Shown piece by piece: positions 1 through 64,000 of a DNA stretch of 64,000 nucleotides. Origin of the DNA: Shigella phage Sf19. The DNA is taken from sequence record MF327005; one strand, written 5' to 3'. The position numbers and the translations under genes were made by a program. The number at the start of each line of letters is the position of its first letter. Positions within the stretch are counted from its first letter, which is position 1. The notes below the pieces were generated by a model, which worked only from the letters and a program-made list of their open reading frames with translations, did not search any database and was not told the DNA's origin.

Positions 1-264
1 ATGAATAATCAAGAAATCACTATCCTGTTACAAATCGGTACTGACAAAGAAGATATCCAACTTTGCAAACGTATTGAAAGTGATTGGTTCAACGGTGAAA
101 TCATCGCAGAATCTTATGAAGTAGTCGGATTCATGAATGGTGAAATTGTAAGCCATTTCGGTTTAACTAAATCTGAAGCCGTTGCAAAGTATGACGTTTT
201 ATCTTGTGAGATTCTTACAAAATACAATGAAAAAAGACTTGCAACTTATGCAGCAATGAATTAA
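1..264 (+). CDS. hypothetical protein (may be 5'-truncated at window edge)
   Basis: 87 aa ORF from track; no recognisable motif. Confidence 0.35.
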   Translation: MNNQEITILLQIGTDKEDIQLCKRIESDWFNGEIIAESYEVVGFMNGEIVSHFGLTKSEAVAKYDVLSCEILTKYNEKRLATYAAMN

Positions 265-329
265 TATTACTTTCAACGGGGAGGGAGACTTCCCCACTAA
301 CCTAAATTCCTAAACTGGAGAATCTGAAA

Positions 330-581
330 ATGGCTACTATCCACGCAACTGTTAACAATTTTGGCTTCCATGTATTAGATGTTAAATTTGATATGGTTGG
401 AACTGGCGATGTTTTTGGCATGGTTGATATGTGTCTAAAAGCAACTATTCAGGACTACAATCAATCTGAGTGGTTCTGGAAAGAAGTAAAACAAGAAGTC
501 TTAAAGGATGGCAAATCCTCTTACTATTGGGGTGATTCTCTTATCACGCTTTACTATGAAGTTGACGGCTTCAATAACTAA
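330..581 (+). CDS. hypothetical protein
   Basis: 83 aa ORF; GGAGA RBS-like upstream; followed by hairpin+T-run terminator. Confidence 0.5.
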   Translation: MATIHATVNNFGFHVLDVKFDMVGTGDVFGMVDMCLKATIQDYNQSEWFWKEVKQEVLKDGKSSYYWGDSLITLYYEVDGFNN

Positions 582-593
582 CAAGTCGCCGCA

Positions 594-647
594 ACGGGGC
601 AAATAGCCCCAGACACCTTTACAGCCCCTTAGATGGGGCTTTTTTAC
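594..647 (+). terminator. rho-independent terminator (two GC hairpins, T-run)
   Basis: ggggcaaatagcccc then agcccc-ttagat-ggggct followed by tttttt. Confidence 0.65.
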
Positions 648-649
648 GT

Positions 650-2225
650 CTTCCTAGAATCTTACCATTGATTCGATAGAATCTATCTCATACATTTAGA
701 ATAATAACTCTATAGCTTACTCTATATCCTCTTATCAAATCAACTATAAATTCCCTTAAATATAAGCCCATAACCCGAAAGGGAAGGGCAATCCCTAAAA
801 CGCTCTATAACGCTCTATACGGGCTTATCATCTCATCTTAAGCAATCATATTAACCTACTCTTAAAAGCCCTTTATAGAGCTTTCTAGAGCCTTAAAAGA
901 ATCTTATAAGGGTATAAGCTTTATTATCTCGTTAGTATCTTGTGAATGGTTACAAAGGGGCTATGAGATAGGACTCTATCGAATCCTATTGATAATAGCT
1001 TTAAAGTATGTTATGGAGTCTTCAAAGTAACGTAAAAGAACCTTAAAAGTAACGTAAAAGTTAGCCCCCTTTACATTCTCTTAACAAAATCTTAACAAAT
1101 GCTACATAGTTATGCTTGTTAGAGACTTGTTAGCCCCTTGTTAAATCCTTGTTAGAGGTATGTTAAGAGCTTGTTAGACACTTTGAAGTCCCTGTATAAG
1201 CCCCTAGAAAGCTCTATAAAGAGCTATACAGGTAGTTGGGGTGTAGTTACTAGGGAGAACCTTAGAAGAGGCTATACAGAGCTACAGAGAGCTTTTAAGA
1301 GGGCTTTATAGAGAATCACTAAGAAGGGAAGGGAACTATAGACCAAGAGAAGTTGTGTTTGTAAACAACCACTGTGACCATGTTAAGAGACTGTTAAAAA
1401 GGTTTAGAACTTGTTAGCACCTTGTTAATTATCTTAACAAAATAACTCTTAAGATTTAACTATTTAGCAACTTATAAGCAACTTGTTAGACTCTTGTTAG
1501 TAATGTTACAGACTGGTTAAGCTCTTGTTAGTTCTGTTAAAAGACTGTTAAGAACTCTGAAGAGATGTTAAGAGCTTGGAAGAGTTGTTAAGAGATTGTT
1601 AATGATATTTTAATAAACTGCAAAGGGGATGTTACAGGGCTGTTAAGGGCTACCAAGCAGATATACATCCTAAGTAGATATTTTCAAGAATCTCCAAAGA
1701 ACCTAAAAAGTAACCTACCTAGTCTATTTTATAAAAATTTTATAATTCTGAATAACTATCTATACACTATCTTATATAAAACAGGAATTAACAGGCTTAT
1801 AAGAGACCTTGTTAGTACCGTGTTAGACCTTGTAGGATAAGCCTTTACAGGGAATACCTGTTTAGTGTTATATAACAGTCTATATAGAGGCTTAGTAATA
1901 CCTAGTGATTCTGCTATATAGGGTACTATCTTGGACATAGAGATTAAGATGGGTATAGGGGCTTCTAAGGGGCTAGGAAGAGGTTAGGAAGGTGATTGTA
2001 TAGGGTTGATTAATGGTAGGCTTAGAAGGCTTTATAGAGGGCTATATAGAGAGCACTATTTAGGGACTAAGAGGTTATATAGATACTATATAATACTATA
2101 TAGAGATGATGCTTAGAGAGGGTGTTTAGAAGGGTATAGATATTTTATCACATATCATGGTGACCCAAGATGAACGGAGTGAATCCCAAATTTTATAAAA
2201 ATTATAAATTTCGTAAATTTTACTC
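650..2225. repeat. non-coding block with two families of short phased repeats (TGTTAAG-type at ~10-11 bp spacing; CTATA(C/G)AGAGC-type)
   Basis: No ORF >60 aa of note; dozens of TGTTA(A/G) units at helical spacing 1080-1190 and 1380-1620; TATAGAG/CTATACAG units 780-1330 and 1850-2150. Confidence 0.75.
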
Positions 2226-2228
2226 AAT

Positions 2229-2250
2229 AAAAAGCCCCAATTAAGGGGCT
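2229..2250 (-). terminator. rho-independent terminator for minus-strand gene 2259-2936
   Basis: agcccc-aattaa-ggggct hairpin with A-run on plus strand (T-run on minus). Confidence 0.6.
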
Positions 2251-2258
2251 GTATAGTT

Positions 2259-2936
2259 TTACATCACTTCACTAAGCATAGTTTGCAATGAAGTTTTAGA
2301 AGTCTGGAAGAAGTGTGTGAACCCATTATGACGTTCTCTTACCTGAATCATTATCTGGTCACCCTTAATCGGGTGTGAACTAATATGGTATTCATTCATG
2401 TTCAGTGCAGCACCCAAACCATCTATAATGTGTCTGAGTATGTCATATTCAACAAATTCTTCTTTACCTGTGACCTTGATACAAACACCCTTGTTAGTTC
2501 TTTTAGGGTTTATATCTTCCATAACCAGCATTTGTTGTCCACCAAGAGAAATCATAGAGAACTCTTTACGGTTCTGCTGCTTAACATACATCTCAAGTTT
2601 CTTCAAAGTATCTTCATAGAACGGATAAGACTTCTTGACAAAGATACCTTCAAGTGGCTCTTTACCTGTTAGATTTCTACGATAATTCATCCGATGAATA
2701 AGACGATACAGGTCACTTTTCTCATCTTTGGTAAAGTGTCTGTCTACATCTTTAACACTAAATGTGATATAATTACTCTCAAGTTCAAACTTTTTCATCT
2801 CTATCAAATCCTTAAAGCATTTCTTAGTAATCGCTTCCCATTCTTCGGAGTTCTTTCTCTTCCTCTTCAGATGGGGAACCATATCTGCTAAGTTCTTCCA
2901 ACTCTTCTTCAGTAGGTGTCCCATAGCTTTCTTCAT
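2259..2936 (-). CDS. hypothetical protein
   Basis: 225 aa ORF, start overlaps next gene stop. Confidence 0.55.
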   Translation of the reverse strand: MKKAMGHLLKKSWKNLADMVPHLKRKRKNSEEWEAITKKCFKDLIEMKKFELESNYITFSVKDVDRHFTKDEKSDLYRLIHRMNYRRNLTGKEPLEGIFVKKSYPFYEDTLKKLEMYVKQQNRKEFSMISLGGQQMLVMEDINPKRTNKGVCIKVTGKEEFVEYDILRHIIDGLGAALNMNEYHISSHPIKGDQIMIQVRERHNGFTHFFQTSKTSLQTMLSEVM

Positions 2937-3409
2937 CGTAACACTTCATAAGATGGAACACCAAAAGCATTATTTGAGTTTGGAGAAATTAGGTTATCTG
3001 CACTAACGAGCCATTGAGTATTTTTGAGATGAGATTTCTCTTCAACACACTCTTTGAATCTTATAAGATACGCATCATCACTGTATACTTCAGTTACAAC
3101 ACCCTTCCCAATAATAGTTTTTGATTCAAAACACATTACATCGTAAATATTACCAATAACTAAAGGAAGAGTTACTTTATTTTCACGTAAGTCATATGGT
3201 GCTAACAAATCTTTATCGGCTTGTAAGTGGGACTCTGAAAAAGCTGCATGAACCATGTAAGCTTCTGAGCACTCCCAGATAAAGCTATGGAGAAGAACCT
3301 TTGCAGCATGTCTTGAACAACCAAGTTCTGCAACAATAGCTTTGTACATATCATCTTTAGTACCGTTGTTAAGCATAGCCTTGCGTACTGTCTCTTTAAC
3401 ATTCTTCAT
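2933..3409 (-). CDS. hypothetical protein (track ORF 2933-3460; internal Met start 3409 preferred to limit overlap)
   Basis: ORF track; upstream gene stop at 3396. Confidence 0.45.
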   Translation of the reverse strand: MKNVKETVRKAMLNNGTKDDMYKAIVAELGCSRHAAKVLLHSFIWECSEAYMVHAAFSESHLQADKDLLAPYDLRENKVTLPLVIGNIYDVMCFESKTIIGKGVVTEVYSDDAYLIRFKECVEEKSHLKNTQWLVSADNLISPNSNNAFGVPSYEVLR

Positions 3410-3698
3410 CTTTCCAATCCTCATCTCTCTCAATCTGAAACTCGTCAGGTAACTCTGCAATAGCTTTCAAGTAATAAGCTTCTTGAATACTGCAAAGTTC
3501 TTCATAACCACCATTCATAAGCCAGTTGTAACCAGCAGGTACACCGTTATCATCGCAGAACCCTGTGTAGAACATTGCTTTATGAATCATGTTAAGTGGC
3601 TTGTAAGCAACTTCAACGATGTAGAAAGTGTTATCTTTCCAACCACCCTTTGGAGGGTGGATACCTTTAACACCTCTGGATTGTGGAGTCATAGTCAA
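3396..3698 (-). CDS. hypothetical protein
   Basis: 100 aa ORF in tightly packed minus-strand array. Confidence 0.5.
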   Translation of the reverse strand: MTMTPQSRGVKGIHPPKGGWKDNTFYIVEVAYKPLNMIHKAMFYTGFCDDNGVPAGYNWLMNGGYEELCSIQEAYYLKAIAELPDEFQIERDEDWKDEEC

Positions 3699-4138
3699 CC
3701 TTTAGAAATTTTTATATCAATGATATTCAAAAGTGCTTGTCTAGATAACTTACCAGATTTTAAGTATGGAAGCAATGGTTCTAGTGCATTATCAATCTTA
3801 ACAGACATTTCTAAGATTTCTTTTGCAATATCTTCTTGAAGGATACTGTATGTGCAAACCCCACTTACATCTTTCTCATCAAACATTGCAATCTGGATAT
3901 CAAAAACTTTGTGGTCAGCATGTGCTATGCCTCTGTACAAGAAGTTTTTATCAAACGTGATAATCTCCCCGCACTTAAATGTCATTCCTTTATCACCTTC
4001 ACCAATGATGAAATCATTAGTGAGTTCTACTGAGAATGGATAACGGCCTTGTTCAATGTTTCTGACTGTACCAAATGCTACACGCTCTCTCGTTGCATAG
4101 TTTACAAGCTCTACTACTTCATACTTCTTAAGTTCCAT
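3695..4138 (-). CDS. hypothetical protein
   Basis: 147 aa ORF. Confidence 0.55.
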   Translation of the reverse strand: MELKKYEVVELVNYATRERVAFGTVRNIEQGRYPFSVELTNDFIIGEGDKGMTFKCGEIITFDKNFLYRGIAHADHKVFDIQIAMFDEKDVSGVCTYSILQEDIAKEILEMSVKIDNALEPLLPYLKSGKLSRQALLNIIDIKISKG

Positions 4139-4180
4139 TTTCGCTACCTCTAAACAGGGGCTTTTACACCCCTTGACAGA

Positions 4181-4390
4181 TTACTCTTCAGCAGATTCTT
4201 TATCTTTCTTTGAAGAAGTCTTTTTATCTTTCTTCTTAGTCTCAGTTGCTGCAATAGCAATGTCAACAAGCTGTGCTAAGTCAGATTTAATCACTGTTAC
4301 TGGTTGTTCGTTGTAGAAACCTTTCTCAAGGTACTCTTTGAACTCTTCCAGAGTGTTAAAGCCAAAAGGCTTGACAGGTGTTCTAATCAT
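4181..4390 (-). CDS. hypothetical small protein
   Basis: 69 aa ORF. Confidence 0.4.
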   Translation of the reverse strand: MIRTPVKPFGFNTLEEFKEYLEKGFYNEQPVTVIKSDLAQLVDIAIAATETKKKDKKTSSKKDKESAEE

Positions 4391-4460
4391 TTACCCTCCG
4401 AGATATCTTTTAAGATTTTCTGGTTAATCATTTCCGCAATAGCATAGCGGATACAAATTA

Positions 4461-4967
4461 CTAAAATTTTAGGTTGCATTCTCTACTTACCTCTTCAAAC
4501 TTCTTCTCAGACTCTACAATCTTCTTCTTGTAAGTCGTCATTCTCCAATATGAAAGTATGATACCAACTATTGGCAGTACAAACAAGTACCAAATCTCAG
4601 AAATCTTCTTCTCAGCTTGGTTAAAGGTTAAATCTTGCATGTACACACTTCCAAAAGAGATGATACAAATCATAGCAAGAACTACAGAGACCATAATTGC
4701 TAGACCTGCCCATCCTCTGGTGTTATACTCAGCATTTCTACGCTTATTTTCAAGATTGATAAGTTCATTGTAGTCTGCTGAGAAGTCTCTGTAGAAAGCT
4801 TTCAAGTACTCTCTGCTGTAACCTTCAAAGCAGCCTGTACCAAACCAATTTTCACCTCCGAAGTGTGAAATAGTTCCTGCATCACCGTTTGCTTTCACAA
4901 TCTTGAAAGATACATGGTGCTTAGATTGCTCATAAGAAATCTGGTCTCTTGAATCTTCGTAAATCAT
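4461..4967 (-). CDS. hypothetical membrane protein
   Basis: 168 aa; two hydrophobic helices in C-terminal half (AGLAIMVSVVLAMICIISFG, LFVLPIVGIILSYW). Confidence 0.5.
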   Translation of the reverse strand: MIYEDSRDQISYEQSKHHVSFKIVKANGDAGTISHFGGENWFGTGCFEGYSREYLKAFYRDFSADYNELINLENKRRNAEYNTRGWAGLAIMVSVVLAMICIISFGSVYMQDLTFNQAEKKISEIWYLFVLPIVGIILSYWRMTTYKKKIVESEKKFEEVSRECNLKF

Positions 4968-5182
4968 TGTTCAATCCTCTTTAATCGTGCATTCCACTCT
5001 CTGTCAATCATTCTCTGGAATGTCTTACCTCTGGGAGTAACGTTCTTAAGTGATTCTTCAGTACATACTAAGATATCACCTCTGGCAATTTTGCCATAAC
5101 ACTGTTTAGTCTTCTTAGCTCGTCTGTACTGCTCAGAAACAGAGAGCTTCCAGTATTCACCTAAAGTTGTAAACTTTTTCAT
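4964..5182 (-). CDS. hypothetical protein
   Basis: 72 aa ORF, overlapping stop/start with neighbours. Confidence 0.45.
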   Translation of the reverse strand: MKKFTTLGEYWKLSVSEQYRRAKKTKQCYGKIARGDILVCTEESLKNVTPRGKTFQRMIDREWNARLKRIEQ

Positions 5183-5919
5183 TCTTTCACCATTGCGTTG
5201 TAGAATTGCCTTTGAATCTCTTCAGCAATCTGATAAGGTGTGAAACCAGCTTTTAACATCATTCTTACTGTGTACTCAATGTCATTCTTATTAACCACAT
5301 GGTCTGTGACACTGATTGCTTCTTTTAACTCTTCCACATTCTTTTTAGCATCTTCACAAGCGCTGGTCAACATGGAGTTAAATTTCTTTTGTGGTGTAGT
5401 CCAAGCATGACTATGTGGATTTGCATCACAGAAATACTTGAAGTAATCTCTGACGTTATCTACAACCAGAGTTTGATGACCATCTTCTTTAGTTTGGTAT
5501 CGAGACTCTTGCTCAGGTACATCTGCAAGTCTGTGTGTAGGAGCCTCTATAGTAACATCAATCGTTCTAACCTTTGGAGTTGCCTCTTTCTTCAGAGTCG
5601 GAGTTGCCTCAAAAGTTGCCTTTTCAGTTTCTTCTTCATCCCCTACCACAGTATCTTGTAAAGAAATACCCAGAATCTTTCTGAAGCTTCCTGTGAAGGT
5701 TAAGTTTTCAATATCAGTGGTCGAATAGACTTTACCAGCCCATAAGTGTGCTTCTGGACCAAGTGATGTTGCTGGATAAATCTTGAAATGTAATGTCTTC
5801 ATAGGTCGGAAGTACACAACCCCGCTATCAGACACATACGTAACAAATGCCTTAGTTCTTTGGGCTGGTGAAGCCTTTACATAAATGTAAATTGTGTCTG
5901 TCTCTTTAACTTTAACCAT
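5179..5919 (-). CDS. hypothetical protein
   Basis: 246 aa ORF. Confidence 0.55.
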   Translation of the reverse strand: MVKVKETDTIYIYVKASPAQRTKAFVTYVSDSGVVYFRPMKTLHFKIYPATSLGPEAHLWAGKVYSTTDIENLTFTGSFRKILGISLQDTVVGDEEETEKATFEATPTLKKEATPKVRTIDVTIEAPTHRLADVPEQESRYQTKEDGHQTLVVDNVRDYFKYFCDANPHSHAWTTPQKKFNSMLTSACEDAKKNVEELKEAISVTDHVVNKNDIEYTVRMMLKAGFTPYQIAEEIQRQFYNAMVKE

Positions 5920-5989
5920 TTTATCTCTCCAATAAAAAAGGGAACCACCTTTCGATAGCTCCCATCATACAAAATTCTAGATATTACTG

Positions 5990-6583
5990 TCAAGTATATT
6001 TTCTAGGCAGTAATTTACTTTTTCTGCTTCGAACATCTTCAAGGATAGCTATGAAGTCATCAGAAGCACCCTTCCAAGGGCTGAAGTTTGGGATATGCTG
6101 ACGAATGGCTTCAATAATCGTCTTCATACCTGTGTTCTTCATCCACCAATCTGAGCTTGAGGCAGTCATAACAAAGAACTGCTCATCATCGGTTAAGATG
6201 ACCTCTTTAGTGAATGGAGAAGTGTACGTGGTGATAACTGAACCGCCATTCATGTAATATGTACGCTTGTGGACTTTATCAAGCATGTCATGCAGGTCAC
6301 CAAACAGTTTCACAACCTCTTGGTGGTTAATGTCTTTCTCAAGGTCTAAACGGTACTTCAGAAGTGCTTCATCAACTTCTTTAGATGAGAACTTAAAGTA
6401 CTGCACATCTTCAATGACACATGCAGAGATATTGTTCACATCCATAGTCAATTTGGCAACTTTTGCTGGTGAGTTAATGTTTGGCTGGAACGCAGCAAGC
6501 ACACCCTGAACATTACCGTAGTGTTGGACTAATGCAACTTGTGGAGAATCAACTCCACCCTTTTCTTTAATGTGTACACTCAT
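5990..6583 (-). CDS. hypothetical protein
   Basis: 197 aa ORF. Confidence 0.55.
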   Translation of the reverse strand: MSVHIKEKGGVDSPQVALVQHYGNVQGVLAAFQPNINSPAKVAKLTMDVNNISACVIEDVQYFKFSSKEVDEALLKYRLDLEKDINHQEVVKLFGDLHDMLDKVHKRTYYMNGGSVITTYTSPFTKEVILTDDEQFFVMTASSSDWWMKNTGMKTIIEAIRQHIPNFSPWKGASDDFIAILEDVRSRKSKLLPRKYT

Positions 6584-6584
6584 A

Positions 6585-6929
6585 CTATAACTTCCTCACT
6601 AAATACTTTTTAAGTGGTGTCTTCGGTTTTTCAAAGACCTCAATAGAATCTATTTTGATGCCCTCACCACGCATACCTGTGGATTGGTAGATGTAGAACT
6701 CAAGCATCCCTATATTTTTAGCTGGCATATCATGCTTAACAAAGATGGTCACTGAATCTTCACTTTTAAAGATTACTGTACCATCTTTATACACAAGCTT
6801 ATCAGGTTGTTTATAGTCAAGCATATCAAACATCAGAAATAGTCTTTGCTGACATTTGTCCAGCCTTGATGACAGGGCTTCTTGTATATCTGCGAAATTC
6901 TTATAAACAACGATGTGTAGCTTAAGCAT
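6585..6929 (-). CDS. hypothetical protein (track ORF extends to 7022; internal Met preferred)
   Basis: ORF track; avoids 100 nt overlap with 6922-7215. Confidence 0.45.
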   Translation of the reverse strand: MLKLHIVVYKNFADIQEALSSRLDKCQQRLFLMFDMLDYKQPDKLVYKDGTVIFKSEDSVTIFVKHDMPAKNIGMLEFYIYQSTGMRGEGIKIDSIEVFEKPKTPLKKYLVRKL

Positions 6930-7215
6930 CTGCGTATTCTCTGACGAAGAAGTAGTTGATTTTGTTATCAGATACCAGAAGGTCATAGCAAGTAATTTCG
7001 AACTTACTCTTTTCAGCATCATAGCTAGTGTATGGCTCGGAAACTTGCTTTGTTGACACTTTTGGGTTATTAGGGTTTAAAAGGCCACCATAAAGTTTCT
7101 TAATGGCCTTTGATACCACGCTCCAGATAACATCATCAGTGAGTTCTTCGTACAGGTCAAACTCGGCTTCATAGCTAAAGTCATTAATTGGAAAGATAAC
7201 CTGTACTTTACTCAT
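6922..7215 (-). CDS. hypothetical protein
   Basis: 97 aa ORF. Confidence 0.5.
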   Translation of the reverse strand: MSKVQVIFPINDFSYEAEFDLYEELTDDVIWSVVSKAIKKLYGGLLNPNNPKVSTKQVSEPYTSYDAEKSKFEITCYDLLVSDNKINYFFVREYADA

Positions 7216-7216
7216 A

Positions 7217-7597
7217 TCAAACTACCTGTGTAACTTGCAACGCTTCTGTTACGGAGATATCACCGACTTTTTCTTCTTTGATGAAGGTGAAAGTTAGAAG
7301 GGTTGGTTCTGTAACCTCATCTTCCAGAGGTACACCATTCAGTTCATCAAAGATAGCCTGTGTAGTCCAATCTTCCTGACCATCTGGGTAGTGGTAAGCA
7401 TATTTGTTAAAGTTCAGGTCAAACCATCCAAAAATTGGACAACCATCTGCATCATCCCCTCGATGGTCTAATGTGCTACCTGATTCAAACTGTAACTTCA
7501 GTTTTCCATTGTCTTGGAAAATAATTGCTTTTGCAAAATCACGGCAATCGTTATCATCGTGGCCTGAAGTGTCAACCAATACATCAATCTTATTCAT
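7217..7597 (-). CDS. hypothetical protein (track ORF extends to 7696)
   Basis: ORF track; internal Met at 7597 just after upstream stop 7590. Confidence 0.45.
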   Translation of the reverse strand: MNKIDVLVDTSGHDDNDCRDFAKAIIFQDNGKLKLQFESGSTLDHRGDDADGCPIFGWFDLNFNKYAYHYPDGQEDWTTQAIFDELNGVPLEDEVTEPTLLTFTFIKEEKVGDISVTEALQVTQVV

Positions 7598-8000
7598 AAT
7601 AACCTCTCTCAGCTTTCTCAATTTTATCCAGAAGTTTGATACACTCATTGTTATGGTATGTAGCCTCACTCTGGTGTAACTTCTTCTTCTGCTCAAGTAG
7701 AAATTTATAGTAACCTGATAACTGCTCTCTTGTCAAGGGGTGCTCTGAAATAATATCAAGAGAACTTTCACCTAAAGGTGAGAACATGCCATTGTCATCA
7801 ACGTTGTACAGTTCACCAGCAAAGAAGCCTTTGTTAGCCATTGTGATAGGTGAGCGTTCAATGACCTCAACAACAAACTTTGTGAACACCTTGTCACCCA
7901 TAGTAATCAACTTGGTTCCTGCAATACGAACCTTCATACCACTTCTTGTGTACTTGAAAGTACCATTATCATTCGCCCAAAGCTTCATAGTTTTCTCCAT
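7590..8000 (-). CDS. hypothetical protein
   Basis: 136 aa ORF. Confidence 0.5.
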   Translation of the reverse strand: MEKTMKLWANDNGTFKYTRSGMKVRIAGTKLITMGDKVFTKFVVEVIERSPITMANKGFFAGELYNVDDNGMFSPLGESSLDIISEHPLTREQLSGYYKFLLEQKKKLHQSEATYHNNECIKLLDKIEKAERGYYE

Positions 8001-8005
8001 AGAAA

Positions 8006-8029
8006 TAAAAAAGGCTCCCGAAGGAGCCT
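8006..8029 (-). terminator. intra-operon hairpin terminator (minus strand)
   Basis: aggctcc-cgaa-ggagcct with A-run on plus strand. Confidence 0.5.
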
Positions 8030-8038
8030 CTTAATCTA

Positions 8039-8509
8039 CTATTTTGGATAAACAGCGTCAAGGTAAATCTTGGCTTCCAAACTACGTCTATTTTGTAGAC
8101 CCTTGGAAGTTACTTTTTGACCATTCACTGTAATCTTGTTCCACCACTGCATAGCTTCTGCACAACCAACTTTGTTACCAGCATTGTGACGCTTGATAAA
8201 AGTTGAATCCTGCATAGCACTGATACCAATGTTGTAAGTCTCTACAACAAGTGCATCAAATTCGTTCTGCGTAGTTGGAACCTTGATTGCTTTGTTTACT
8301 GCACCTACATAGTTTTCAACATCTGCAAGGAGATATTGAACAGCTTGTTCAGCAGTAATCTTCATCCCCATCGTAACAGGTCTTCCGTTGATACGGATTG
8401 TTCCATAACCAATTGTAGGGATTCCAGCAGAGTCTTTATAGGCTTCTAAACGAAGCCCTTCAAAGAACTTAATGGCTTCTAAGCCTTTACTTGAGAGTTG
8501 CATTATCAA
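8039..8509 (-). CDS. phage lysozyme (T4-lysozyme-like, glycoside hydrolase family 24)
   Basis: FEGLRLEAYKDSAGIPTIGYGT matches the T4 lysozyme catalytic Glu/Asp/Thr region. Confidence 0.85.
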   Translation of the reverse strand: MIMQLSSKGLEAIKFFEGLRLEAYKDSAGIPTIGYGTIRINGRPVTMGMKITAEQAVQYLLADVENYVGAVNKAIKVPTTQNEFDALVVETYNIGISAMQDSTFIKRHNAGNKVGCAEAMQWWNKITVNGQKVTSKGLQNRRSLEAKIYLDAVYPK

Positions 8510-9390
8510 CCTCCTACTGCGTTAATAACCACCTTGGCAGATTGGGATGTGATTGAGCCACCTACACCAGTTACAACACAAGAGTAAGTACCTTCATCAT
8601 CAGCTTTAGAAGTCGGTGTCTTTTCATATGTTGCAGATGTTGCTGAAGGGATATCTACATCATCTTTCTTCCACTGATAACCAGTTGCACCAGTGGCTAC
8701 GATGCTAAGGGTGAGTGTATCTCCCTCTGTAATCTCTTGGTTAGTAGGTTGCTGTGTAATCACAGGCAGTGCATTCACAGTTACTGTGGCAGCGTTGGAA
8801 TTAACACTTGAGCCACCTTCACCAGAAACTACACAGGTGTATGCGCCAGCATCAGTAGGGACTACGCCATTCTTAGTATATGTTGCAGAGGTTGCTCCAG
8901 AGATGTTTGATGCACCTTTCTTCCACTGATAACCAGTTGCACCAGTAGCAACAACTGAAAGTGTAAGTGTTCCACCCTCGTTAACAGTTTGGTCAGTTGG
9001 CTGCTGTGTAATAACTGGAGGTGTGATTGCATCCTTCAACTTTGCATTAAGCATGGAGAAAGGTTTAACCCTTGCCAACCATTCACAATAAACTGTGTCA
9101 ACATCCTTCCCATTGATGATTGCATACTGCAAGTCCATGAAGAAGTCAGCAGTCCTCATCTGAGCACCAACTGAATATAAAAGTTCTTCACTAAATGGAA
9201 CTGTGTAGTCTGGTGTGTAATTGAAGTCAGTAACTTCTGGAATATCAGACTCAGGCCACGGTGAGCTATATGTCAGAGGCAGAACGGCCTCTTGATACTT
9301 TCTGAAGTCGTATCTTTTGCCAGCTTTAACATTCGCTACAAAGTCTTTAACGAACTCTTTAAAATCTGGATATGTCTTTGCTTTAATCAT
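8506..9390 (-). CDS. protein with conserved N-terminal domain plus two tandem Ig-like domains
   Basis: Two ~80 aa repeats ITQQPT(D/N)Q...TLTLS(V/I)VATGATGYQWKK; N-terminus paralogous to 9387-9755. Confidence 0.6.
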   Translation of the reverse strand: MIKAKTYPDFKEFVKDFVANVKAGKRYDFRKYQEAVLPLTYSSPWPESDIPEVTDFNYTPDYTVPFSEELLYSVGAQMRTADFFMDLQYAIINGKDVDTVYCEWLARVKPFSMLNAKLKDAITPPVITQQPTDQTVNEGGTLTLSVVATGATGYQWKKGASNISGATSATYTKNGVVPTDAGAYTCVVSGEGGSSVNSNAATVTVNALPVITQQPTNQEITEGDTLTLSIVATGATGYQWKKDDVDIPSATSATYEKTPTSKADDEGTYSCVVTGVGGSITSQSAKVVINAVGG

Positions 9391-9755
9391 TTCTTAGCCT
9401 CTAATCTTGCATTTAGTCTAAAATAACCTTTGTGCTGCGGTGAAACATCACCTACAACAACTCCGTCAATCTTATAGCCTTTACCCATCACATATTGAAT
9501 ATCCATCAAAAATGTACCAAGACCAACGATATGAAACATTGGGTAAAGAAGTTCTTCAGTATCTGGTAGAGGAATTTTAGGTGTGTATTCGAAATATGTT
9601 TCGGTAGGGTTGATATCCTTTTCAGGCCATTTGCTATCACGCCATGTTAAGGGTGTCGGAAGTACATCATCAAGATTATACCTGTCACCTTCTTGAACAC
9701 TTTGGACATAAGATTGTAGGAAGCAATAAAAGTCTTTTCCACTCTTTGCCTTCAT
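9387..9755 (-). CDS. hypothetical protein, paralog of N-terminal domain of 8506-9390
   Basis: Shared motifs (KxGKxYxF, EELLY, FxMDxQY) with neighbour. Confidence 0.55.
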   Translation of the reverse strand: MKAKSGKDFYCFLQSYVQSVQEGDRYNLDDVLPTPLTWRDSKWPEKDINPTETYFEYTPKIPLPDTEELLYPMFHIVGLGTFLMDIQYVMGKGYKIDGVVVGDVSPQHKGYFRLNARLEAKK

Positions 9756-9793
9756 TATCTATCCTTAACAAATAAAAGGGGCTTTCGCCCCAT

Positions 9794-9811
9794 AAAACTT
9801 AAGCCATAGTC
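9794..9811 (-). terminator. hairpin terminator (minus strand)
   Basis: ggggc-tttc-gcccc preceded by aaaa on plus strand. Confidence 0.45.
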
Positions 9812-16478: not shown

Positions 16479-16549
16479 CTCGCTTAGTTTATATGGTAAA
16501 GCCCCATCCTTACAAGTTGGTGAAGAAGGTTCAAGTCCTTCAGCGAGTA
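16478..16549 (+). tRNA. tRNA-Val (anticodon TAC)
   Basis: acceptor gctcgct/agcgagt, loop cttacaa, T-arm gaagg-ttcaagt-ccttc, CCA encoded. Confidence 0.7.
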
Positions 16550-16553
16550 CCAA

Positions 16554-16628
16554 GTTCCAGTATCCCAATTGGCAGAGGATGCAAGCTCAAACCTTGTATT
16601 AGTGACGGTTCGAATCCGTCTTGGAACA
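16554..16628 (+). tRNA. short (type-I-like) tRNA with Leu anticodon CAA
   Basis: acceptor gttccag/ttggaac, anticodon arm gcaag-ctcaaac-cttgt, A73, 75 nt. Confidence 0.6.
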
Positions 16629-16647
16629 CCAATTTTAGGAGATTCCT

Positions 16648-16860
16648 ATGAAGCCTTATGGTAGACATGGTAAAGTTGAAATTGCAAGTTGTGGCTGCTG
16701 TGCAGCACATGATGGTGAAGAAGATTATTACAAATGGCGTACAGACCATCGTAAACGCTTTCTCAGAAGAGATAAGAAGAGAGCTAGACAGGAATCTCAA
16801 AAGGATATTGCAGAATTAGTTCAAATGGATAGAGCAGCAACCTACGAAGTTGTTAGTTAG
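16648..16860 (+). CDS. small Cys-rich ORF whose 3' third overlaps tRNA-Arg
   Basis: 70 aa; strong AGGAG RBS 6 nt upstream of ATG; overlap with tRNA makes it doubtful. Confidence 0.25.
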   Translation: MKPYGRHGKVEIASCGCCAAHDGEEDYYKWRTDHRKRFLRRDKKRARQESQKDIAELVQMDRAATYEVVS

Positions 16861-16883
16861 GGGTTCGAATCCTCTATTCTGCA
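16810..16883 (+). tRNA. tRNA-Arg (anticodon ACG)
   Basis: acceptor gcagaat/attctgc, D-stem gttc/gagc, anticodon arm gcaac-ctacgaa-gttgt, CCA encoded. Confidence 0.75.
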
Positions 16884-16904
16884 CCAAATTTAATAGGTAA
16901 CATT

Positions 16905-17132
16905 ATGTATAAACTCATAGTTGAAAAACATAAAGATGACCACAAGATTGAAACAGGTAGATTTGGAGATACTTTCTTTATAGCGGTTGGTTGGCAATGT
17001 GACCCGTTAGAAGTTAGAAAGATTGTTTATAACTTTGCTGGATTAGAACTTAAGCAAGCTATCTTCGAAACATCACTACCTGAAAATAAGGATACTTGCA
17101 ATAACGCATATATTCTTTCAAGAGTTCGTTAG
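16905..17132 (+). CDS. hypothetical small protein between tRNAs
   Basis: 75 aa ORF; stop overlaps first nt of tRNA-Gln. Confidence 0.3.
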   Translation: MYKLIVEKHKDDHKIETGRFGDTFFIAVGWQCDPLEVRKIVYNFAGLELKQAIFETSLPENKDTCNNAYILSRVR

Positions 17133-17203
17133 GGGATTAGTTTACAAGGTTAAAACCTCGGTCTTTGAAATCGAAGAAGATGGTTCAATTCCATCATCCC
17201 CCG
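17131..17203 (+). tRNA. tRNA-Gln (anticodon TTG)
   Basis: loop ctttgaa; unpaired 1:72 (A:C) and G73 as expected for Gln identity; CCA encoded. Confidence 0.7.
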
Positions 17204-17208
17204 CCAAT

Positions 17209-17284
17209 GCTCCATTACTCCAATTGGCAGAGAGGCCAGATTTAAAATCTGTGTTATGTATCGGTTCGAATCCGATATGGAGTA
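17209..17284 (+). tRNA. short (type-I-like) tRNA with Leu anticodon TAA
   Basis: acceptor gctccat/atggagt, loop tttaaaa, T-arm atcgg-ttcgaat-ccgat, A73; D-arm paralogous to 15977 and 16554 tRNAs. Confidence 0.6.
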
Positions 17285-17293
17285 CCAAATATT

Positions 17294-17366
17294 AGCAGTA
17301 TAGCATAACTGGCAATGCTCCAGCCTCTGAAGCTGAAAGATTAAGGTTCAAATCCTTATACTGCTG
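17294..17366 (+). tRNA. tRNA-Gln (anticodon CTG)
   Basis: perfect acceptor agcagta/tactgct, loop ctctgaa, T-arm ttaaggttcaaatcctta, G73, CCA. Confidence 0.7.
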
Positions 17367-17372
17367 CCACTT

Positions 17373-17397
17373 CTAAGGGTTCTTACGAGAGTCCTTA
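17373..17397 (+). ncRNA. conserved hairpin with loop TTCTTACGAG (copy 2)
   Basis: taaggGTTCTTACGAGagtcctta; stem covaries with copy at 13796. Confidence 0.45.
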
Positions 17398-17400
17398 AAT

Positions 17401-17474
17401 GTGGCCTTATCATAAATGGATAATGACCCATGCTGTGAACATGGTCTATACGGGTTCGATTCCCGTAGGTCACC
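17401..17474 (+). tRNA. tRNA-His (anticodon GTG)
   Basis: D-stem tcat/atga, anticodon arm ccatg-ctgtgaa-catgg, C73 discriminator, CCA encoded. Confidence 0.8.
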
Positions 17475-17484
17475 CCAATTTAAT

Positions 17485-17557
17485 AGCTCAATTAGCTTAT
17501 ATGGTTAAAGCGCGTGTCTGAAAAACATGAGAACAGGGTTCAAATCCCGATGGGCTA
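17485..17557 (+). tRNA. tRNA-Phe (anticodon GAA), slightly irregular acceptor/D junction
   Basis: anticodon arm cgtgt-ctgaaaa-acatg, D-stem gctt/aagc, CCA encoded; one extra nt near positions 8-9. Confidence 0.55.
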
Positions 17558-17576
17558 CCAACTTTATAGGTGCATA

Positions 17577-18311
17577 ATGAAAGAGATGACAGAACAAAGT
17601 AAAGAGATTTTTAATCTCCTTAAAACTGGTAATGGTTTCTCAAACCCTCTTATTACTGGTGCAGCAGTTCTTGGTGGTACTATAGCTGCCTCTCAATCAT
17701 TAGTTAACTCAATTAGTTCTGTAACAGACCCAGCTACACAACAGATTTTAGTTGCTGCTGGACTGACAACAGCCTTATTAGGAAGCTTCACAACAAGCCT
17801 TGGAAGTACAACTTCAACGACAAGTACACTTACTGAGTATGGACAAAAGTCTGTAGATGAGTTTTCACAACGTATGCAAGTAGCCAAAGGTTACTCTAAC
17901 GTTATGGGAGCAGCAGGTGAACAGGTTGGATGTACACCATTTAGCGGTATCATGGGCGTAGCTACCGAGTACGGTAATAAAGCGATGGATTTGATTAATA
18001 CCTCCATAGACGCTGTAAATGGCGTTCTAAGCGATTTGCAAGATGCAATCGACCAAGGACTAGATACAATCTCTGAACTCGCTACACAGGCCGTTACAGC
18101 GATTAATGAGGGTATTGCAAAGATTACTGCATATGCTAATGAAGTAACTCAGATGATTGCAGATGAAGCAGCACTGATTGCAGAATACCTGAAAACAAAT
18201 ATTAATGGTTTCCTTGCGAATGTTCTACCAAGCTGGTTTGATGATTCATGTAAAACTGGTGTGATTGATACTATCGCAACTCCAGAGATGAAAGAAGCTC
18301 TGAACAAATAA
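17577..18311 (+). CDS. hypothetical protein (Ser/Thr/Ala-rich; one N-terminal hydrophobic segment)
   Basis: 244 aa from internal ATG with AGGTG RBS; track start 17514 lies inside tRNA-Phe. Confidence 0.5.
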   Translation: MKEMTEQSKEIFNLLKTGNGFSNPLITGAAVLGGTIAASQSLVNSISSVTDPATQQILVAAGLTTALLGSFTTSLGSTTSTTSTLTEYGQKSVDEFSQRMQVAKGYSNVMGAAGEQVGCTPFSGIMGVATEYGNKAMDLINTSIDAVNGVLSDLQDAIDQGLDTISELATQAVTAINEGIAKITAYANEVTQMIADEAALIAEYLKTNINGFLANVLPSWFDDSCKTGVIDTIATPEMKEALNK

Positions 18312-18312
18312 T

Positions 18313-18402
18313 GGAAGATTAACCCTAAAAGGTAAGGGAGCAGTTTGCTAAACTGCCAGTAACCGAGAAATCGGCGTACCAGTTCAAGTCTGGTATCTTC
18401 CT
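18313..18402 (+). tRNA. tRNA-Ser (anticodon GCT), long variable arm
   Basis: perfect acceptor ggaagat/atcttcc, anticodon arm gcagt-ttgctaa-actgc, 90 nt, CCA encoded. Confidence 0.8.
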
Positions 18403-18411
18403 CCAAATTAT

Positions 18412-18484
18412 GTGTCGGTGTCAGAAATGGTTATGTGCCTGTCTGCAAAACAGGTTTATGAGGGTTCGAGTCCCTTCCGATACT
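18412..18484 (+). tRNA. tRNA-Cys (anticodon GCA)
   Basis: anticodon arm cctgt-ctgcaaa-acagg, T-arm gaggg-ttcgagt-ccctt, CCA encoded. Confidence 0.8.
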
Positions 18485-18509
18485 CCAATTTATATTAATA
18501 TCTCTCTCA

Positions 18510-18569
18510 AAGTTATTATGCCCTGCTATGAGTATTCTCCCTTTCGCTACCGGAGAGTATTTTTAGACA
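18510..18569 (+). terminator. compound rho-independent terminator closing tRNA cluster
   Basis: gccctg...cagggc outer stem with inner hairpin, then tttttt. Confidence 0.6.
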
Positions 18570-18644
18570 GGGCTTTTTTATAGAGTTATACTTTATGGGA
18601 AGACCTATACAGTATGTCTCTGGCATACATTGTGGTTTCTCCTT

Positions 18645-18668
18645 GACGGTCTCTGCACCGTCTTTTTT
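18645..18668 (+). terminator. rho-independent terminator
   Basis: gacggt-ctctgc-accgtc followed by tttttt. Confidence 0.55.
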
Positions 18669-18706
18669 CAGGAGAATCACTATAACTTTAATTTTGGAGA
18701 AATACA

Positions 18707-18913
18707 ATGAACGAGACTAATGTTTACAAAGAACTATATGAAACTCAGAAACAGGCTCAGATGCTTCAAGCAACTGTAATGGCTGTGGCTGAACGTTTAA
18801 TTGTTGCAACTGGTATTAACCCACAAGAAGCAACGATGGATAAACTTCTTAATTTAGTAGATGAAAAGTTTGGTGTAGAACCTAAACAGGAATCTGAAGA
18901 AGTTTCTGAATAA
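18707..18913 (+). CDS. hypothetical small protein upstream of terminase (possible small terminase subunit, unproven)
   Basis: 68 aa ORF with GGAG RBS; position only. Confidence 0.4.
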   Translation: MNETNVYKELYETQKQAQMLQATVMAVAERLIVATGINPQEATMDKLLNLVDEKFGVEPKQESEEVSE

Positions 18914-18919
18914 TTCTAT

Positions 18920-20536
18920 TTGCAGAGGTGCTTAATGGACTTAAATGTTATTAAGCAGAAGCGAGTGGAAGATGTAAGGAAAGTCCTAGCAGGTGAGTTG
19001 GGGCTTTCTGAAGAAGTAAAAGATATTATCAAATCCTTTGGTAAAGACCCCTCTAAATTCCTTCCAACTCAAATTCTGACTTTATTAAGATACACCCCAG
19101 ACCAAGTAAGGCTCATCTTTAAATTGATGACTGACAAGAACTATGTAGCTCCACAGCCTGGCTCTCAAGAGGTATTCTTGAACACTAATGCTGACTTGGT
19201 ACTATATGGTGGTGCTGCTGGTGCTGGTAAGACTGCTGCCCTATTAATGGACTCACTAAGGTTTATTGAAGACCCAAACTATAATGCTGTTTATTTCCGT
19301 CGAAATACAACACAGTTACAAGGTGGTCTATGGCCTGCGGCTAAGAAGTTATTTGGTAAGTTTGGTGGAGTTCCACATGAACAGAAAATGACTATCACTT
19401 TCCCTTCTGGAGCAACTATCAAGTTTACTTATTTGGAACTTGAGAAACACTCAGAAGGTCACCAAGGTATCGAATACTCAGCTATTTATTTCGACGAAGG
19501 TACACACTTCTCGGCTTCACAGATTTCATATCTTCAGACACGTTTACGTTCTGGTGCTGAAGGTGACTCATATATGAAAATCTCAATGAACCCAGATAGA
19601 GACCACTTTATTTATGATTGGGTAGAACCTTTCCTAGATGATGCTGGATATCCAGACCCAGAGAAGTGCGGCAGGATTCGTTGGTATGTTATGAATGATG
19701 GTGTCATGGTTTCTGATTGGGATAGAGACAAAATTCTTGAAATGTTCCCTCTTGAGATTCCTCAAACATATACCTTTATTTCCGGTACAATCGATGACAA
19801 CCCTATTCTAGATTTCCTTGAACCTAAGTATCGTGGTAAATTAGAAAACAACACACCAGTTAACGTTGCACGTTTACGTTTTGGTAACTGGAAAGCTCGT
19901 GCTGAAGGTTCAAACTACTGGCAAAGACAATGGTGTGAAATTGTTGATAGTGTTCCAGCAGACGTATTTGACGTGAGAGCATGGGACTTAGCAGCAACAT
20001 TACCTTCTGAGGTTAACCCTAACCCTGACTGGACAGCAGGTGTTAAAATGGGTAAATCTAAAAAAGATGGTTGCTATTATGTGATTAACGTAGTAAGATT
20101 TAGAGATAGACCTTCTGGAGTTGAAACACAAATTAACCAAACTGCTGAAGGTGATGGTAAGCGCACAGGTATTTTTATCCCTCAAGACCCCGGCGCTGCT
20201 GGTAAATCCTACGCAACCTCCCTTATTAGAAAACTTGCTGAGAAAGGTTTCCGAGCAAGAGCTAAACCAACAAATAAAGATAAAGTCACCCGTTTTGCGG
20301 GTTTCTCTGCTGCTTCTGAAGCAGGACTTGTCAAAATTGTTAGAGGCTCTTGGAATGAAGCATATTTCCAAGAACTAGAAGGTTTTTGTGGTGATGGTCG
20401 TACTAAGGATGACCAAGTGGATGCTACCAGTGATGCTTTCAACAGTCTAAACGAAGTTAAACTATTCAAGCCACCTTCAATGGGTGCTCATACAGATATT
20501 ATGAAGAGTAATCCATATCAGGGGCTAAGACGATAA
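18920..20536 (+). CDS. terL: terminase large subunit
   Basis: 538 aa; Walker A LYGGAAGAGKT; acidic nuclease-domain residues downstream; followed by portal-sized gene. Confidence 0.9.
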   Translation: MQRCLMDLNVIKQKRVEDVRKVLAGELGLSEEVKDIIKSFGKDPSKFLPTQILTLLRYTPDQVRLIFKLMTDKNYVAPQPGSQEVFLNTNADLVLYGGAAGAGKTAALLMDSLRFIEDPNYNAVYFRRNTTQLQGGLWPAAKKLFGKFGGVPHEQKMTITFPSGATIKFTYLELEKHSEGHQGIEYSAIYFDEGTHFSASQISYLQTRLRSGAEGDSYMKISMNPDRDHFIYDWVEPFLDDAGYPDPEKCGRIRWYVMNDGVMVSDWDRDKILEMFPLEIPQTYTFISGTIDDNPILDFLEPKYRGKLENNTPVNVARLRFGNWKARAEGSNYWQRQWCEIVDSVPADVFDVRAWDLAATLPSEVNPNPDWTAGVKMGKSKKDGCYYVINVVRFRDRPSGVETQINQTAEGDGKRTGIFIPQDPGAAGKSYATSLIRKLAEKGFRARAKPTNKDKVTRFAGFSAASEAGLVKIVRGSWNEAYFQELEGFCGDGRTKDDQVDATSDAFNSLNEVKLFKPPSMGAHTDIMKSNPYQGLRR

Positions 20537-20548
20537 TAGGTAGAAAGA

Positions 20549-22015
20549 ATGGCAGATATCACAGAAACACAAGAAAGCCTTCCTCCATTCAGAATGGGTG
20601 AGGTTGGGAGTCTTGGCCTTAAAGTTCGCTCAGGAAGAATCTATGAAGAACCTAGACAGGCTTTAAGATTCCCAGAAAGTATTAAGACTTTCCAACTTAT
20701 GATGAGAGACCCTTCAGTAGCAGCCTCTGTAAATATTATTAAGATGTTTGTCAGAAAGGTTAACTGGAGATTCGTACCACCGAAGGGAAAAGAGAAAGAT
20801 GCCAAGATGATTGAAAGGGCTAATTTCTTTAACTCACTAATGAATGACATGGAGCACGATTGGGCTGACTTTATTAACTCTGTAATGTCATTCTGTACTT
20901 ACGGTTTCTGTGTAAACGAGAAAGTTTATAAGAAACGTCAAGGTAAGAAAGGTAAGTACCCTTCAAAATATAATGATGGTTTAATTGGTTGGGCTAAATT
21001 ACCAATCCGTAATCAGACTACATTAGATAAATGGTACTTTGACTCTGACTATAGAAAAGTCATTGGTGTTAGACAGAACCTGCGTAATGTTTCCCATATT
21101 GCAGGAGCAATTAATCTTGGTGAACAACCATTGACAAGAAAGCTTCCTAGAAGTAAATTCTTATTGTTCAAGTATGACGATGAATATGGTAACCCAGAGG
21201 GACGTTCACCATTGCTTAATGCTTATGTTCCTTGGAAATACAAAGTTCAAATTGAAGAGTTTGAAGCAGTTGGTGTTTCCAGAGACTTGGTAGGTATGCC
21301 AAAGATTGGTCTTCCACCTGATTACTTAGGTGAAGATGCAGAACCTGAAAAGAAAGCTTTTGTTAAATACTGCCAAGAAGTAGTAAATGATTTAATTGCT
21401 AATGACAGAGCAGGTTTAATTTGGCCTAGATTTATCGACCCAGAAACTAAAGAAGATATCTTTGAGTTCTCATTAGTTTCTCGACAGGGTGCTAAAGCTT
21501 ATGATACAGGTTCTATCATTGATAGATACTCTAAGCAGATTATGATGGCGTTTATGTCTGATGTTCTTGCTATGGGACAGTCAAAATATGGCTCGTTCTC
21601 TCTGGCAGATTCTAAGACAAGCTTACTGGCAATGTCAGTTGATATTCTGCTGAAGCAAGTGAAGAATGTAATTAACCGTGATTTGGTTGCTCAGACTTAT
21701 GCACTAAATATGTGGGATGATGAAGAACACGTAGAAATTGTGTACGATGATATTGAGACACCAGACCTTGAAGCTATTGCATCATTCATTCAGAAAACAG
21801 TTGCAGTTGGTGCTCTGGAAGTTGACAAGCCATTGTCTGACAAGCTTAGAGAATATCTTGACCTTGAACCTGCTGATGAGTCTAAACCAGTATCTGAGAA
21901 ACTATCTCCAAACACTCAAAGTCGTTCTGGTGATGGTTATCAAACTGCTGGAGAAGGGACTGCTAATACTCCTTCAGCTAAAGACCCAAGTACAGCTAAT
22001 AAGGCAAACAAATAA
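20549..22015 (+). CDS. portal protein (by position and size)
   Basis: 488 aa ORF immediately after terL, before protease. Confidence 0.7.
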   Translation: MADITETQESLPPFRMGEVGSLGLKVRSGRIYEEPRQALRFPESIKTFQLMMRDPSVAASVNIIKMFVRKVNWRFVPPKGKEKDAKMIERANFFNSLMNDMEHDWADFINSVMSFCTYGFCVNEKVYKKRQGKKGKYPSKYNDGLIGWAKLPIRNQTTLDKWYFDSDYRKVIGVRQNLRNVSHIAGAINLGEQPLTRKLPRSKFLLFKYDDEYGNPEGRSPLLNAYVPWKYKVQIEEFEAVGVSRDLVGMPKIGLPPDYLGEDAEPEKKAFVKYCQEVVNDLIANDRAGLIWPRFIDPETKEDIFEFSLVSRQGAKAYDTGSIIDRYSKQIMMAFMSDVLAMGQSKYGSFSLADSKTSLLAMSVDILLKQVKNVINRDLVAQTYALNMWDDEEHVEIVYDDIETPDLEAIASFIQKTVAVGALEVDKPLSDKLREYLDLEPADESKPVSEKLSPNTQSRSGDGYQTAGEGTANTPSAKDPSTANKANK

Positions 22016-22515
22016 TGGCAGAAGTTATCTCTATTTCCAATGCTACGCGAGTGCATTCTTATAGAGGTGTCTTAATTATCACTGATGAATCAACTGTAGA
22101 GGCTGGCTCAAGGGTCAGCCTTTCAGGGTATGTTAGTGATGGTGGAACCTCTGACGTTTTCACTATTTGCAGGTTACTTGATGCTCCAATGAGCGGAAAA
22201 CAGTTTATTTCAAACAATTGTAACGAAATTGTTAAAATTCCATTTGACAGTTCATGCCTTTTGGGTGTAAAGTTATATAACTGTGAGAATAAACGTGTTA
22301 ACGTTAATAGTGTTGAAGCTGCATTCATTACCATTGATACAGCATTTCAATCTCCAATGACAGTAAATAAAGAGTCTAACAGACTTGAGTACATTTTTTC
22401 ACAAAATGATTACAAAGTACTTGTCAAAGGTAAAGTTTATGATATGATTGTAAATGTGGTAGATGAATCTGGTAACCATTCAACAATCCTTAAACAAAAA
22501 GTAAGGTTTAATTAA
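22015..22515 (+). CDS. hypothetical head-region protein
   Basis: 166 aa; last 68 bp are part of the 337 bp tandem duplication. Confidence 0.55.
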   Translation: MAEVISISNATRVHSYRGVLIITDESTVEAGSRVSLSGYVSDGGTSDVFTICRLLDAPMSGKQFISNNCNEIVKIPFDSSCLLGVKLYNCENKRVNVNSVEAAFITIDTAFQSPMTVNKESNRLEYIFSQNDYKVLVKGKVYDMIVNVVDESGNHSTILKQKVRFN

Positions 22516-22784
22516 TGGGAACATTAACGATTGATGGTAAGAATAAAATCCTAGCCACACTAACCCCGACAACTATTGTATTACACAATGTAGACCCAAC
22601 GGCAGACCCTACAGCAAACAAGGTTACTCAGCCAGTGGCTATCTTCTTCTCAGAACCTAATAATGGATTAATTGCCTCAGAAGACACAGTTAATATTACT
22701 GTTCCTGCTTCTGCTACAGTTTCTCATTTTAGCTTATGGGATGACAACTCTAAGTGCGTGGCAACAGGTGCTCTAAGTAGCCCT
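22448..22784 (+). repeat. 337 bp tandem direct repeat, unit 1
   Basis: Sequence 22448-22784 is identical base-for-base to 22785-23121 where compared. Confidence 0.9.
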
Positions 22785-22790
22785 TTGTAA
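22515..22790 (+). CDS. truncated duplicate copy of 22852-23184 (stops at repeat junction)
   Basis: 91 aa, identical to first 90 aa of downstream ORF; 337 is not a multiple of 3 so the junction shifts frame. Confidence 0.45.
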   Translation: MGTLTIDGKNKILATLTPTTIVLHNVDPTADPTANKVTQPVAIFFSEPNNGLIASEDTVNITVPASATVSHFSLWDDNSKCVATGALSSPL

Positions 22791-23121
22791 ATGTGGTAGA
22801 TGAATCTGGTAACCATTCAACAATCCTTAAACAAAAAGTAAGGTTTAATTAATGGGAACATTAACGATTGATGGTAAGAATAAAATCCTAGCCACACTAA
22901 CCCCGACAACTATTGTATTACACAATGTAGACCCAACGGCAGACCCTACAGCAAACAAGGTTACTCAGCCAGTGGCTATCTTCTTCTCAGAACCTAATAA
23001 TGGATTAATTGCCTCAGAAGACACAGTTAATATTACTGTTCCTGCTTCTGCTACAGTTTCTCATTTTAGCTTATGGGATGACAACTCTAAGTGCGTGGCA
23101 ACAGGTGCTCTAAGTAGCCCT
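22785..23121 (+). repeat. 337 bp tandem direct repeat, unit 2
   Basis: Identical to unit 1; carries its own RBS and ATG. Confidence 0.9.
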
Positions 23122-23184
23122 CAGTTCTTTGCTGAAGAAGGAATTTATGTTATCTCTTCAGTATCCATTGACTTAAATAAATAG
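22852..23184 (+). CDS. hypothetical head-region protein (full-length copy)
   Basis: 110 aa ORF. Confidence 0.55.
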   Translation: MGTLTIDGKNKILATLTPTTIVLHNVDPTADPTANKVTQPVAIFFSEPNNGLIASEDTVNITVPASATVSHFSLWDDNSKCVATGALSSPQFFAEEGIYVISSVSIDLNK

Positions 23185-23195
23185 GGTGAGTAAAA

Positions 23196-24542
23196 ATGAG
23201 TTCGAATATCTTCAGACTTGCTGACAGATTATTCAACCAACCTTTACTAGCTACAGAATCATTAGCCCACTCAGCAGCGACTTATGTTAATAACCGCTTG
23301 TTAGGTGAGGTACAAGCAGCAGTAAACTTCGATAAGCCAAAAGGTGAAGCAAGAAGTCTTTTAAAAGTTAAAGAAGACATTGCTATCATCCCTATTATGG
23401 GCGGCCTAACACATCGTATGACCTTCATGGATGCAATGTGTACTGGTGGACTAAGTTCTTATGAAGGTTTACGCAGAGGCTTTGACGAAGCCCTAGCAGA
23501 TGAGTCTATTAAGACTATCGTGCTGCACGTTGATTCAGGTGGTGGTGAAGCGTCAGGTTGTTTTGAGTTGGCACGTCACATCATGGCTTCAAGAGGCCAA
23601 AAGAAAATTATTGCTTATGTAGATGAGTTTGCTTGCTCTGCTGCATATGCTCTTGCATCTTCCGCTGAAGAAATTATTGCATCACCAGATGCAGATGTTG
23701 GTTCAATTGGTGTGATTATGGTTCACCAAGAATTAACTAAAGCATTTGAAAAGAATGGCGTAACTATTAACGTTATTAAAGCTGGTGAATTTAAAGGTAT
23801 GGGTTCCCCATTCCAAGCATTATCAGAAGAAAGCAAGAATAGACTTCAAAAGAGAATTGATGACACTTACAAGACTTTTACTAGTTTTGTTGCAGACTCA
23901 CGTAATATCTCTGAAGAAGCTGTAAAGAATACTGAGGCGAATGTTTATTCTGCTCAGGAAGCTCTTGAACTTGGTTTAATTAACTCTATCATGTCTCAAG
24001 ATGATTTCTTAAATTACTTACAAGGTTCTGAAGAAGCTCCTGTAAGTTTAAACACAAACAATTCAGGTGAAGAAATGACTGAACAAGAAAAGCAAGAACT
24101 AGAAGCTCTGCGTCTTCAGGTTGCTCAAATGAAAGCTAAGGAACAGGAAGCAGTTCTTACAGATTTAACTGGTAAGATTTCTGCATCTGCTGAAGCTTTT
24201 GGGTTTGATGCAAAAGAAGCTGCAACAGCTATTTTAGGTGCTGGTCTTGACAACCCTCTGAGTGTTCTGTTTATGAATGCTATGGAAGGTGCTAACCAGA
24301 AACTTAATGAAACTATCGCGTCCCACGCTTCTGCCATGTCTGAGAAGGATTCTGAAATCACTAAGCTGAAAGAAACTGCTGGTGCTGTTCTGGAACACTC
24401 AAACGCTATGGAAGAACTTGGCAATGACGGCGAAGCAGAAGTGGATGACGGTAAAGACACCGCTCCAGAAGCAAATGCTAATGCTAACGCTGACCAACGC
24501 AAACTGGCTCTCCAGAATGCTTTGAAAACTCTTATCAAATAA
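23196..24542 (+). CDS. prohead protease (S49/ClpP-like) with C-terminal scaffold-like Ala/Glu-rich coiled region
   Basis: 448 aa; VDSGGGEASG and FACSAAYALASSAEEI resemble S49 serine peptidase active-site region; C-terminus helical, low complexity. Confidence 0.7.
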   Translation: MSSNIFRLADRLFNQPLLATESLAHSAATYVNNRLLGEVQAAVNFDKPKGEARSLLKVKEDIAIIPIMGGLTHRMTFMDAMCTGGLSSYEGLRRGFDEALADESIKTIVLHVDSGGGEASGCFELARHIMASRGQKKIIAYVDEFACSAAYALASSAEEIIASPDADVGSIGVIMVHQELTKAFEKNGVTINVIKAGEFKGMGSPFQALSEESKNRLQKRIDDTYKTFTSFVADSRNISEEAVKNTEANVYSAQEALELGLINSIMSQDDFLNYLQGSEEAPVSLNTNNSGEEMTEQEKQELEALRLQVAQMKAKEQEAVLTDLTGKISASAEAFGFDAKEAATAILGAGLDNPLSVLFMNAMEGANQKLNETIASHASAMSEKDSEITKLKETAGAVLEHSNAMEELGNDGEAEVDDGKDTAPEANANANADQRKLALQNALKTLIK

Positions 24543-24554
24543 GGAACACAAATA

Positions 24555-24932
24555 ATGGCATATCAAGGTTTTACTAAATTAGGTAACAGAGAACCTCTGA
24601 ACGATATCATCCTTTGGGAACAGATTACACCAACTGGTCACTCTCGTAAAGAGTACGCTCCAGTAGCCAGCACTGAGTATCGTGTAGGTGAAGTTCTGAA
24701 AGCTGATGGTACTAAAGTTGCAGCAGGTGAAGAAGCTCAGGCTGATTCTGTATGTATCGTTAACTTCTACGCAGACCTGCAACTGTCTTATCATGGTCAG
24801 TTAAAAGTCGTTGGTATCTACCGTGACGCTGAACTGAAAGACTTGCTGAAGCTAGAGAGTGGCGTTGATGCTGCTGCTGTCAAGTCTGCTCTTAAGGCGA
24901 AAGGTATTGATTTCGTCCCAACTGGCCTGTAA
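24555..24932 (+). CDS. putative head decoration/accessory protein
   Basis: 125 aa between protease and major capsid gene; E. coli-type high-expression codons. Confidence 0.45.
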   Translation: MAYQGFTKLGNREPLNDIILWEQITPTGHSRKEYAPVASTEYRVGEVLKADGTKVAAGEEAQADSVCIVNFYADLQLSYHGQLKVVGIYRDAELKDLLKLESGVDAAAVKSALKAKGIDFVPTGL

Positions 24933-24963
24933 TTAATAATAAGACATTCTGGAGAATTTTACA

Positions 24964-26067
24964 ATGTTGACTAATTCTGAAAAAAGCAGATTTTTCCTTG
25001 CTGACTTAACTGGTGAAGTCCAGTCTATTCCAAATACTTACGGATATATCTCTGGTCTGGGACTGTTCCGTTCTGCTCCACAAACACAGACTACTTTCCT
25101 GATGGACTTGACTGATTGGGATATCAGCTTACTGGATGCGGTAGACCGTACCAGCCGTAAAGCTGAGACTAGCGCTCCTGAGCGTGTTCGTCAGATTAGC
25201 TTCCCGATGATGTACTTCAAGGAAGTTGAAAGCATCACTCCTGATGAGATTCAGGGTGTTCGTCAGCCAGGCACTGCAAATGAACTGACTACTGAAGCAG
25301 TTGTACGTGCTAAGAAGCTGATGAAGATTCGTACCAAGTTTGATATTACTCGTGAGTTCTTGTTTATGCAAGCTCTGAAGGGTAAAGTTATCGACGCTAA
25401 CGGTGTTCTGTACGCAGACCTGTACAAGCAGTTCGATGTAACTAAGAAGACTATCTACTTCGACTTGGACAACCCGAACTCTGATATTGATGCGCACATT
25501 GAAGACCTGCGTATGCACATGGAAGATGAAGCTAAGACAGGTACTGTAATTAACGGTGAAGAAATTCACATCGTTGTTGACAGAACTTTCTTCAGCAAGC
25601 TTATCAAGCATCCTAAGATTCGTGACGCATACCTTGCACAGCAGACTCCGCTGGCTTGGCAACAGATTACTGGTTCTCTGAGAACTGGTGGTACTGACGG
25701 TGTTCAGGCTCACATGAACCGTTTCTACTATGGTGGTGTTGTATTCGTACAGTACAACGGTAAGTTCAAAGACAAGCGTGGTAAGACTCATACTCTGGTT
25801 AGCATTGACGGTGTATCTGATACTAATGTTGGTGTAGGTCACGCATTCCCTAACGTAGCAATGTTGGGTGAAGCTAACAACATCTTCGAAGTTGCTTACG
25901 CTCCATGTCCTAAGATGGGTTATGCAAACACTCTGGGTCAGGAACTGTATGTGTTCGAATATGAGAAAGACCGTGACGAAGGTATTGACTTCGAAGCCCA
26001 CTCTTACATGCTGCCATACTGCACACGTCCTCAACTGCTTGTTGACGTTCGTTCAGACGCTGAGTAA
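24964..26067 (+). CDS. major capsid protein
   Basis: 367 aa after protease/scaffold; strongly biased codon usage. Confidence 0.75.
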   Translation: MLTNSEKSRFFLADLTGEVQSIPNTYGYISGLGLFRSAPQTQTTFLMDLTDWDISLLDAVDRTSRKAETSAPERVRQISFPMMYFKEVESITPDEIQGVRQPGTANELTTEAVVRAKKLMKIRTKFDITREFLFMQALKGKVIDANGVLYADLYKQFDVTKKTIYFDLDNPNSDIDAHIEDLRMHMEDEAKTGTVINGEEIHIVVDRTFFSKLIKHPKIRDAYLAQQTPLAWQQITGSLRTGGTDGVQAHMNRFYYGGVVFVQYNGKFKDKRGKTHTLVSIDGVSDTNVGVGHAFPNVAMLGEANNIFEVAYAPCPKMGYANTLGQELYVFEYEKDRDEGIDFEAHSYMLPYCTRPQLLVDVRSDAE

Positions 26068-26089
26068 TAACTTGAAAGGAGGGTTATAA

Positions 26090-26539
26090 ATGTGTTATAC
26101 AGGCGACCCCGCTAATAACCCTCTTGATAGAGTTCGAATCCTCTGCACCGATACTGACAACAATGAAATCCTCATTGACCAATCGGTGCTAGAGTGGTTC
26201 TACCAAGAATCTGGAAAGGATGAAAAGAAAGCAGCCATCAAAGCTCTTAAATATTTACTCTTTCAAGTAGCCAAGATGGGAGATGAGAAAGTTGGTGGTG
26301 TTTATTTACGAAACTCTTCCAGATTCAAATCTCTGAAAGCTGTCTATGACGACCTAGTTAAAAGCTCTGTTAGTGGCCTCCCTTATGCGGGTGGTATTAA
26401 CCAGTGTGATATTGACATGCGTCGTCAAAATCCTTGCTCTGTCAAGAAATATACTGAATATGGCGATGCTGTTAGATACTACGGTAGAGATTACTGTGAA
26501 CGTGTCAATGGTGTATTTATTATCGAGCGAGATGAATAA
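26090..26539 (+). CDS. head-tail joining protein (positional)
   Basis: 149 aa; AGGAGG RBS. Confidence 0.45.
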   Translation: MCYTGDPANNPLDRVRILCTDTDNNEILIDQSVLEWFYQESGKDEKKAAIKALKYLLFQVAKMGDEKVGGVYLRNSSRFKSLKAVYDDLVKSSVSGLPYAGGINQCDIDMRRQNPCSVKKYTEYGDAVRYYGRDYCERVNGVFIIERDE

Positions 26540-27021
26540 TGGTTAAAAGGGTTATTCACCCCGCTAGAGCTAAATTAGTCGGGGCTATGAAGAACTTGCA
26601 TACGGCTAATGCTCAAGTTGGGTATTTTCAGGAACAAGGTCAACATAGCTCTGGTTTTTCTTACTCTGCTTTAATGTACTTGCATGAAGTTATTGGTGTA
26701 CCAGCAGCTTCAGGTAAAGTATATCGTAGGTTGTTTGAAATTACTATGATGTTACACAGACAGACCTTGTTAGAGCAGACTAAGAAGAATCTCTATAAGC
26801 AATTAAACAGTCTTAATACTGACCCCTCAGATACTTTAGAAGCATTTGCAAAGAGTGCTCAGAAAGCAATTAAAAGAGGTTTTGGTAATACGGCTATATT
26901 GCCTCCTAACGCTCCATCTACAGTTAAAAAGAAAGGCTTCAATGCCCCTCTTGTAGAAACTGGAGATTTACGAGATAACCTTGCTTATAAAATTTCTACT
27001 AAGAAAGGTATTAAAAAATGA
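26539..27021 (+). CDS. head-tail joining protein (positional)
   Basis: 160 aa; overlapping stop/start. Confidence 0.45.
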   Translation: MVKRVIHPARAKLVGAMKNLHTANAQVGYFQEQGQHSSGFSYSALMYLHEVIGVPAASGKVYRRLFEITMMLHRQTLLEQTKKNLYKQLNSLNTDPSDTLEAFAKSAQKAIKRGFGNTAILPPNAPSTVKKKGFNAPLVETGDLRDNLAYKISTKKGIKK

Positions 27022-27419
27022 GACTCTTAAATAGACACAGCTTTGTAGTTAAAAGGAAGGTATCTGAAGATGGTCATTACAATGAAGATGGTGATTGGGT
27101 AGCTTCACAGGATATTGTATCAATTAACTGCAAAGGTAATATTCAACCTTATATTAAGGGTTCTGTAAAGAATGGTACACAGATTGTTTTACCTGAAGGT
27201 ATCAGACTGACAGATACAAGAATCCTTTTCACTGTAGCTGAGTTAAGAACGTCTGATGATGTTGATTGGACTGAAGCTGATATTGTCATGATTAAGGGAC
27301 ACGAATACGAAGTCTTTATGACAATGGATTGGTCTGAACAATTAGCTCACACATCCCATTATGAGTATATCATTATTAGAAGGGATAAGATGAATGCAGT
27401 TAGAAACAGCAGAACTTGA
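27018..27419 (+). CDS. head-tail joining protein (positional)
   Basis: 133 aa. Confidence 0.45.
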   Translation: MRLLNRHSFVVKRKVSEDGHYNEDGDWVASQDIVSINCKGNIQPYIKGSVKNGTQIVLPEGIRLTDTRILFTVAELRTSDDVDWTEADIVMIKGHEYEVFMTMDWSEQLAHTSHYEYIIIRRDKMNAVRNSRT

Positions 27420-27993
27420 GAAAGGTATTGTCCGAGTTTTGGTTGATGTTATTGGTCACCGTTTAGCGAGAGACAAGAATAACAGACCAAATGTTATTAG
27501 GGCTTACCCTTCAGATAATTCCAATGATAAAGGTCTGAAACCAGACCAACCTTTTATTACAGTATACTGTCAAGATGCTACCACACCTTATGGTTGGGTT
27601 CTTGATAAGTTCGTGGAAGATGATGTAGTTTGTTATAGAATTGCTTTTCAGATTCCTGTACTGATTACTGTAAATGGTAAAGGTGCTCACAGTATTATGC
27701 TTGAGCTAAAACAAAGATTAGAGATGAGTACTACAAGAGATTATCTAGCTGACATGACAGGTGCTTCAGTACTTGATACAGGGGCTATCCCGAATGATTA
27801 TACTTATCTCAACACAGATTTTGAAAATTCTGCACCTCTTGTTGTAACCCTTGTAAAAAATTCAGTATTAAAAGATGAACGTGGCAGTATTATTGAACGT
27901 GTCATTGTGGATGGTGAATTGGTTTACGAGGAAGGACAGGAGCCACCAGAATATACTATCCATCTAGATGTAGACTCCAAAGGGGTAAAATAA
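27394..27993 (+). CDS. tail completion/terminator protein (positional)
   Basis: 199 aa directly upstream of sheath-sized gene. Confidence 0.45.
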   Translation: MQLETAELEKGIVRVLVDVIGHRLARDKNNRPNVIRAYPSDNSNDKGLKPDQPFITVYCQDATTPYGWVLDKFVEDDVVCYRIAFQIPVLITVNGKGAHSIMLELKQRLEMSTTRDYLADMTGASVLDTGAIPNDYTYLNTDFENSAPLVVTLVKNSVLKDERGSIIERVIVDGELVYEEGQEPPEYTIHLDVDSKGVK

Positions 27994-29346
27994 ATGTGGA
28001 ATCCAATTGTTAATGTAGATATTACATTGAACACAGCAGGAACTACAAGAGAAGGTTTTGGTTTACCATTATTCCTTGCTTCAACAGATAACTTTGAAGA
28101 AAGAATCCGTGGTTATACTTCATTAACAGAAGTAGCTGAAGACTTTGATGAAAGTACTGCTGCGTATAAAGCTGCAAAACAGCTATGGAGCCAAACTCCA
28201 AAAGTAACTCAACTGTATATTGGTAGAAGAACTATGCAATATACTGTTTCTATTCCTGACACAGTGGCTGAAGGAAGTGAATATTCATTGACAGTTGCTA
28301 TCGGTGGTGGTGTTTCTCAGCCATTCCAATACACTGCAAAAGAAAACGACACAGCACTTATTGTCTTGAATGAGTTTAAATCACAGATTGAAGCAAGCCC
28401 AACAATTAAAGATGGTGTTAATGCTAGTGTAACAGGTACTGGTGCTTCTGCGACGATGATTATTACTAAAGCTGGTGATAATGACTTCGTAAAAGTAACA
28501 TCTATTACACCTACAACGTCTATTGCAGCAACAACTGCTGACACGGCTTCCGCTGCTCTGGCATCCATTGAGACATATTCAACAGATTGGTACTTCATCT
28601 CAGCAGAAGACAGAACTCAACAGTTTGTCTTAGCAATGGCTTCAGAGATTCAGGCTCGTAAGAAGATTTTCTTCACAGCTAATGCTGACGTTAAGGCTCT
28701 GCAAGGCACTGATTTGACCTCTGCAACAGATGTTCCGGCACAGTTAGCTAAGAGCAAGTACACTCGTACAGTTTGCTTGTGGCATCACACAGCCGAGTTT
28801 GACTACCCAGAAATGGCTTACATTGCATATGGTGCTCCATACGATGCAGGTTCAATTGCTTGGGGTAACGCTCAATTAACTGGTGTTGCAGCATCTCTAC
28901 AACCCGCTAACCAGAGACCACTGACAAGCATTCAGAAGTCAGCTTTAGACACTCGTAGCTGTAACTTCATTGACCTCGATGGTGGGGTTCCTGTAGTGCG
29001 TAGAGGTATCACTTCTGGTGGTGAATGGATTGATATTGTACGTGGTGTTGATTGGCTTGAATCTGATTTGAAAACATCTCTGAGAGACTTGCTAATTAAT
29101 CAGAAGGGTGGTAAGATTACTTATGATGATACTGGTATTACCCGTATTCGTCAGGTCATTGAAACATCTCTTCAGCGAGCAGTTAACAGAAACTTTTTGT
29201 CAACTTACACCGTTACTGTTCCTAAAGCCTCACAAGTTGCATTGGCAGATAAGAAAGCACGTATCCTGAAAGACGTTACCTTCCACGGTATTCTTGCAGG
29301 GGCTATCTTGGATGTTGACTTGAAAGGCACAGTGGCTTACGAATAA
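27994..29346 (+). CDS. tail sheath protein
   Basis: 450 aa followed by 148 aa tube-sized gene, chaperones and tape measure. Confidence 0.65.
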   Translation: MWNPIVNVDITLNTAGTTREGFGLPLFLASTDNFEERIRGYTSLTEVAEDFDESTAAYKAAKQLWSQTPKVTQLYIGRRTMQYTVSIPDTVAEGSEYSLTVAIGGGVSQPFQYTAKENDTALIVLNEFKSQIEASPTIKDGVNASVTGTGASATMIITKAGDNDFVKVTSITPTTSIAATTADTASAALASIETYSTDWYFISAEDRTQQFVLAMASEIQARKKIFFTANADVKALQGTDLTSATDVPAQLAKSKYTRTVCLWHHTAEFDYPEMAYIAYGAPYDAGSIAWGNAQLTGVAASLQPANQRPLTSIQKSALDTRSCNFIDLDGGVPVVRRGITSGGEWIDIVRGVDWLESDLKTSLRDLLINQKGGKITYDDTGITRIRQVIETSLQRAVNRNFLSTYTVTVPKASQVALADKKARILKDVTFHGILAGAILDVDLKGTVAYE

Positions 29347-29359
29347 GGAGTAATTAGGA

Positions 29360-29806
29360 ATGGCTATGTATCAGCAATATTCCCCTAAAGATGTAGTTTG
29401 TAGCTGGAATGGCATTGCCATTGAAGGTTTTGCACCAGACTCATTCTTGCGTCTTCAGAGAAACTCTCCACTTGTTACGCAAGTTGTAGGTGCAGGTGGT
29501 CAAGTAGCTCTGACAAGAAATGCAGACAAGACAGGTACGATTGAGATTGAGCTAATGCAGACTTCTCTATCAAACCAGATGCTTTCTGCAATTCAAGCTA
29601 AACAAGATGACATGGAACTTGAAGAAGATATCTCATCTAACTTTGTAATTTACGACCCATCTGGTTCAGTTCTGGCAACAGGTATTAATGCTTGGTTGCA
29701 AGAGCTTCCACAGATTGAGTTAGGTCGTGACCAGAACTCGAAAACTTGGATTTTCGGTTGTGAGAAGTTAGACTACACTTCAACAATCCCTGCGTCAAGC
29801 GTTTAA
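29360..29806 (+). CDS. tail tube protein
   Basis: 148 aa after sheath; strong terminator follows. Confidence 0.6.
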   Translation: MAMYQQYSPKDVVCSWNGIAIEGFAPDSFLRLQRNSPLVTQVVGAGGQVALTRNADKTGTIEIELMQTSLSNQMLSAIQAKQDDMELEEDISSNFVIYDPSGSVLATGINAWLQELPQIELGRDQNSKTWIFGCEKLDYTSTIPASSV

Positions 29807-29820
29807 CAAATCCTAATAAG

Positions 29821-29852
29821 GGGGAGACTGTAAAAGGTCTTCCCCTTTTGTG
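29821..29852 (+). terminator. rho-independent terminator after tail tube gene
   Basis: ggggagac...gtcttcccc hairpin then ttttgtgttttt. Confidence 0.6.
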
Positions 29853-29882
29853 TTTTTATAGCATAACTTTTAAGGAATCACA

Positions 29883-30284
29883 ATGAAGACTGAAACTAAA
29901 ATGATTAACGGCAAGAAGGTAACTATTATTCTTCTTGGAGCAAGAGATGGTATCCGTATCTCTATGAAACTTGGTAAAGCAGTTGTACCAGCATTTGCAC
30001 AGATGTTCTCTGGTTTAACCTCTAAAGATGGGGAAGCTAAAATCCCATTTAAAGAACTCGTTGAAGCTTGCTTTGAAAAGGTTGACGAACTAGATATTGA
30101 TGCAATGGCAGAGACACTATTTCAGGGGGCAACAGTTAATGACTTCCCACTGAAAATTGATAGTTACTTCCAAGCGAACTACGGTGAATTTATTGACTTC
30201 TTAGCTTTTGCTTTGGAGGCAAACTTCGGAAGTTTTTTCGAGGCAAGCATTTTCAAAAGCCTAACTTCTCAGCAGGAAGCTTAA
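29883..30284 (+). CDS. tail assembly chaperone (upstream frame)
   Basis: 133 aa between tube and tape measure; contains T_TTT_TTC slippery site near 3' end. Confidence 0.6.
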   Translation: MKTETKMINGKKVTIILLGARDGIRISMKLGKAVVPAFAQMFSGLTSKDGEAKIPFKELVEACFEKVDELDIDAMAETLFQGATVNDFPLKIDSYFQANYGEFIDFLAFALEANFGSFFEASIFKSLTSQQEA

Positions 30285-30520
30285 GTTATTCTATGCAGAC
30301 CCCGCTGACTGACGGGGCTGTAAAGGCAACTTATGATGAAGCAGATGAGATGAAATTTGTGCTTGCTATTTATGGTATGGATGGGTGTAAAGAAACACTC
30401 AACCAACTTTTTGATATGACCTTCGTTGATTTATTATCTCTACGTCAATATTTAGAAATCCAGAAGTCATATAAAGAAGAAATGGCTTACAACGAACTCA
30501 GAAAAGCAGGTAAAATTTAA
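30197..30520 (+). CDS. tail assembly chaperone frameshift extension (-1 frame)
   Basis: Open -1 frame overlapping 3' end of upstream chaperone, ends at tape measure start. Confidence 0.5.
   Translation, partial: LLSFCFGGKLRKFFRGKHFQKPNFSAGSLSYSMQTPLTDGAVKATYDEADEMKFVLAIYGMDGCKETLNQLFDMTFVDLLSLRQYLEIQKSYKEEMAYNELRKAGKI
30233..30239 (+). other. candidate -1 programmed frameshift site (T TTT TTC)
   Basis: Heptamer in frame of 29883-30284; -1 frame is open from 30197 through 30520. Confidence 0.55.
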
Positions 30521-32756
30521 TGGCACAATATACAGTTGATAGTTTTATTGTTGAACTTGGATTCAGTGAAAAGGTTGTTAAGGGTTTGCAAAGAGTTGAG
30601 AAAATGGCTATGCAGTCTGCTCAACGTATCGAACGCAATATCAATAAAGCCTTTGATGTGAAGCCTAATAGAAGTTCACAAGACGCTCTAAACAGACTTG
30701 TAAAAAACGCTCAGACTGCTTCAGGCAGAATCAATAAATCCCTAAACAATGCTATGAATTTAGATTCACAAGGTGTAAAATCACTTCGTAGATTAGAAAC
30801 ACAGGGTAAGAAAACAGCCAAAGAAATTAATAAGGCTCTAAGACAAGCTATGAATGTTGAAGGTAAAGTCAATGTTCGTGGTGGAGTTGGTAGAGGCCGT
30901 GGTAACACTATCCCTCCGGTTGGAGGTGGTGGTTCACCTAGAGTTAGACCTGATATTGCTCAAAGACAGATGGAAAGAATGTTTAATAACAACTTCTACT
31001 CTGGTTTGACTCGTCGTCTTGAAACAATTGGTGGACAAGGTAACCAAATGGCTACTTCCTTCAGAGGAAGCTTACAAGGAATCTATAATAAGTACAAAGG
31101 TAGTGGTAAAGTTGGTGAGTATGAGATGGAAGTCAAGAAACTCATTGACACTACCAAACGTTGGGTTATTGCAGAAAATGCTAGACTTAAGGCAGTCAGA
31201 GAGTCAGCTTGGTTACAAGACAGAGCAAACTCTTCACTAAGACAGCTTGTAGGTGGTTTTGTTTCAGCGTATGCTATGCTGGAATTAGCTCAGAAGACTA
31301 TTGATGCAGGTGTAAAGAGACAGTCTGCACAGTTAGCCTCAACAGCTATCTTTGGAGGGGATACACAGCAAGCTAGAATGTTCGCTGCTACGTTCTCTCA
31401 CCAGATTGGTCAGAACTACACAGACACTATGAAGCAGTACTCAAACTTCGCTGCTGGTGCTCAACCAGAGTTAGGTTTTAAAGGGACTCAAGAGTTCTAT
31501 AAGAACGCTGCTATGTTCTCACGTATTCGTGGTGCTTCTGATGAAGACTTGAAAGGTATCATGATTGCTTTCCAGCAAATGGCATCTAAAGGTAAGATTC
31601 AGGCTGAAGAACTTCGTGGACAGTTAGGTGACCGTTTAGCAGGTGCTGTTCAGTTATTCTCTGATGCTATTGGTAAAACTCCACAAGAACTTGACAAGAT
31701 GATGAAAGATGGTCAGCTTCTTGCAAAAGACGTTCTACCAAAAGTCTCAGAAAAAATGAGAGAGCTTGTTGAAGCAGCAGGTGGTATGAATGCAGTTTCT
31801 AAGCAGACAGCTACCTCTATGGGCCAAGCAAAGGCAATGTGGGATAACACCCTTGTAGCTTTGTTTAACAACTCTAGCGAAGGTATTTCACAACTCTCTA
31901 ACTCAGTTGCAATGTTCTTGCAAGGTTCCCTTGGTACATCTGAAGCACTTGGTACAGGTATTGGTTACCTTTTAAAAGGTGCTAGTAACCTCCTAGACTT
32001 CGTGACAGATATCATGTACCGCATTTCTTCATTGTACTACACCTCAATGGGTTATTTCAAGGAATTAGATGCTAGTCAACAGAAACTAATCAAGGATTCT
32101 GCTGAGTTGGTTGCTACGTTCACCGCTATTGGTGTTTCAATTGCAGCTATTACAAAAGTCGCTAAAATCTTCGGTGGCACTGTAGCATTTGTCAAGAGTA
32201 TCTTTGAAGAAGGTATCTTAGCTAAGATTGCACAGAAGTTTGGATTAACTACAGCAGCAGAAACAGCAGCTACAACGGCTGGTGTATCAGCAACCAGAAT
32301 GGCTCTTGGTGTAGGTGGTTCTGCATTAATGTTATCTGGTTCAGTTGACAAGAATGCTGGAAAGAGATTTAACGAGGTTAACACACCTAATCCTTTCAAT
32401 GAAGCTATCTCAGGAATCACTAATCCAAAACGTCCAATGTTCTTTGACCAGAATGGACAACTTCAGTTTGCACAATATACCACAGACACTTCTGGAAATA
32501 TTCAGAGAGTTGATAATGGTTTGTCAAATTGGGATATTATCATGAACAATCTGTCTGAGTCTCTAAATAACTTTGCAAACAAGTTTAACCAGACACCTAT
32601 GATGATGACTCCTTCTGGACTACCATTGCAAACTAAGCAGACGCTTAACGTTTCCTTTAATCTGGATGGTAAGCAGATTGCTACTAAGATGGTGGATATC
32701 ACTGATAAGAGTCAGGAAGATATTCTGTTAAACTCTAGCTACCCAGAGGATGAATA

Positions 32757-32757
<1 letters not shown>
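30520..32757 (+). CDS. tail tape measure protein
   Basis: 745 aa, helical repeats in N-terminus, Gly/Ala-rich hydrophobic stretch, downstream of chaperones. Confidence 0.8.
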
Positions 32758-35518
<2,761 letters not shown>

Positions 35519-35519
<1 letters not shown>

Positions 35520-35935
35520 TGAAAACAGATTTTGCAATCAATCTTGGTGGTGACTACGTAGCTAAATTAGGAAATGATTCTGTATACGTTGCTCACGGAG
35601 ATTTAAAAATTACGGGTAATCAGATTAGAATTATCCCAGAAGACGATAAAGCTACTCAGGTAGCTCAAAGATTACATATTAGGTGTCTTCTAAGGGCTGG
35701 AGAGGTATTCTTTAATACATCTGCTGGATTCCCTTATTTACAGCTTGCTAAGTTCAAGCAGAAGACCTCTATTTTTGATAATTATATGAAAGGTTACCTT
35801 GTTGAAACGAGAGATGTAACAAACATCTACAACTACTCTTCAACAATGGATAATGCAATGAGAAAAGTGTCAGTAAGATTTAATGCAACGACAACTGCTG
35901 ACGATGTTGAAATTAATACAGAGGTAAACATTTAA
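35519..35935 (+). CDS. baseplate wedge small subunit-like protein (positional)
   Basis: 138 aa. Confidence 0.45.
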
Positions 35936-37404
35936 TGGCTGGATTAACAACTACAGGTTTACAAACAAAAAGATATCAAGAAATCTTGGATGATGTTAAA
36001 GCAAGTCTGTATAGAGATATCTCACCAAACCTTGATGTTTCTGAAGATAGCGAACTTGGGTTATTCTTAGCTTCTGTTTGCCGAGGTCTTGCAGACGTTC
36101 ATGAAATCTTGTCAGAAATCTATGATGGTGGTACTATTGACAAAGCTGAAGGATTCAGTTTAGATGATGTAACAGCTTTGAATGCTGTATACAGATATGT
36201 GGCACAGGCTACAAGAGGCCAAGCTGAGTTCACTGGTAATTCTGGTGCTCCTGTACCAGCCACTACAAGATTAAGAAGCACAGCAGGTAATATCTTTTAC
36301 CCTGTGTCAACTTTCACACTGACTCCATCTTACTGTGTAGAGGCAAACTTAGAAGTTAACTCTTTACGAACAGATGCAAACTATGTTATTATCATTGACA
36401 ACATTGAGTATTCATATCAGCCGACTAGTTCTGATACCATTACAACATTGCTACAGAAACTTGCAGATGCTATTAATGGTGGTATTATTGCAAAGGCTGA
36501 AGTTACTAATGATGGTTCAGTTCTGAGAATCTATAAAGACACTGGAGATATCATTGCCAGAACTAACCCTATGGTTGTTACCGCAACGACATTCTTAACA
36601 TTTACAAAGATTACTTCAATTAGTGACGTTGTAGCAGATGAAACTGGAGCCATCCAGACTCTGGCAGGAACCTTGATTGAGATTGAAACAACTGTAGATG
36701 GTCTCGATAGTGTTTTCAACAGATATGACTTGACAACAGGTCGTGATGAGGAAACTGACACAGAACTGAGACAGCGTTACTTAGAATCTCTGGCTGTTAC
36801 TGGTGTAGGTACTCTAGATGCTATTGTAGCTGCTGTCAAGAGAGTTCAAGGTGTGTCTGATGCTTCTGGTGTAGAAAATGATACTGAGACAACAAACTCT
36901 GATGGTCTTCCTCCGAAGTCTTTTAAGATTGTTGTAGTTGGTGGTCAGAATGATAATATTGCACAGGCAATCTGGGACACGAAACCTGCTGGTATTCGCC
37001 CATATGGTTCAATCTTTGGGACTGCATATGACTTAGGTTCTCTCCCTCACGACGTTTACTTTAGTAGACCAATGCCTAAATACGTTTTTGTCAAGGTTAC
37101 TTACTCTCTTTACGATGAAGAGACTCTTAACATCCCTGAACAGGATATTCATGACAGAATTGTTCAAGGTATTAATGCCTACGGTAGAACTTTGAAAGTT
37201 GGTAACGATGTAATCCCTAACAGAATCTATGGACATATCTATGATGTGATTCAAGGTATCGAGATTAATGAGATTAAGGTTGCACTTTCAAATAACCAAG
37301 CAATTCCACCTGCTGAGGGGCAGTACACAACCTCAAGAATCACTATTGATGGTGACCAGTACACTGTTTGGGAAAGCTCACAGTATACAATTACCAAGGA
37401 GTAA
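35935..37404 (+). CDS. baseplate wedge large subunit-like protein (positional)
   Basis: 489 aa. Confidence 0.55.
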
Positions 37405-37406
37405 CA

Positions 37407-38264
37407 ATGTTTAAAAAGATTGAAAACTTTTATGAGAAAACATTGGACGAAAGAACTGTAACTCAATTCAAAGATAAGTTTATTTACACAAGTCTATTGA
37501 AATCTATCACAGATGAGTTACAATTATTAGAGGATATCAGTAATCAGTTATATACTGAAAGAAATATTCGTGTAGGTGTTGGCACACAACTTGATAACAT
37601 CGGGGCTTTGATTAAAGTCCCTAGACCTATTGGTGCTGATGATGACACTTACAGAGCTATCCTCTACATTCAAATTTTCTTAAGACGTTCTGACACCACA
37701 CCAAGCTTCTTACAAAGAGCTGTTATGACTCTTTACAACGCATCATTCAGCCAGATTTTTGAGCACATTACGCCAATGACTGGTGGAATTGTTATCCGTG
37801 TAAACACTCGTAATAACGTGTTAGATACAGCATACACACTTTCTAAGATTGCTGCAACAACTATTGGTTCAGCAGTTATCCTTAGAGATGTTACCTTAAA
37901 TGGTACTGCTTGGACTCCTGTAGAGGTTGCTGATTCATCTCTGGCAATTACTGATGAGAACAATAACTGGTTTGTAACAAACACTAACAAGGGTCTTATT
38001 ACGAACAACACAGGTGGCTCTCTAGAAGCAAATAAATTAGGTAGTTTTGCAGATGCAGGTGTAAGGGATGGTTATGTAAGAGTGGATAAAACTGGTGGAA
38101 GTACCAGTAAAGATTATTTAAAAGTCAGCAAAACAAACAATAGCAACGACTATTTCATTGCTGGTAAAGAAACAGTAGCAGGTGGTGATTATGGGATTAT
38201 GGCAGAAGTCGCCCAAATCGTCAAAGGCAGAAAAGATAAATCTCAACAAGAAGGAAGTTCATAA
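37407..38264 (+). CDS. baseplate/tail fibre base protein
   Basis: 285 aa from ATG after AGGAG RBS (track start 37368 overlaps upstream gene). Confidence 0.5.
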
Positions 38265-38563
38265 TGTCTCTTTCATGGTCTACAGATACAGTTGATGCTG
38301 ACGGTAACCAGCTTAAAGTTTTACCACCTCCAGAAATTCAAGCCACTGGCCTATTAAGGGGTGAACCTATGGGTCGTCAGTGGTTTAACTATATTATCAA
38401 CTATTTGCTTAACAAAGTAAATGGTACGGTTGGAGAGGTTCGTTCATTTGCTACGGAGCAACCTGATTTAGTTTCCAATGGTTGGGAATTAATTGACACA
38501 GTAACAGGAACTGCACCCACTAGCACGACTAACCTTTACACATACGAATATAAAGGGAGCTAA
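38264..38563 (+). CDS. hypothetical tail protein
   Basis: 99 aa. Confidence 0.45.
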
Positions 38564-38565
38564 TA

Positions 38566-39741
38566 ATGCCAGTAGGTGAAATTCAAATTAGTGCATTGCC
38601 TCAAGCCTCGTTGCCTATTGATTTAAGTGATATCTTTCACCTTAAGCAAGGTATTGAGGATAAACGATGCACACTTGAGCAATTACTTGCTCCACACGCA
38701 TCTTTAAGAAATAACCCACACGGCGTTACAAAGGTTCACGTAGAACTCGGTAATGTTGTTAACGCACTCCAATTAGTGGCTGCTAATAACTTGTCAGACG
38801 TGGTTAGTGTTGAAGAGGCTAGGCAGAACCTTAATATTCTATCAAGTGATGAAGTTAATGCTCTTATCCAGAATCACATTAATGACAAGAATAACCCTCA
38901 CAACACTAACAAGATTCAAGTAGGTTTGTCTAATATTCAAAACTGGACATATTCAAACTCTTACTCTGAAGACGCTGATAAGTATGCTACTGCAAAAGCT
39001 GTGAATGCTTTATACAGGGCTATCCAGAATAGCTATCCAATTGGTACTATTCATTTGTCAGTTAACCCTGCAAACCCATCTACATATTTACTTTGTGGTG
39101 GTACTTGGGAGTTAGTTTCTAAAGGAAGGTCTCTTGTCGGTTATGACACAGATACAAGACCTGTAGAATCAGTATTTGGTTCTGCTACTGTAACACTTAC
39201 ACAAAATAACATTCCAAGTCACACACACTCTGTATTGTTAACTGGTGGTGGACACTCCCATAATGCAACAGTAGTAATTTCTAGCTTTGACTATGGGACT
39301 AAGAGCACATCAAGTTTTGATTACGGTTCTAAGGCCACAAACGACTCTGGAAGCCACGCTCATAACGTTAATGGTTCTGTAAGCAGTGCTGGTAGTCACA
39401 GCCACAGGATTCCATTGAGGGGTTCTGACAGGGGTGGTGTGAATGCTATTACGGCAACGGCTGATGCAGGGGTTGGTAATGCGTCATATACAGACTTTGA
39501 TGGGGTTCACACACATACCTTCAACGTTAATTCTTCAGTTGGTGGTAACCACTCTCACAGTGTGTATATCGGAGCACATGGACACAGTGTTGCAATTGGT
39601 TCACATGGACACTCAGGTACTGTGACAGTCCAATCTTCTGAGCACACTCACTCAGGTACAACTGGTGCATTTGGTGCTGGACAAGCATTTAATATTGAGC
39701 AACCTTCTTATGTTGTATATGTTTGGAAGAGAACTGCGTAA
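38566..39741 (+). CDS. tail fibre protein with His-rich C-terminal HxH repeat domain
   Basis: 391 aa; repeated HTH, HSH, HAH, HGH motifs over the last ~150 aa; C-terminus VWKRTA shared with next gene. Confidence 0.7.
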   Translation: MPVGEIQISALPQASLPIDLSDIFHLKQGIEDKRCTLEQLLAPHASLRNNPHGVTKVHVELGNVVNALQLVAANNLSDVVSVEEARQNLNILSSDEVNALIQNHINDKNNPHNTNKIQVGLSNIQNWTYSNSYSEDADKYATAKAVNALYRAIQNSYPIGTIHLSVNPANPSTYLLCGGTWELVSKGRSLVGYDTDTRPVESVFGSATVTLTQNNIPSHTHSVLLTGGGHSHNATVVISSFDYGTKSTSSFDYGSKATNDSGSHAHNVNGSVSSAGSHSHRIPLRGSDRGGVNAITATADAGVGNASYTDFDGVHTHTFNVNSSVGGNHSHSVYIGAHGHSVAIGSHGHSGTVTVQSSEHTHSGTTGAFGAGQAFNIEQPSYVVYVWKRTA

Positions 39742-39786
39742 TTATTTTATAAGGGGCTGTGTAGCCCCTAGAAAGAGGATTTATAA

Positions 39787-42165
39787 ATGGCTGAATATAA
39801 GCTAAGTGAGCTAAACAGTATTGATACAGTTCGCTCAGAAGATTTACTTCACCTAAGAATTATCAAAAGGTCTGATATGCTAGGTGATGAAGACCGTAAA
39901 ATGACCTATGCAAATTTCCTTGCCTCTTTCAAACTAGAAAGATTCTTACAACTAACTGGTGGGGATATGACAGGGAATCTTGGCATCGTTAAATTAAGAT
40001 ACGGTGGAAAAGACTTATTAGACCCAACAGGTTCTTCTGAGGTTATTCTCGGTGACACTGCCAAGACCTTTAGAATTAATGCAAGTGCTTTAAGATTAAC
40101 TGTAAATGATGCCACAAGGTCTGCAACAGTTTATCACACACTTAATAAACCATCTCCTAATGAATTAGGTATGAGAACTAATACTGAAAATGATGCAAGA
40201 TACGCTATGAAGGAAACTGAAAATACCTTCTTGGCAAGACAAATCATTAATATCAACGGTGTTGGTTTGACACTTAAAAGTATCTTACCAGATGGTGGAG
40301 CATATATTGAAGCAAGAGACTCAAATAATGCTTTGAGATTCACAGTTGGTAACTTGACTTCTGGGACTGATGTTACATTAGTTAACAGCAAAGGTGCTAC
40401 GTTGACTCTTGGTACAAACTCTGTTAGTGTTGACAAGAACTTTGAAATCAATGGTCAGGTTCAGCCTAATAACTGGAACAACCTTGATGCAAGATTCTTT
40501 ACACAGACTGCTGCTGACCAGAGATTTGCAAGACTTAATGCAAGTAATAACTTTGTTGGGGTTAACAACTTCAACGGGAAGACTTATGTTATTGCAGATA
40601 GTAATGCACTTAACTTAAGAGCGGCTACAGAGAATGCTGCATTATTTATGCGTGGTTACAACAGTGCTGGGACAGGTGCTTGGTATGTGGGTCAACCAGA
40701 TGGTACGCAGTCTGAGATTGTTTTAGCAAACCAGATGACAAATGTTAACTTGAAAATTGCTACAGAGTTTTCATTTAACAAAGCTATTAATGTATCTGGT
40801 CAGGTAAAACCAAGTGACTTCGCAAACTTTGATACAAGATATGTTCCAAGCTCTTTAACGAACGTGCTTGCAAGAACTAATGCTGCAAACGTTTTTACTA
40901 ACCCACAAACTATTGTTACTACAGATGCGGCTTTCACATTGCAAAGTGGGACAGCTAATTCATCACTGTATATTGTTGGCGCTAATGCAGACGGCAACAG
41001 ACGTTGGTATATTGGTAACGGTGAAGGCAGTAGGCCAAATTCTCTGTTCCTGTACAACTATTCAAGTGGTGGTGTACAGTTAGAAATTGCTGACACTTTC
41101 ATGTTCAACAGAAGCGTATCAGTAACTGGTCAGGTTCAGCCTACAGATTGGACAAACTTCGACTCAAGATACTACACACAGTCTGCTGCAAACTCTAGAT
41201 ATATGTTATCTGGTGTATCTGGAACTGGAACAGAAGTAGGTGATGCAACAGGTATTGCTTGGAATTCAAAAACAGGTTTGTACAGTGTTACAAATTCAAC
41301 TGGTGGGTCTACTCACTTAGTTTACCAAATGCACCTTGGAGTTGGTACATCTACACCGACTGCACAGTTTAAATTTAACTACAAGAATACTGGAATCTAT
41401 TATAGAACAGCAAGGGATGGATTTGGTTTTGAAGAGGTTTGGGCTAAAATCTACACAGACCAAGACAAACCTACACCTTCTGAACTTGGTGCTTACACCA
41501 AGGCTGAAGTAGACCAACGTATTGCTTCTGCTGTAACTGATTCTACAGACCTCAAGAAAGTGTATCCAGTTGGTATTGTGACGTTCTTTGCTTCTAATGT
41601 CAACCCAAATACAGCTTTCCCAGGCACTACTTGGACTTACTTGACAGAGGGTGCAAACAGAACTATTAGAATTGGTTCTGCAAATGGTTCCGATGTGAAA
41701 GGTCTTGGTGGTTCTGATACGGTGGCTCTAAGTGTTGGTCATATTCCTGCGCACACTCATAGCTTCTCTGGAACAACAAGTACATTTGATTATGGTACTA
41801 AGTACACAGACGCTCAAGGTGCTCACGACCATGACAGAGGTAACATGGAAATCTCTGGTGACTTTGGTTTCTTCAGAAGTGATGCAAACAGCTTCTATAC
41901 AGCAAGTGGGGCATTCGCTATCTCAGGTTCACAAGCCTCTAGGGGTTATACTGGTTCACAATTCACTTATGGTACACCTGTCAACTTCTACGCATCAAGA
42001 ACTTGGACAGGGAGAACAAGTTGGGTAGGTGCTCACGGTCACGGTGTAGGTATTGGTGCTCACAACCACACATTTAGTGGTAACACTGGTGCAACTGGTT
42101 CTGGTGCAGCATTCAGTGTTCTGAACACTTACATTAAATTAATGGCTTGGGTAAGAACTGCATAA
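39787..42165 (+). CDS. long tail fibre protein with repeated shaft modules and His-rich tip
   Basis: 792 aa; internal repeats (NxSGQVQP.DWxNFDxRY); C-terminal HxH cluster; ends WVRTA. Confidence 0.7.
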   Translation: MAEYKLSELNSIDTVRSEDLLHLRIIKRSDMLGDEDRKMTYANFLASFKLERFLQLTGGDMTGNLGIVKLRYGGKDLLDPTGSSEVILGDTAKTFRINASALRLTVNDATRSATVYHTLNKPSPNELGMRTNTENDARYAMKETENTFLARQIININGVGLTLKSILPDGGAYIEARDSNNALRFTVGNLTSGTDVTLVNSKGATLTLGTNSVSVDKNFEINGQVQPNNWNNLDARFFTQTAADQRFARLNASNNFVGVNNFNGKTYVIADSNALNLRAATENAALFMRGYNSAGTGAWYVGQPDGTQSEIVLANQMTNVNLKIATEFSFNKAINVSGQVKPSDFANFDTRYVPSSLTNVLARTNAANVFTNPQTIVTTDAAFTLQSGTANSSLYIVGANADGNRRWYIGNGEGSRPNSLFLYNYSSGGVQLEIADTFMFNRSVSVTGQVQPTDWTNFDSRYYTQSAANSRYMLSGVSGTGTEVGDATGIAWNSKTGLYSVTNSTGGSTHLVYQMHLGVGTSTPTAQFKFNYKNTGIYYRTARDGFGFEEVWAKIYTDQDKPTPSELGAYTKAEVDQRIASAVTDSTDLKKVYPVGIVTFFASNVNPNTAFPGTTWTYLTEGANRTIRIGSANGSDVKGLGGSDTVALSVGHIPAHTHSFSGTTSTFDYGTKYTDAQGAHDHDRGNMEISGDFGFFRSDANSFYTASGAFAISGSQASRGYTGSQFTYGTPVNFYASRTWTGRTSWVGAHGHGVGIGAHNHTFSGNTGATGSGAAFSVLNTYIKLMAWVRTA

Positions 42166-42251
42166 TTACCTTGTTGACTAACTGTCAAGATGGTGTTAAT
42201 ATTTCTTAGTAGGTATTCTCACCATCTTGGCTCAAGAAGTAAGGTGATTAA

Positions 42252-42446
42252 ATGCCAACCATTCTAGCAATCCTCATGAAAAACCTTGGGGCATTCTTTT
42301 GGAAGCTTCTTTTTTCTCTTCTCAGTGAATACATGATTGAAAAAGTGTTCTTTAAGCTTGCAAGATACCTTGCGAGCAAAACAGATACACCTATTGATGA
42401 TGAATTTGTAGATACCTTGGAAAAGGCTTTTAAAGGTGAGAAATAA
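42252..42446 (+). CDS. small hydrophobic protein (possible holin-like)
   Basis: 64 aa with hydrophobic N-terminal half. Confidence 0.35.
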   Translation: MPTILAILMKNLGAFFWKLLFSLLSEYMIEKVFFKLARYLASKTDTPIDDEFVDTLEKAFKGEK

Positions 42447-42820
42447 TGAAGTGGCTTGAAGATGCTTTTAAGAATAATATTGGTGCAATCGTTGTAGGTA
42501 TTTTCAGTGTAATTGGTATGTACACTACAATGCAGGTCTCTGATGGTAAACAGGAAGTGTCTATCACAAATAAGTTACAGCAGTTGGATGGTTACTCAAA
42601 AGGTAACTATTCAGCTATTCGTGACTTACAATCTGATATGAAGCTCCTACAATTAGGGATGGAGAACCAGAAAGTTCAGCTAGAGAATGTTAAGGGAGAA
42701 AACGCTAAGTTGACTAAGACCCTTGATAAGTTCTCTGACAGTGTTAACAACTTAGCACAATCTGTATCAGCTTTGCAAGCAATTACAGAACAAAATACCC
42801 AAAGCACTAAAAAGAAATAA
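42446..42820 (+). CDS. single-pass membrane protein with coiled-coil domain (holin- or i-spanin-like)
   Basis: 124 aa; N-terminal TM IGAIVVGIFSVIGMY followed by Q/L-rich helix. Confidence 0.4.
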   Translation: MKWLEDAFKNNIGAIVVGIFSVIGMYTTMQVSDGKQEVSITNKLQQLDGYSKGNYSAIRDLQSDMKLLQLGMENQKVQLENVKGENAKLTKTLDKFSDSVNNLAQSVSALQAITEQNTQSTKKK

Positions 42821-42826
42821 TTCTAA

Positions 42827-42852
42827 GGCTCCTTTTTACGGGAGCCTTTTTT
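42827..42852. terminator. bidirectional rho-independent terminator between convergent operons
   Basis: ggctcc-tttttacg-ggagcc followed by tttttt; sits between + gene ending 42820 and - gene ending 42857. Confidence 0.65.
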
Positions 42853-42856
42853 GTTT

Positions 42857-43756
42857 CTACTTACCTACTGATAAAGGTGCTTCAATCTTACCAGCATGTT
42901 TATACCCTTTCAACCCACCTAGGAAGTCATCTGCTGTCATATGTCTCAAGTCTTCAAGAGACTTCAAATCTTGATGAATTTCAAACTTAGGTGCTGGGAA
43001 CTCTTCATTACCAAGAAGCTGAAAAACCTGTGACATATGGTTCTGGTAGATTTGAGTATCACCATAAGTCCCTACCAGATATCGCGGTGTATATCCCGTC
43101 AGTTTACACAACACTTCCAAGATAAAGGCATAGGAAGCAATGTTAAATGGTAACCCTAAGAAGGTATCACAAGAGCGCTGATACCATTTCAAATCCACCT
43201 CATTAGTGTTCGAGATATAAATCTGAAAAAGTACATGACAAGGTGCTAATGCCATAGAGTTACTTGAGATATCTGCTGCATTCCATGCGTTAACGAGCAT
43301 GTAACGGTCTGTAGGAGACTTTCTCATCTTCTCTACAAGATTACTCAACTGGTCTACAACAACGCCACCATGACCTTCGTAGGCTCTCCATTGGACTCCA
43401 TAGATTCTTCCTCCAGCGTCCTCCAGCCAATCATTCTCTGTAGCATAGGTTGTTTTCAACCAACGTTTAAAATCATCTGTCCAGATAGTCCAACGCTCTC
43501 CGTCGTTCTCTCCCCAAGTTCTGTAACGCAAATGGCCTAGTTGGTTTTCACCGTTCATAAACCATAATGCTTCACCGAGGACTTGACGCATAAATGTTTG
43601 TTTTGAGGTGATTAAAGGAAATCCACTACGCATATCAAAACGGAACTCAGGTGGAGCAAAGGTAGAAATCACTGAGCCAGTTCGGGTTTTACGCAACTCA
43701 CCAACTGATAAAACATGGTTTAAAATAGCTTTGTAGCTTACATCTGCTTGTGACAT
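42857..43756 (-). CDS. thyA: thymidylate synthase
   Basis: 299 aa; active-site region ALAPCHVLFQIY and conserved TS motifs. Confidence 0.9.
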   Translation of the reverse strand: MSQADVSYKAILNHVLSVGELRKTRTGSVISTFAPPEFRFDMRSGFPLITSKQTFMRQVLGEALWFMNGENQLGHLRYRTWGENDGERWTIWTDDFKRWLKTTYATENDWLEDAGGRIYGVQWRAYEGHGGVVVDQLSNLVEKMRKSPTDRYMLVNAWNAADISSNSMALAPCHVLFQIYISNTNEVDLKWYQRSCDTFLGLPFNIASYAFILEVLCKLTGYTPRYLVGTYGDTQIYQNHMSQVFQLLGNEEFPAPKFEIHQDLKSLEDLRHMTADDFLGGLKGYKHAGKIEAPLSVGK

Positions 43757-43757
43757 A

Positions 43758-44303
43758 TTAGAAACGTCCTCTTACTTGTGGAACATAGGTATCAAACACC
43801 ACAGACTTATCTTCTGAAGGTTTGGACTGTACTTTAGCAAATAAATCTGTGTCATACAAGTACTGGAAGAAACCCTCATAAGGTAGCTTGACAGTAGCCT
43901 CTTCAGTAACTTCCTTAATAACACTGTGGAAAACTACGTCAGCATACGGTAAAGCTGAGATTAAGATGTTGGCTCCACCGATTACTAAAACATCTTCCTC
44001 AATAGAGCTATCAATATACTTCAGGAAAGCCCCAAAAGCTTCAGGCTTAACTCTTGCTTTACAATGAGAGTCATCTTTAAAGTCCAGACCGTAAAAGTCA
44101 AGAGAGTTTGTCAAGATAAGGTTCTCACGGTTTGGCAACGGCTTGCTCCCAAGAGTCTTCCAAGTTTCGCTACCCATCAAGACTAACTGGTTAACAGTCT
44201 GCTTCTTAAACTCTGCCATATCTTGTTTATTACGAGGCCAAGGCATTCCAGTAGCTGTGCCAAACTCCCCGTTAATACCACTTGCAAAAATTAACTTAAT
44301 CAT
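43758..44303 (-). CDS. folA: dihydrofolate reductase
   Basis: 181 aa; N-terminal IKLIFASGINGEFG..MPW and LVLMGSETWKTLG resemble E. coli DHFR; adjacent to thyA. Confidence 0.85.
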   Translation of the reverse strand: MIKLIFASGINGEFGTATGMPWPRNKQDMAEFKKQTVNQLVLMGSETWKTLGSKPLPNRENLILTNSLDFYGLDFKDDSHCKARVKPEAFGAFLKYIDSSIEEDVLVIGGANILISALPYADVVFHSVIKEVTEEATVKLPYEGFFQYLYDTDLFAKVQSKPSEDKSVVFDTYVPQVRGRF

Positions 44304-44572
44304 TTTGTAAATCCTTTGATAATGAACCAGTTCAGAACACGCTTCACAATCCTGTTTGGATGGTAAATAAGGTGAGGTTGTGGTTCATAACTTCCGTAAG
44401 CCCAAAAAGATAAAATCTTTCCACATCCACAGCAACGGGTGTACTCTTCAGCGATATTGCCAGAGACAATCTCTGAAACTTCACCTTGGAAGTTCTCACC
44501 TCCACAATGGCAGCATTTAACTGGCTCACCATCATTCATGTAGCACTGTGATACTCCGCTTAAGATTTTCAT
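44300..44572 (-). CDS. small zinc-ribbon-like protein
   Basis: 90 aa with CHCGG...CCGCG cysteine pairs. Confidence 0.45.
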   Translation of the reverse strand: MKILSGVSQCYMNDGEPVKCCHCGGENFQGEVSEIVSGNIAEEYTRCCGCGKILSFWAYGSYEPQPHLIYHPNRIVKRVLNWFIIKGFTK

Positions 44573-45084
44573 TTTTTGTTTACCTTAAAAGTACGTTCAA
44601 ATTTTAGTATGAAATCAAGGTCATCAACTTCACTTGACAAAAAATCTTCAAAGTGTTTTGGAACAAAGTCTAAGAAACTCATAGAACCAAAGTCACCTGT
44701 CAGTTTGATAGTGCCTTGTTCATACTCAGCAGTTACTACATGACCACCTTCAGTCTGCTTAACAATCTCTACAATATCAGCTATGAAGATGTTTAGCAAT
44801 GCTTTAAAACTTCTTGGATACTGTGTATCTGAGTACAGTTCAATACTTGGCTCCAGATTAACTTCAATAGAACGGCTATCCCGTAGCTCTGGAGTAAATA
44901 AGTGAGCAGGAAGAACACACAGAGAGTCAGCAGTGTCTTCATCAATGAACTCAATAGTTCCTGCATCATAGTTAGTGTCAATCAAGAATGTCTTCTCAGT
45001 ATGATTTGTGGACTTCATATGCTCAGACAACATTGATTTCAAGAACTCTGCTTCAGGCTGGCAAAGGGTAATTCCAATTTTCAT
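44569..45084 (-). CDS. hypothetical protein
   Basis: 171 aa ORF. Confidence 0.5.
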   Translation of the reverse strand: MKIGITLCQPEAEFLKSMLSEHMKSTNHTEKTFLIDTNYDAGTIEFIDEDTADSLCVLPAHLFTPELRDSRSIEVNLEPSIELYSDTQYPRSFKALLNIFIADIVEIVKQTEGGHVVTAEYEQGTIKLTGDFGSMSFLDFVPKHFEDFLSSEVDDLDFILKFERTFKVNKK

Positions 45085-45085
45085 G

Positions 45086-45589
45086 TTAAACCTCTACAAA
45101 AGTATCTTTGTCATTATCGTACTTGAAGAATTTTATACACTTTTGTGTATTCCAGTCAACCTTTTCATCATAAGCAATACCTTTTGCTACACGCTTTCCA
45201 ATGGTCTGTATAATGATTTCACGGAGCTTTCCATACTCCTTCCAAGGTCTTGAGCCAATAGTTATATTATATTTGTTATAGCTATCAATTGCTTGTTCGT
45301 TATAGCGTATCTCCATAGGACTTGCAGGTTTGTACAGATGGGGTAGTAAATTCCAACCCATATGACCTTCTTCTTTGGCTAGTTCTAGTTGGTGAAGATA
45401 TTCATTCAACCGTCCATCTTCCTCAAGCCACCTGTGAAGTGTCTGCAAGCCTAAGATGTTGTTGTTAAAGTGTGATGCACGTTTCACAGAACCTAAATCA
45501 CAACGATAATCTGACTTTGGTAGTGACAGTATGCTGCCTTGCAATACACTGTACCCAAAGTATAAATCGAGTTTTAAGGGAAGAGACAT
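45086..45589 (-). CDS. hypothetical protein
   Basis: 167 aa ORF. Confidence 0.5.
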   Translation of the reverse strand: MSLPLKLDLYFGYSVLQGSILSLPKSDYRCDLGSVKRASHFNNNILGLQTLHRWLEEDGRLNEYLHQLELAKEEGHMGWNLLPHLYKPASPMEIRYNEQAIDSYNKYNITIGSRPWKEYGKLREIIIQTIGKRVAKGIAYDEKVDWNTQKCIKFFKYDNDKDTFVEV

Positions 45590-45933
45590 TTGATATCCTC
45601 ATTTTTAAACACAAAAGTTGTGTAGTTGTGACCATCAACATCTAACCAGACAGCCTTAACATCAACACCATCTAGGTTCTCTGACAACTCTTTGATGAAG
45701 TGGTCTCGCACCTTTTTAGCACTTGTAGTTTCAAGTTTGATGTTAGAGATTGCAGAGCCAATTGCCATATAACCTCTTACACGATTTGCTTCAGTATGCT
45801 TCATACCACCAGTTGTGTAAACCTCTTTCAAGGTCTCCAGAATTGCATTACCATAAAGCTTCTCTGCTGGAGTTGGTTTACCATAGAAGCCAATTGCAAA
45901 GTTATCGTTAAAGATTGCATTTTCACGTTTCAT
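45574..45933 (-). CDS. hypothetical protein
   Basis: 119 aa ORF. Confidence 0.5.
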   Translation of the reverse strand: MKRENAIFNDNFAIGFYGKPTPAEKLYGNAILETLKEVYTTGGMKHTEANRVRGYMAIGSAISNIKLETTSAKKVRDHFIKELSENLDGVDVKAVWLDVDGHNYTTFVFKNEDIKCLFP

Positions 45934-45934
45934 A

Positions 45935-46234
45935 TTAATCTGCCAGCCTTAAGTTAAAGTTTACACCAAGTTTTGTACAAGCATTAAGCATGTACTCTAA
46001 AGAAATCTTTTGAGGGTCGTTAATGATATTTGACACACGACTCTGTGAGATTTCACAAACAGTTGCTACTTGAGCCTGAGAAAGTTTTAGCTTCTCAATC
46101 TCTTTAGAGAATCTGAAAGATACAAAGTCTTTCATCTCTTCTATATCCATTGGACAGACATAACTCTCCATTTCAGCCTCTCTATCAGCCTCCCAAGAAT
46201 CTTGAGGTGCATATGGGTCAAAGACTTCATTCAT
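45935..46234 (-). CDS. helix-turn-helix (XRE-type) transcriptional regulator
   Basis: 99 aa; LSQAQVATVCEISQSRVSNIIN matches HTH_3 pattern. Confidence 0.6.
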   Translation of the reverse strand: MNEVFDPYAPQDSWEADREAEMESYVCPMDIEEMKDFVSFRFSKEIEKLKLSQAQVATVCEISQSRVSNIINDPQKISLEYMLNACTKLGVNFNLRLAD

Positions 46235-46430
46235 CTTTCTTTCTCCGTTTTCGAGAAGTGTCTATTAACGAATCAAGATTAGTTGCTCTGACGTTTTCAC
46301 GAGTCCCATTGATGTAGTTATCTAAAGACTCTACAACGGTTGAATAATCACTTGCCCAAACTCTGTAAATAACTACTCCGTCATCATCGACTACTTCACC
46401 GTAGTCTACTCTACAGATGTTCTTCTTCAT
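46227..46430 (-). CDS. hypothetical small protein
   Basis: 67 aa ORF. Confidence 0.4.
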   Translation of the reverse strand: MKKNICRVDYGEVVDDDGVVIYRVWASDYSTVVESLDNYINGTRENVRATNLDSLIDTSRKRRKKDE

Positions 46431-46432
46431 GA

Positions 46433-46813
46433 TTATAAACCCATGCAGTGACGATTTTCAATAAAGTATTGAACACCTTTGAAAGACTCACGCATAAAAT
46501 TATCTTTCACATCTTCTACAGTCTCAATACCTTTGCTATCAAGAATGTCAACGTTCTGAGTAACCATCTCATCTGCTAATCTGTCATAGTAATCTCCCAT
46601 AAAATGGTAGTTGTAGTCAACCATCTTATCAGTCATTTCTTGAACAGTCTGAGCAGACAACGGTTTAGTCAACTCTCCAGCATTTGAAGCGATTTTCTGT
46701 ACAATCTTACAAGATTCTAAAGCGACACCATTAAAGTTTGCTTCAGGCATCTTCATAGCTGCTGCACTAAAACTCATACCAATAGCAATGACACCAACAA
46801 GTAACTTTTTCAT
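46433..46813 (-). CDS. secreted protein with N-terminal signal peptide
   Basis: 126 aa; MKKLLVGVIAIGMSFSAAA signal-like N-terminus; AGGAGG RBS. Confidence 0.55.
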   Translation of the reverse strand: MKKLLVGVIAIGMSFSAAAMKMPEANFNGVALESCKIVQKIASNAGELTKPLSAQTVQEMTDKMVDYNYHFMGDYYDRLADEMVTQNVDILDSKGIETVEDVKDNFMRESFKGVQYFIENRHCMGL

Positions 46814-46910
46814 AACTACCTCCTATATAAAATTTTGTATACATTTGAGTATAAAAATAAGCTATAACACCTGACTTGTCAACAGATTTTATAGCTTATT
46901 TGGCAGATTT

Positions 46911-47143
46911 TTTATAAGGCTACTGCCATCCTTCCGCACCCGACCTGACCTCGCCCAACCTTACCTGACTGAACCACACCCGACCAAACATCACTTAAAA
47001 ACCCTTTTCAAAGACTCTTAAGTGATGTAATCGAATTTTTATGTAGCTCCGATTAACTACCCATACCTAACCCCACCTTGCCACACCGAACCAGACCAAA
47101 CCCAGCCTCATTAAAAGACCCTTTTAAAGACCTTTTAAAAAGG
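46911..47143. repeat. mosaic repeat element copy 1 (C/A-rich tracts + conserved hairpin modules)
   Basis: Shares modules with 48286-48560 (ggctact(g/a)ccatcc; catcacttaaaa..ttaagtgatg; cctcattaaaagaccc..ttttaaaaagg; TTTT(T/A)ATGTAGCT loop hairpin) in different order. Confidence 0.7.
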
Positions 47144-47165
47144 AGCCTCCGAAGAGGCTACCTAG
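47144..47165 (-). terminator. hairpin terminator for minus-strand gene 47171-47611
   Basis: agcctc-cgaa-gaggct with A-run on plus strand. Confidence 0.55.
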
Positions 47166-47170
47166 TCAAC

Positions 47171-47611
47171 TTAGAAAGGTTTTCTACGTTGCTTGTTAAT
47201 GTTAGCTTTCATGGCAGCTAAATGGTTTTGCTGTTCAATCAGTCGTGAACGTTCTTGATGACTAAGTGCCATAGTGTTCACATTCTCAATCGCTTGAGTG
47301 GCTTGTTTTAAAGCACGACCAATCTTACTAGACATTTTACGTTTTGCAATAGTTGCTTGATGTTTAGGTTCCACCACACGATAACCAACACCCATTGAAG
47401 TGACCAGATAAATCTTCTCTTCTTTAAGAAGCTTCTCAATAAACTTCTCAAGTCGATTTAGGCGTGTAAGTGCGTAAGCTTTCATTTCATCTTCGTACTT
47501 AACAATGTCACCTTGATAAGTCGGCTTCACAATACCTAAGAAGGTGTCCATCTCAGAGTGTGATACAGTATCACCGTAACTGAACTTTGCTGCTAATGCT
47601 TTTGTATTCAT
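47171..47611 (-). CDS. hypothetical protein (cassette gene 2)
   Basis: 146 aa ORF flanked by mosaic repeats. Confidence 0.5.
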   Translation of the reverse strand: MNTKALAAKFSYGDTVSHSEMDTFLGIVKPTYQGDIVKYEDEMKAYALTRLNRLEKFIEKLLKEEKIYLVTSMGVGYRVVEPKHQATIAKRKMSSKIGRALKQATQAIENVNTMALSHQERSRLIEQQNHLAAMKANINKQRRKPF

Positions 47612-47613
47612 AA

Positions 47614-48219
<606 letters not shown>

Positions 48220-48285
48220 TTAGTTGATTGTTAAGTTGTTTGTAAAGAACCCTCAACAGAAGACTCTTTAGAAACTTGGTAGATT

Positions 48286-48560
48286 TTTAACGTGGCTACT
48301 ACCATCCACCCTTACCTCACTTTACCTAACCTGACCTTACCAGACCCAACCGGACACTACCCTACCTAGCGAAACCTCATTAAAAGACCCTCTTTAAAGA
48401 CCTTTTAAAAAGGTGAGTCTCATTTTAATGTAGCTGAGACTAACTACCCTCACCAAACCGGACCAGACCCAACCCAGCCATACCAGACCATACCACACCC
48501 AACCGAACCGAACCTTACCGAGCATCACTTAAAACCCTTTTCAAAGACTCTTAAGTGATG
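48286..48560. repeat. mosaic repeat element copy 2
   Basis: Same modules as copy 1, shuffled; lies in 5' leader of minus-strand transcript. Confidence 0.7.
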
Positions 48561-48592
48561 CTGGTGAGTACCCGTTGGTTTATGCTGCTCAG

Positions 48593-48620
48593 TATACTCA
48601 CCAAATTTTCTATGTCAACA
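48593..48620 (-). promoter_or_regulatory. sigma70-like promoter on minus strand (TTGACA-16-TATACT)
   Basis: Reverse complement reads gTTGACAtagaaaatttggtgagTATACTgagc. Confidence 0.55.
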
Positions 48621-48781
48621 ACTTTATATTAAAAATTCTCTGACTACTGCATTTACTACAAATGATAACAGAGTAAGGGCTAAGGCTGATTTGTATGTTA
48701 TGCTTAACAGTTTACTTATGAAGTAAGATAATGATAAAACAACAAAAACAAACAGGATAATTGCGCTAAACATGCTAACCT

Positions 48782-49882
48782 CTATTCATAATCTCGTATA
48801 ACAAGCCCAACAGGGAACTGTAAAGAACCCTTACGAGTCATCTTCTGGAACTGAACCGTTAAAGGCTTCCCGATAAACTCTTCAGGATGTTCAGCAAGAT
48901 ACTTTTTCTTCTCGTGTGTAGTTTTCCATGAAACATCTACAAAGACGTTAGGAAGAGTCTCTACAACGAACTTACCATGACCACGTTTATCAGTCTTTAC
49001 ACCAGTTACTATGAACTCCTGCGTGTGCATCTTCTTGTGTTTAATCAAGAAGTACGAACGGTGACCACACTCATAGAACGAATCTGGTGAGATTGACCGA
49101 TACATTGCCCCTTCAAACTTGAGTTTAACCCAATTGTCATGAGCATTATCAAATTCTTCCCAAGAGTTAACACGGATTGTCTGAACAGGTACAACCCTGC
49201 AAGCATCACCGAGTTCAACGATTGGTGAATTATCAATAACTTCACGACGCTCAGGCCAAGATTTAGTCTTGTCACAGATATCATACCAGTAGAATTTAAG
49301 AAGGTGACGGTCTGGATTGTCAGCATTCTTAATCATAGACACAATATCTTCCAAGTCCCAACCATGAGCATAAATCTCACCGTCGAAATCTTCAACATCT
49401 TTATGAAGCTTCAGCATAAGAAGAACATCAGGAATCAACTCTACAGGAATGTTGTATACCGTGTTCTCACGAGAATATGCCGTAAAACTTTCTGAGTCAG
49501 CATCTCTTGAAATCCTGCAACGAACCCCGTCAAGTTTAGGTTGAGCATCGGCAGGGAATACCAGATACTTCTTGTGACTTATCTTGGAAGCATCCTGAGC
49601 AAGCTGTACACCAACCTTTTCAACATTCTCTGCTTCAGATTTTGTGTAAGCATACCCTTTACGGTCAACCTGCTTCTTGTACTTAGCAGCAACTTCAAAG
49701 AGAGCTTGCTGTTCAGCATTACGCTCATTCTTTTTACCGATGTTCTTAGGTTCTGCTGTGTACTCTTCGAACATCATCTTGCCATTTTCTTTACCATAAG
49801 TCGTGACTACTTTATCACCTACAGCAACACATGACCAGACGTTGAAAGAACCATCTTTATTTTGTTTGTACAGAATTGTCAT
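48782..49882 (-). CDS. ATP-dependent DNA ligase
   Basis: 366 aa; adenylation motif PKLDGVRC (KxDG) and downstream ligase motifs. Confidence 0.85.
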   Translation of the reverse strand: MTILYKQNKDGSFNVWSCVAVGDKVVTTYGKENGKMMFEEYTAEPKNIGKKNERNAEQQALFEVAAKYKKQVDRKGYAYTKSEAENVEKVGVQLAQDASKISHKKYLVFPADAQPKLDGVRCRISRDADSESFTAYSRENTVYNIPVELIPDVLLMLKLHKDVEDFDGEIYAHGWDLEDIVSMIKNADNPDRHLLKFYWYDICDKTKSWPERREVIDNSPIVELGDACRVVPVQTIRVNSWEEFDNAHDNWVKLKFEGAMYRSISPDSFYECGHRSYFLIKHKKMHTQEFIVTGVKTDKRGHGKFVVETLPNVFVDVSWKTTHEKKKYLAEHPEEFIGKPLTVQFQKMTRKGSLQFPVGLVIRDYE

Positions 49883-50136
49883 TTACGTTTCCCACCAATT
49901 TCTACATCAATAACTTGTGTGTCTCCACAAACATCAAACTTATGAATGATATTCTCTACAGTGTAAGTCCAACCATCAATCCTTACCCATTCACCTTCTC
50001 GTGGCACTATTGGGTTACGTTGTGCTACAGTTGTAGTTGAGTGAACAACGTCATACTTATAGATAAAATTTACCAGAACCTGCATATCAATATTCTCCAT
50101 CAAAAACTGTGGTGTGTGACTGACTATTCTTCCCAT
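49879..50136 (-). CDS. hypothetical small protein (true start may be internal Met)
   Basis: 85 aa ORF overlapping 50087-50332 by 50 nt. Confidence 0.35.
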   Translation of the reverse strand: MGRIVSHTPQFLMENIDMQVLVNFIYKYDVVHSTTTVAQRNPIVPREGEWVRIDGWTYTVENIIHKFDVCGDTQVIDVEIGGKRK

Positions 50137-50332
50137 ACTTGTAAGAAGTTGTAGTCTGAGAATTTGGGCAGCGAACTACAATAACATCCCTGCTAATGGC
50201 ATCACCATTAAGCTTATAAATCTTGCAGTCTTGCATTTCTGGAGGAAGTCTGTAAGAGGCATCCTTATTCTCATAAGAAGGGTTGCACCCCACCAGTAAG
50301 ACTACTAAAGCTGGTATCAATAATTTTAACAT
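50087..50332 (-). CDS. small lipoprotein
   Basis: 81 aa; signal peptide with lipobox LLVGC. Confidence 0.5.
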   Translation of the reverse strand: MLKLLIPALVVLLVGCNPSYENKDASYRLPPEMQDCKIYKLNGDAISRDVIVVRCPNSQTTTSYKYGKNSQSHTTVFDGEY

Positions 50333-50342
50333 TTTAAACCTC

Positions 50343-50609
50343 TCAATAAAATAAGTCTGAAGCTTTTGAATTTACAGGATTCAAAGAACCTTCGTAATGT
50401 TCTTCATAACCCTCTTGGCAGATATTATACAGTTCTTTGAATCGGGTTTCATCAACTGGTTTAACATCTTTCTTAGCGCATAAGAAAAGATACCAATCAT
50501 ATCCCAAACCTCTGCACCAAGCCTCTGAGACAAAAGCTATTGATTTGTCTTCATTCTTGAAGATTGCTAAAGCTTCTTCTTCTCTACTGCTCATTTTTGG
50601 TGTCTCCAA
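50343..50609 (-). CDS. hypothetical protein
   Basis: 88 aa ORF. Confidence 0.45.
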   Translation of the reverse strand: METPKMSSREEEALAIFKNEDKSIAFVSEAWCRGLGYDWYLFLCAKKDVKPVDETRFKELYNICQEGYEEHYEGSLNPVNSKASDLFY

Positions 50610-50800
50610 AATTCAATGTCAATAAGTTCCTGTGCAATACTTTTCAGATTCCCTTTCAAGAAAACCTTCTCACTACCAGAAAGAGAAGTGTTATCAATGA
50701 GTCTGTTCATTCTCTCAAACAACTTCTGCTTACGGTTCTTAATAGTCTCCTTTGAAGCATCTTTCATCATTGCCAGATGTGTTCTTCCACGGTGGCTCAT
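50591..50800 (-). CDS. hypothetical small protein
   Basis: 69 aa ORF. Confidence 0.4.
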   Translation of the reverse strand: MSHRGRTHLAMMKDASKETIKNRKQKLFERMNRLIDNTSLSGSEKVFLKGNLKSIAQELIDIEFWRHQK

Positions 50801-51015
50801 AGTAAACTCTCAATATCTACGTGCTCACCTTTTAAGTAGCCTGTCTTATCTTTTGCAATTTTCCCACCAGCAATAAAGATATCTACTTTACGCAGAACTT
50901 CAGGGTTTACCTTCAAATTTCTAGAACCACTGCAAAGAGCAATAAACATACCTTCAATCTCTTTTTGAGAATAACCTGCACACTGCAATTGTACTTCAAT
51001 CTCTGAAAGTGTCAT
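50797..51015 (-). CDS. hypothetical small protein
   Basis: 72 aa ORF. Confidence 0.4.
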   Translation of the reverse strand: MTLSEIEVQLQCAGYSQKEIEGMFIALCSGSRNLKVNPEVLRKVDIFIAGGKIAKDKTGYLKGEHVDIESLL

Positions 51016-51075
51016 ATGACCTCCTATACAAGATATAGTATAAGGTACTCTTCCATGAGCACCTTGTCAACACTA

Positions 51076-53775
51076 TTAGTGAACTTCCAGCCAGCTTTTA
51101 CCAACCTTACCAGCACCAGTTACAAGGGTATCTTTTTTAAGACCTAAGTTCTTAGAAGCTTGCCCGTAGTACCAGTCAGTTACTGCTTTGACTTCTGCTG
51201 TCATGCTCTCTGGACATTCCCAGCTTGTTTCATCGTGGTAAGCACAGAGTAGGCGAGCACCAATAGCTGGTTTACGACCATTCAGTTTCATTAACCCTTC
51301 ATCAATCATACGACGACAAGCAAGGTTGATTGCTTCATTCTGTACTTGTGCTTCTGAACCCATCAACAGATAGTTCAAAAGTTTATGTGGAGATTTACAC
51401 CACAACCAAGCACCAGCAACCTTAACAAAACCACCTTTAGCGATAGCAGCAGTTTTACCAAACACCTCTTCCAGTGCTTTCTTAGTAGCTTTAAAGTCGG
51501 CTTCTAAGTTGTCTAACAGTTTCTTAATCTTCGGCAAACGCACAAAGTAAGTCTGTTTAGTTAATGCACCTTCCTGAGTGGTAGCTGCTTTAATGGTCTT
51601 AGCAAACTTTTCATCACCTGCACCGAACAACAGTGCATAGATACCATTCTTAGCTTTCTTACGACCCTTACTAATTTCGTGAAGAAGATTTTCATCCTGA
51701 GTCATACGACAAGTCAAGATATCCTGCTCATCATTCAAACTAAAGTAGATACTGTTCAGTGTATGAGCATCAGTACCTGAGTAAACTACATACAGGTCAT
51801 TTTCATGGTCATAACGAAGATACTTGTCAACTTCAGGGTTCAAGTATTCATCAAAGTGTTTGCAATAGTAACGACCATCTTCTTGACGAACAAACTCAAT
51901 CTCTTCTTTACCTTCAGTTACAGCCTTTGTGAAATCCTTATCACCCATAAAGTTACAAAGAAGAACAAGCTGTGCAGAGTTCATATCTACAGAGACTACG
52001 TTTGTCCCTTCTTCACAAATCCAAACTGCCCTCATTGGTTCCCCATAAACGGCAGCACCAGAAGGTACGTTTACAATACCATACTGCGTCATACGTCCAG
52101 TAGATGTACCAAACACCATTGCACCAGCACTCAAACGACCATCTGGACGAATCTGGTTCAACCAGCCCTTTTCATCATCTTTTGAGTTCTCAATAGTTCT
52201 ACGTCGGTGCATCAAAGTATAGTACTTCGCAATCTTCTGTCCAAGCTCACCTTCGATTGTATCATAAGAAGATTCTGTAAGCTTTGGTGAAGTCCTAATC
52301 AAGCAAGGCTCAAGCACATCTGTGTACTTCTTAACAGACCAGTTATGCTCGATGTAATAGACACCTTCATGCTCAATATAGTTCAACCCACAACGTTCAA
52401 CCATCTCATCCCACTTAGGATGTTTGCGAATCATCTTTTTGTTATCTTTGAATCTGCAAACCTTAATAGGACGACCATCAGAATCTTTTTTATAGTTCCA
52501 ATCATCAGGAATCCAGCCAACGGATTTTAAGTAATCCTTCACCACAGCTACCTGAGTCATTCGTGAAACTTCAAACTCAATTGGTGTGAATGGTGCATCA
52601 ATCAAACCAGTGTAGCGACTAGACTCTAACTCAAAGTGGTTAACAACGTGAACATTGTAGTACTTCACAGTTTTCACAGTCTTAACTGGCTTCCAATCTT
52701 TACACTTCTTGCCAATCTTCTCATTCAGTTCATTACAAACTGCACGAGCATCTTTCATTGCTACAAAACCTTCAGGGTACTCTTCTTTTGTGACCGTGTT
52801 AGTTGGAGTGTAGCAGTTGCGTTTCTCAACATTAAAAATCTTTGTAGTTGGCTTACCATACGGCTTGATAGGGTACTGCTTCAACTCGCCTTCACGCATC
52901 TGTTCACGATACTTTGTCTTAGGGTACTTGGTAATCCTTTTTAAACCGTCAACGTGACCAAATGTATCTACATACTCATTCCAAGACTTGGCAAATTCTT
53001 CACCTGTGACTTTACCTTTTGTCTTAATAGTTGGTGGAAGGTGTGGTTCAACCTCAGCAGCCAACTCATTAGTTAACTTGTCAAGCTCTTTAACGTGGAA
53101 CTGCATAAGCTCTACATCAGCTTTCCAACCGTTGATAGCTTGCTGACTCATCCAGAAAGATGTTTCTTTAGCTCGCATGTAGGTTTCATAAGTGTCAACA
53201 CCACACTTCTTAAGCTTGAGGTACTCATTATCAAGAGCACGTTTAGTTTTGGCGTTAATCTTAATATCTTCTACAACACGAGTAAGAATCTCTGCATTCC
53301 AGACACCCCACTCTTCAATCTCTGGTTTACGGACACCTACACGAGCACCCCATGCAGCCAAACCATGAGCACCTTTGTAACCTTTTGGTGTAGGTCTATC
53401 CATCCACTGTACGCGAGATTGGATAAGTGAATCCTGAAAGAAGTCACCCCAAGGCTTACACTTAGGATTCTCAAAGTTCCACAGGTCAGGTGCAATGTGA
53501 TTAAACACCCACCAGTCATAACCAAGACCATTATGGATACAAAGACGTTTAGCTTTCAGTGCAAACTCAACCCCTTCACGCAGACCACCTTTGATGTACT
53601 TCGTGTACTTGTGACCAAGGATAGGCTCATCAGTGAACACCCACACAGCAGGTTCGTCACTGTCATCTTTATAGTCTGCGAAAGCCATTACGTGTGCTTT
53701 TGTAAACTCAAGGAGCAACCCATCAGTTTCTGTATCACCAACCAAATGTAATTTTTCGAAATCTACATTGTCCAT
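51076..53775 (-). CDS. DNA polymerase, family A, with 3'-5' exonuclease domain
   Basis: 899 aa; Exo I VGDTETDGL; motif B RKKAKNGIYALLFGAG; motif C YHDE. Confidence 0.9.
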   Translation of the reverse strand: MDNVDFEKLHLVGDTETDGLLLEFTKAHVMAFADYKDDSDEPAVWVFTDEPILGHKYTKYIKGGLREGVEFALKAKRLCIHNGLGYDWWVFNHIAPDLWNFENPKCKPWGDFFQDSLIQSRVQWMDRPTPKGYKGAHGLAAWGARVGVRKPEIEEWGVWNAEILTRVVEDIKINAKTKRALDNEYLKLKKCGVDTYETYMRAKETSFWMSQQAINGWKADVELMQFHVKELDKLTNELAAEVEPHLPPTIKTKGKVTGEEFAKSWNEYVDTFGHVDGLKRITKYPKTKYREQMREGELKQYPIKPYGKPTTKIFNVEKRNCYTPTNTVTKEEYPEGFVAMKDARAVCNELNEKIGKKCKDWKPVKTVKTVKYYNVHVVNHFELESSRYTGLIDAPFTPIEFEVSRMTQVAVVKDYLKSVGWIPDDWNYKKDSDGRPIKVCRFKDNKKMIRKHPKWDEMVERCGLNYIEHEGVYYIEHNWSVKKYTDVLEPCLIRTSPKLTESSYDTIEGELGQKIAKYYTLMHRRRTIENSKDDEKGWLNQIRPDGRLSAGAMVFGTSTGRMTQYGIVNVPSGAAVYGEPMRAVWICEEGTNVVSVDMNSAQLVLLCNFMGDKDFTKAVTEGKEEIEFVRQEDGRYYCKHFDEYLNPEVDKYLRYDHENDLYVVYSGTDAHTLNSIYFSLNDEQDILTCRMTQDENLLHEISKGRKKAKNGIYALLFGAGDEKFAKTIKAATTQEGALTKQTYFVRLPKIKKLLDNLEADFKATKKALEEVFGKTAAIAKGGFVKVAGAWLWCKSPHKLLNYLLMGSEAQVQNEAINLACRRMIDEGLMKLNGRKPAIGARLLCAYHDETSWECPESMTAEVKAVTDWYYGQASKNLGLKKDTLVTGAGKVGKSWLEVH

Positions 53776-54034
53776 TTTTACTCCCTCTCAAATCATTCTG
53801 GGTAATACCCTACAGCAATTTTCTGCAAAAAGCAAGTTGACAAACTGCTTGACAAGGTGTTAGTCTTTTCGAAGTGGGTTTTATCTTAATAGACTCCCTT
53901 TATAGATTAACTATACAGTTTCTTTAAAAGTCTTAAAAGATTTTTAATAGCTTTTAAAAAGCTTTAAAGTTATATGTATAACATACATAAAGATAAGAGA
54001 TTAAAATCTTTATAGATACTTAACAGAGGCAATC

Positions 54035-54475
54035 ATGCAGAGGATGTACGTTCACCCAGATATCAATAACCTTGTCCAAGCTTTAGAAAGAGTTGAAGCA
54101 CTTTACATCGAGGCTCAGAAGGAGTATGCTTATCAACATCGTCGAATGGTTGATGTTCAGCATGAGATAGAACTATCAAGTGGATACGACGAAGGTTTAA
54201 AGTGCTCGGTATTTGAGCACATGAAAGAGATATCTTCAGAAAGACGTAAAGCGAAAGACACAATCTTTTTGATAGATACCTTAAAAAATAAGTTGCAAAA
54301 TGGAACGGACTTAGATAGTCTATCCCAACTGCTTCAGGATGCAGAGAATACATGGGACAGAAATTACTTCCCACGGTCTGAAAAAGGACTTGACTTCTCT
54401 TCACAAGAAAGCTTAAGATTGTCACGACTTACTATTAACAAAATGAGAGAGATTAAAGATGAAAACTGTAAATGA
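54035..54475 (+). CDS. hypothetical protein
   Basis: 146 aa, first gene after divergent AT-rich region. Confidence 0.5.
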   Translation: MQRMYVHPDINNLVQALERVEALYIEAQKEYAYQHRRMVDVQHEIELSSGYDEGLKCSVFEHMKEISSERRKAKDTIFLIDTLKNKLQNGTDLDSLSQLLQDAENTWDRNYFPRSEKGLDFSSQESLRLSRLTINKMREIKDENCK

Positions 54476-55253
54476 GATTCTTGAAGAAAAAGGTATTGAC
54501 GAAGCATTCATGCTGAACACTGTTGAGACTCTTGCTATCATTATGCGTAGCAACTCACTGTCAGGAAAATTTATCCCTGAATCTCTGCGTGTTGTAGAAA
54601 ACGCTGTAGAGAATGACGAAGATTTCCGTAAAGAGGTTGAATACCTGCTGGCTAATAAGACTGATGCTCTGAAAACCATCCTCATTGGTGTTGATGCCTT
54701 TGCAACATACATCTTTGATGAAATGTATTCAGGTGGATACATCCAGATTACTGAGAAGGGTATTAAAGAGCTTGATAACATGAGTGATGAAGACCTTCTG
54801 AAAGCTATTTGTACGCCAGTTGCTGCTGTAATGGCATCACTAGAGAAGCGTATGAATGATAAGTCACCACGTTATGCAAAACTGGATTGGGGCTTTGATG
54901 AAGTATCTGACAAGGCAATTCAGTATGCTGATGAGACAATGAATAAGCTGTCAGAGATTACTAATGGTCTCTCTTTAGACCCTATTCAGGTTAAGGTAAC
55001 TTCACTGTTAAATGCTATCTTTAGCATCATGGGTATCCATGCTTTACTTGAAGTGTCAAAAATGTTAGAGTCTGACCCAAGCTTTGTAGAGAGCATTTCA
55101 CAAGGTGCTCATACAGCAGCACTCGGGGATGTATTTAGCCAAACTGGTGCAGCAGTTCTTAGCACCAAGATTGCAATCAACTTCGGTGAAGAGTTTGTTC
55201 AGCAGTTAGAAGCAATGTCTGAGCGTGAACTCACTGGTTCTAAACTACAATAA
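54459..55253 (+). CDS. hypothetical replication-region protein
   Basis: 264 aa ORF. Confidence 0.5.
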   Translation: MKTVNEILEEKGIDEAFMLNTVETLAIIMRSNSLSGKFIPESLRVVENAVENDEDFRKEVEYLLANKTDALKTILIGVDAFATYIFDEMYSGGYIQITEKGIKELDNMSDEDLLKAICTPVAAVMASLEKRMNDKSPRYAKLDWGFDEVSDKAIQYADETMNKLSEITNGLSLDPIQVKVTSLLNAIFSIMGIHALLEVSKMLESDPSFVESISQGAHTAALGDVFSQTGAAVLSTKIAINFGEEFVQQLEAMSERELTGSKLQ

Positions 55254-55268
55254 TTGTGGCATACCCTT

Positions 55269-55295
55269 AAGCCTCCTTAATTGGGGGCTTTTTAT
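55269..55295 (+). terminator. rho-independent terminator
   Basis: gcctcc-ttaatt-gggggc then ttttt. Confidence 0.55.
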
Positions 55296-55310
55296 TATGG
55301 AGTGAACGAT

Positions 55311-56051
55311 ATGAAAAGTGTTATTGCATTTACTGGAAAAGCTCGTTCTGGAAAGGATACATCTTGCAGCATTGTAAAAAATCTATTGAATGAGGCTGGA
55401 TACACTGTTAAAGTGTTTGCGTTTGCCGATAACTTAAAAGCAACTGCTGGATTTATCTTTGACTTGAACTGGCAAGACCTGTATGGTGATACGAAAGAAA
55501 CACCTAAAAAGTTTAGCTTAGATTTTGACAATCTTAACTCCCGTGTGGCATGGGCTTTCCAGCTAAACATGAAAAGTAAGGGCATCCATGAAGATGCAAA
55601 ACTTTGTGGGGAAATCACAGACAGGCTTATCAAAGAGTTAAAGAAAGTTGGTAAACCTACATTGCTTACAAAGCTTGGTTTGAAAAATGAATATATGATT
55701 TCCTCAAGACAAATACAGCAAGTCTGGGGTAGTGAGGTTATCCGTAAAATTCTTGGAGAGCGTTTCTGGATTACAGACTTGGCAGAACGTATTGAAAAAT
55801 TCTATGGTGATTGTGTTAAGAAAAGTCACATAGGTATTGCACTGATATGTGATTTAAGGTTTGATATTGAAGCTGAGTTCCTTCAAAGCTATGATAGCCA
55901 GATAATTGAGATTACAAGAAAAGATGCTATTCAGGTGGCTTCCCATAGCTCTGAACGTGGTATTTCCACTAACTTCTCTCGTGATATTATCCAGAATAAT
56001 GGAACGATGGAAGAATTAGAGAGTAAACTTAAAACCATTATCAATCTATAA
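55311..56051 (+). CDS. deoxynucleoside monophosphate kinase (T4 gp1-like)
   Basis: N-terminal MKSVIAFTGKARSGKDT P-loop resembles T4 dNMP kinase; ATG with GGAGTG RBS (track start 55281 is TTG). Confidence 0.65.
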   Translation: MKSVIAFTGKARSGKDTSCSIVKNLLNEAGYTVKVFAFADNLKATAGFIFDLNWQDLYGDTKETPKKFSLDFDNLNSRVAWAFQLNMKSKGIHEDAKLCGEITDRLIKELKKVGKPTLLTKLGLKNEYMISSRQIQQVWGSEVIRKILGERFWITDLAERIEKFYGDCVKKSHIGIALICDLRFDIEAEFLQSYDSQIIEITRKDAIQVASHSSERGISTNFSRDIIQNNGTMEELESKLKTIINL

Positions 56052-56054
56052 AAG

Positions 56055-56255
56055 GTGTTGAAGATGAGAGAGAATAACTTTAAAGTAATTGACCACCGTA
56101 CAGTGGAACTCTCATCTCTTTCCAAAGAAGTTATGATGGAGCGACTTGAAAGGGTCGCTTCAAGAAGGAAAGAGATTGCAGAAGAAATCCATGAGCTTGA
56201 TAAGATTGAAAACGGTCTTAAGGCAGAACTACAACGAAGAGGTGTGAATGGCTAA
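56055..56255 (+). CDS. hypothetical small protein
   Basis: 66 aa ORF. Confidence 0.4.
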   Translation: MLKMRENNFKVIDHRTVELSSLSKEVMMERLERVASRRKEIAEEIHELDKIENGLKAELQRRGVNG

Positions 56256-58239
56256 ACAGAGAAAACTGAAAGATGCTGGAACATTTGTAGGTCACTGTGC
56301 ATGTCCACGCCATCAATGTTTATCTTCAGATGCAGGTTCTATATATCGTCATGATGACGGTTCATATTCAATGACATGTTTCAGTTGTGGAAAAGGTTTT
56401 CCAGAGTGGGATTTTGATAAAGGGCAGATTGTGAGTACTCATACTTCAGGTTCAGAGAATAAAAACCGTACATTTCGTGGTATGGATTTAGATGATGTGA
56501 AAGAAAACCTAGAAGCAATGGATTTAAAAGACAGGAAGATTCCTGCAAAAGTCCTTGAGCGTCTTGGTATTAAAGTTGATATTGATGATAACGGTGATAT
56601 TGATGCACATTTCTATCCAACATACAAAAAGGATGAAGATGGGAAGTTGCAACATGTAGGTTATCGTGTTCGTCACAAATATCCAGATGACTATCATAAA
56701 GAGCACTTACGTGGGAAGTTGAAAGATTTTTCTGGTGGTGTCGGAGATATTAAAGGTGAACTGGCTATGTTCGGTTCATGGATTGCTCCAGAAGGTGGTA
56801 ACCGTCTTTTCATCTGGGAAGGTGAGATGGAATGTGCTACAGCAATCTACATGACTTCTTTAGCAATTAAAGATAAGTCTAGACGTAAGAATTACTGCCA
56901 CGTTTCTGTACCATCTGGTGCTAATGTTAAGTCTATCAAAGAGAACTATCAGTATATTACTTCCTTTGATGAAATCTACCTGTGCTTTGATAATGATGAA
57001 GCAGGGGCTAAAGCAACTAAGGAAGCTGCTGGTATCTTACCTATTGAGAAAGTAAGACTGTTCCAGTATCCTGAAGGTATTAAAGACCTTAGTGAGTGGT
57101 GGACTAAGTTCTTCAAAGACAAAGATACAGTCTTAGAAGGATTTAAACAACGAATCTACAATGCACCTCGTTACTGTCCTGCTGGTATCAAGAACTTTGC
57201 AGACGGTTTCGATGCTATGAAGAATCGTGGTCAGATTCCTTTAATTCCTTTCCCAGATTCTTTCGGGGATTTGAATAAGCTGACTTATGGCGGGTATGGT
57301 TTAGGTGAAATTACAACCCTTGCTGCACCTTCATCTGTAGGTAAATCTGCATATACTCGTGAGATGATTTACAAAGCATGGAAAGATACCGAGTACAACA
57401 TTGGTGTGATTCCTGTAGAAGATACTTACGAAGAACTCATGGAAATGCTCTGTGCAATCCATCTTAGTAAGCAGATTTCAGAGATTCCTTACGATGAGCG
57501 TAATTGGGATGAGATTAAGGTTGCACATGCTGAGTTATCAAAAGGTCGTCGTATTCACATCGTAGACCACCAAGGGGCAATTGACCAAGATAACCTGCTG
57601 GAGTTTGTTGACTATCTGGTTAACAGTCTCGATTGTAAGATTATCATCCTTGACCCTATTACATTGGCACTGTCACGCTCTGATACAGATGAAGAAGAAG
57701 TTCTGTCTGAGTTACTTCGTCGCTGTAAGCGTTATCAGTATGCTCAGGTAAACGTATGTCACGTTCGTAAGAGTGCAGGTGGTCAAAAGGCCAACTCTGA
57801 AGGTGGTGATATTTCTGAAGAAGATATCAAGGGTTCTGGTGCATACTTCCAGATTTCCATGAACAACATTTTGCTTATGCGTAACAAGGTTGACCCAGAC
57901 CCTGTTAAAAAGAACTTGACAAAAATCAAGCTAACGAAGTGTCGTCGTCATGGTAAATCAACTGGTATTGCTGGTCACACTTGGTACAATCCAGATACAG
58001 GCCGTCTTGTAAAGGCTGCTGGATGCGGTGTTGATATTGATGGTGCAGCAGAGAATATTCGTCAGCAGTTTGGTATTGGTGAGGCTGAAGACCATTACGA
58101 TGACTCTATGCCACACTATGAAGATGTTGATTTTGACCGTGAATCTGGAGAGATTTACACACAAGAGCAACGTGAAAGCTCCACCATTCCACCTGTGATT
58201 AACGAGGATAATGATGACTGTCCGTTCGAAACTGATTGA
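56248..58239 (+). CDS. bifunctional DNA primase-helicase (T7 gp4-like)
   Basis: 663 aa; N-terminal Cys4 zinc ribbon, TOPRIM acidic motifs (WEGEMECA, FDNDEAG), helicase Walker A AAPSSVGKSAYT. Confidence 0.85.
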   Translation: MAKQRKLKDAGTFVGHCACPRHQCLSSDAGSIYRHDDGSYSMTCFSCGKGFPEWDFDKGQIVSTHTSGSENKNRTFRGMDLDDVKENLEAMDLKDRKIPAKVLERLGIKVDIDDNGDIDAHFYPTYKKDEDGKLQHVGYRVRHKYPDDYHKEHLRGKLKDFSGGVGDIKGELAMFGSWIAPEGGNRLFIWEGEMECATAIYMTSLAIKDKSRRKNYCHVSVPSGANVKSIKENYQYITSFDEIYLCFDNDEAGAKATKEAAGILPIEKVRLFQYPEGIKDLSEWWTKFFKDKDTVLEGFKQRIYNAPRYCPAGIKNFADGFDAMKNRGQIPLIPFPDSFGDLNKLTYGGYGLGEITTLAAPSSVGKSAYTREMIYKAWKDTEYNIGVIPVEDTYEELMEMLCAIHLSKQISEIPYDERNWDEIKVAHAELSKGRRIHIVDHQGAIDQDNLLEFVDYLVNSLDCKIIILDPITLALSRSDTDEEEVLSELLRRCKRYQYAQVNVCHVRKSAGGQKANSEGGDISEEDIKGSGAYFQISMNNILLMRNKVDPDPVKKNLTKIKLTKCRRHGKSTGIAGHTWYNPDTGRLVKAAGCGVDIDGAAENIRQQFGIGEAEDHYDDSMPHYEDVDFDRESGEIYTQEQRESSTIPPVINEDNDDCPFETD

Positions 58240-58492
58240 TAGTTATCTGAAGGAGGGTTTTGAACCCTTCTATTCAGAAGAAAGCAGAGAAAAATTTGTA
58301 AAAGAGTGCTTGACTAAGATAGAGCAGTTCGGTAAAGTACTCATCAACAAGGGACATGAAGTAAAGTTTGAACACTTATCAAAAGATAATGTTGAGCAGT
58401 TTGCATTAGCGATTGATGGTTTATCTACAGTTTACATCTTTACCTTGACTAATAAACATTTTGAATATGAAATATATCGGAGAGATTCATGA
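58211..58492 (+). CDS. hypothetical protein
   Basis: 93 aa ORF. Confidence 0.45.
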   Translation: MMTVRSKLIDSYLKEGFEPFYSEESREKFVKECLTKIEQFGKVLINKGHEVKFEHLSKDNVEQFALAIDGLSTVYIFTLTNKHFEYEIYRRDS

Positions 58493-58626
58493 AACATTCT
58501 AAAGCATTCGAGAAAGTATTTGGCGATTCCATGAAAGCAACTGCTGGTAAATCTGCTGAACACTATGTACAGAAGCGAGTTCGTACAGGTAAGACGGCTC
58601 GTAAAGCAGCTAAGAAATCTGCTTAA
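58489..58626 (+). CDS. small basic Lys/Ala-rich protein (not in ORF track, <60 aa)
   Basis: 45 aa; ATGA start-stop overlap with upstream ORF; hand translation. Confidence 0.3.
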   Translation: MKHSKAFEKVFGDSMKATAGKSAEHYVQKRVRTGKTARKAAKKSA

Positions 58627-58631
58627 AGTGT

Positions 58632-58660
58632 TTGACAAGGGAGTACGAAGTCTGTAAGAT
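58632..58660 (+). promoter_or_regulatory. sigma70-like promoter (TTGACA-17-TAAGAT) overlapping 7 bp inverted repeat
   Basis: tTTGACAagggagtacgaagtctgTAAGATtgtactcc; GGAGTAC...GTACTCC palindrome spans the spacer and -10. Confidence 0.5.
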
Positions 58661-58711
58661 TGTACTCCTTGATAGTTGAGTTGGAAGTTAATTTGAGAAA
58701 GAGGTATTAAA

Positions 58712-59575
58712 ATGTCTAAAGTTGTTAAAATGAAAGCTCCGGTAGAGAAGTACAATGGTCAAGAACGTGAGACTCTGCGTTACCTGCTGAAAGATGTTTG
58801 GTTCTATTACCTGAACACTATTCCACGCCCTCAAAAGGGTAAATCTGTGGATAAGCATTTTCCGGGCAAAGATTGTAACTACAGCGTTTCAATTCTGGCA
58901 AAAGATGGTAACAAGCTCTTTAAAGAGTTCACCAAGTCTAAAAAGAGTCCTGAAGGTTGGGATAAAGTTACTACAGAGGCTGTTGATGCAGATGACTTCG
59001 AAGAGAAGTTTGGTTGTGAGCCTCCGTTTGAAGCTGACACCTATCACATCCTGAAGGTTAGCCGTTCAGCAGCATATAAAGATGGTGCTGTGTGGTCAGC
59101 AAAACAGAGTTTCCCTGTAATGCTGGTTGAAGAAATCAACGGTAAGCGTGTTGCAGTTAAGCAGCCTATGAAGAAAATCAAGGCAGCAAAATCTGATAAG
59201 CACGATGATGATAAGACTTACGATGTAATTCATCCAGATATTGCAGTTGGTAACGGTTCATTTGGTAGTGTGATTCTGGCGACTCACTTCTACACATTTG
59301 AAGGTAACGTTCTGACCAAGCCAATTCAGGAACAATTTATCATTGATACTCTGGTTCCTTACACTGGTGGTACTGGTGGTGCTACTGAGACTGAACTGGA
59401 TGAAGATGAACTGGCAATGCTTGGTCTTGCAGGTGTTGAAGACAACGGTGAAATCACTGAAGAAGATGCAAAAGATTCTGGTGATGAAGGTAAAGGTGGT
59501 GATGACGACGATGACGACGACCTGCCAAACCCAGATGATGACGACGAAGATGATTTCGAAACTGACGACGAGTAA
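58712..59575 (+). CDS. single-stranded DNA-binding protein with acidic C-terminal tail
   Basis: 287 aa; C-terminus GGDDDDDDDLPNPDDDDEDDFETDDE; high-expression codon usage. Confidence 0.7.
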   Translation: MSKVVKMKAPVEKYNGQERETLRYLLKDVWFYYLNTIPRPQKGKSVDKHFPGKDCNYSVSILAKDGNKLFKEFTKSKKSPEGWDKVTTEAVDADDFEEKFGCEPPFEADTYHILKVSRSAAYKDGAVWSAKQSFPVMLVEEINGKRVAVKQPMKKIKAAKSDKHDDDKTYDVIHPDIAVGNGSFGSVILATHFYTFEGNVLTKPIQEQFIIDTLVPYTGGTGGATETELDEDELAMLGLAGVEDNGEITEEDAKDSGDEGKGGDDDDDDDLPNPDDDDEDDFETDDE

Positions 59576-59593
59576 TAGTCAGTAACTACTACA

Positions 59594-59622
59594 AAGCCCT
59601 GTACAGACGTATGGGGCTTTTT
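59594..59622 (+). terminator. rho-independent terminator after SSB gene
   Basis: agccc...gggct hairpin followed by ttttt. Confidence 0.55.
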
Positions 59623-59637
59623 CGTATGGAGAGTACA

Positions 59638-60678
59638 ATGGAACAATACACCTTAACAAAGCTCCCAGAGAGCGTTACACACGTCTTTATTGACTCTGAT
59701 AGCATTGCTTACAAAGGTGCTTGTGTAGTTGAAAAAGCAAAGTACAAGTATGTGAATAAAATCACTGCTGAAGAATCCGACGCTTTTGATAGTGCAAAAC
59801 TGGCAGCACAATGGCTGTCTGACCAAAGAGTTTTAACTGAAGAGTTAGGACTTGACTTTGATGAAGATGAATGGGAAAGACAGACTTGGAAGGAGGCTAA
59901 GAGTGAAGCTGAAGCAATTATGGCTACACAGCAAGTTCTTCAGGAGTGGTTGAAAGTCGTTGGTAAAGAACGCAAATGGATGGGTTACCTTACTGAGAAA
60001 GGTGTTCACAAACACAAGGATATCAAAGGTCTTGAACACCAATACCAAGGTAACAGAAAAGAAGCTGTAACACCTACACACCTAGTTGCTTGTCGTGAGT
60101 ATCTTCTGTCACGACCAGAGTTTAAGCTCCTAAAGGGGGGCTTCGAAGCAGACTCTATCGTTATTGCAAAAGCTGAGAAGATGGGTAAAAAAGCTGCTCT
60201 GATGAGTATTGATAAAGACCTTCGTCAAGCTGAAGGAACTTACTGTATTGATATGACTTACGAGAAAGCTCCATTAATTTTCATTGCAGATAATAACGTT
60301 GGTGAGATTTGGGATTGCCCTATCAAATCTAAACCGAAAGCTAAGAAGACAGTCGGAGTAGGTTTTAAATTCCTCTGCTATCAAGCTGTAGCAGGTGATA
60401 ATGCAGATAACTACTTCGGTTTAAAAGGTGCTGGTAAGGTTGCAGTGATGAATGCACTGGAAGGTAAAACTACCTACAAAGAGTGCTTAGACGCAATCTA
60501 TGAGCTTTATGCTAAGAAAGAGTCATACACCTATGAATCATGGGATGGTCAGATTGTGACAAGAACTCCACTAGAATTAATGGAGCAACACTTCTGGATT
60601 GCTTATCAAGAACGAAATCCTAAAGATGATTTTACGTTTAAAAAATACAATTGGGAGCCAGTTATGAATGAAGATTAA
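59638..60678 (+). CDS. 5'-3' exonuclease / flap endonuclease (FEN family)
   Basis: VFIDSDSIAYKGA, FEADSIVIAKAEK, GDNADNYFGLKGAGKVAV resemble FEN/RNase H-like nuclease motifs; GGAGAG RBS. Confidence 0.7.
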   Translation: MEQYTLTKLPESVTHVFIDSDSIAYKGACVVEKAKYKYVNKITAEESDAFDSAKLAAQWLSDQRVLTEELGLDFDEDEWERQTWKEAKSEAEAIMATQQVLQEWLKVVGKERKWMGYLTEKGVHKHKDIKGLEHQYQGNRKEAVTPTHLVACREYLLSRPEFKLLKGGFEADSIVIAKAEKMGKKAALMSIDKDLRQAEGTYCIDMTYEKAPLIFIADNNVGEIWDCPIKSKPKAKKTVGVGFKFLCYQAVAGDNADNYFGLKGAGKVAVMNALEGKTTYKECLDAIYELYAKKESYTYESWDGQIVTRTPLELMEQHFWIAYQERNPKDDFTFKKYNWEPVMNED

Positions 60679-61168
60679 AGGATTTGGAAATTGCCCTGTT
60701 TATGGACATTGGGTTTCACTGTGCGGGGAAATTGACCCCGCTAACTATTTTGGTTTTGTCTATTTAGTATACTGTAAGAAAACTGGACAATATTATATTG
60801 GAAAGAAACAATTTAATAACGTCACTAAGAAAAAGGTTGCTGGAAAGACCAGACGTAAAGTCGTGACAAAAGAAAGTGATTGGATGACTTATCAAACATC
60901 TTCTGAATACATTAAGAAAGATATTGAATCTTTTGGTGAAAAAGAGTTTGACTTCTACATCATCCAGACTTACTATACGCGAGGTGGCTTAGTTTATGGC
61001 GAAGCTAACCTACAACATAAGTTTGACGTCATGACAAAAAGGATTGACTCTAAGCTTCGACTCTTCTACAATGCAAACATTGCAGCAATCAAGTTTCTTA
61101 CAAAAGAGACTTATGATGAAGCTGAGAAGAGAATCACTAAAATCATGAAACTTAATGAGAGAGTTTAA
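60668..61168 (+). CDS. GIY-YIG-like endonuclease
   Basis: 166 aa; FVYLVYCKKTGQYYIGKK matches GIY-(10)-YIG spacing. Confidence 0.5.
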   Translation: MKIKGFGNCPVYGHWVSLCGEIDPANYFGFVYLVYCKKTGQYYIGKKQFNNVTKKKVAGKTRRKVVTKESDWMTYQTSSEYIKKDIESFGEKEFDFYIIQTYYTRGGLVYGEANLQHKFDVMTKRIDSKLRLFYNANIAAIKFLTKETYDEAEKRITKIMKLNERV

Positions 61169-61385
61169 AATGTTTAATAAAATCAAAAATGACCATGTTT
61201 CTAAAATCCAGAGTGGTGTAGCAGCACTGAAGGAAACTATCAGTAAAGCTAAGTCAGCTACAGAAGCTGAGATGGATGCTCTGGAATCACAAATTCAACA
61301 TCTGTTAAGCAAACGTGTTGAACTCAAAGAACGAATGGACTATATTGAGTCTCAACAAAAGTTGTTTGAAGATAAGGAGGCTTAA
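61155..61385 (+). CDS. hypothetical small coiled-coil protein
   Basis: 76 aa ORF. Confidence 0.4.
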   Translation: MREFKMFNKIKNDHVSKIQSGVAALKETISKAKSATEAEMDALESQIQHLLSKRVELKERMDYIESQQKLFEDKEA

Positions 61386-62140
61386 TGTTTAATTCCAGAG
61401 AATCCGTAAGAAATTGGAATCTACGTTGTGGCAATAATCCAAAAGAACCATACAGCACAGAGTATTGGGAATCACTGAAAAGCCAATCTCTGTGTATGCT
61501 TGAAGAAGCTAGAGAGTTAGTCGCAGCAGTAGAAGCCAAAGACCCTGTTGAGACCCTTGATGCTCAAGCTGATTTGCAGTATGTACTTGATGGTTTAATT
61601 TTCCTGACACAACATGACCATGATGGTGCTATCAAGGCTGTTTGTGAAAACAACAACCTCAAATACACAGACGACTATCAAGAAGCTCTACAGCGAATGT
61701 TTGATATTGAGAAACGTACTGGTGATGAATGTTACCTGCGTCAATCAATCATCGAAGGTAAAGAGTGGTTTGCGATTATTCGCAAGTCTGATGGTAAGAT
61801 TATGAAACAGTCTAATCTTCCAAAAGTTCAACTTGAAAGTTTTATTGCAGAAGTTGACGCAAAAGAATTATTTGTGGTAACATCTGACACATGCGTTATC
61901 TGCCAAGGACTGATTGGAAGTCTTGGTAGTCTTGGCATTAAAAACTTTTCTAAAGTTGAACCAATCTCTTCAAAAGCAGATAAAGATTTCTGCCGTGAGA
62001 ATGGATTATGGCTTGCGGATATTGTGTACTATGATGGTGAGAAGTTCCATGTAACCTCATATCCGAAATTGAATTATGATGCAATCAACCTCAAGCAGTG
62101 GTTGAAAGGAGTCGGTTATAATGGATTCACAGAACATTAA
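61385..62140 (+). CDS. MazG-like NTP pyrophosphohydrolase domain fused to CxxC thioredoxin-fold-like domain
   Basis: N-terminus EEARELVAAVEAKDPVETLDAQADLQYVLDGLIF; C-terminal FVVTSDTCVICQ. Confidence 0.45.
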   Translation: MFNSRESVRNWNLRCGNNPKEPYSTEYWESLKSQSLCMLEEARELVAAVEAKDPVETLDAQADLQYVLDGLIFLTQHDHDGAIKAVCENNNLKYTDDYQEALQRMFDIEKRTGDECYLRQSIIEGKEWFAIIRKSDGKIMKQSNLPKVQLESFIAEVDAKELFVVTSDTCVICQGLIGSLGSLGIKNFSKVEPISSKADKDFCRENGLWLADIVYYDGEKFHVTSYPKLNYDAINLKQWLKGVGYNGFTEH

Positions 62141-62447
62141 TAAAGGTGAAGAAGTGGTGGCAAAAAGCCACTTCTCCAACTACAACCTCTCTATGACAGT
62201 GTTTATGAATGATTCACTGTTAGACAAGTACGGAGAGAAGCCAGAAACGATTCTGGATAATGAACAAGTATTAGCAGCAGTGTTGTATAAGTATGGCTTA
62301 AATATTGATAAACCGTACTCTTACGAGATTTGCCAGCACAGAAATACTTTTGGTAAAGTTGTTGTAGCCCCCCTGTTCATGGGTGTAGAGCGCACAGATG
62401 ACCAGTGGATTTACTTGAAACGAAACTTGGATAGATATCATGTCTAA
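62121..62447 (+). CDS. hypothetical protein
   Basis: 108 aa ORF. Confidence 0.4.
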   Translation: MDSQNINKGEEVVAKSHFSNYNLSMTVFMNDSLLDKYGEKPETILDNEQVLAAVLYKYGLNIDKPYSYEICQHRNTFGKVVVAPLFMGVERTDDQWIYLKRNLDRYHV

Positions 62448-62775
62448 AATTAAGAAGTTAACTAAAGAAGAAATCAAAGCTGGTGAAGAACTAGGCAATG
62501 ATAAGTTTGGTGAGACATTACATCATGGTGACTTTGTAATGTACACTGAAGATTGCAAAGGTCGCAGCGATATCAAATTTGGACGAGTTGTCTGCAAAGT
62601 ACGTGGTAACTTTTCAATTGCAAGACTTGAAGAAGATATTAGTGAGAAACTTGACATGGCATTCGATGAAGGTAAACGTTACTGGTACATGAATACAATG
62701 TCTAAAGGTTCACTAACAAAAGTGTCACAGAAGTTCATTGAACTCTGGGAAAGTAAAAAGATTTTTAGCATTTAA
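62440..62775 (+). CDS. hypothetical protein
   Basis: 111 aa ORF. Confidence 0.4.
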   Translation: MSKIKKLTKEEIKAGEELGNDKFGETLHHGDFVMYTEDCKGRSDIKFGRVVCKVRGNFSIARLEEDISEKLDMAFDEGKRYWYMNTMSKGSLTKVSQKFIELWESKKIFSI

Positions 62776-62782
62776 TCTCTAA

Positions 62783-62806
62783 GGGGTCTCTTCGGAGACC
62801 CTTTTT
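62783..62806 (+). terminator. rho-independent terminator
   Basis: gggtctc-ttcg-gagaccc followed by ttttt. Confidence 0.6.
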
Positions 62807-62826
62807 CACCTGTAGGATTTAATATA

Positions 62827-64000
62827 ATGATTACTACTATTCGCAAATCAGACGGTACAATCGTACCATTCGAACCAGAACGTTTAAATAAGTGGGCTTC
62901 ATGGGCTGACAAGAGAGGAATTATCTGGTCAGAAGTTGTAATGGAAGCTATGAAGCGTGTCTATGAAGGTTGCACAACAAAAGAAATGCACCAAGCTATG
63001 ATTGACGTTTGTATTGATAAGCAAACTCAAGAGTACTCTGATATGGCTGGGAGACTACTTCTTGGCATTATCTACAAAGAAGCTTTTGGTGGATTTACAA
63101 AGGTTCCTCAATTACTTCCATTTGTGATGAAGATGGAGCAGATGGGGCTTTGGGAGCATATGGATTACACACCTGAAGAGATTGACTATTTACAAGGTCA
63201 CATTGTACATTCAAAAGATATCTCTTATGGGTATGCAGTACTGAAGCAGTTCCGTGATAAGTATGGAATCCGTGACATTAAAAGTGGTAAGCTGTTTGAG
63301 TCTCCACAGTTTATGTTCATGGGTATGGCTATGAAATCCTTTGAAAGACAGCCTAAACAGCGCCGTTTAGATGATGTTATTAAGCTCTACACATATCTAT
63401 CTGACCTGAAGATTAATGCCCCTACACCGTATCTGAATGGTCTGAGAGCTACAAAATCTGGCTATGCTTCATGCTGCCTAATTAAAGCAAACGATACTGC
63501 TGAATCTCTTGGCATTGCTACAAAAGTAGCTTATGACATGACCACTAAGCAAGCAGGTATTGGTATGCTGATGGAGACCAGAACAATTGGTGATGGAATC
63601 CGACAAAATACTATTGAGCATATGGGAAAACTCCCTTATTATAAGCTTGTACGTGCTGCTGTAGAAGCTAATAAGCAGAAGAGTCGTGGTGGTTCAGCTA
63701 ATAACTTCTTCACTGCATTAGACCCACAGATTGAGGATTTGCTACGCTTGAAGCACCCTACAACGGTTCCTGCAAAGCGTATTAATGAAATGGATTACTC
63801 ATTTGGTGCAAATGATTACTTCTGGCAATGTGTACAGTACGATACAGATTGGTTGCTATTCTCTTACAAAGACGCACCAAGACTGTATGATATGTTCTAC
63901 ACAGCAAGTGCTGATGAATTTGCTATGGCAGTAGGTCACGCAGTTCATACAGGTGTTAAACATAAACGTGTAAAGGCTCGTGAGGTTGCCAAGTTGTTTA
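62827..64000 (+). CDS. nrdA: ribonucleotide reductase large subunit, class I (3'-truncated by window end)
   Basis: ATG at 62827 (not in ORF track, no stop in window); N-terminal ATP-cone, then NAPTPYLNGLRA and SCCLI region resembling NrdA. Confidence 0.8.
   Translation, partial: MITTIRKSDGTIVPFEPERLNKWASWADKRGIIWSEVVMEAMKRVYEGCTTKEMHQAMIDVCIDKQTQEYSDMAGRLLLGIIYKEAFGGFTKVPQLLPFVMKMEQMGLWEHMDYTPEEIDYLQGHIVHSKDISYGYAVLKQFRDKYGIRDIKSGKLFESPQFMFMGMAMKSFERQPKQRRLDDVIKLYTYLSDLKINAPTPYLNGLRATKSGYASCCLIKANDTAESLGIATKVAYDMTTKQAGIGMLMETRTIGDGIRQNTIEHMGKLPYYKLVRAAVEANKQKSRGGSANNFFTALDPQIEDLLRLKHPTTVPAKRINEMDYSFGANDYFWQCVQYDTDWLLFSYKDAPRLYDMFYTASADEFAMAVGHAVHTGVKHKRVKAREVAKLF

Follow-up and report, generated by a model that had tools for sequence, protein, structure and literature searches.

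The Felix-O1-like phages are already known to have a direct terminal repeat (DTR), and in some relatives of the phage studied here it is annotated. The repeat of UAB_Phi87 was measured as 608 bp by Bal31 digestion and run-off sequencing (PMC4837284), that of Pr103Blw as 581 bp by PhageTerm (PMC8303462), and that of Ro111lw is given as 613 bp (PMC6454146), while the paper on vB_CbrM_HP1 speaks of 'direct repeats at both termini' (PMC9120918). The Felix O1 genome paper inferred 'short terminal repeats' merely from the size of the genome, and the region itself is not described there. The published accounts covered here give the relatives' DTRs as a length only; the phased TGTTAR arrays, the quantisation of length in 11-bp steps and the boundaries built from the motif itself, all reported here, appear to be undescribed in them.

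In the general model for phage T7, each junction of the concatemer contains one repeat, which is duplicated during packaging, and nicking followed by strand-displacement duplication is the accepted general scheme for DTR phages of this type. The T7 junction, rebuilt here from NC_001604, contains 13 co-oriented CCTAAAG units with a 13-bp period, spread over the 160-bp repeat and the flanks on either side of it. The function of these arrays is, to our knowledge, not firmly established either. At lambda cosB, with its R-sites for gpNu1, and at SPP1 pacL/pacR, several short sites by the cleavage point assemble the small terminase and position the nuclease; these systems produce cohesive ends or headful cuts, not exact DTRs, and use 3 to about 7 sites lying beside the terminase genes. 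Origins of the iteron type (lambda ori, P1 oriR, plasmids) have about 4–5 units of 17–22 bp, together with an initiator gene next to them and, in many cases, sites for DnaA or IHF. A terminal repeat that holds both cleavage and packaging signals (pac1/pac2) and a long array of tandem units of about 12 bp (DR2) is found in the 'a' sequence of herpesviruses, where the arrays belong to a eukaryotic virus, are unrelated in sequence, G+C-rich and perfectly tandem.

The window analysed here is the whole 64,000-nucleotide stretch of DNA from Shigella phage Sf19 (sequence record MF327005), and the locus of interest is a non-coding block of 1.6 kb at 650–2225. A DNA search with 600–2260 matches 255 phage records, with the best matches in Shigella phages Sf15, ESh20 and Sf18 and Escherichia phage 3HA14 (about 94% identity) and with Felixounavirus among the others at 60–80%. 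By its sequence, the window is a Mooglevirus (Ounavirinae, Felix-O1-like phage). The product of ORF 2259–2936 shows 100% identity to 'Sf19_gp3' of Shigella phage Sf19, so that the window probably represents the opening 64 kb of the Sf19 record, which starts with gene 1. The gene for the large terminase subunit, TerL, lies at 18920–20536 (phrog_979), 17 kb from the junction described below, and its product is 95% identical to the TerL of UAB_Phi87, a phage whose ends have been experimentally determined. The window also contains 25 tRNA genes, which form a cluster. The features of the block and its borders are as follows, with a strand given where the feature has one.

586–646, + strand: terminator region ending the rightward gene block (ORFs 1–264 and 330–581); from the terminator scan, the sequence and the ORFs.
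623–640, + strand: main hairpin of that terminator, AGCCCCTTAGATGGGGCT, followed by TTTTTT; terminator scan.
650–1063: left flank, non-coding DNA predicted to lie just inside the right end of the virion genome, with CTCTATA/TATAGAG units at 708–895 and 3.5 copies of AAAGTAACGTA at 1024–1061.
1064–1654: inferred short DTR of 591 bp, in one collapsed copy; from homology to the repeats at the record ends of relatives.
1081–1097, − strand: two TGTTAA units, 11 bp apart, facing the left DTR boundary; motif scan.
Beside the 1081–1097 pair and abutting the left cut, − strand: degenerate third unit, TGTAAAGGGGGC; boundary comparison.
1117–1177, + strand: six CTTGTTAR units with an exact 11-bp period; repeat finding, motif scan and alignment.
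1190–1345: central cluster, inside the DTR, of the CTATAGAG-type family, in which the orientation flips from CTCTATA (1212) to TATAGAG (1307).
1350–1371: 21-bp insertion, absent from 11 aligned relatives.
1381–1646, + strand: second TGTTAR array, 13 units with spacings of 9–11, 20, 31, 44 and 61 bp.
1423–1441: palindrome TTGTTAA-TTATC-TTAACAA, two units head to head; local A+T 85%.
1655–2225: right flank, non-coding DNA predicted to lie just inside the left end of the virion genome.
2233–2250, − strand: terminator ending the leftward gene block (ORF 2259–2936 and those beyond); terminator scan.

The gene blocks on the two sides are transcribed toward the genome ends, each stopping at its terminator. 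That terminators flank the block, as an earlier note on this DNA had proposed, is borne out by hairpins with T-runs at 623–640 (+) and 2250–2233 (−), and annotated terminators occur at the homologous places in Michonne (for 586–646) and in Michonne, Moogle and Mordin (for 2233–2250). The same note had seen no convincing ORF in the block, and this holds: all four ORFs present, of 33–60 amino acids, are disrupted by several stops or frameshifts each in Felixounavirus relatives, despite DNA that aligns. An Rfam search of the block gives no match at E ≤ 1, and a sigma-70 promoter scan finds 7 promoter-like sites where 10.4 are expected, that is, below chance; with neither an Rfam match nor a promoter signal above chance, the block does not resemble a structured non-coding RNA gene. 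Searches of the block for DnaA boxes, IHF sites, Pho-boxes and Chi sites found none.

The position of the DTR was read from the ends of related records. Several matching records start at positions equal to 1052–1115 of the window and several others stop at 1652–1732. Salmonella phage SeKF_63 has an exact 613-bp repeat at both record ends. A search with 1064–1654 as the only query brought up two more relatives. In the Mooglevirus Citrobacter phage vB_CbrM_HP1 (HP1), bases 1–570 of the record correspond to bases 1–591 of the query and are annotated as a repeat_region of 570 bp at both ends. In Escherichia phage Pr103Blw, the match covers bases 1–581 of the record, annotated as 'short direct terminal repeat region' and present as identical copies at both ends. 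When the junctions of HP1, Pr103Blw and SeKF_63 (right end joined to left end) were rebuilt and aligned with the window, all three DTRs mapped base-exactly to 1064 and 1654 in one alignment. The record of vB_EcoM_H12 begins at the same base as the DTR (1064), and that of vB_EcoM_E9 matches from its first base through the entire DTR. Twenty-three Mooglevirus and Suspvirus records match the left junction at 100% identity. Read-start analysis, which the earlier note had suggested as a check, has already been applied to Pr103Blw (PhageTerm, PMC8303462), the termini of which map exactly here.

Because the end repeats of three relatives map to 1064–1654, we read the block as a concatemer junction made up of the right-end flank, a collapsed DTR and the left-end flank. 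The boundaries are ...AAAAGTTA/GCCCCCTTTACATT on the left and ...CTGTTAAGGGCTACC/AAGCAGATATACA on the right, the slash marking the cut. Very probably, 1064–1654 is a DTR that occurs once in the assembly and at both ends of virion DNA, with 650–1063 forming the tail of the right end and 1655–2225 the head of the left end. Of the three alternatives in the earlier note (a replication origin, a packaging or terminase site, a genome terminal repeat), the last is thereby supported and narrowed: it applies to the central 591 bp (1064–1654), the rest being non-coding DNA inside each end. The DTRs of UAB_Phi87, Pr103Blw, Ro111lw and vB_CbrM_HP1 resemble the repeat in the window at 70–91% identity, share both boundaries to the base and lie at the corresponding position, flanked by the same pair of convergent gene blocks; the window differs in that its assembly contains the repeat just once and without annotation. 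Owing to the 21-bp insertion at 1350–1371, the repeat measures 591 bp, where other Moogleviruses have 570 bp.

Some records proved uninformative for mapping the ends. The UAB_Phi87 record (JN225449) has its ends in the tRNA and terminase region, which are not the physical ends, and the text of the UAB_Phi87 paper gives no DTR coordinates (PMC4837284). Erwinia phage FIfi106 (Kolesnikvirus), considered as a member of a fourth genus, has a 123-bp end overlap that is an assembly overlap in coding-looking DNA, and its record ends contain no arrays and no similarity to the block. Citrobacter phage KMM2, labelled 'complete by DTR' in the paper on it, has a 64-bp overlap corresponding to about 1579–1642 of the window, which is an assembly overlap inside the real DTR and does not mark termini. 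A Logan contig with a near-identical neighbouring gene spans the block unbroken, and a protein search with the flanking genes returned only the same approximately 255 records and no more distant homologous junction.

Distributed along the DTR is a short motif, TGTTAR, which occurs 21 times on the + strand of 650–2225, compared with 1.36 ± 1.13 expected (maximum 6 in 1000 dinucleotide-preserving shuffles). The block has 13.3 units per kb and the remainder of the window 1.04, a difference of about 13-fold, and the other 62 kb contain no further cluster of at least three units. Nineteen of the 21 units fall within the inferred DTR; the last two of the block are at 1810 and 1821, in the right flank. 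Six units (1117, 1128, 1139, 1150, 1161 and 1172) follow one another in exact 11-bp steps, and the 13 units in 1381–1641 have a best period of 10.3 bp (Rayleigh R = 0.88); across the block the spacing is 11 bp or a multiple of about 10.4 bp. The phasing has a p value of about 0.001 relative to random placement subjected to the identical period scan. Inverted units (YTAACA) occur at 1081, 1092, 1434 and 1788. The second array ends with CTGTTAAGGGC, 8 bp short of the right DTR boundary. The earlier count of more than 20 TGTTA(A/G)(G/C) units is right for the 6-mer TGTTAR and too high for the strict 7-mer TGTTA[AG][GC], which occurs 8 times only; likewise, the phasing at about 10–11 bp that had been reported for units at 1080–1190 and 1380–1620 is confirmed, except that the units at 1081 and 1092 are inverted.

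Conservation was followed in 12 aligned junctions from three genera: Mooglevirus (the window, Michonne, Sf14, KMM4 and HP1), Suspvirus (SUSP1 and SUSP2) and Felixounavirus (tootiki, allfine, Pr103Blw, SeKF_63 and Felix O1). Mooglevirus and Felixounavirus junctions can be aligned over the full 1.6 kb, with 72–79% identity; the neighbouring genes align only partly. At the 19 TGTTAR sites in the DTR, the TGTTA core is 0.83–0.99 identical between the window and Felixounavirus, reaching 0.95 or above at all but one of the five bases, whereas the spacers around these sites are 0.45–0.75 identical. This shows purifying selection on the TGTTA core. Each of the 12 phages has 16–20 forward and 3–4 reverse units in its DTR, and in each the best TGTTAR period lies between 10.1 and 10.45 bp (p ≤ 0.0035). 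No 30-bp stretch of the DTR is better conserved (0.97) than the one that contains the palindrome at 1423–1441.

Indels longer than 1 bp within the DTR measure 11, 11, 11, 11, 21, 21 and 22 bp, with no other sizes, and the DTRs of the aligned phages are 558, 569, 570, 581, 591 or 613 bp long. This quantisation in itself is no proof of selection for phase, since tandem 11-bp units can slip during replication. That the repeats as a whole are functionless simple sequence, prone to slippage and tolerated in the gene-free spacer that separates convergent transcription units, would suit the whole-unit indels and a block with no conserved ORF, Rfam family or above-chance promoter, but is extremely improbable, being contradicted by a core that is mostly about 0.95 or better between genera against 0.45–0.75 for the spacers, by a number (16–20) and positions of units that are kept in 12 phages of three genera, and by conservation of the whole block at least as good as that of the flanking genes.

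The motif also forms the boundaries. Read outward on the bottom strand, the left end of the DTR is ...TTGTTAAGAnAATGTwAAGGGGGC/TA, and read outward on the top strand the right end is ...TGTTAmAGGGCTGTTAAGGGCTACC/AA; both are almost invariant in the 12 phages, and both finish with the same unit, TGTTAAGGG(GG)C. The cut offsets from the T of TGTTAA are asymmetric, with 12 nt on the left and 14 nt on the right.

Two further families of short repeats accompany the TGTTAR units. CTCTATA/TATAGAG, the second family proposed earlier, is genuine: the block contains 11 copies, where shuffled sequences contain 1.02 ± 0.96, and the remaining 62 kb of the window have just 7. CTCTATA lies mostly to the left (708, 720, 803, 813 and 1212) and TATAGAG mostly to the right (1307, 1883, 2033, 2045 and 2099), with one copy at 874. 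This CTATAGAG-type family forms three clusters, in the left flank, the DTR centre and the right flank, and is kept in all aligned relatives with core identity of 0.82–1.00, flanks of 0.73–0.87 and a background of 0.72, a weaker contrast between core and flank than for TGTTAR; the central cluster at 1190–1345 has a conservation of 0.82–0.91 across the three genera. The other family, absent from the earlier note, is the 11-bp AAAGTAACGTA, repeated 3.5 times at 1024–1061 (TRF, repeat finder) in an array that stops 2 bp before the DTR boundary at 1063/1064, with a related copy at 1696–1717. This copy is the AAAGAACCTAAAAAGTAACCTA element of the right flank, which also contains an invariant ATTTTATAAAAATTT at 1726 and again at 2190, the TGTTAG units at 1810 and 1821, and TATAGAG/CTATATAG units at 1880–2105.

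Taken as a whole, we consider it likely that the block is a DTR junction with phased TGTTAR sites for the end-recognition or packaging machinery. Phased at about one helical turn, the roughly 20 units would lie on one face of the DNA. As to what binds them, we tentatively propose that they are putative sites for a sequence-specific end-recognition or packaging protein, perhaps a partner of TerL akin to a small terminase. Candidate binders are the product of the 68-aa ORF at 18707–18913 upstream of TerL, the DUF7217 protein encoded at 17514–18311 and the Whirly-fold protein encoded at 2259–2936. The phased units may plausibly serve packaging or the terminase: the same unit forms both DTR boundaries, and its core is far better conserved than the spacers. 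Shared with phages that have DTRs of the T7 type are the fixed, sequence-defined boundaries common to relatives (three independently deposited DTRs and the 12-phage alignment) and a TerL from a lineage that makes short DTRs (95% identity to that of UAB_Phi87). As in pac or cos systems, outward-facing units abut both boundaries and the TGTTAR arrays are confined to the junction; unlike in such systems, Pfam and PHROGs searches recognise no small terminase upstream of TerL or beside the block. The same searches gave no informative family for the ORFs beside TerL or beside the block, and for those flanking the block no match to an initiator or DNA-binding family.

In the proposed working of the junction, head-to-tail binding of a protein along the DTR would build a nucleoprotein scaffold, and the outermost, outward-facing units TGTTAAGGG(GG)C would position the nuclease at each end. 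The nuclease would nick opposite strands at 1063/1064 and 1654/1655, after which strand-displacement synthesis would copy the DTR into two, following the T7 model. Accessory sites for this junction may be provided by the CTATAGAG-type units and by those of AAAGTAACGTA in the flanks. PhoB, OmpR and other winged-helix proteins bind 11-bp direct repeats head to tail in this manner, and winged-helix domains also occur in several small terminases.

Set beside the known systems, the junction is most readily compared with that of T7, which likewise combines a short exact DTR with many co-oriented copies of a short motif at a fixed period across the junction. The two sequences show no similarity. Of the 13 T7 units, 8 are found in the left-end flank and thus outside the repeat; of the 21 TGTTAR units, 19 are within the DTR. 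The units recur every 13 bp in T7 and every 10.3–11 bp here. Terminase genes and promoters for the phage polymerase adjoin the T7 junction, whereas TerL lies 17 kb away here and the promoter signal is not above chance. Lambda cosB and the SPP1 pac sites differ from the roughly 20 sites found here, which have TerL 17 kb away and no recognisable TerS; in many pac or cos systems the site is beside the terminase genes, unlike here.

A bolder form of this reading takes the DTR as a purpose-built scaffold about 56 helical turns long, with about 20 sites on one face and length steps of whole turns (558–613 bp), on which one protein would both coat the repeat and set the cut of a terminase that has no recognisable small subunit, and in which a Whirly-fold protein might take part. 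We regard this version as speculative and, in its entirety, rather unlikely.

The arrays might instead bind a protein other than a terminase, for example a 'telomere-like' factor that protects or joins the ends, or an organiser of nucleoid type that works on the repeats once the DNA has been injected. Such a protein could shield the ends from RecBCD or pair DTR copies for the formation of concatemers, and a candidate is the Whirly-fold protein encoded beside the left end (2259–2936). The Foldseek scores for this candidate are weak, however, and the N-terminal half of its model is of low confidence. Whirly proteins recognise single-stranded nucleic acid and discriminate little between sequences, a mode of binding that leaves a strictly conserved duplex motif unexplained, and a binder of any non-terminase kind leaves unexplained why the cut sites consist of the same unit. 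We judge this alternative improbable.

Distinctly improbable is that the TGTTAR arrays are the iterons of a replication origin inside the terminal repeat, with an initiator binding the phased units and melting an A+T-rich neighbour. Short units that are directly repeated, co-oriented and helically phased have the classic look of iterons, stretches of 85–90% A+T occur at 1425–1464 (in the DTR) and 1720–1769 (just outside it), and the motif is conserved as its spacers drift; tandem, co-oriented, helically phased repeats with A+T-rich DNA nearby are common to iteron origins and this block. The unit, however, is a core of 5–6 bp in an 11-bp frame, below the 17–22 bp of typical iterons. The adjoining initiator gene and the DnaA and IHF sites of iteron origins were not found in or beside the block: it contains no DnaA box and no IHF consensus site, and the flanking ORFs have no initiator-like domain (Pfam, PHROGs). 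Nor does an origin predict arrays that end at the DTR boundaries or boundaries that are themselves copies of the unit. The earlier note had offered an origin as an alternative, and nothing supports it, there being no DnaA box, IHF site or recognisable adjoining initiator gene.

For the Felix O1 relatives, this reading has practical consequences. The starting point of most Mooglevirus and many Felixounavirus records is arbitrary, and the base-exact predicted termini at 1064 and 1654 can be transferred to records of both genera. The comparison also supplies a candidate recognition code with three elements: TGTTAR as the unit, TGTTAAGGGC as its form at the boundaries, and the 11-bp phasing. Felix O1 relatives are widespread therapy and diagnostic phages without a defined small terminase or packaging signal, and such a recognition code would aid the engineering of packaging-competent vectors or reporter phages.

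Flanking the inferred short direct terminal repeat (DTR, 591 bp) of Sf19, and reaching into it, are two paired elements, and the DTR itself carries an insertion.

1726–1748 and 2190–2212, two copies of ATTTTATAAAAATT(T/A)TA(T)AATTC, 87% alike
867–895 and 1197–1225, two arms of a 29-nt inverted repeat, 90% complementary
1350–1371, 21-bp insertion in the AAGTTGTGTTTGTAAACAACCAC region, missing in 11 aligned relatives

The first ATTTTATAAAAATT copy lies 70 bp beyond the right DTR boundary and is without variation among the 12 aligned phages (Sf19 and 11 relatives from Mooglevirus, Suspvirus and Felixounavirus), and the second is placed directly ahead of the leftward terminator. One arm of the inverted repeat is in the left flank outside the DTR and the other is within the DTR; this pairing may be a mere reflection of the CTATAGAG-type family (CTCTATA/TATAGAG units), which is present in both orientations. 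The insertion has a length of about two helical turns, and is probably common to phage ESh20, as judged from the DTR match of that phage, which is also 591 bp.

The gene-free block at 650–2225 is rich in TATA. Across the whole window this tetramer is rarer than expected (226 copies versus 541), yet 43 of the 226 fall within these 1.6 kb, as do 8 of the 12 TATATA copies in the 64-kb window. Similar to the second repeat family of the block, the CTATAGAG-type units, are CTATAGAG- and CCTATAGGG-like elements in the junction flank of phage T7 (NC_001604), found there in addition to CCTAAAG arrays; this likeness is possibly a coincidence.

Record ends and physical ends do not always correspond among the relatives. 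The UAB_Phi87 record (JN225449) has 87,603 bp and starts in the tRNA and terminase region, whereas the published genome has 87,669 bp with 608-bp DTRs (PMC4837284); the layout of the record therefore differs from the physical ends mapped by its authors. In Sf19, the tRNA cluster is directly upstream of both the DUF7217 protein and TerL genes.

13036–18487, + strand, cluster of 25 tRNA genes
17514–18311, DUF7217 protein
18920–20536, TerL

Overlaps between record ends of 64 bp in KMM2 (OP902295) and 123 bp in FIfi106 (OR284297) appear 'DTR'-like to completeness tools. Both were rejected as physical terminal repeats and are assembly overlaps, that of KMM2 being located within the true DTR.

Further short words are scarce throughout the window (1–64000) when compared with dinucleotide-preserving shuffles. 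GATC has 0 sites (196 ± 13 expected), and strongly depleted are CCGG (10 versus 96), CGCG (8 versus 96), GCGC (18 versus 96), GGCC (32 versus 96), TCGA (89 versus 228) and CTAG (93 versus 228). The absence of GATC, together with these depleted tetramers, looks like restriction or Dam-related avoidance.

Follow-up and report, generated by a model that had tools for sequence, protein, structure and literature searches.

The Shigella phage Sf19 carries, directly upstream of its endolysin gene, two adjacent genes that share a capsid anchor, the domain called CapBD. The larger is almost certainly the gene of the Hex-Dec capsid decoration protein and the smaller encodes the anchor only. The overall reading towards which we lean is that of a decoration gene accompanied by a derived, anchor-only copy that may act transiently, away from the mature particle. 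The stretch analysed, hereafter the window, is 64 kb long and belongs to a Mooglevirus (a Felix O1-like myovirus) with 99.4% identity to the Shigella phages Sf15 and Sf17.

A compact three-gene unit

On the minus strand, the 122-aa paralog is followed by Hex-Dec (294 aa) and then by the endolysin, in a tightly packed unit with a terminator at each end. The first-pass annotation had placed the two ORFs correctly; both are read from the minus strand, at 9755-9387 (122 aa) and 9390-8506 (294 aa), and the lysozyme that it saw beside them (8503-8039) is a GH24 enzyme. The features are as follows.

9778..9791, minus strand: intrinsic terminator, GGGGC-GAAA-GCCCC and a T-run; ends the preceding gene and forms the 5' boundary of the unit
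9387..9755, minus strand: anchor-only paralog, 122 aa; CapBD fold without display domain
9387..9390, minus strand: ATGA overlap between paralog stop and Hex-Dec start, with a GAGG Shine-Dalgarno (SD) sequence within the paralog 3' end
8506..9390, minus strand: Hex-Dec gene, 294 aa; CapBD and two Ig-like domains, stop TGA at 8506-8508
9025..9390, minus strand: Hex-Dec CapBD, aa 1-122; residues 3-119 identical to 9c2d chain S, R79 and R107 included
8770..9024, minus strand: Hex-Dec Ig-like domain 1, aa 123-207; Pfam, repeat identity, AF2, and fold search
8509..8769, minus strand: Hex-Dec Ig-like domain 2, aa 208-294; same four lines of evidence
8039..8503, minus strand: GH24 endolysin, 154 aa from the ATG at 8503; phage lysozyme PF00959, 6e-38
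8009..8032, minus strand: strong intrinsic terminator, 10-bp stem and T-run, straight after the endolysin; 3' boundary of the unit
24964..26067, plus strand: major capsid protein, the Hex-Dec binding partner; 100% identical to Sf14 gp34 (9c2d_A), Asp221 included

The order paralog/Hex-Dec/endolysin is invariant across the 28 complete loci compared, and the Hex-Dec slot lies directly upstream of a GH24 endolysin in all 28 as well as in every outgroup with flanking sequence. The 4-nt overlap between the first two genes is kept in most of these loci and measures 8 nt in two Suspvirus loci; the 3' end of the paralog is retained even where the paralog itself is a pseudogene. The paralog has its own strong SD sequence, and that of the endolysin (GGAGG) lies inside the last Hex-Dec codons. 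The TTG at 8509 proposed by the ORF lister is probably not the true endolysin start.

Counterparts of both terminators are annotated in the wV8 record, the upstream one being kept in wV8, fBSPA4, and Z31. This upstream terminator stands 22 nt ahead of the paralog ATG, and there is no space for a promoter between the two. No sigma-70-like promoter was identified for the three-gene unit, promoter-like matches being fewer than expected from shuffled sequence.

About 15.6 kb separate the unit from the capsid gene, which is encoded on the other strand. A position among early genes had been pointed out as unusual for a virion decoration. Its remoteness from the morphogenesis module stands, and that Hex-Dec lies outside the structural/morphogenesis module had already been published for Felix O1 and Bas63 (for Bas63, PMC12609058). 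The word "early" finds no support, the Felix O1 orthologs falling in the latest class of an RT-PCR table that is itself crude (see below).

The large gene encodes a Hex-Dec ortholog

When compared with the PDB, the 294-aa protein matches 9ncf_S (phmmer E=1e-257) and 9c2d_S (5e-185). Orthologs of this protein were solved by cryo-EM on the capsids of Sf14 and Bas63 (PDB 9c2d, 9c3a, 9ncf) and detected by mass spectrometry (MS) (PMC11821841, PMC12609058), and the Felix O1 ortholog, gp36, was found in virions by MS. The view of the large protein as a virion decoration is thus borne out by its orthologs. In the Sf14 structure, R79 and R107 form salt bridges with capsid Asp221 (PMC11821841); both arginines are invariant in 24 distinct Hex-Dec CapBDs. 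The gene is therefore, almost certainly, the ortholog of Sf14 gp20 and shares the identity and mechanism of its orthologs, from which its placement on the virion is predicted.

Because the orthologs are solved and both the CapBD and the capsid protein are identical, the docking mode can be transferred to Sf19. By orthology, a Hex-Dec monomer would dock via its N-terminal CapBD of about 120 aa in the center of those 60 hexamers of the T=9 head that lie at facet edges (pentamer-proximal), with its two flexible Ig-like domains pointing outward. By analogy with T4 Hoc, these outward domains presumably serve adhesion.

The two tandem repeats reported at first reading, with about 75% DNA identity, were recovered: positions 8619-8771 and 8871-9023 are 75% identical over 153 nt, with a spacing of 252 nt, and a further pair of stretches, 8553-8599 and 8808-8854, shows 77% identity. 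As proteins, Ig1 and Ig2 share 61% identity (E=9e-32). Whether the repeats might not match Ig-like folds on prediction was tested, and Pfam, AF2, and Foldseek agree on an Ig-like fold. Pfam retrieves Ig_3 (1.5e-19), Ig_2 (9e-15), and I-set (9e-14), all above curated cutoffs; the AF2 model of residues 123-294 consists of two beta-sandwiches with a pLDDT of about 95; and Foldseek places tandem Ig domains at the top of its PDB fold matches (MALT1, Robo2, titin, MuSK; E 1e-11 to 1e-15, prob 1.00). In the homolog search, the second match place per record corresponds to the internal Ig repeat. No further CapBD or Ig copy occurs within the 64-kb window, tblastn with the CapBD returning the two known copies only.

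Hex-Dec carries 1 to 4 Ig domains among the loci compared, a variability that has already been published. The database annotation of the 294-aa gene as "tail protein" (PHROG 3995) is ruled out by 9c2d and 9ncf, whose models place the orthologous chain on the capsid, and the Bas63 paper also calls this annotation wrong (PMC12609058).

The anchor-only paralog

The N-terminal domain of about 120 aa of the large gene had been described as paralogous to the small gene. BLASTP supports this, with 47/123 identities (38%, E=4e-18) between residues 1-119 of the small and 2-119 of the large protein; the small protein also matches residues 3-119 of 9c2d_S (E=1.5e-13). Its counterparts are Sf17 gp019, Sf14 gp21, Felix O1 ORF37, and VpaE1 ORF40c, grouped in PHROG 4463 (function unknown). 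The AF2 model of the paralog has moderate confidence (pLDDT 63), and its only significant PDB fold matches are 9c2d_S (TM 0.62) and 9ncf_S (TM 0.60).

Both anchoring arginines are absent from the Sf19 paralog, which has Gly at the R79 position and Gln at the R107 position. In 24/24 distinct paralogs the R79 position is Gly, and the R107 position varies among Q, H, N, K, and R. Likewise, the KPF motif conserved in the Hex-Dec CapBD becomes KGY in the paralogs. Between the two families 41 type-II sites are found, 27 of them within residues 61-122, and the C-terminal lobe of the paralog is remodelled yet itself strongly conserved, while the core of the fold is kept. All 24 distinct sequences stop 3-5 residues past the CapBD, with no display domain or tail. 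A difference in charge between the paralog and Hex-Dec was also considered as a functional clue and dropped, because the pI ranges from 5 to 9 in both families among relatives.

Selection was analysed over the 28 loci (dS about 0.85). The paralog has a median dN/dS of 0.124, compared with 0.043 in the Hex-Dec CapBD, 0.115 in Ig1, and 0.079 in the lysin; its evolution is thus about three times as fast as that of the Hex-Dec CapBD. Of 252 genomes, about 232 have an intact paralog.

Origin of the gene pair

The outgroups were reached by exhaustive profile search, word-index homolog searches giving close relatives only. Kolesnikvirus (Erwinia phage phiEa104/Fifi318) and the metagenomic proteins P0099-P0104 have a CapBD of the same family (profile E 1e-10 to 4e-4, BFVD TM 0.53), in the same slot, between a PHROG-4034-like gene of about 200 aa and the lysin. 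Unlike in Sf19, the display part is not I-set Ig but Big_2, a different Big-like domain, or a disordered tail rich in K, S, and E; the gene is present once, and an anchor-only paralog is missing. A single gene made up of a CapBD and a display part occupies this slot in the metagenomic loci L038-L043 and in the cultured Erwinia Kolesnikvirus Fifi318. More generally, every more distant relative has one CapBD gene in the slot, to which a display domain (Big_2 or I-set) or a tail is already attached. A scan with a CapBD HMM found one CapBD ORF per outgroup locus and no tandem paralogs. Display domains are therefore swappable on the CapBD anchor, I-set, Big_2, and disordered tails all being found on it.

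For each of the six outgroup CapBDs, the closer match is the Hex-Dec copy, not the small paralog. Because the outgroups are single-copy, possess a display domain, and are closer to Hex-Dec, the anchor-only gene appears to be the derived copy; together with the purifying selection on it, this makes it very probable that the paralog is both functional and derived. The duplication is old, since a divergent pair (P0097/P0098) is found side by side in locus L035.

Three upstream genes were considered in this context. The gene upstream of P0099 (L037) is unrelated to CapBD. The 141-aa ORF upstream of P0101 (L047) resembles the CapBD N-terminal helix only (hhalign probability 17%). Finally, a pairing of the T4 inh-hoc type was suggested by a faint precomputed match to PF26097 (Phage_Inh_N) in a conserved gene of about 185 aa upstream in L040-L042; this lead was rejected, and a direct Pfam scan of the protein, of its L043 homolog, and of the 196-aa protein of the window gave no family at E<=1.

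Expression, virion content, and natural loss of the paralog

In Felix O1, RT-PCR assigned both ORF36 and ORF37 to the latest class of expression (60 min). The late assignment is a tentative one, because the same crude table lists gene 58, the major capsid gene, among those of the 5-min class; the orthologs hint that the paralog may be co-expressed late with Hex-Dec.

MS of Felix O1 virions gave a list of 17 proteins, filtered at >=25% coverage, in which gp36 is present and gp37 absent, proteins of 9.7-13 kDa being detected. In VpaE1, gp40 is not among the virion proteins, 22 in number, as far as the main text of that study presents them. The capsid maps of Sf14 and Bas63 contain no extra hexamer density, and Table 1 of the Sf14 paper reports structural proteins rather than everything detected by MS (PMC11821841, PMC12609058). 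Symmetry averaging would blur the signal of a monomer bound to an icosahedral 3-fold hexamer. No chain corresponding to the paralog was found in the PDB sequence search. The main texts of the Sf14 and Bas63 papers contain no occurrence of "gp21" or "paralog" (PMC11821841, PMC12609058), and no description of a role for the paralog was found in the searchable literature. Judging from its orthologs, the paralog does not seem to be present in stoichiometric amounts in the mature virion, and is quite likely not a stable virion protein.

In one lineage, comprising fBSPA4, Z31, and REP7, the paralog is reduced to a pseudogene remnant, and Hex-Dec is intact in fBSPA4 and REP7. The paralog thus seems dispensable. 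This natural loss means that Hex-Dec can exist without the paralog, which weakens the idea of an obligatory chaperone.

Possible roles of the paralog

Our best guess, a tentative one, is that the paralog has a transient role directed at the capsid or at Hex-Dec. It would be a transient accessory of head morphogenesis that acts away from the mature particle, contacting either capsid hexamers in a state or at a site without Hex-Dec, for instance in the unexpanded procapsid, or Hex-Dec itself; this contact would tune when or where Hex-Dec docks. A more specific and rather unlikely version would make the paralog a head-assembly factor of a new kind, external and transient, descended from a decoration protein: a CapBD "plug" sitting on procapsid or facet-centre hexamers, helping to set the 60-of-80 occupancy, and leaving before or at maturation.

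Two other roles have to be weighed against this one. The paralog could be a minor virion decoration on sites free of Hex-Dec, for example the 20 true 3-fold hexamers at facet centres or those near the portal, so that two anchors would divide the labor. It keeps the CapBD fold, its gene overlaps that of Hex-Dec and is co-expressed with it, and its remodelled, strongly conserved C-terminal lobe is what one would expect for a slightly different hexamer geometry; moreover, the Sf14 paper ascribes the site selectivity of Hex-Dec to a shifted Asp221 in the true 3-fold hexamer (PMC11821841). Icosahedral averaging and MS thresholds, such as the coverage filter of the Felix O1 list, could have hidden it so far. 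However, both anchoring arginines are gone, and the protein is missing from the 17 Felix O1 virion proteins and from the 22 of the VpaE1 main text, even though low-copy and 10-13 kDa proteins were detected; we regard a minor decoration as improbable. Recruitment outside head assembly, as a decoy or inhibitor of a host system sensing the anchor or the capsid, or as another host-directed accessory, is a little less improbable, though still unlikely. The paralog lies among small accessory genes in a leftward block, which in L035 also has a Gad1-type anti-defence gene, and its dispensability in one lineage, its faster evolution, and its absence from virions would suit such a role. PADLOC, the library of which covers defence but not anti-defence, gave 0 hits; the physical coupling to Hex-Dec is invariant over the 28 loci, and the paralog falls, like Hex-Dec, in the latest expression class, whereas anti-defence genes are as a rule expressed early.

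The remaining alternatives bear on the origin and the very functionality of the small gene. The first-pass annotation had proposed a duplication followed by the acquisition of Ig domains, that is, an ancestral domain-only gene with a duplicate that later gained them, in an odd early-gene setting. Gain of domains on this anchor does happen, display domains being swappable and Ig domains numbering 1 to 4, but the outgroups reverse the proposed order, since their single gene in the same slot already has a display domain and is closer to the Hex-Dec CapBD; with orthologs in the latest expression class as well, we consider this scenario very unlikely. Still less credible is a decaying, functionless duplicate, which the pseudogene of one lineage might evoke: it is contradicted by the dN/dS of 0.12 at a dS of about 0.85, by intact copies in about 232 of 252 genomes, by retention in the deeply divergent L035, and by the strong SD sequence of the gene.

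Comparison with other decoration proteins

The Sf19 protein shares with Sf14 gp20 and Bas63 Hex-Dec the same CapBD (residues 3-119 identical to Sf14), the capsid partner, and the slot before the endolysin. It differs from them by its number of Ig domains, 2 vs. 3 in Sf14 and 4 in Bas63; versions with two Ig domains were explicitly noted in Sf13 and Sf17 (PMC11821841).

Like T4 Hoc, the protein is a non-essential monomer at hexamer centers with an outward string of Ig-like domains, and its matches to the PHROG "Hoc-like head decoration" families are confined to the Ig region (residues 119-288). However, the capsid-binding domain is C-terminal in Hoc and N-terminal in the Sf19 protein, and the two domains are topologically distinct according to the Bas63 paper (PMC12609058). 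No Hoc chain was found among the PDB sequence or fold matches of the CapBD and of the paralog. Hoc occupies all hexamers, Hex-Dec 60 of 80. We know of no anchor-only paralog of Hoc.

The Ig region also matches chains named "Decoration protein" (5lxk_A, 8zvi_a; E about 1e-9), which we take to be T5 pb10. Unlike the Sf19 protein, pb10 has one Ig domain, and its anchor was not retrieved by CapBD sequence or fold searches.

Significance

The Ig-bearing gene brings nothing new in itself, being already solved and published; its value here is to correct the widespread "tail protein" and "tail fiber" annotations. The new point is the anchor-only paralog, which is present in about 230 genomes, is under selection, adjoins the decoration gene, and is absent from the available virion datasets. 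It makes approachable a question left open by both cryo-EM papers, namely why Hex-Dec is found on only 60 of 80 hexamers, and the natural paralog-minus phages fBSPA4 and REP7 are ready controls. If the weak lead in L047 is real, pairs of an anchor-only and an anchor-display gene would recur in unrelated phages. In this family, the capsid anchor evolves as a module, on which display domains are swapped and from which a stripped-down copy arises, and this is relevant to the use of CapBD as a phage-display anchor.

Genomic Setting and Organization of the Locus

By sequence, the window is assigned to Mooglevirus (Ounavirinae, Felix O1-like myoviruses): region 8000-10400 shares 99.4% identity with Shigella phages Sf15 and Sf17 and 98-99% with other Moogleviruses. 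Consistent with this identification, 25 tRNA genes are found at 13.0-18.5 kb (13036-18487) and a plus-strand morphogenesis module extends from ~18.9 to 42.2 kb. Both genes reported by the first-pass annotation are present on the minus strand, and the adjoining gene is indeed a lysozyme, of the GH24 family. The features discussed here are the following:

9791-9778, minus strand, strong intrinsic terminator, 22 nt ahead of the paralog ATG
9755-9387, minus strand, anchor-only paralog, 122 aa
9390-8506, minus strand, Hex-Dec, the hexamer decoration protein, 294 aa
8503-8039, minus strand, GH24 lysin
8032-8009, minus strand, strong intrinsic terminator, directly after the lysin
24964-26067, plus strand, capsid protein, 367 aa, 100% identical to Sf14 gp34 (PDB 9c2d_A)

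The three genes are tightly packed. The paralog stop and the Hex-Dec start overlap in ATGA, and the lysin ATG at 8503 lies 2 nt past the Hex-Dec stop, with its GGAGG within Hex-Dec. The order paralog, Hex-Dec, lysin is unchanged in 28 of 28 complete loci, and the terminator pair bracketing the unit is also annotated in wV8. No promoter could be assigned to the unit. In Felix O1, the equivalents are ORF37 (paralog), ORF36 (Hex-Dec), and ORF35 (lysin). RT-PCR places ORFs 36 and 37 in a 60-min class with portal and fibre genes, and ORF35 and ORF38 in a 25-min class, in a table that is crude since it puts the capsid gene at 5 min. Because of the 60-min class, the earlier description of the pair as lying among "early genes" is unsupported.

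Upstream of the paralog, and across a terminator from it, lies the gene of a 196-aa protein (9799-10389, minus strand; PHROG 4034, without a Pfam family). This gene invariably adjoins the CapBD gene, named for its capsid-binding domain, on the upstream side in all lineages examined with upstream flank, including Kolesnikvirus, with the exception of contigs L047 and L048. The block is flanked by a divergently transcribed pair, DUF5681 and DUF2828/DUF7788 ("RNA-binding protein"), at 11007-11378 and 11455-12870 (plus strand), followed by the tRNA cluster. Most relatives with sufficient flank, the distant outgroups L038-L042 among them, keep this pair beside the CapBD-lysin slot; outgroup L043 and the Kolesnikvirus Fifi318 locus have only its small gene.

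Hex-Dec Is a Known Decoration Protein

The 294-aa gene is already known and its product solved. It matches capsid chain S of Sf14 (9c2d/9c3a, E = 5e-185) and of Bas63 (9ncf, E = 1e-257), with no difference from the Sf14 chain over residues 3-119. These orthologs, solved on the Sf14 and Bas63 capsids, support the virion decoration considered at first pass. Sf14 gp20 was detected by mass spectrometry (MS) and shown to be a Hoc-like decoration protein (Subramanian et al., 2025, PMC11821841). It attaches as a monomer, through its N-terminal 118 residues, at the hexamer centre of the T=9 capsid, only on pentamer-proximal (quasi-3-fold) hexamers, and its R79 and R107 form salt bridges with capsid Asp221 (PMC11821841). 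As R79, R107, and capsid D221 are all present in the window, the published mechanism transfers directly and, at the level of sequence orthology, can be regarded as established for Hex-Dec. The names Hex-Dec and CapBD (its anchor) come from the Bas63 study, which also places the gene >10 kb outside the structural module, gives an Ig number of 1 to 4, and considers "tail protein" annotations wrong (PMC12609058). Public labels are inconsistent: tail protein, tail fiber protein, structural protein, and "kappa-carrageenase" (phi63_307).

The display region carries two direct tandem repeats (8619-8771 and 8871-9023; spacing 252 nt) with 75% DNA identity, as first noticed, and 61% protein identity (E = 9e-32). 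A domain search identifies Pfam Ig_3 (1.5e-19), Ig_2, and I-set, all over their own cutoffs. AlphaFold2 and Foldseek predictions also give Ig folds: residues 123-294 are modeled as two beta-sandwiches (pLDDT ~95) matching tandem Ig domains of MALT1, Robo2, titin, and MuSK (E 1e-11 to 1e-15).

Hex-Dec has 210, 294, 372-377, or 461 aa across the 28-locus survey. Two Ig domains are stated explicitly for Sf13 and Sf17, and three for Sf14 (PMC11821841). Capsid protein, CapBD (residues 3-119), and paralog are all 100% identical between the window and Sf14, but the Ig count differs (two vs. three); therefore, Ig gain or loss is very recent among near-identical phages.

Origin of the Gene Pair

Alignment verified the paralogy of the 122-aa protein and the N-terminal domain of Hex-Dec (38% identity over ~120 residues, E = 4e-18). 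Only 13 clusters came out of an exhaustive profile search against 1.84 billion representative proteins, so the CapBD family is very small. The duplication is old, because the divergent 87-kb phage contig L035 already has both genes adjacent, upstream of the lysin. In more remote members there is a single CapBD gene, whose fusion partner is Big_2 (8.5e-21), I-set, a weak Big-like domain, or a K/S/E-rich tail. Where flanks exist, this gene occupies the same slot between a ~200-aa gene and the lysin, as in the cultured Erwinia Kolesnikvirus Fifi318; phiEa104 is also linked by BFVD. An HMM scan found no second CapBD copy in the single-gene outgroup loci.

Paralogs and Hex-Dec proteins form separate monophyletic clades in 200/200 bootstraps, and 6/6 outgroups score better against Hex-Dec than against the paralog (e.g., 154 vs. 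87). Single-copy outgroups nearer Hex-Dec indicate that the ancestral state was one anchor-plus-display gene and that the anchor-only gene is a derived copy. This direction is opposite to the "duplication followed by Ig acquisition" previously proposed. The first-pass annotation observed correctly and was partly right in interpretation, for the Ig decoration and the paralogy, while evolutionary direction and "early" timing did not hold.

Two further observations concern distant loci. Directly upstream of the distant CapBD and I-set protein P0101, a 141-aa ORF (L047:1739-2164, also in L048) starts MLKAKQYDSFEEL. Over ~30 residues it weakly resembles the CapBD N-terminus (BLASTP E 0.007; hhalign probability 17%), which could reflect chance or a second tandem case of an anchor-only paralog, highly divergent and in an unrelated phage. 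In L035, an Ounavirinae-like metagenomic phage, a Gad1-family gene (PF25705, anti-Gabija; 11510-12369) lies in the same leftward block, ~3.8 kb downstream of the lysin; the window has no ORF of comparable size at the equivalent position.

A Conserved Anchor-Only Paralog

The paralog (PHROG 4463, "unknown function") has no mention in searchable structural or genomic papers. It is found in ~232 of 252 Ounavirinae records (73-100% identity). Its UniRef label is "Tail protein," and a "Staphylococcus phage SA1" record has a Felix O1-type copy (99% identity), suggesting that the record is misattributed or contaminated. The paralog has a median pairwise dN/dS of 0.124 (dS ~0.85); the Hex-Dec CapBD, Ig1, and the lysin give 0.043, 0.115, and 0.079, respectively. 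By these ratios, the paralog is a functional gene evolving ~3 times faster than its sister domain.

Just two PDB chains match its AlphaFold2 model (pLDDT 63, pTM 0.65) significantly, and both are capsid-bound CapBDs: 9c2d_S (TM 0.62) and 9ncf_S (TM 0.60). Across the two families, 35 positions are conserved and identical; another 41 are conserved within each family and differ between them, 27 of these in residues 61-122, which hold both published contact residues. Position 79 is Gly in every paralog, position 107 is Q/H/N/K/R, and the KPF motif common to Hex-Dec and outgroups is KGY. The fold is kept, and the region holding the two anchoring arginines differs and is itself conserved.

Possible Roles of the Paralog

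Virion evidence on the paralog, from orthologs, is negative. Whole-particle and gel MS of Felix O1 lists gp36 and not gp37, though proteins of 9.7-13 kDa were detected, in a coverage-filtered list. In VpaE1, FASP LC-MS/MS gives 22 proteins, described as the Felix O1 set with gp54, gp58, and gp68 added and gp23 missing; the paralog gp40 is outside this described set. Neither cryo-EM study (Sf14, Bas63) has unassigned hexamer density, although a monomer on a 3-fold axis would blur under icosahedral averaging, and no corresponding PDB chain was found. The paralog is thus probably not a stable virion protein. It also seems to be dispensable: in three phages from India, China, and the USA (fBSPA4, Z31, and REP7), it is reduced to a remnant with a destroyed ATG and a ~220-nt internal deletion, which keeps the 3′ end carrying Hex-Dec translation signals. 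Of these phages, fBSPA4 and REP7 have an intact Hex-Dec. Conversely, Salmonella phage ST11 has an intact paralog and Hex-Dec fragmented into three or four short ORFs (L046). Hex-Dec is also split in Shigella phage Z31 (134- and 55-aa ORFs; L003). Either the decoration gene, which is non-essential, is truly decaying in these phages, or the splits are frameshift sequencing errors.

We tentatively propose that the paralog could be a late, non-essential accessory of head morphogenesis, non-virion or transient, whose CapBD scaffold would contact either Hex-Dec itself or capsid hexamers, the latter at a site, or in a state, that Hex-Dec leaves unused. A non-capsid role, for example as a decoy, would fit the accessory gene block (shared with Gad1 in L035), the dispensability, and the faster evolution of the paralog, but is doubtful, PADLOC giving zero matches. 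That it is a minor structural decoration of the 20 facet-centre hexamers is improbable in view of two cryo-EM maps and two proteomes, and a dead duplicate is scarcely credible, being excluded by the dN/dS analysis.

The new element is a conserved, previously undescribed anchor-only paralog, a modest new variant. It gives a testable link to the unexplained selectivity of Hex-Dec for 60 of 80 hexamers.

What the first reader, a model, noticed from the sequence alone, without database searches (positions are those of the whole stretch)
22448..23121. Perfect 337 bp tandem duplication in the head-morphogenesis region
22448-22784 and 22785-23121 are identical where compared. The unit holds the 3' end of gene 22015-22515 plus the RBS and first 270 nt of the next gene. 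Because 337 is not divisible by 3, copy 1 of the ORF ends at the junction (91 aa) and copy 2 is full length (110 aa). Perfect identity means a very recent duplication, a selected dosage increase, or an assembly artefact.
Basis: seen in the sequence. Interest (0 to 1): 0.7.

Follow-up and report, generated by a model that had tools for sequence, protein, structure and literature searches.

The report
Untrimmed assembly overlap, not a gene duplication
The perfect 337-bp tandem repeat is really in the deposited genome of Shigella phage Sf19, but it is most likely a finishing error (two overlapping contig ends pasted together without trimming) rather than a biological duplication.

Summary
Window 22448-22784 and 22785-23121 are two 100% identical 337-bp copies with a blunt junction, and this is the only long perfect repeat in the window.

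The window is the first 64 kb of Shigella phage Sf19 (Mooglevirus, 90,375 bp). The unit covers the last 68 nt of the gp30-type neck-whisker gene and the first 270 nt of the gp31-type whisker gene. The result is a 91-aa truncated copy (annotated as Sf19_gp33, AUV56250.1) ahead of the intact 110-aa gene.

Nothing else carries it:
- All 261 related phage records have one copy.
- The junction is absent from the viral and metagenome collections.
- The 91-aa product occurs only in Sf19 among about 15 billion proteins.

Sister genomes from the same laboratory carry the same kind of perfect redundancy at different genome positions:
- Sf13 and Sf15: the first 248 bp equal the last 248 bp.
- Sf17: the same over 427 bp, with gp1 annotated twice.
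- Sf16: 210 bp repeated.
- Sf14: a perfect 416-bp tandem repeat across the record origin.

Sf19's record starts exactly at the ATG of gp1, so it was edited by hand.

Best reading (about 0.85): an untrimmed contig-end overlap that became internal when ends were joined or the record was rotated. A real recent duplication is not excluded (about 0.12). Interest is low, beyond flagging record errors.

The parts
22448..22784 (+). Copy 1 of the 337-bp unit: last 68 nt of the gp30-type whisker gene, then the first 270 nt of the gp31-type whisker gene
   Evidence: TRF, the repeat finder, exact string identity to copy 2. Corresponds to Sf17 21853-22189 with 2 mismatches.
22785..23121 (+). Copy 2 of the 337-bp unit, continuing into native downstream sequence
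   Evidence: The window-Sf17 alignment restarts at Sf17 21853 at window 22785.
22784..22785 (.). Novel junction ...AGTAGCCCT|TTGTAAATG..., blunt with no microhomology; proposed place where two overlapping contig ends were abutted
   Evidence: The junction 100-mer splits into two pieces 337 bp apart in each of the 15 records listed, and no listed record holds it contiguously. The 36-mer is absent from viral contigs and metagenome contigs.
22015..22515 (+). Intact 166-aa neck whisker/collar protein gene (Sf19_gp32, homologue of Sf14 gp30 = FDI99_gp127)
   Evidence: ORF; AUV56249.1; PDB 9c39_I 'gp127' E=3.7e-105; named whisker in PMC11821841.
22515..22790 (+). 91-aa truncated copy of the gp31-type whisker protein (90 native residues plus Leu), annotated as Sf19_gp33 / AUV56250.1; probably a spurious gene
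   Evidence: ORF. The exact product is found only in the Sf19 record among about 15 billion proteins, and the other listed members of its 207-member cluster are all 110 aa.
22785..22852 (+). Orphan 68-nt copy of the 3' end of the 166-aa gene, with no upstream reading frame
   Evidence: Sequence; the translation shows stops.
22852..23184 (+). Intact 110-aa whisker protein gene (Sf19_gp34, homologue of Sf14 gp31 = FDI99_gp126)
   Evidence: ORF; 110/110 identical to PDB 9c39_K; phrog_240 'head protein'; AUV56251.1.
1..264 (+). gp1 ORF beginning exactly at window base 1 (= Sf17 base 113), which shows the record origin was set by hand
   Evidence: Alignment to Sf17, translation, Sf17 annotation.

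Best explanation
The 337-bp tandem repeat is a genome-finishing artefact in the GenBank record of Shigella phage Sf19. The short-read assembly of this phage, which assembles as a circle, produced contig ends that overlapped by 337 bp inside the whisker genes. When the sequence was re-originated to start at the ATG of gp1, or when two contigs were joined, the ends were abutted without removing the overlap. That placed the two copies side by side. The annotation pipeline then called the truncated first copy as a gene (Sf19_gp33). The true genome would have one copy and be about 90,038 bp. What is shown: the repeat is exact, blunt and private to this record; the origin was hand-set; and sister records carry untrimmed overlaps. 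What is inferred: that the original Sf19 contig ends lay at 22448 and 23121.
For: (1) The two copies are exactly identical, there are exactly 2.0 copies, and the junction has no microhomology. That is what abutted overlapping ends look like.
(2) The repeat is private to Sf19. All 40 listed rows of the 261 related records span 337 bp less than the part of the query they cover (2664 bp for the full 3001-bp query). The junction splits into two pieces in each of the 15 records listed. The junction 36-mer is absent from IMG/VR and JGI metagenomes. The 91-aa product is found only as AUV56250.1 of Sf19.
(3) The source is Sf19. Window base 1 is the A of the gp1 ATG, equal to Sf17 base 113, and gene numbering agrees (the 471-aa protein is gp23 in both). 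So the record origin was deliberately edited.
(4) Sister records from the same laboratory and submission series hold the same kind of perfect redundancy at non-homologous places. Sf17 has its first 427 bp equal to its last 427 bp, with gp1 annotated a second time under the placeholder locus tag 'Sf17_xxxxx'. Sf13 and Sf15 each have an exact 248-bp start-equals-end overlap, in the tape-measure-chaperone region and in the early region respectively. In Sf16, bases 1-210 equal 88186-88395, followed by 185 bp of divergent tail. Sf14 has a perfect 416-bp tandem repeat that runs across the record origin, with gp131 annotated as 'potential duplication of gp130 sequence'. Only Sf18 is clean. These cannot all be biological termini, because Sf15, Sf17, Sf18 and Sf19 are classed in one species (Mooglevirus Sf17; Sf13, Sf14 and Sf16 belong to two other species) and the positions differ.
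(5) No biological gain is apparent: no whole gene is duplicated.
(6) Inference: a perfect 337-bp tandem repeat longer than the reads would normally be collapsed by a short-read assembler, not resolved into two copies. The two 248-bp overlaps suggest reads of about 250 nt.
Against: No reads for Sf19 were available, so neither coverage nor junction-spanning reads could be examined. The methods paper (Doore et al. 2018, J Virol) is not held in the library, so the assembler and read length are unverified. The unit straddles a gene boundary, so both native genes stay intact, as a viable real duplication would require. This is weak evidence, because about 56% of random 337-bp placements in this genome would also be non-disruptive. 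Four of the six sister contigs end in the early-gene repeat region near gp1, so Sf19's contig may also have ended there and simply been trimmed to the ATG. In that case the artefact would have to come from joining two contigs rather than from rotation.
Confidence: 0.85

Rival explanations
1. A genuine, very recent tandem duplication in the sequenced Sf19 stock. It would have arisen by illegitimate (homology-independent) recombination or replication slippage. It would be tolerated because it spans the gp30/gp31 gene boundary, leaving both whisker genes intact and adding a 91-aa truncated gp31 paralogue.
For: Both native genes remain intact. The two substitutions relative to Sf17 within the unit are present in both copies. 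The depositors annotated the extra ORF without comment. Tandem duplications are known in lytic phage stocks (general knowledge; not tested here).
Against: It is private to one record among 261 relatives and all collections searched. Divergence is zero and microhomology is zero. No complete gene is gained, and a truncated virion protein with the native RBS could interfere with whisker assembly (inference from PMC11821841). A 337-bp perfect direct repeat should be lost quickly by homologous recombination unless selected (general knowledge). Five of six sister records show the same signature as obvious end redundancy.
Confidence: 0.12
2. The two copies are the phage's real direct terminal repeats. 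They would have been included at both ends of a linear contig and then brought together when the record was rotated, so the unit boundaries would mark the physical genome ends.
For: Felixounaviruses are reported by PhageTerm to package with short direct terminal repeats: 581 bp in Pr103Blw (PMC8303462) and 613 bp in Ro111lw (PMC6454146). Blunt repeat boundaries would fit terminase cuts.
Against: The boundaries fall inside two structural coding sequences between the portal and protease genes. Same-species records carry their end redundancy elsewhere (Sf17 at gp1, Sf15 in the early region) or have none (Sf18), so the position is not conserved. The size differs from the reported 581-613 bp.
Confidence: 0.02
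3. The repeat was introduced after deposition, for example when the 64-kb window was prepared, and is not in the public record.
For: Sf19 itself did not appear among hits in the phage collection searched, so the record's DNA could not be compared directly.
Against: The 91-aa ORF created by the junction is a deposited GenBank protein (AUV56250.1, Sf19_gp33). It sits between AUV56249.1 (166 aa) and AUV56251.1 (110 aa).
Confidence: 0.01

Closest known systems
Untrimmed terminal overlap of circular or circularly-assembling phage contigs (for example the repeated end k-mers that SPAdes leaves; noted in PMC13108922)
   Same: Two perfect copies with blunt ends at an arbitrary genome position, absent from relatives. 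The same laboratory's records show it at their termini (Sf13 and Sf15 248 bp, Sf17 427 bp).
   Different: Here the two copies are adjacent and internal rather than at the two ends of the record, which requires a rotation or contig-join step. At 337 bp the overlap is not a standard k-mer length.
Sf14 gp130/gp131 'potential duplication' (MF327003.1 / NC_042075.1)
   Same: A perfect tandem repeat of a few hundred bp (416 bp, 2.0 copies) in a sister Mooglevirus record from the same submitters. It is private to that record as far as checked (Sf17 has one copy) and produces an extra annotated CDS.
   Different: It lies in the early-gene region, straddles the record origin, and duplicates a whole small ORF rather than truncating one.
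Genuine tandem duplications in lytic phage stocks (classical T4 and lambda duplications; general knowledge, not tested here)
   Same: Head-to-tail repeat, identical copies when recent, tolerated when genes stay intact.
   Different: Real cases are supported by junction reads or restriction fragments and usually by selection. None of that is available here, and the circumstantial evidence points the other way.
Sf14 neck whisker proteins gp30 and gp31 (PDB 9c39; PMC11821841)
   Same: The 110-aa protein is 100% identical to 9c39 chain K, and the 166-aa protein matches 9c39 chain I at E=3.7e-105. Gene order portal-gp30-gp31-protease is the same.
   Different: Sf19's record has the additional 91-aa fragment between them.

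Membership tests
Assembly/finishing artefact (untrimmed contig-end overlap) | Copies are exactly identical and there are exactly two of them | tested here: met
   337/337 identical, 2.0 copies.
Assembly/finishing artefact (untrimmed contig-end overlap) | Absent from all independent assemblies of close relatives | tested here: met
   All 40 listed rows of the 261 related records are single-copy. The junction is not contiguous in any of the 15 listed records. No junction in viral or metagenome contigs. The 91-aa product is unique to Sf19.
Assembly/finishing artefact (untrimmed contig-end overlap) | Evidence that the record was cut and re-joined or re-originated by hand | tested here: met
   The record begins on the first base of the gp1 start codon.
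Assembly/finishing artefact (untrimmed contig-end overlap) | The same pipeline demonstrably leaves overlaps untrimmed | tested here: met
   Sf13 248 bp, Sf15 248 bp, Sf17 427 bp, Sf16 210 bp, Sf14 416-bp tandem.
Assembly/finishing artefact (untrimmed contig-end overlap) | No reads span the junction, and read depth over the unit is 1x on a single-copy reference | not testable with these tools
   No Sf19 reads or independent assembly were found. The Sf19-specific proteins looked up were each recorded on a single 90,375-bp contig, held by NCBI-derived sources only. The look-up of encoding contigs returned nothing.
Genuine tandem duplication | Junction supported by reads, PCR, or an independent isolate | tested here: not met
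   No independent occurrence in any collection searched. Reads and PCR are not testable here.
Genuine tandem duplication | Compatible with phage viability (no essential gene disrupted) | tested here: met
   Both flanking genes are intact. About 56% of random placements would also pass this test.
Direct terminal repeat of the virion DNA | Position conserved among same-species genomes and located at the physical ends | tested here: not met
   End redundancy in Sf15, Sf17 (both same species as Sf19) and Sf13 maps to other, mutually different positions. Physical ends are not testable here.
Mooglevirus neck whisker proteins (Sf14 gp30/gp31) | Sequence identity to the chains modelled in the Sf14 neck structure, and the same gene order | tested here: met
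   9c39_K 110/110 identical; 9c39_I E=3.7e-105. Order portal-gp30-gp31-protease.

The most novel reading that the evidence does not exclude
The duplication is real. The sequenced Sf19 stock would carry a just-arisen 337-bp tandem duplication that adds a co-expressed, C-terminally truncated gp31 whisker subunit. That would be a natural dominant-negative or altered-stoichiometry variant of the neck whiskers in a T=9 myophage, and a caught-in-the-act example of homology-independent duplication in an Ounavirinae genome.
Probability: 0.12. Interest if true: 0.3.

Novelty: not a real feature. Interest (0 to 1): 0.08.

Why it matters
There is little biological significance. The practical value is curation. 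Sf19_gp33 (AUV56250.1 / UniRef A0A2K9V2J3) is probably a spurious protein, and the Sf19 genome is probably 337 bp too long. Several sister records, three of them also RefSeq entries (NC_042017 Sf13, NC_042075 Sf14, NC_042076 Sf17), carry comparable untrimmed redundancy and duplicate CDSs. That inflates genome length, gene counts and 'DTR/complete' calls in tools such as CheckV. If the repeat were real, it would be a modest curiosity about whisker-protein stoichiometry.

Tried and rejected
- Junction searches returned no hits: exact 36-mer in viral contigs and in metagenome contigs.
- The look-up of encoding contigs for the 91-aa and 166-aa products found nothing on record. I therefore could not retrieve the Sf19 record's own coordinates or its 3' end.
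- I tried to read the original genome paper (Doore et al. 2018) by DOI and by PMC id. It is not held, so the assembler and read length remain unverified. The Sf14 tRNA paper mentions no duplication or resequencing.
- I considered that the Sf17 427-bp end repeat, or the Sf19 repeat, might be the true DTR. The Mordin 'repeat_region' features near the homologous site turned out to be 14-bp elements upstream of early genes, not terminal repeats. The 'DTR' reported for Mooglevirus KMM2 is only a 64-bp contig-end overlap mapping to window ~1579-1642, which says nothing about physical ends. The DTR location in this genus remains unknown.
- I rejected 'selected dosage increase' because no full gene is duplicated.
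- I gave little weight to the non-disruptive placement, because about 56% of random placements are also non-disruptive.

Full report
**1.
Tandem Repeats Finder reports one array at 22448-23121: period 337, 2.0 copies, 100% matches, no indels, score 1348. The repeat finder agrees. A direct string comparison shows that 22448-22784 and 22785-23121 are identical at all 337 positions.

The array cannot be extended on either side. The base before copy 1 is A, while the last base of the unit is T. The base after copy 2 is C, while the first base of the unit is T. The junction ...AGTAGCCCT|TTGTAAATG... is therefore blunt, with no microhomology. No other long perfect repeat exists in the 64 kb.

**2. 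Source and genes.**
Exact protein look-ups identify the window as Shigella phage Sf19 (Mooglevirus, Ounavirinae; 90,375-bp record; proteins AUV56240-AUV56298). Sf19 itself did not appear among hits in the phage collection searched. The closest records are Sf17, KPS64, 3HA14, Sf13, Sf15, Sf16 and Sf18, at 99.2-99.7% identity across this region.

The local gene order is:

| Window coordinates | Gene |
|---|---|
| 18920-20536 | large terminase |
| 20549-22015 | portal |
| 22015-22515 | 166-aa protein |
| 22852-23184 | 110-aa protein |
| 23196-24542 | S49 prohead protease |
| 24555-24932 | decoration protein |
| 24964-26067 | major capsid protein |

The cryo-EM study of the sister phage Sf14 names the 166-aa and 110-aa homologues gp30 and gp31. 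Together they build two sets of neck whiskers, and both were detected in virions by mass spectrometry (PMC11821841). The 110-aa protein is 110/110 identical to PDB 9c39 chain K, and the 166-aa protein matches 9c39 chain I ('gp127') at E=3.7e-105.

**3. Anatomy of the repeat.**
The unit holds the last 68 nt of the gp30-type gene and the first 270 nt of the gp31-type gene; the two genes overlap in TAATG. This has four consequences:
- The 166-aa gene is intact, reading into copy 1.
- A 91-aa ORF (22515-22790) consists of the first 90 residues of gp31 plus Leu, then a stop 6 nt past the junction.
- A 68-nt orphan fragment of the gp30 3' end follows (22785-22852).
- The intact 110-aa gene starts in copy 2.

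The 91-aa ORF is a deposited protein, Sf19_gp33 / AUV56250.1, so the repeat is in the public record and was not introduced when the window was made.

**4. The repeat is private to this record.**
- Of 261 related phage records matching window 21500-24500, all 40 listed rows span 337 bp less than the part of the query they cover (2664 bp for the full 3001-bp query), matched as two pieces.
- A 100-nt probe across the junction splits into two pieces 337 bp apart in each of the 15 records listed, and none of them holds it contiguously.
- The junction 36-mer is absent from IMG/VR and from the JGI metagenome contigs.
- Among about 15 billion proteins, the 91-aa product occurs on a single contig, Sf19. 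The other listed members of its 207-member cluster are all 110 aa.
- Sf17, classed in the same species, aligns without gaps on both sides. Window 15622-22784 matches Sf17 15027-22189, and window 22785 onward restarts at Sf17 21853. There are only 2 mismatches inside the unit, and both copies share them.

**5. The decisive circumstantial evidence comes from the sister records.**
Window base 1 is the A of the ATG of gp1, equal to Sf17 base 113. Gene numbering agrees as well: the 471-aa protein is gp23 in both phages. The window is therefore the start of the record, and the record origin was set by hand.

I then examined the ends of the other Mooglevirus records from the same submitters:

| Record | Redundancy found |
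|---|---|
| Sf17 (MF327004.1) | First 427 bp equal the last 427 bp. gp1 is annotated a second time at the end, under the placeholder locus tag 'Sf17_xxxxx'. |
| Sf13 | Exact 248-bp start-equals-end overlap, in the tape-measure-chaperone region. |
| Sf15 | Exact 248-bp start-equals-end overlap, in the early-gene region. |
| Sf16 | Bases 1-210 repeated at 88186-88395, followed by 185 bp of unrelated tail and a truncated duplicate CDS. |
| Sf14 | Perfect 416-bp tandem repeat, 86773-87188 and 87189-87575 continuing into bases 1-29. The depositors flagged gp131 as 'potential duplication of gp130 sequence'. |
| Sf18 | None. |

So five of six sister genomes carry perfect redundancy of 210-427 bp at mutually non-homologous positions. 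Four of the seven phages (Sf15, Sf17, Sf18, Sf19) are classed in one species. These repeats cannot all be biological termini. They are the ordinary signature of contig ends that overlap because the genome assembles as a circle and were never trimmed. The value 248 bp occurring twice suggests an overlap limited by reads of about 250 nt (inference).

**6. Best explanation (confidence about 0.85).**
Sf19's assembly had ends, or two contigs, overlapping by 337 bp within the whisker genes. When the sequence was re-originated to the gp1 ATG or the contigs were joined, the ends were abutted without removing the overlap. That created an internal perfect tandem repeat and a spurious 91-aa CDS.

This accounts for the exact identity, the exactly two copies, the blunt junction, the privacy of the repeat, the hand-set origin, and the family resemblance to the sister records. 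It also avoids a difficulty for the alternative: a short-read assembler would normally collapse a perfect tandem repeat longer than its reads rather than resolve it into two copies (inference).

One caveat applies. Four sister contigs end in the early region near gp1. Sf19's contig may therefore have ended there too and simply been trimmed to the ATG. In that case the artefact would come from a contig join rather than a rotation. The outcome would be the same.

**7. Rival explanations.**
- *A real, very recent duplication (about 0.12).* It is compatible with viability, because the unit spans a gene boundary. That is weak evidence: with an approximate gene map of the window, about 56% of random 337-bp placements would be equally harmless. 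It gives no full-gene dosage gain. It would co-express a truncated virion protein. It should also be unstable to homologous recombination (general knowledge).
- *Real direct terminal repeats juxtaposed by rotation (about 0.02).* Felixounaviruses are reported to have 581-bp and 613-bp DTRs (PMC8303462; PMC6454146). However, the boundaries here cut two structural genes, and same-species records place their redundancy elsewhere.
- *Introduced when the window was prepared (about 0.01).* Excluded by AUV56250.1.

**8. What could not be done.**
- No Sf19 reads or independent assemblies exist in the searchable collections.
- The original methods paper is not held.
- The physical termini of Moogleviruses remain undetermined. 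The KMM2 'DTR' is only a 64-bp contig overlap, and the Mordin 'repeat_region' features are 14-bp elements upstream of early genes.

**9. Verdict.**
The sequence observation is confirmed. It is not a new biological feature, and interest is low. The useful by-product is a list of likely errors in the public records of Sf13, Sf14, Sf15, Sf16, Sf17 and Sf19.

Noticed in passing
L001:1-427 and L002:41666-42092 (MF327004.1 / NC_042076.1, Sf17 1-427 = 89666-90092): The Sf17 record has an exact 427-bp start-equals-end redundancy. gp1 is annotated a second time at the end with the placeholder locus tag 'Sf17_xxxxx'. It is either an untrimmed overlap or an unannotated DTR.
   Followed up: partly
L008/L009 (Sf13, MF158040.1) and L010/L011 (Sf15, MF158041.1): In both records the first 248 bp are identical to the last 248 bp, at different genome positions. 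This points to read-length-limited contig overlaps that were left untrimmed.
   Followed up: partly
L012:1-29 and L013:698-1500 (Sf14, MF327003.1 86773-87575 plus 1-29): A perfect 416-bp tandem repeat straddles the record origin and duplicates a 342-nt ORF. The depositors annotated gp131 as 'potential duplication of gp130 sequence'. Sf17 has only one copy of that gene.
   Followed up: partly
L006:1-210 and L007:1106-1315 (Sf16, MF158043.1): The first 210 bp of the record recur at 88186-88395, followed by 185 bp of unrelated sequence and a truncated duplicate CDS (gp134). This looks like a poor-quality contig end.
   Followed up: no
L005 (Sf18, MF158044.1 88385-90270): The baseplate J-like gene is a single 1470-nt CDS in Sf17 (gp49). 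In Sf18 it is annotated as two overlapping CDSs (gp135/gp136), the second ending exactly at the record end. This may be a frameshift error or a real frameshift.
   Followed up: no
window 950-2259 (tandem repeats at 1024-1061, 1115-1183, 1484-1552, 1546-1598, 2076-2104): An ORF-poor stretch of about 1.3 kb between divergent gene blocks is packed with short tandem repeats (periods of 10-31 bp). The contig ends of the Nanopore-assembled Mooglevirus KMM2 map to window ~1579-1642. It is a candidate regulatory, origin or terminus region.
   Followed up: partly
window 13036-18487: An array of 25 tRNA genes lies on the + strand upstream of the terminase gene, interspersed with small ORFs. This is typical of Ounavirinae.
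   Followed up: no
window 8619-8771 and 8871-9023 (inside ORF 8506-9390, minus strand): A 153-nt internal repeat at 75% identity with 252-nt spacing lies in the 294-aa protein that carries an Ig-like domain (Sf17 gp18 homologue). It probably reflects tandem Ig-like domains, and the protein may be the Hoc-like decoration protein described for Sf14.
   Followed up: no
window 40452-40525 and 41127-41200 (tail fibre gene 39787-42165): A 74-nt segment is repeated at 74% identity, 675 nt apart, inside the 792-aa tail fibre gene. This suggests an internal domain repeat.
   Followed up: no
window 48453-48509: A 25-bp tandem repeat (CCAAACCAGACCAGACCAAACCCAG, 2.3 copies) of unknown significance.
   Followed up: no
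L002:35700-40500 (Sf17 83.7-88.5 kb): A family of intergenic elements of about 90-110 bp (83-95% identical) recurs before many small early genes. Mordin annotates 14-bp 'repeat_region' features at the equivalent sites. These are likely early promoter or regulatory elements, and a likely cause of assembly breaks in this region.
   Followed up: no

Follow-up and report, generated by a model that had tools for sequence, protein, structure and literature searches.

Do the two small ORFs between the tail tube and tape measure genes of this phage represent two genes, or one tail assembly chaperone gene that is read in two frames? We addressed this in a 64,000 nucleotide stretch of DNA from Shigella phage Sf19 (sequence record MF327005), here called the window. 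By nucleotide identity, the window belongs to a Moogle-like Shigella/Citrobacter phage related to Felix O1, within the genus Mooglevirus of the Ounavirinae. Positions 29360-30900 are 99.7% identical to Shigella phages Sf18 and KPS64. Citrobacter phage Moogle shows 94% nucleotide identity over the locus, and the slippery heptamer and its flanks are identical in the two phages.

Gene order between the sheath and tape measure genes

The following features were assigned in the window.
27994 to 29346, plus strand: sheath gene (PHROG 205, E 6e-118)
29360 to 29806, plus strand: tail tube gene, 148 aa (Pfam PF11681 KPP10_Orf10, 2.5e-7; PHROG 280)
29883 to 30284, plus strand: short chaperone TAC-N, 133 aa, the zero-frame product (PF21822 Phage_TAC_15; PHROG 1613)
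30293 to 30520, plus strand: ORF of 75 aa, annotated separately in Shigella phages and homologous to Sf14 gp42
30520 to 32757, plus strand: tape measure gene, 745 aa (Pfam PF20155 TMP_3, 3.2e-16; PHROG 4036, E = 0)

The gene order is sheath, tube, chaperone, -1 ORF, tape measure and a Dit-like protein, with two overlapping ORFs between the tube and tape measure genes. The upstream ORF of this pair belongs to a tail assembly chaperone protein family. Its product, TAC-N, matches Pfam PF21822 Phage_TAC_15 with an E value of 7.5e-20 (72.2 bits, cut-off 22) and PHROG 1613, tail assembly chaperone, with 1.8e-48; PHROG 3840 was matched too. The homologue of the tube gene in phage Sf14, gp40, is the tail tube according to cryo-EM (PMC11821841).

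The gap between the tube and chaperone genes holds a terminator-like hairpin (29818-29857; 12 pairs, 6 of them G-C) followed by a T-run, and a rho-independent terminator is annotated at the matching position in phage wV8. Termination here would leave the chaperone and tape measure genes less transcribed than sheath and tube. At the other end of the locus, the stop codon of the -1 ORF overlaps the ATG of the tape measure gene in the sequence TAATG (30518-30522). The overlap is kept in Mooglevirus and Felixounavirus and is not found in more distant relatives. It raises the possibility that the end of the fusion, or of the 75-aa ORF, is coupled to initiation of the tape measure gene.

The slippery site and its conservation

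The features that bear on a frameshift are as follows.
30233 to 30239, plus strand: slippery heptamer T_TTT_TTC, in the X_XXY_YYZ phase of TAC-N
30239 to 30520, plus strand: C-terminal extension in the -1 frame, 93 aa and TAA (PHROG 4963 tail assembly chaperone, 1.4e-51)
29883 to 30239 joined to 30239 to 30520, plus strand: predicted fusion TAC-NC, 212 aa, by translation across a -1 slip

The original prediction placed T_TTT_TTC at 30233-30239, in frame near the 3' end of ORF 29883-30284, and both the sequence and its phase proved correct. The zero-frame codons are AGT (30231-33), TTT (30234-36) and TTC (30237-39), followed by GAG, which puts the heptamer in the X_XXY_YYZ phase. The TTC is codon 119 of 133 and is followed by 14 sense codons and the stop codon TAA (30282-84). 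An open -1 frame between 30197 and the tape measure start at 30520 had also been claimed, and we found this frame to be bounded by TGA at 30194-96 and TAA at 30518-20. The second ORF is in the -1 frame relative to the first, and T_TTT_TTC is the sole in-phase X_XXY_YYZ heptamer within their 88-nt overlap.

Other slip sites in the overlap were considered and discarded, there being no second in-phase heptamer. An in-phase T_TTC tetramer at 30251-54 was set aside as well, since tetramers alone are barely shifty. The +1 frame as an alternative is closed after 9 codons.

The -1 extension carries a conserved 'T' domain of approximately 60 aa (...vY...cKEtL..L..Mt..dfl...). In the predicted fusion, ...EANFGSFF is followed across the slip by RGKHFQKPNFSAGSLSYSMQTPLTDG and the protein ends in ...KAGKI, the junction being ...GSFF/RGKHF... 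The predicted junction peptide of the 212-aa fusion is IDSYFQANYGEFIDFLAFALEANFGSFFR, and HFQKPNFSAGSLSYSMQTPLTDGAVK is the predicted -1 frame peptide encoded upstream of Met-30293. A sequence search gave no solved structures with relevant similarity to the fusion.

We suggest that the Mooglevirus tail assembly chaperone gene very probably undergoes a programmed -1 ribosomal frameshift that yields the 212-aa fusion. In brief, most ribosomes would read 29883-30284 and stop, producing the short chaperone of 133 aa. A small fraction would slip one base back on U_UUU_UUC, with tRNA-Phe on UUU in the P site and on UUC in the A site, and both tRNA-Phe could re-pair with UUU in the -1 frame. After the slip, translation would resume with CGA at 30239 and continue to the TAA at 30518-20, giving the fusion with the 'T' domain. 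If the chaperones act as in lambda (G/GT) and P2 (E/E+E'), the N-terminal part common to both forms may coat the tape measure protein and the rare C-terminal domain may recruit the tube protein, the ratio of the two forms being set by the frequency of slipping.

The heptamer is a measured shifter in E. coli, in which all-pyrimidine heptamers are favoured and only one A-site tetramer is more shift-prone than U_UU.C (PMC4066793). The -1 frequency of U_UUU_UUC was 0.121% without a stimulator, 0.893% with the Shine-Dalgarno (SD) sequence and stem-loop of IS911, and 7.58% with the IS3 pseudoknot (PMC4066793 supplement). Given this range, the sequence context should matter. With the bare heptamer at approximately 0.1% and no conserved canonical downstream structure, the level of frameshifting is uncertain; our literature search found neither a junction peptide nor a reporter measurement for this phage group.

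Two properties of the window set the site apart from the background. Firstly, T_TTT_TTC is followed by 93 open -1 codons, which is unmatched among the 54 in-phase X_XXY_YYZ heptamers that ORFs of 100 aa or more contain in the window. The runners-up, with 50 and 41 open -1 codons, lie in minus strand ORFs that are doubtfully real; all others have 0-24, mostly below 15. The two minus strand sites are A_AAG_GGC at 52171 (50 open codons) and T_TTT_TTA at 54288 (41 open codons), the latter in an ORF that overlaps a plus strand ORF; both probably arose by chance. Secondly, TTTTTTC occurs 9 times in the window against an expected 25.9 +/- 4.9, an approximately three-fold under-representation. Phe codons are about evenly split in the window (262 TTT, 239 TTC), and 16 of 18 Phe-Phe dipeptides in plus strand ORFs of at least 100 aa start with TTC. 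Among these 18 dipeptides, the chaperone site alone is encoded as T_TTT_TTY, reading T_TTT_TTC. The rarity of TTTTTTC together with this codon choice indicates that the genome avoids the motif except at the chaperone site, consistent with a genome-wide avoidance of slippery T runs.

The original prediction had further likened the site to the conserved chaperone frameshift between tube and tape measure genes. The locus, the conservation of site and frame, the annotation of phage Moogle and published papers all bear this out. An in-phase T_TTT_TTC or T_TTT_TTT with an open -1 frame is present in 58 of 59 sources, down to approximately 28% protein identity, and is conserved across Mooglevirus, Felixounavirus, Kolesnikvirus, Pectobacterium phage Arno18 and metagenomic relatives. 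At the homologous ...NF(G/S)SFF... position, phages Moogle, pEC-M719-6WT.1, Felix O1, wV8, BPS15Q2, phiEa104 and Arno18 all have TTTTTTC in phase 0, and in each the -1 frame runs to near the tape measure gene. Protein identity is down to 45% in Erwinia phage phiEa104 and 49% in Arno18.

Scanning IMG/VR with the chaperone alignment gave 49 loci. All except one keep the in-phase heptamer (48/49), with 56-91 further -1 codons past the stop; the exception, L058 (25% identity), has a T5 run only, C_CTT_TTT. Moogle, Felix O1, wV8, phiEa104 and Arno18 likewise have 56-91 open codons beyond the stop. Of the two patterns used in the search, one (NF[GS]SFFE) is biased towards Phe-Phe at the slip site but leaves the codon choice free; T_TTT_TTT is nevertheless present in the loci outside this pattern (L042, L046, L048, L055 and L056). 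The Phe codons of the heptamer are preceded by AGT, TCT or ACT, invariably with a final T, and the first of them is TTT without exception. The invariant T-ending codon and the choice of TTT indicate that the constraint acts on nucleotides rather than amino acids. Some distant loci match Alteromonas phage PT11-V22 at 69%, from which the chaperone arrangement extends to marine myophages.

Two database records of this region deserve comment. GenBank GU169904.1, 'Staphylococcus phage SA1', contains a Felix O1-like chaperone locus at 74366-74749 and looks like a mixed or mislabelled assembly. The record of a close relative of the window, Shigella phage SFPB (OQ031072.1, our locus L003), divides the sheath gene between two CDS, gives the short chaperone the name 'tape measure protein' and starts the tape measure gene 84 nt further downstream. 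These oddities are probably annotation or sequencing problems.

The relatives also bear on the alternative that the locus holds two separate genes. In that case translation of the 75-aa ORF 30293-30520 would begin at its own ATG, through either a weak SD or reinitiation, and the heptamer would be incidental. Two CDS are indeed annotated in most GenBank records, and an ATG lies 2-8 nt past the stop in Mooglevirus and most Felixounavirus (8 nt in the window). However, the SD of the ATG at 30293 is weak (-4.3 kcal/mol), and many lineages, among them Kolesnikvirus, Arno18, L039 and all distant clades, have no ATG, GTG or TTG 5' of the conserved domain. The equivalent of this ATG is absent from Kolesnikvirus, Arno18, L039, L031 and distant clades; the Felixounavirus locus L031 has ATA where its relatives have ATG. 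In phiEa104, L041, L046, L055 and L057 the first start comes only at residue 56-81 of the extension. The -1 frame, on the other hand, runs from the heptamer past the stop without interruption or loss of register in all lineages. Between the slip site and the 'T' domain, lengths differ by multiples of three (3 or 6 nt), and the 'T' domain stays aligned in 32 unique relatives. Slip site and frame relation are thus conserved and an independent start of the second ORF is not, and the nucleotides of the heptamer are conserved against the codon-pair preference of the genome itself.

Separate genes gain some support from mass spectrometry of purified Sf14 particles, in which gp42, the downstream ORF, was detected and gp41, the upstream ORF, was not; the published table gives neither quantities nor a junction peptide (PMC11821841). 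Sf14 gp41 and gp42 correspond to 29883-30284 and 30293-30520 of the window, respectively, and the data are deposited at MassIVE as MSV000096931. The detection of gp42 in virions means that the -1 frame is translated. Finding gp42 without gp41 is not predicted by a pure fusion, and in silico digestion gives several good tryptic peptides in both chaperone halves. Weighing these points, we consider two separate genes with an incidental heptamer highly improbable as an explanation of the locus. Independent initiation in addition to the fusion in Mooglevirus, which does not exclude a frameshift, is unlikely.

Candidate stimulators and the nature of the slip

Upstream of the slippery site we found one candidate stimulator.
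30215 to 30219, plus strand: SD-like GGAGG, putative frameshift stimulator, 13 nt 5' of the heptamer

The predicted duplex of this GGAGG with the 3' end of 16S rRNA has an energy of -9.3 kcal/mol, and the background probability of such SD-like pairing is 0.013 for any 14-position window. A stimulatory SD acts at a spacing of 6-17 nt in E. coli, as determined by experiment (Sharma et al., PMC4066793), and the 13 nt found here fall within this range. By the criteria of the same study, with 14 nt to the second base, the GGAGG fits SD-stimulated -1 signals of the dnaX and IS911 type. Among 32 unique relatives, 25 have an SD-like element 10-12 nt upstream of the heptamer, and it occurs in four codon contexts: LEA (GGAGGC), KEN (AAGGAGA), REN (GGGAGA) and EVN (GGAGGUG). 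The remaining seven comprise six NFSSFF lineages (Kolesnikvirus, L039, L052, L054 and L057) and L055 (NFQTFF), and the heptamer is retained in the Kolesnikvirus-type lineages. In L039 the LEAN residues are unchanged, but a GAA codon is used and no SD-like element results. Stimulation of the slip by the upstream GGAGG is suggested by this pattern; since the sequences are related, the conservation is suggestive rather than proof.

The SD-like element also bears on how the frame is changed. RNA polymerase could add one U on the T6 run, and such transcriptional slippage would give the same ...SFFRGKHF... fusion. As the protein would be identical, neither annotation nor mass spectrometry can separate the ribosomal and transcriptional mechanisms. 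Some relatives have a longer run, T7, and U7 and A7 runs are avoided in all frames of E. coli genes, which Sharma et al. ascribe partly to transcriptional slippage. However, bacterial transcriptional slippage is associated with runs of 9 A or T (Atkins review, PMC5009743), and the run is six T in the window and at most seven in its relatives. An SD-like element kept at a ribosome-relevant distance in four codon contexts is explained only by a ribosomal mechanism. U_UUU_UUC is in addition a measured ribosomal shifter, with an output that rises approximately 60-fold when an RNA pseudoknot is added. We therefore regard transcriptional slippage as very unlikely and favour a slip of the ribosome.

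The original prediction had called for a search for a downstream stimulatory structure. Here we found nothing conserved, and one weak long-range candidate.
30243 to 30366, plus strand: candidate long branched hairpin, 124 nt (dG -38.0 kcal/mol)

Local structures were rejected. Folds of 47-101 nt after the heptamer gave z scores of +0.9 to -1.7, which does not point to a local hairpin or pseudoknot as a conserved element, and the 70-nt folds had z scores of about 0 in all Ounavirinae (36 unique relatives folded). No consensus fold was conserved among 11 Ounavirinae, for which RNAalifold gave -0.1 kcal/mol and neither covariation nor compensatory pairs. A GC-rich hairpin at 30296-30322 was dismissed as a stimulator, since 57 nt separate its start from the site and Felix O1 does not keep it.

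The candidate branched hairpin has its first pair at the 4th base after the motif and agrees with the liberal published rules. Its outer helix pairs 30242-30255 with 30351-30367 (14 bp), closing a loop of approximately 95 nt. The arm duplex has an energy of -19.1 kcal/mol and a z score of -2.8 against shuffled sequences; for the whole region holding the branched hairpin the z score is only -1.6. Both arms are invariant in 32 unique sequences, so that the outer helix shows no covariation. The pairing is absent in Kolesnikvirus although the 5' block is identical there. That the Felix O1/Moogle frameshift departs from lambda both in an unusual pair of stimulators, GGAGG and the long-range 14-bp helix, and in a 'T' polypeptide that in Mooglevirus is virion-bound or made by itself, as the Sf14 particle data would suggest, we hold to be distinctly unlikely.

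Synonymous change is very scarce in a patch of approximately 66 nt at 30332-30397, within the single-coding part of the -1 ORF. Across 32 unique Felix/Moogle-type sequences, variation is seen in 5 of its 20 degenerate codons, whereas the figure for the rest of the domain is approximately 60%. This patch includes the 3' arm of the candidate long-range helix.

Different downstream sequences are seen in distant relatives. The IMG/VR loci L042, L046, L048 and L056, which resemble Alteromonas phage PT11-V22, have T_TTT_TTT instead, and a hairpin is predicted 2-6 nt after their heptamer (z -1.9 to -2.8), unlike in the window. The stems of these hairpins differ within the group, GGG/CCC as against ACG/CGU. 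Strong downstream hairpins were found in L053 and L057 as well.

Relation to known chaperone frameshifts

The frameshift is already known and published for this genus; the observation is correct and not new. Moogle, Mijalis and Michonne are of the same genus and have the same locus with an annotated tape measure chaperone -1 frameshift. The GenBank record of Moogle has a two-piece joined CDS over the same span (CPT_Moogle67/68), and our predicted Moogle fusion is an exact match to the deposited protein of 212 aa, AIW03804.1 / YP_009145710.1. Entries of 212 aa are deposited for Michonne and Mijalis too; the fusions of the window and of Felix O1 are not among the deposited proteins. A -1 frameshift in the tape measure chaperone of the Moogle group has been described (PMC4319497), and the announcement of the Michonne genome states a -1 frameshift, citing Xu et al. 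2004 (PMC4591319). Unlike Moogle, phages of the Shigella Sf13-Sf18 type are deposited as two CDS only, and the annotation of Moogle itself was made from sequence.

An alignment of 231 Andersonviridae phages revealed a conserved GTTTTT close to the 3' end of TAC-N, presumed to be a -1 site (PMC12846349, 2025). In that paper, on Pseudomonas phage Adele, the GTTTTT motif of Andersonviridae/Vandenendeviridae is the same poly-T site with an uninterrupted -1 frame. No stimulators are reported there, whereas in most lineages we found an SD-like element upstream, and in the Ounavirinae no conserved downstream hairpin.

A parallel in organization is E/E+E' of phage P2, likewise a contractile-tail phage, in which the two chaperone genes also lie between tube and tape measure and a T6 run is the slip site (PMC3091744). 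The same paper, citing Christie 2002 and Xu 2004, gives the P2 slip site as T_TTT_TTG with no downstream hairpin. The A-site codon is UUG (Leu) in P2 and UUC (Phe) in the window. The frameshift of P2 has been demonstrated experimentally, whereas that of the window is predicted from sequence. None of our searches recovered P2 E as a sequence relative.

Phage lambda G/GT occupies the same gene position and keeps a fixed ratio of a short and an extended chaperone, but lambda is a siphophage and its heptamer, G_GGA_AAG, is different. The -1 frameshift of lambda G/GT was reportedly described by Levin in 1993 and by Xu, Hendrix and Duda in 2004, 2013 and 2014. Neither chaperone product of lambda is found in virions, whereas the product of the downstream frame is listed as detected in Sf14. 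By the lambda rule, the presence of gp42 in Sf14 particles is also unexpected. Of the two parts of the lambda chaperone, G is the one that binds the tape measure protein, and T binds the tube protein (PMC5009743).

E. coli dnaX and IS911 have an internal SD-like sequence 10-14 nt 5' of the heptamer, as does the window. The SD spacing in dnaX was reportedly established by Larsen et al. in 1994. Both dnaX and IS911 also have a proven 3' stem-loop, and in signals of this type a conserved stem-loop or pseudoknot would begin 4-10 nt past the motif; none is conserved in the window, where the role of the SD-like element is putative.

Chaperone frameshifting as a phenomenon has been known since 1993-2004. 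What is added here is the SD-like GGAGG, the lack of a conserved downstream hairpin and the asymmetry in the Sf14 mass spectrometry.

The records of Sf13-Sf18, KPS64 and most Felixounavirus show two small genes at this locus, which should be annotated as a short CDS and a joined frameshift CDS. A corrected annotation matters for therapy-candidate phages and for the interpretation of virion proteomics. For the phages themselves, the frameshift would set the ratio of the two chaperone forms, which in lambda is needed for correct tail assembly.

Follow-up and report, generated by a model that had tools for sequence, protein, structure and literature searches.

Two genes at positions 38566–42165 of the analysed DNA very probably code for the two tail fibres, short and long, of a FelixO1-like myophage (Mooglevirus), each fibre ending in its own predicted copy of a receptor-binding tip of the T4 gp37 type. 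The fibres share a fold, not a receptor site. The analysed window comprises 64,000 nucleotides of Shigella phage Sf19 (sequence record MF327005), and all genes and segments described below are located on its plus strand.

The window was assigned to Mooglevirus (Ounavirinae), with DNA 96–99% identical to that of phages 3HA14 and Sf13–Sf18. The region extends from the start codon of an ORF of 391 amino acids to the stop codon of an ORF of 792 amino acids. The gene of the short tail fibre (38566–39741, 391 aa) belongs to phrog_2097 ‘tail fiber protein’ (E = 4.9e-131), corresponds to gp52 of phage Sf14 and the short tail fibre (STF) gp26 of phage Bas63, and is 96–99% identical in nucleotide sequence to genes that are annotated as tail fibre in Mooglevirus phages. 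The gene of the long tail fibre (39787–42165, 792 aa) belongs to phrog_4277 ‘tail fiber protein’ (full-length match, 1338 bits) and corresponds to Sf14 gp53 and the long tail fibre (LTF) gp27 of Bas63. The Sf14 proteins gp52 and gp53 are likewise 391 and 792 aa long (PMC11821841). The preliminary description had recognised two tail fibre genes here, which was confirmed by both PHROG families and by the annotated relatives. Orthology and synteny with the fibre pair of Ounavirinae were also found: genes of a baseplate J-like wedge (a Baseplate_J Pfam match is present in the window), a baseplate protein, the LTF platform protein, the short fibre and the long fibre follow one another in the order known from Sf17 and Sf14, with nucleotide identity of 96–99%. 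A module identical by 100% is already present in NCBI. The 99-aa gene upstream of the fibres (38264–38563) encodes the baseplate component known as the LTF platform protein: in a phmmer search it matched chain S of PDB 9NDY, the Bas63 ‘LTF platform protein (gp025)’, with E = 1.3e-54. This gene forms the context of the fibres and lies outside the tip.

The short fibre contains nine HxH motifs, at residues 219, 230, 264, 278, 315, 329, 338, 347 and 360, and the long fibre four, at 656, 680, 750 and 759. All motifs quoted in the preliminary description were located, namely, HTHS at 219, HSHN at 230, HAHN at 264, HTHT at 315 and HGHS at 338 and 347 in the short fibre, and HTHS at 656 in the long fibre. 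The motifs had been called dense, which holds for the short fibre with its nine; in the long fibre they are arranged as two plus two around a His-free stretch of 67 aa. Since the region is of low complexity and rich in S, G and T, such enrichment might be a compositional or chance feature without function. In composition-preserving shuffles (n = 20000, per whole protein and per C-terminal module), the mean number of HxH was 1.5 for the short fibre and 0.2 for the long fibre; the observed count was reached in 0/20000 shuffles of either whole protein and, for the C-terminal modules alone, in 0/20000 (short) and 1/20000 (long). The HxH histidines are kept in about 70–98% of homologues in alignments of 45 short-fibre and 48 long-fibre sequences, although these homologues are only 30–60% identical overall, and they are in register with the liganding histidines of PDB 2XGF (T4 gp37). 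Shuffles, conservation and homology thus refute an origin by chance or composition, which retains practically no probability. No ORF of the window other than the two fibres contains more than two HxH motifs.

The resemblance to metal-coordinating fibre tips, previously noted as a pattern, proved to be homology. The short fibre matches 2XGF with E = 4.2e-25 over aa 146–363, a profile of its 45 homologues matches with E = 1.2e-33, and the long fibre matches with E = 4e-5 over aa 629–769. Both strands of the short-fibre stem together are 49.6% identical to T4 gp37 893–1011 over 121 aa (BLASTP). All seven HxH pairs of T4 are in register, H883/915/929/966/980/989/998 corresponding to H230/264/278/315/329/338/347 of the short fibre, which has two further motifs at 219 and 360. 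The seven-motif register was not found in the long fibre, where the three distal T4 motif positions are occupied by DFG, TPV and RTS in the His-free segment; because only four HxH are present and these three are replaced, the long-fibre tip is, as judged from sequence, a reduced variant of the gp37 type.

The T4 gp37 tip (2XGF), made up of domain D10 (collar) and domain D11 (stem and tip), contains seven Fe ions liganded by HxH motifs, and the substitution H929A/H931A is lethal (PMC6957217). The identity of about 50% to 2XGF and published trimer models (PMC11821841, PMC12609058) suggest that the Sf19 tips are homotrimers with the HxH motifs on the three-fold axis, around which six stem strands would wrap. 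Each HxH would then supply two histidines per chain to an octahedral six-His metal site (Fe2+ in T4), and the metal ions would staple the trimer and make the needle rigid. The fold may be as described with a metal that is not uniformly iron, the collar-proximal IP[SA]HTHS (219, 656) binding zinc or an available divalent ion; we consider this unlikely. The first HxH lies within ‘TV(T/A)L....IP.HTH’, where the stem meets the collar, and is the best kept of all motifs (98% in both alignments); the C-terminal region of gp12 has ‘QQMSYHKHAGG’ in the equivalent position. In gp12, the short fibre of T4, this His pair binds Zn, as is known from the literature on the gp12 crystal structure. However, all seven stem sites of 2XGF, to which the short-fibre stem is so similar, are described as iron (PMC6957217), and no sequence feature separates Fe from Zn.

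The base of the putative needle is a collar domain. The Pfam family Gp10_C (PF21939) was detected in the short fibre with 63.5 bits, above the gathering cutoff of 27, as a single envelope at aa 155–390 covering profile positions 4–139 of 139; with 25.9 bits the long fibre narrowly misses this cutoff, but nearly all of its homologues have a precomputed PF21939 match. The N-terminal collar half of the short fibre shares 44% identity with T4 gp10. AF2 monomer predictions of both C-terminal modules, made with the alignments of 45 and 48 homologues (mean pLDDT 66), were confident in both halves of the collar (high pLDDT) and showed strand ladders flanking a low-confidence loop, while the heads of both modules mostly had pLDDT <50; the best fold matches of the modules were T4 gp10 and gp11. 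The alignments and, indirectly, these models indicate that stem and head have been inserted into the collar domain, which the returning C-terminus completes. Accordingly worded for the chain, a small collar with the fold of T4 gp10, gp11, gp12 and gp37 would be interrupted by a long beta-hairpin, the chain running out along the stem, forming a small head at the turn, returning along the stem and contributing the last collar strand (...W-x-R-T-A).

The common terminus had been called near-identical. The short fibre ends in ...YVVYVWKRTA and the long fibre in ...KLMAWVRTA, both thus ending in W-x-R-T-A; the agreement extends to the last five residues (WKRTA and WVRTA), whereas the modules overall are only 29% identical. 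In the alignment with T4 and according to published structures (PMC6957217; PMC12609058), this segment is not part of the tip, but the last beta-strand of the gp10/gp12/gp37 collar. The corresponding endings are RWIRIA in T4 gp10 and IVRLA in T4 gp37, and, since WxRxA also ends gp10, this ending is a signature of the collar fold rather than a sign of recent copying. In tips of the gp37 type the chain returns to the collar after the hairpin (PMC6957217; PMC12609058); with the chain doubling back, the fibres end in HxH only by sequence, not spatially, and the receptor-binding head would lie mid-sequence. A conserved end on two otherwise different fibres would also be expected of an intramolecular chaperone that is cleaved off once the trimer has formed, as happens in fibres of the endosialidase type or the L-shaped fibres of T5. 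This has very little probability: a C-terminal chaperone or peptidase domain of the Peptidase_S74 type is absent from both fibres in Pfam searches at E up to 0.1, the only C-terminal match being Gp10_C, and the terminus aligns to the final strand of both T4 gp10 and T4 gp37, a strand that the mature proteins retain in the solved structures.

In the short fibre, aa 1–154 (38566–39027) form the N-terminal region and shaft, delimited by sequence and DNA repeat D5, in which the repeat ‘NNPHxxxKxxVxLxN’ occurs twice, at aa 49 and at aa 109; by comparison with Bas63 and Sf14 (PMC12609058, PMC11821841), the N-terminus probably binds the baseplate. The N-terminal part of the collar follows at aa 155–218 (39028–39219; YPIGTI...GGTWELVSKGRSLVG...TVTLTQNNIP). 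The ascending stem strand at aa 219–280 (39220–39405), delimited by alignment to 2XGF and T4 gp37, carries HxH 219/230/264/278 and two FDYG(T/S)K repeats; its histidines are kept in 73–98% of the 45 homologues. The head at the hairpin turn, aa 281–314 (39406–39507; pLDDT <50), aligns to aa 932–959 of the T4 gp37 tip (borders from PMC6957217) and is the predicted receptor-contacting tip. The descending strand at aa 315–362 (39508–39651), aligned in the same way, carries HxH 315/329/338/347/360 with a 9-residue period HxHSVxIGx. The collar return, aa 363–391 with the stop codon (39652–39741; pLDDT 85), was identified by similarity to T4 gp10 and the end of Gp10_C; its final strand, ...NIEQPSYVVYVWKRTA, is 54% identical to the last 13 aa of T4 gp10 (...NIQPYITVYRWIRIA).

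The long fibre begins with an N-terminal attachment region, repeats and a PF12604 domain at aa 1–589 (39787–41553), recognised from Pfam and DNA repeats D1/D2. Three gp37_trimer repeats of about 110 aa each (PF20744) are present, the spacing of D1/D2 being 345/330 nt; the PF12604 domain at aa 478–587 is related to the S/S' fibre of phage Mu, and aa 477–582 match PDB 8JU3 (E = 2.6e-22). The N-terminal collar part at aa 590–655 (41554–41751; YPVGIV...GTTWTYL...TVALSVGHIP), delimited by alignments to the short-fibre collar and T4 gp37, was predicted with pLDDT 87–89 and has T4 gp10 as its top Foldseek matches. Alignments also define the short ascending stem at aa 656–682 (41752–41832), with HxH 656/680, kept in 98% of the 48 homologues, and one FDYGTK repeat; the His-free aromatic-rich head at aa 683–749 (41833–42033), with 13 F/Y/W in 67 aa, at the place where relatives carry further HxH; and the descending stem at aa 750–761 (42034–42069; GAHGHGVGIGAHNH), with HxH 750/759 kept in 88–98%. 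The head is variable and indel-rich in the 48-homologue alignment (A2), with pLDDT 41–51. The collar return, aa 762–792 with the stop codon (42070–42165), ends in the final strand ...NTYIKLMAWVRTA, as aligned to the short fibre and T4 gp37; W209 of the terminus is invariant and R211 nearly invariant in A2 (pLDDT 77–90). Read in this way, the needle of the short fibre would be long, holding up to nine metal sites and bearing a head of 34 aa, and that of the long fibre would be short, with four sites and an aromatic, His-free head of 67 aa.

The head at the hairpin turn is the hypervariable segment of both modules. Column entropy in the short fibre is highest in the head, about 3.1 bits (aa 281–310) compared with 1.0–2.1 elsewhere, and aa 690–730 of the long fibre combine high entropy with gaps of up to 62–70%. 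Within the genus, identity to Citrobacter phage Michonne is 17–27% in head windows (27% in those of the short fibre) and 83–100% in collar and terminus. Specificity would therefore reside in this hypervariable head. A role in recognition was also considered for the HxH-bound metal itself, with iron-loaded tips baiting siderophore or iron-uptake receptors; such a ‘Ferrojan horse’ hypothesis exists for HxH-bearing fibres, as cited in PMC11705849, and about 78 metal sites per virion would be expected here (6 fibres × 9 and 6 fibres × 4). However, the ions of T4 lie buried along the axis of the trimer, and specificity has been mapped there to residues on the tip surface (PMC6957217), the LPS core is reported or hypothesised as the receptor of Sf14-like and FelixO1-like phages (PMC11821841), and the variable, and so specificity-bearing, part in Sf19 is the His-poor head. 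Siderophore mimicry was rejected on account of the buried ions and of this variability, and we regard it as highly improbable.

The preliminary description further proposed that the tip, shared by the two fibres, reflects module exchange and a common receptor-binding or folding domain. The folding domain is indeed common, as both fibres have the collar and the HxH stem. A recent copying or exchange of the tip between the two fibre genes, giving one common receptor-binding domain, could account for the same domain order, the same last five residues and the BLASTP match between the C-termini (E = 2e-17). However, alignment of the two C-terminal modules over about 240 aa gave only the 29% identity mentioned above, with 17% gaps. 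At the DNA level the two genes have only short, imperfect matches in common, of which the longest spans 42 nt at 74%, and recent gene conversion was rejected on this basis. The short-fibre stem is nearer to T4 gp37 (49.6%) than to the long fibre, the long module is nearer to prophage fibres of Photorhabdus, Erwinia and Pragia (44–48%) than to its neighbour, and the shared ending is that of gp10 as well. The heads, 34 aa (281–314) in the short fibre and 67 aa (683–749) in the long fibre, are unrelated in length and sequence. A recent exchange is thus most improbable; exchange does occur, but between phages. Since the heads are unrelated, a common receptor-binding domain is not supported, and the two fibres most likely recognise different receptor structures.

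Among known systems, the closest are gp52 and gp53 of Sf14, a phage of the same genus with the same gene order and fibre lengths of 391/792 aa, and about 96% nucleotide identity across the region. In tail cryo-EM of Sf14, fibres of about 430 and 630 Å are both folded back along the tail, and AlphaFold trimers of both proteins were docked into the map of the tail (Commun Biol 2025, PMC11821841). There, gp52 was described with a C24-like domain and a domain like the T4 gp10 C-terminus, and gp53 with a T4 gp37-like distal tip, while HxH and iron are mentioned for the central spike only, not for the fibres (PMC11821841). The motif-by-motif map, with nine and four HxH and a split collar, comes from the present analysis. 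STF gp26 and LTF gp27 of Bas63 (JohannRWettstein, Felixounavirus) represent the same two-fibre arrangement in the same subfamily; both have a T4 gp37-like tip of collar, HxH needle and small head, in which the chain doubles back and variability is concentrated (Sci Adv 2025, PMC12609058). Bas63 belongs to another genus, and its fibres are reported to be about 52% identical to those of Sf14 (PMC12609058); its STF has seven HxH and its LTF six, compared with nine and four in Sf19, and the distal stem of the long fibre is replaced in Sf19 by the His-free aromatic head.

Similarity to T4 gp37 includes the FDYGTK repeat, the 9-residue HxHxVxIG period, the collar with a C-terminal strand and seven HxH in the short fibre. 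However, gp37 (1026 aa) makes up the distal half of a fibre built from four proteins and depends on gp38 and gp57A, a dependence that belongs to T4 gp37 itself rather than to the fold; the tips of Sf19, in contrast, sit on fibres of one protein each that attach directly to a simple Mu-like baseplate, and the short-fibre collar is nearer to gp10 than to gp37. With T4 gp38 as query, tblastn over the window, which covers about 64 kb out of about 88 kb, gave nothing better than E = 2.7. The C-terminal domain of T4 gp10 (PDB 2FKK; PF21939) ends in ...VYRWIRIA, similar to ...VYVWKRTA of the short fibre; gp10 is a baseplate wedge protein without the HxH stem insertion, and in Sf19 the same domain is the base of the receptor-binding needle at the distal fibre end. 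Prophage and P2/Mu-type fibre tips of Enterobacterales (Photorhabdus, Erwinia, Pragia) show 44–54% identity to the long module over at least 93% of its length; these proteins, with PF21939 together with PF03406 or PF03335, have the same collar, HxH and terminus on other shafts, mostly with 5–6 HxH and shorter heads.

The HxH tips of both fibres are thus real but ordinary, having already been described for close relatives; a gp37-like HxH tip on both fibres was explicitly stated in 2025 for Bas63 (PMC12609058). The finding adds little, as published phages carry essentially identical proteins and the fold is solved in T4; the unequal HxH counts, nine and four, are a small new detail. The map is useful for annotation and host-range engineering of Moogleviruses of Shigella and E. 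coli: the swappable receptor-binding head would be aa 281–314 in the short fibre and aa 683–749 in the long fibre, and both collar halves, the HxH stem and the WxRTA strand are the parts to retain for folding. More tentatively, and with somewhat less than even likelihood, the long fibre of the Sf13–Sf18/3HA14 clade could carry a distinct uncharacterised type of head on a minimal needle of two plus two sites, the 67-aa His-free aromatic head having replaced the distal metal-stapled stem with its three HxH sites, which is retained in Michonne, where the long-fibre homologue has six HxH. The framing motifs of this head (HDHDRGNMEISG...F.ASR.WTG) recur in 290-aa proteins of uncultured phages. If this is true, most metal sites would be dispensable, the nine-site short fibre would have a longer needle than T4, and needle length would be a tunable parameter of host range.

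The region 38566-42165 is exactly occupied by two adjacent ORFs on the plus strand, 38566-39741 (391 aa, short fibre) and 39787-42165 (792 aa, long fibre). Both match PHROG tail fibre families (E=4.9e-131 and 1338 bits). A megablast search with the query 38200-42300 yielded 20 phage records with at least 80% query coverage, and the identity to Escherichia phage vB_EcoM_3HA14 and Shigella phages KPS64 and Sf13-Sf18 was 96-99%. These relatives are FelixO1-like myophages of the genus Mooglevirus, subfamily Ounavirinae, and in their annotation both ORFs are labelled as tail fibre proteins.

The fibre genes are located in a tail/baseplate gene block together with genes of a Baseplate_J-like wedge protein (35935-37404), a baseplate protein (37368-38264, plus strand) and, just upstream of the short fibre, a 99-aa ORF (38264-38563, plus strand). 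The latter is 'hypothetical' in the annotation of relatives, and its homologue is listed as 'Homolog of T4 gp11?' for phage Sf14 (PMC11821841). Its match to the 'LTF platform protein (gp025)' of phage Bas63 (PDB 9NDY chain S, E=1.3e-54) identifies its product as the baseplate platform that carries the long fibre. The baseplate ORF, as called mechanically, has a TTG start and overlaps the Baseplate_J gene at the end of the latter. Both the PHROG match, spanning aa 14-298 of its product, and the length of 285 aa annotated in Sf17 point to the ATG at codon 14 (window position 37407) as the true start. Downstream of the long fibre, two small plus-strand ORFs, namely, 42252-42446 (64 aa, hydrophobic N-terminus, phrog_402 of unknown function) and 42446-42820 (124 aa, N-terminal hydrophobic segment and coiled coil, phrog_4038, 'putative holin' in Sf17), are followed by genes of thymidylate synthase and dihydrofolate reductase on the opposite strand. 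In T4, gene 37 is followed by the fibre chaperone gene 38 and then by the holin gene t.

Nine HxH motifs were found in the short fibre (aa 219, 230, 264, 278, 315, 329, 338, 347 and 360) and four in the long fibre (aa 656, 680, 750 and 759), and all motifs and both termini quoted in the preliminary description are present in these proteins. Composition-preserving shuffles gave on average 1.5 and 0.2 motifs for the short and long fibres, respectively, with the observed count reached in 0 of 20000 for either protein; more than two HxH motifs were found in no further ORF of the 64-kb window. Accordingly, the pattern is real and not due to chance. The motifs, described as dense in both fibres, are so in the short fibre, but not in the long one, with only four. 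The near identity of the termini extends to the last five residues (WKRTA and WVRTA), while the C-terminal modules as a whole, comprising the collar, the HxH stem and the head, share 29% identity over ~240 aa.

In T4 gp37, domain D10 (residues 811-881 and 1010-1026) has a 'collar' fold, also present in gp12, gp10 and gp11, and is interrupted by the inserted domain D11 (882-1009), consisting of the stem (882-931 and 960-1009) and the tip; the needle contains seven iron atoms coordinated by histidines of three chains, and replacement of H929 or H931 by alanine is lethal (PMC6957217). The C-terminal half of the short fibre matches the gp37 chain in the crystal structure of the tip of the T4 long tail fibre (PDB 2XGF) with E=4.2e-25, and the profile of 45 short-module homologues matches it with E=1.2e-33; BLASTP showed 49.6% identity over 121 aa to T4 gp37 aa 893-1011. 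The phmmer alignment places each of the seven HxH pairs of T4 gp37 (H883, 915, 929, 966, 980, 989 and 998) opposite an HxH pair of the short fibre (230, 264, 278, 315, 329, 338 and 347, respectively). One additional short-fibre motif lies on the outward strand (219) and another on the return strand (360).

The Pfam domain Gp10_C (PF21939, cutoff 27 bits) is found in the short fibre as a single envelope, aa 155-390, matching profile positions 4-139 of 139 with 63.5 bits. The envelope is 236 aa long but corresponds to only 136 profile positions, so an insertion of about 100 aa or more interrupts the collar. In the N-terminal part of the collar, short-fibre residues 144-196 are 44% identical to T4 gp10 aa 441-493, and the C-terminal 13 residues share 54% identity with the gp10 terminus. 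The C-terminal sequences of the short fibre, NIEQPSYVVYVWKRTA, and the long fibre, LNTYIKLMAWVRTA, align with the ends of T4 gp10, NIQPYITVYRWIRIA, and gp37, NIAFNYIVRLA; therefore, the common C-terminus is the last strand of the collar fold, located at the base of the needle, and not a part of the fibre tip as initially proposed. The D10/D11 layout of T4 gp37 can be read in the sequences of both fibre proteins. The N-terminal half of the short fibre contains the repeat 'NNPH(G/N)xT(K)xxV(E/G)L(G/S)N' twice, 60 aa apart (38710-38743 and 38890-38923, plus strand); it is detectable also in DNA (34 nt, 74%) and resembles the repeats typical of fibre shafts.

The long fibre has a weaker match to 2XGF (E=4e-5) than the short fibre, and its score with Gp10_C, 25.9 bits, is slightly below the cutoff. 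Its N-terminal 589 aa comprise three PF20744 repeats and a PF12604 domain related to the S/S' fibre of phage Mu (PDB 8JU3, E=2.6e-22). The three shaft repeats (gp37_trimer, 40447-41200, plus strand) are ~110-115 aa long, with DNA spacing of 345 and 330 nt. Compared with phages KMM2 and ESh22, the third repeat (aa ~360-450) and the following PF12604 domain contain windows of 27-37% identity, against 97-100% elsewhere, and represent a second hot spot of divergence among Moogleviruses. In Citrobacter phage BSwM KMM2, the annotation divides the long fibre (1888-4263 of its locus) into two ORFs of 596 and 189 aa, with the break just before the collar domain; in Shigella phage vB_SflM_004, the fibre region consists of five annotated pieces, each named 'tail fiber protein'. 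Such splits are probably sequencing frameshifts or genuine truncations.

The long-fibre head (67 aa) contains 13 aromatic residues and no histidine, and is located where T4 and Citrobacter phage Michonne, whose homologue has six HxH motifs, carry three further motifs. A similar head frame (DRGNMEI[ST]G...F.ASR.WT) was found in 290-aa proteins of uncultured phages. This histidine-free aromatic head is the least ordinary element of the region and may be an uncharacterised head type.

The preliminary description took the shared features of the two fibres to suggest module exchange. Apart from the low identity of the modules, DNA matches between the two genes reach 42 nt at most (at 74%), and the short stem is nearer to T4 gp37 than to the long fibre, and the long module nearer to fibres of Photorhabdus, Erwinia and Pragia prophages (44-48% identity, coverage of at least 93%) than to the short one. 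These data argue against exchange between the two genes; the modules have one fold, but are either old diverged copies or separate acquisitions. Exchange of tip modules does happen, but from phage to phage and not within this genome. Of the proposed common receptor-binding or folding domain, the common fold is retained, but a common head is not, as no similarity was detected between the heads (34 and 67 aa). Overall, the observation is confirmed and the initial interpretation is partly supported: it holds for the resemblance to a metal-coordinating fibre tip, here by homology to that of T4 gp37, but not for the terminus as tip or the exchange.

AlphaFold2 monomer models of both modules, built with the short-module and long-module alignments, had a mean pLDDT of 66. 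The N-terminal parts of the collar reached 83-89 and its C-terminal strands 85 (short) and 77-90 (long), and beta-strand ladders flank a central low-confidence loop (module positions 145-166 and 111-164, respectively). The models, which bear on a single chain and not on the trimer, agree with the collar assignment. Among 45 short-module and 48 long-module homologues, the HxH histidines are retained in about 70-98%, the collar-proximal pair in 98%, while the hairpin-turn segment is the most variable, with entropy of ~3.1 bits versus 1.0-2.1 elsewhere and many indels. Within the genus, identity in 30-aa windows against Michonne falls to 27% in the short-fibre head. The corresponding minima of the long fibre are 17-33% in the mid-shaft and 20-23% in its head, and the collar and terminus remain at 83-100%. 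A head in contact with the receptor, as in T4, would be expected to vary in this way.

Alongside the observed T4 tip homology, HxH register, split collar, conservation and variability pattern and genomic context including the LTF platform protein, the T4 structure and published models of relatives suggest how the fibres may work. Each fibre would be a homotrimer, in which each HxH level would form an octahedral site of six histidines on the axis, binding a metal ion (Fe2+ in T4), and the ions would stabilise and stiffen the needle. The head at the hairpin turn would bind the receptor, and the two fibres may recognise different structures; LPS core is the receptor class hypothesised for this phage group (PMC11821841). 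If all motifs are occupied and six fibres of each kind are present, a virion would carry ~78 fibre-bound ions.

Cryo-EM of Sf14 showed gp52 (391 aa, ~430 A) and gp53 (792 aa, ~630 A) as fibres folded along the tail; gp52 has domains similar to the T4 gp10 C-terminus and C24, and the distal tip of gp53 resembles T4 gp37. HxH motifs and iron were treated only for the central spike (PMC11821841). The central baseplate spike protein of the window (34878-35519, plus strand, 213 aa) has one HTH motif at aa 194-196, exactly where H194 and H196 form the iron site of the gp47 needle in Sf14; the tail would thus have a third kind of HxH metal site. For Bas63 (Felixounavirus), a T4 gp37-like tip was described on short and long fibres alike. 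It consists of a collar, a needle in which HxH motifs are conserved (seven in the short fibre, six in the long one) and a small head; the chain turns back on itself, and the tip concentrates variability (PMC12609058). According to tblastn, the short module is matched in 709 phage records, including T4-like gp37 genes and lambdoid side tail fibres, and many Felixounaviruses have matches at two places per genome. Thus, in substance the finding is known, and the feature is a well-understood module, already published for these phages. New here are the residue-level map of the Mooglevirus proteins, the unequal numbers of sites (nine and four) and the corrected interpretation of the shared terminus.
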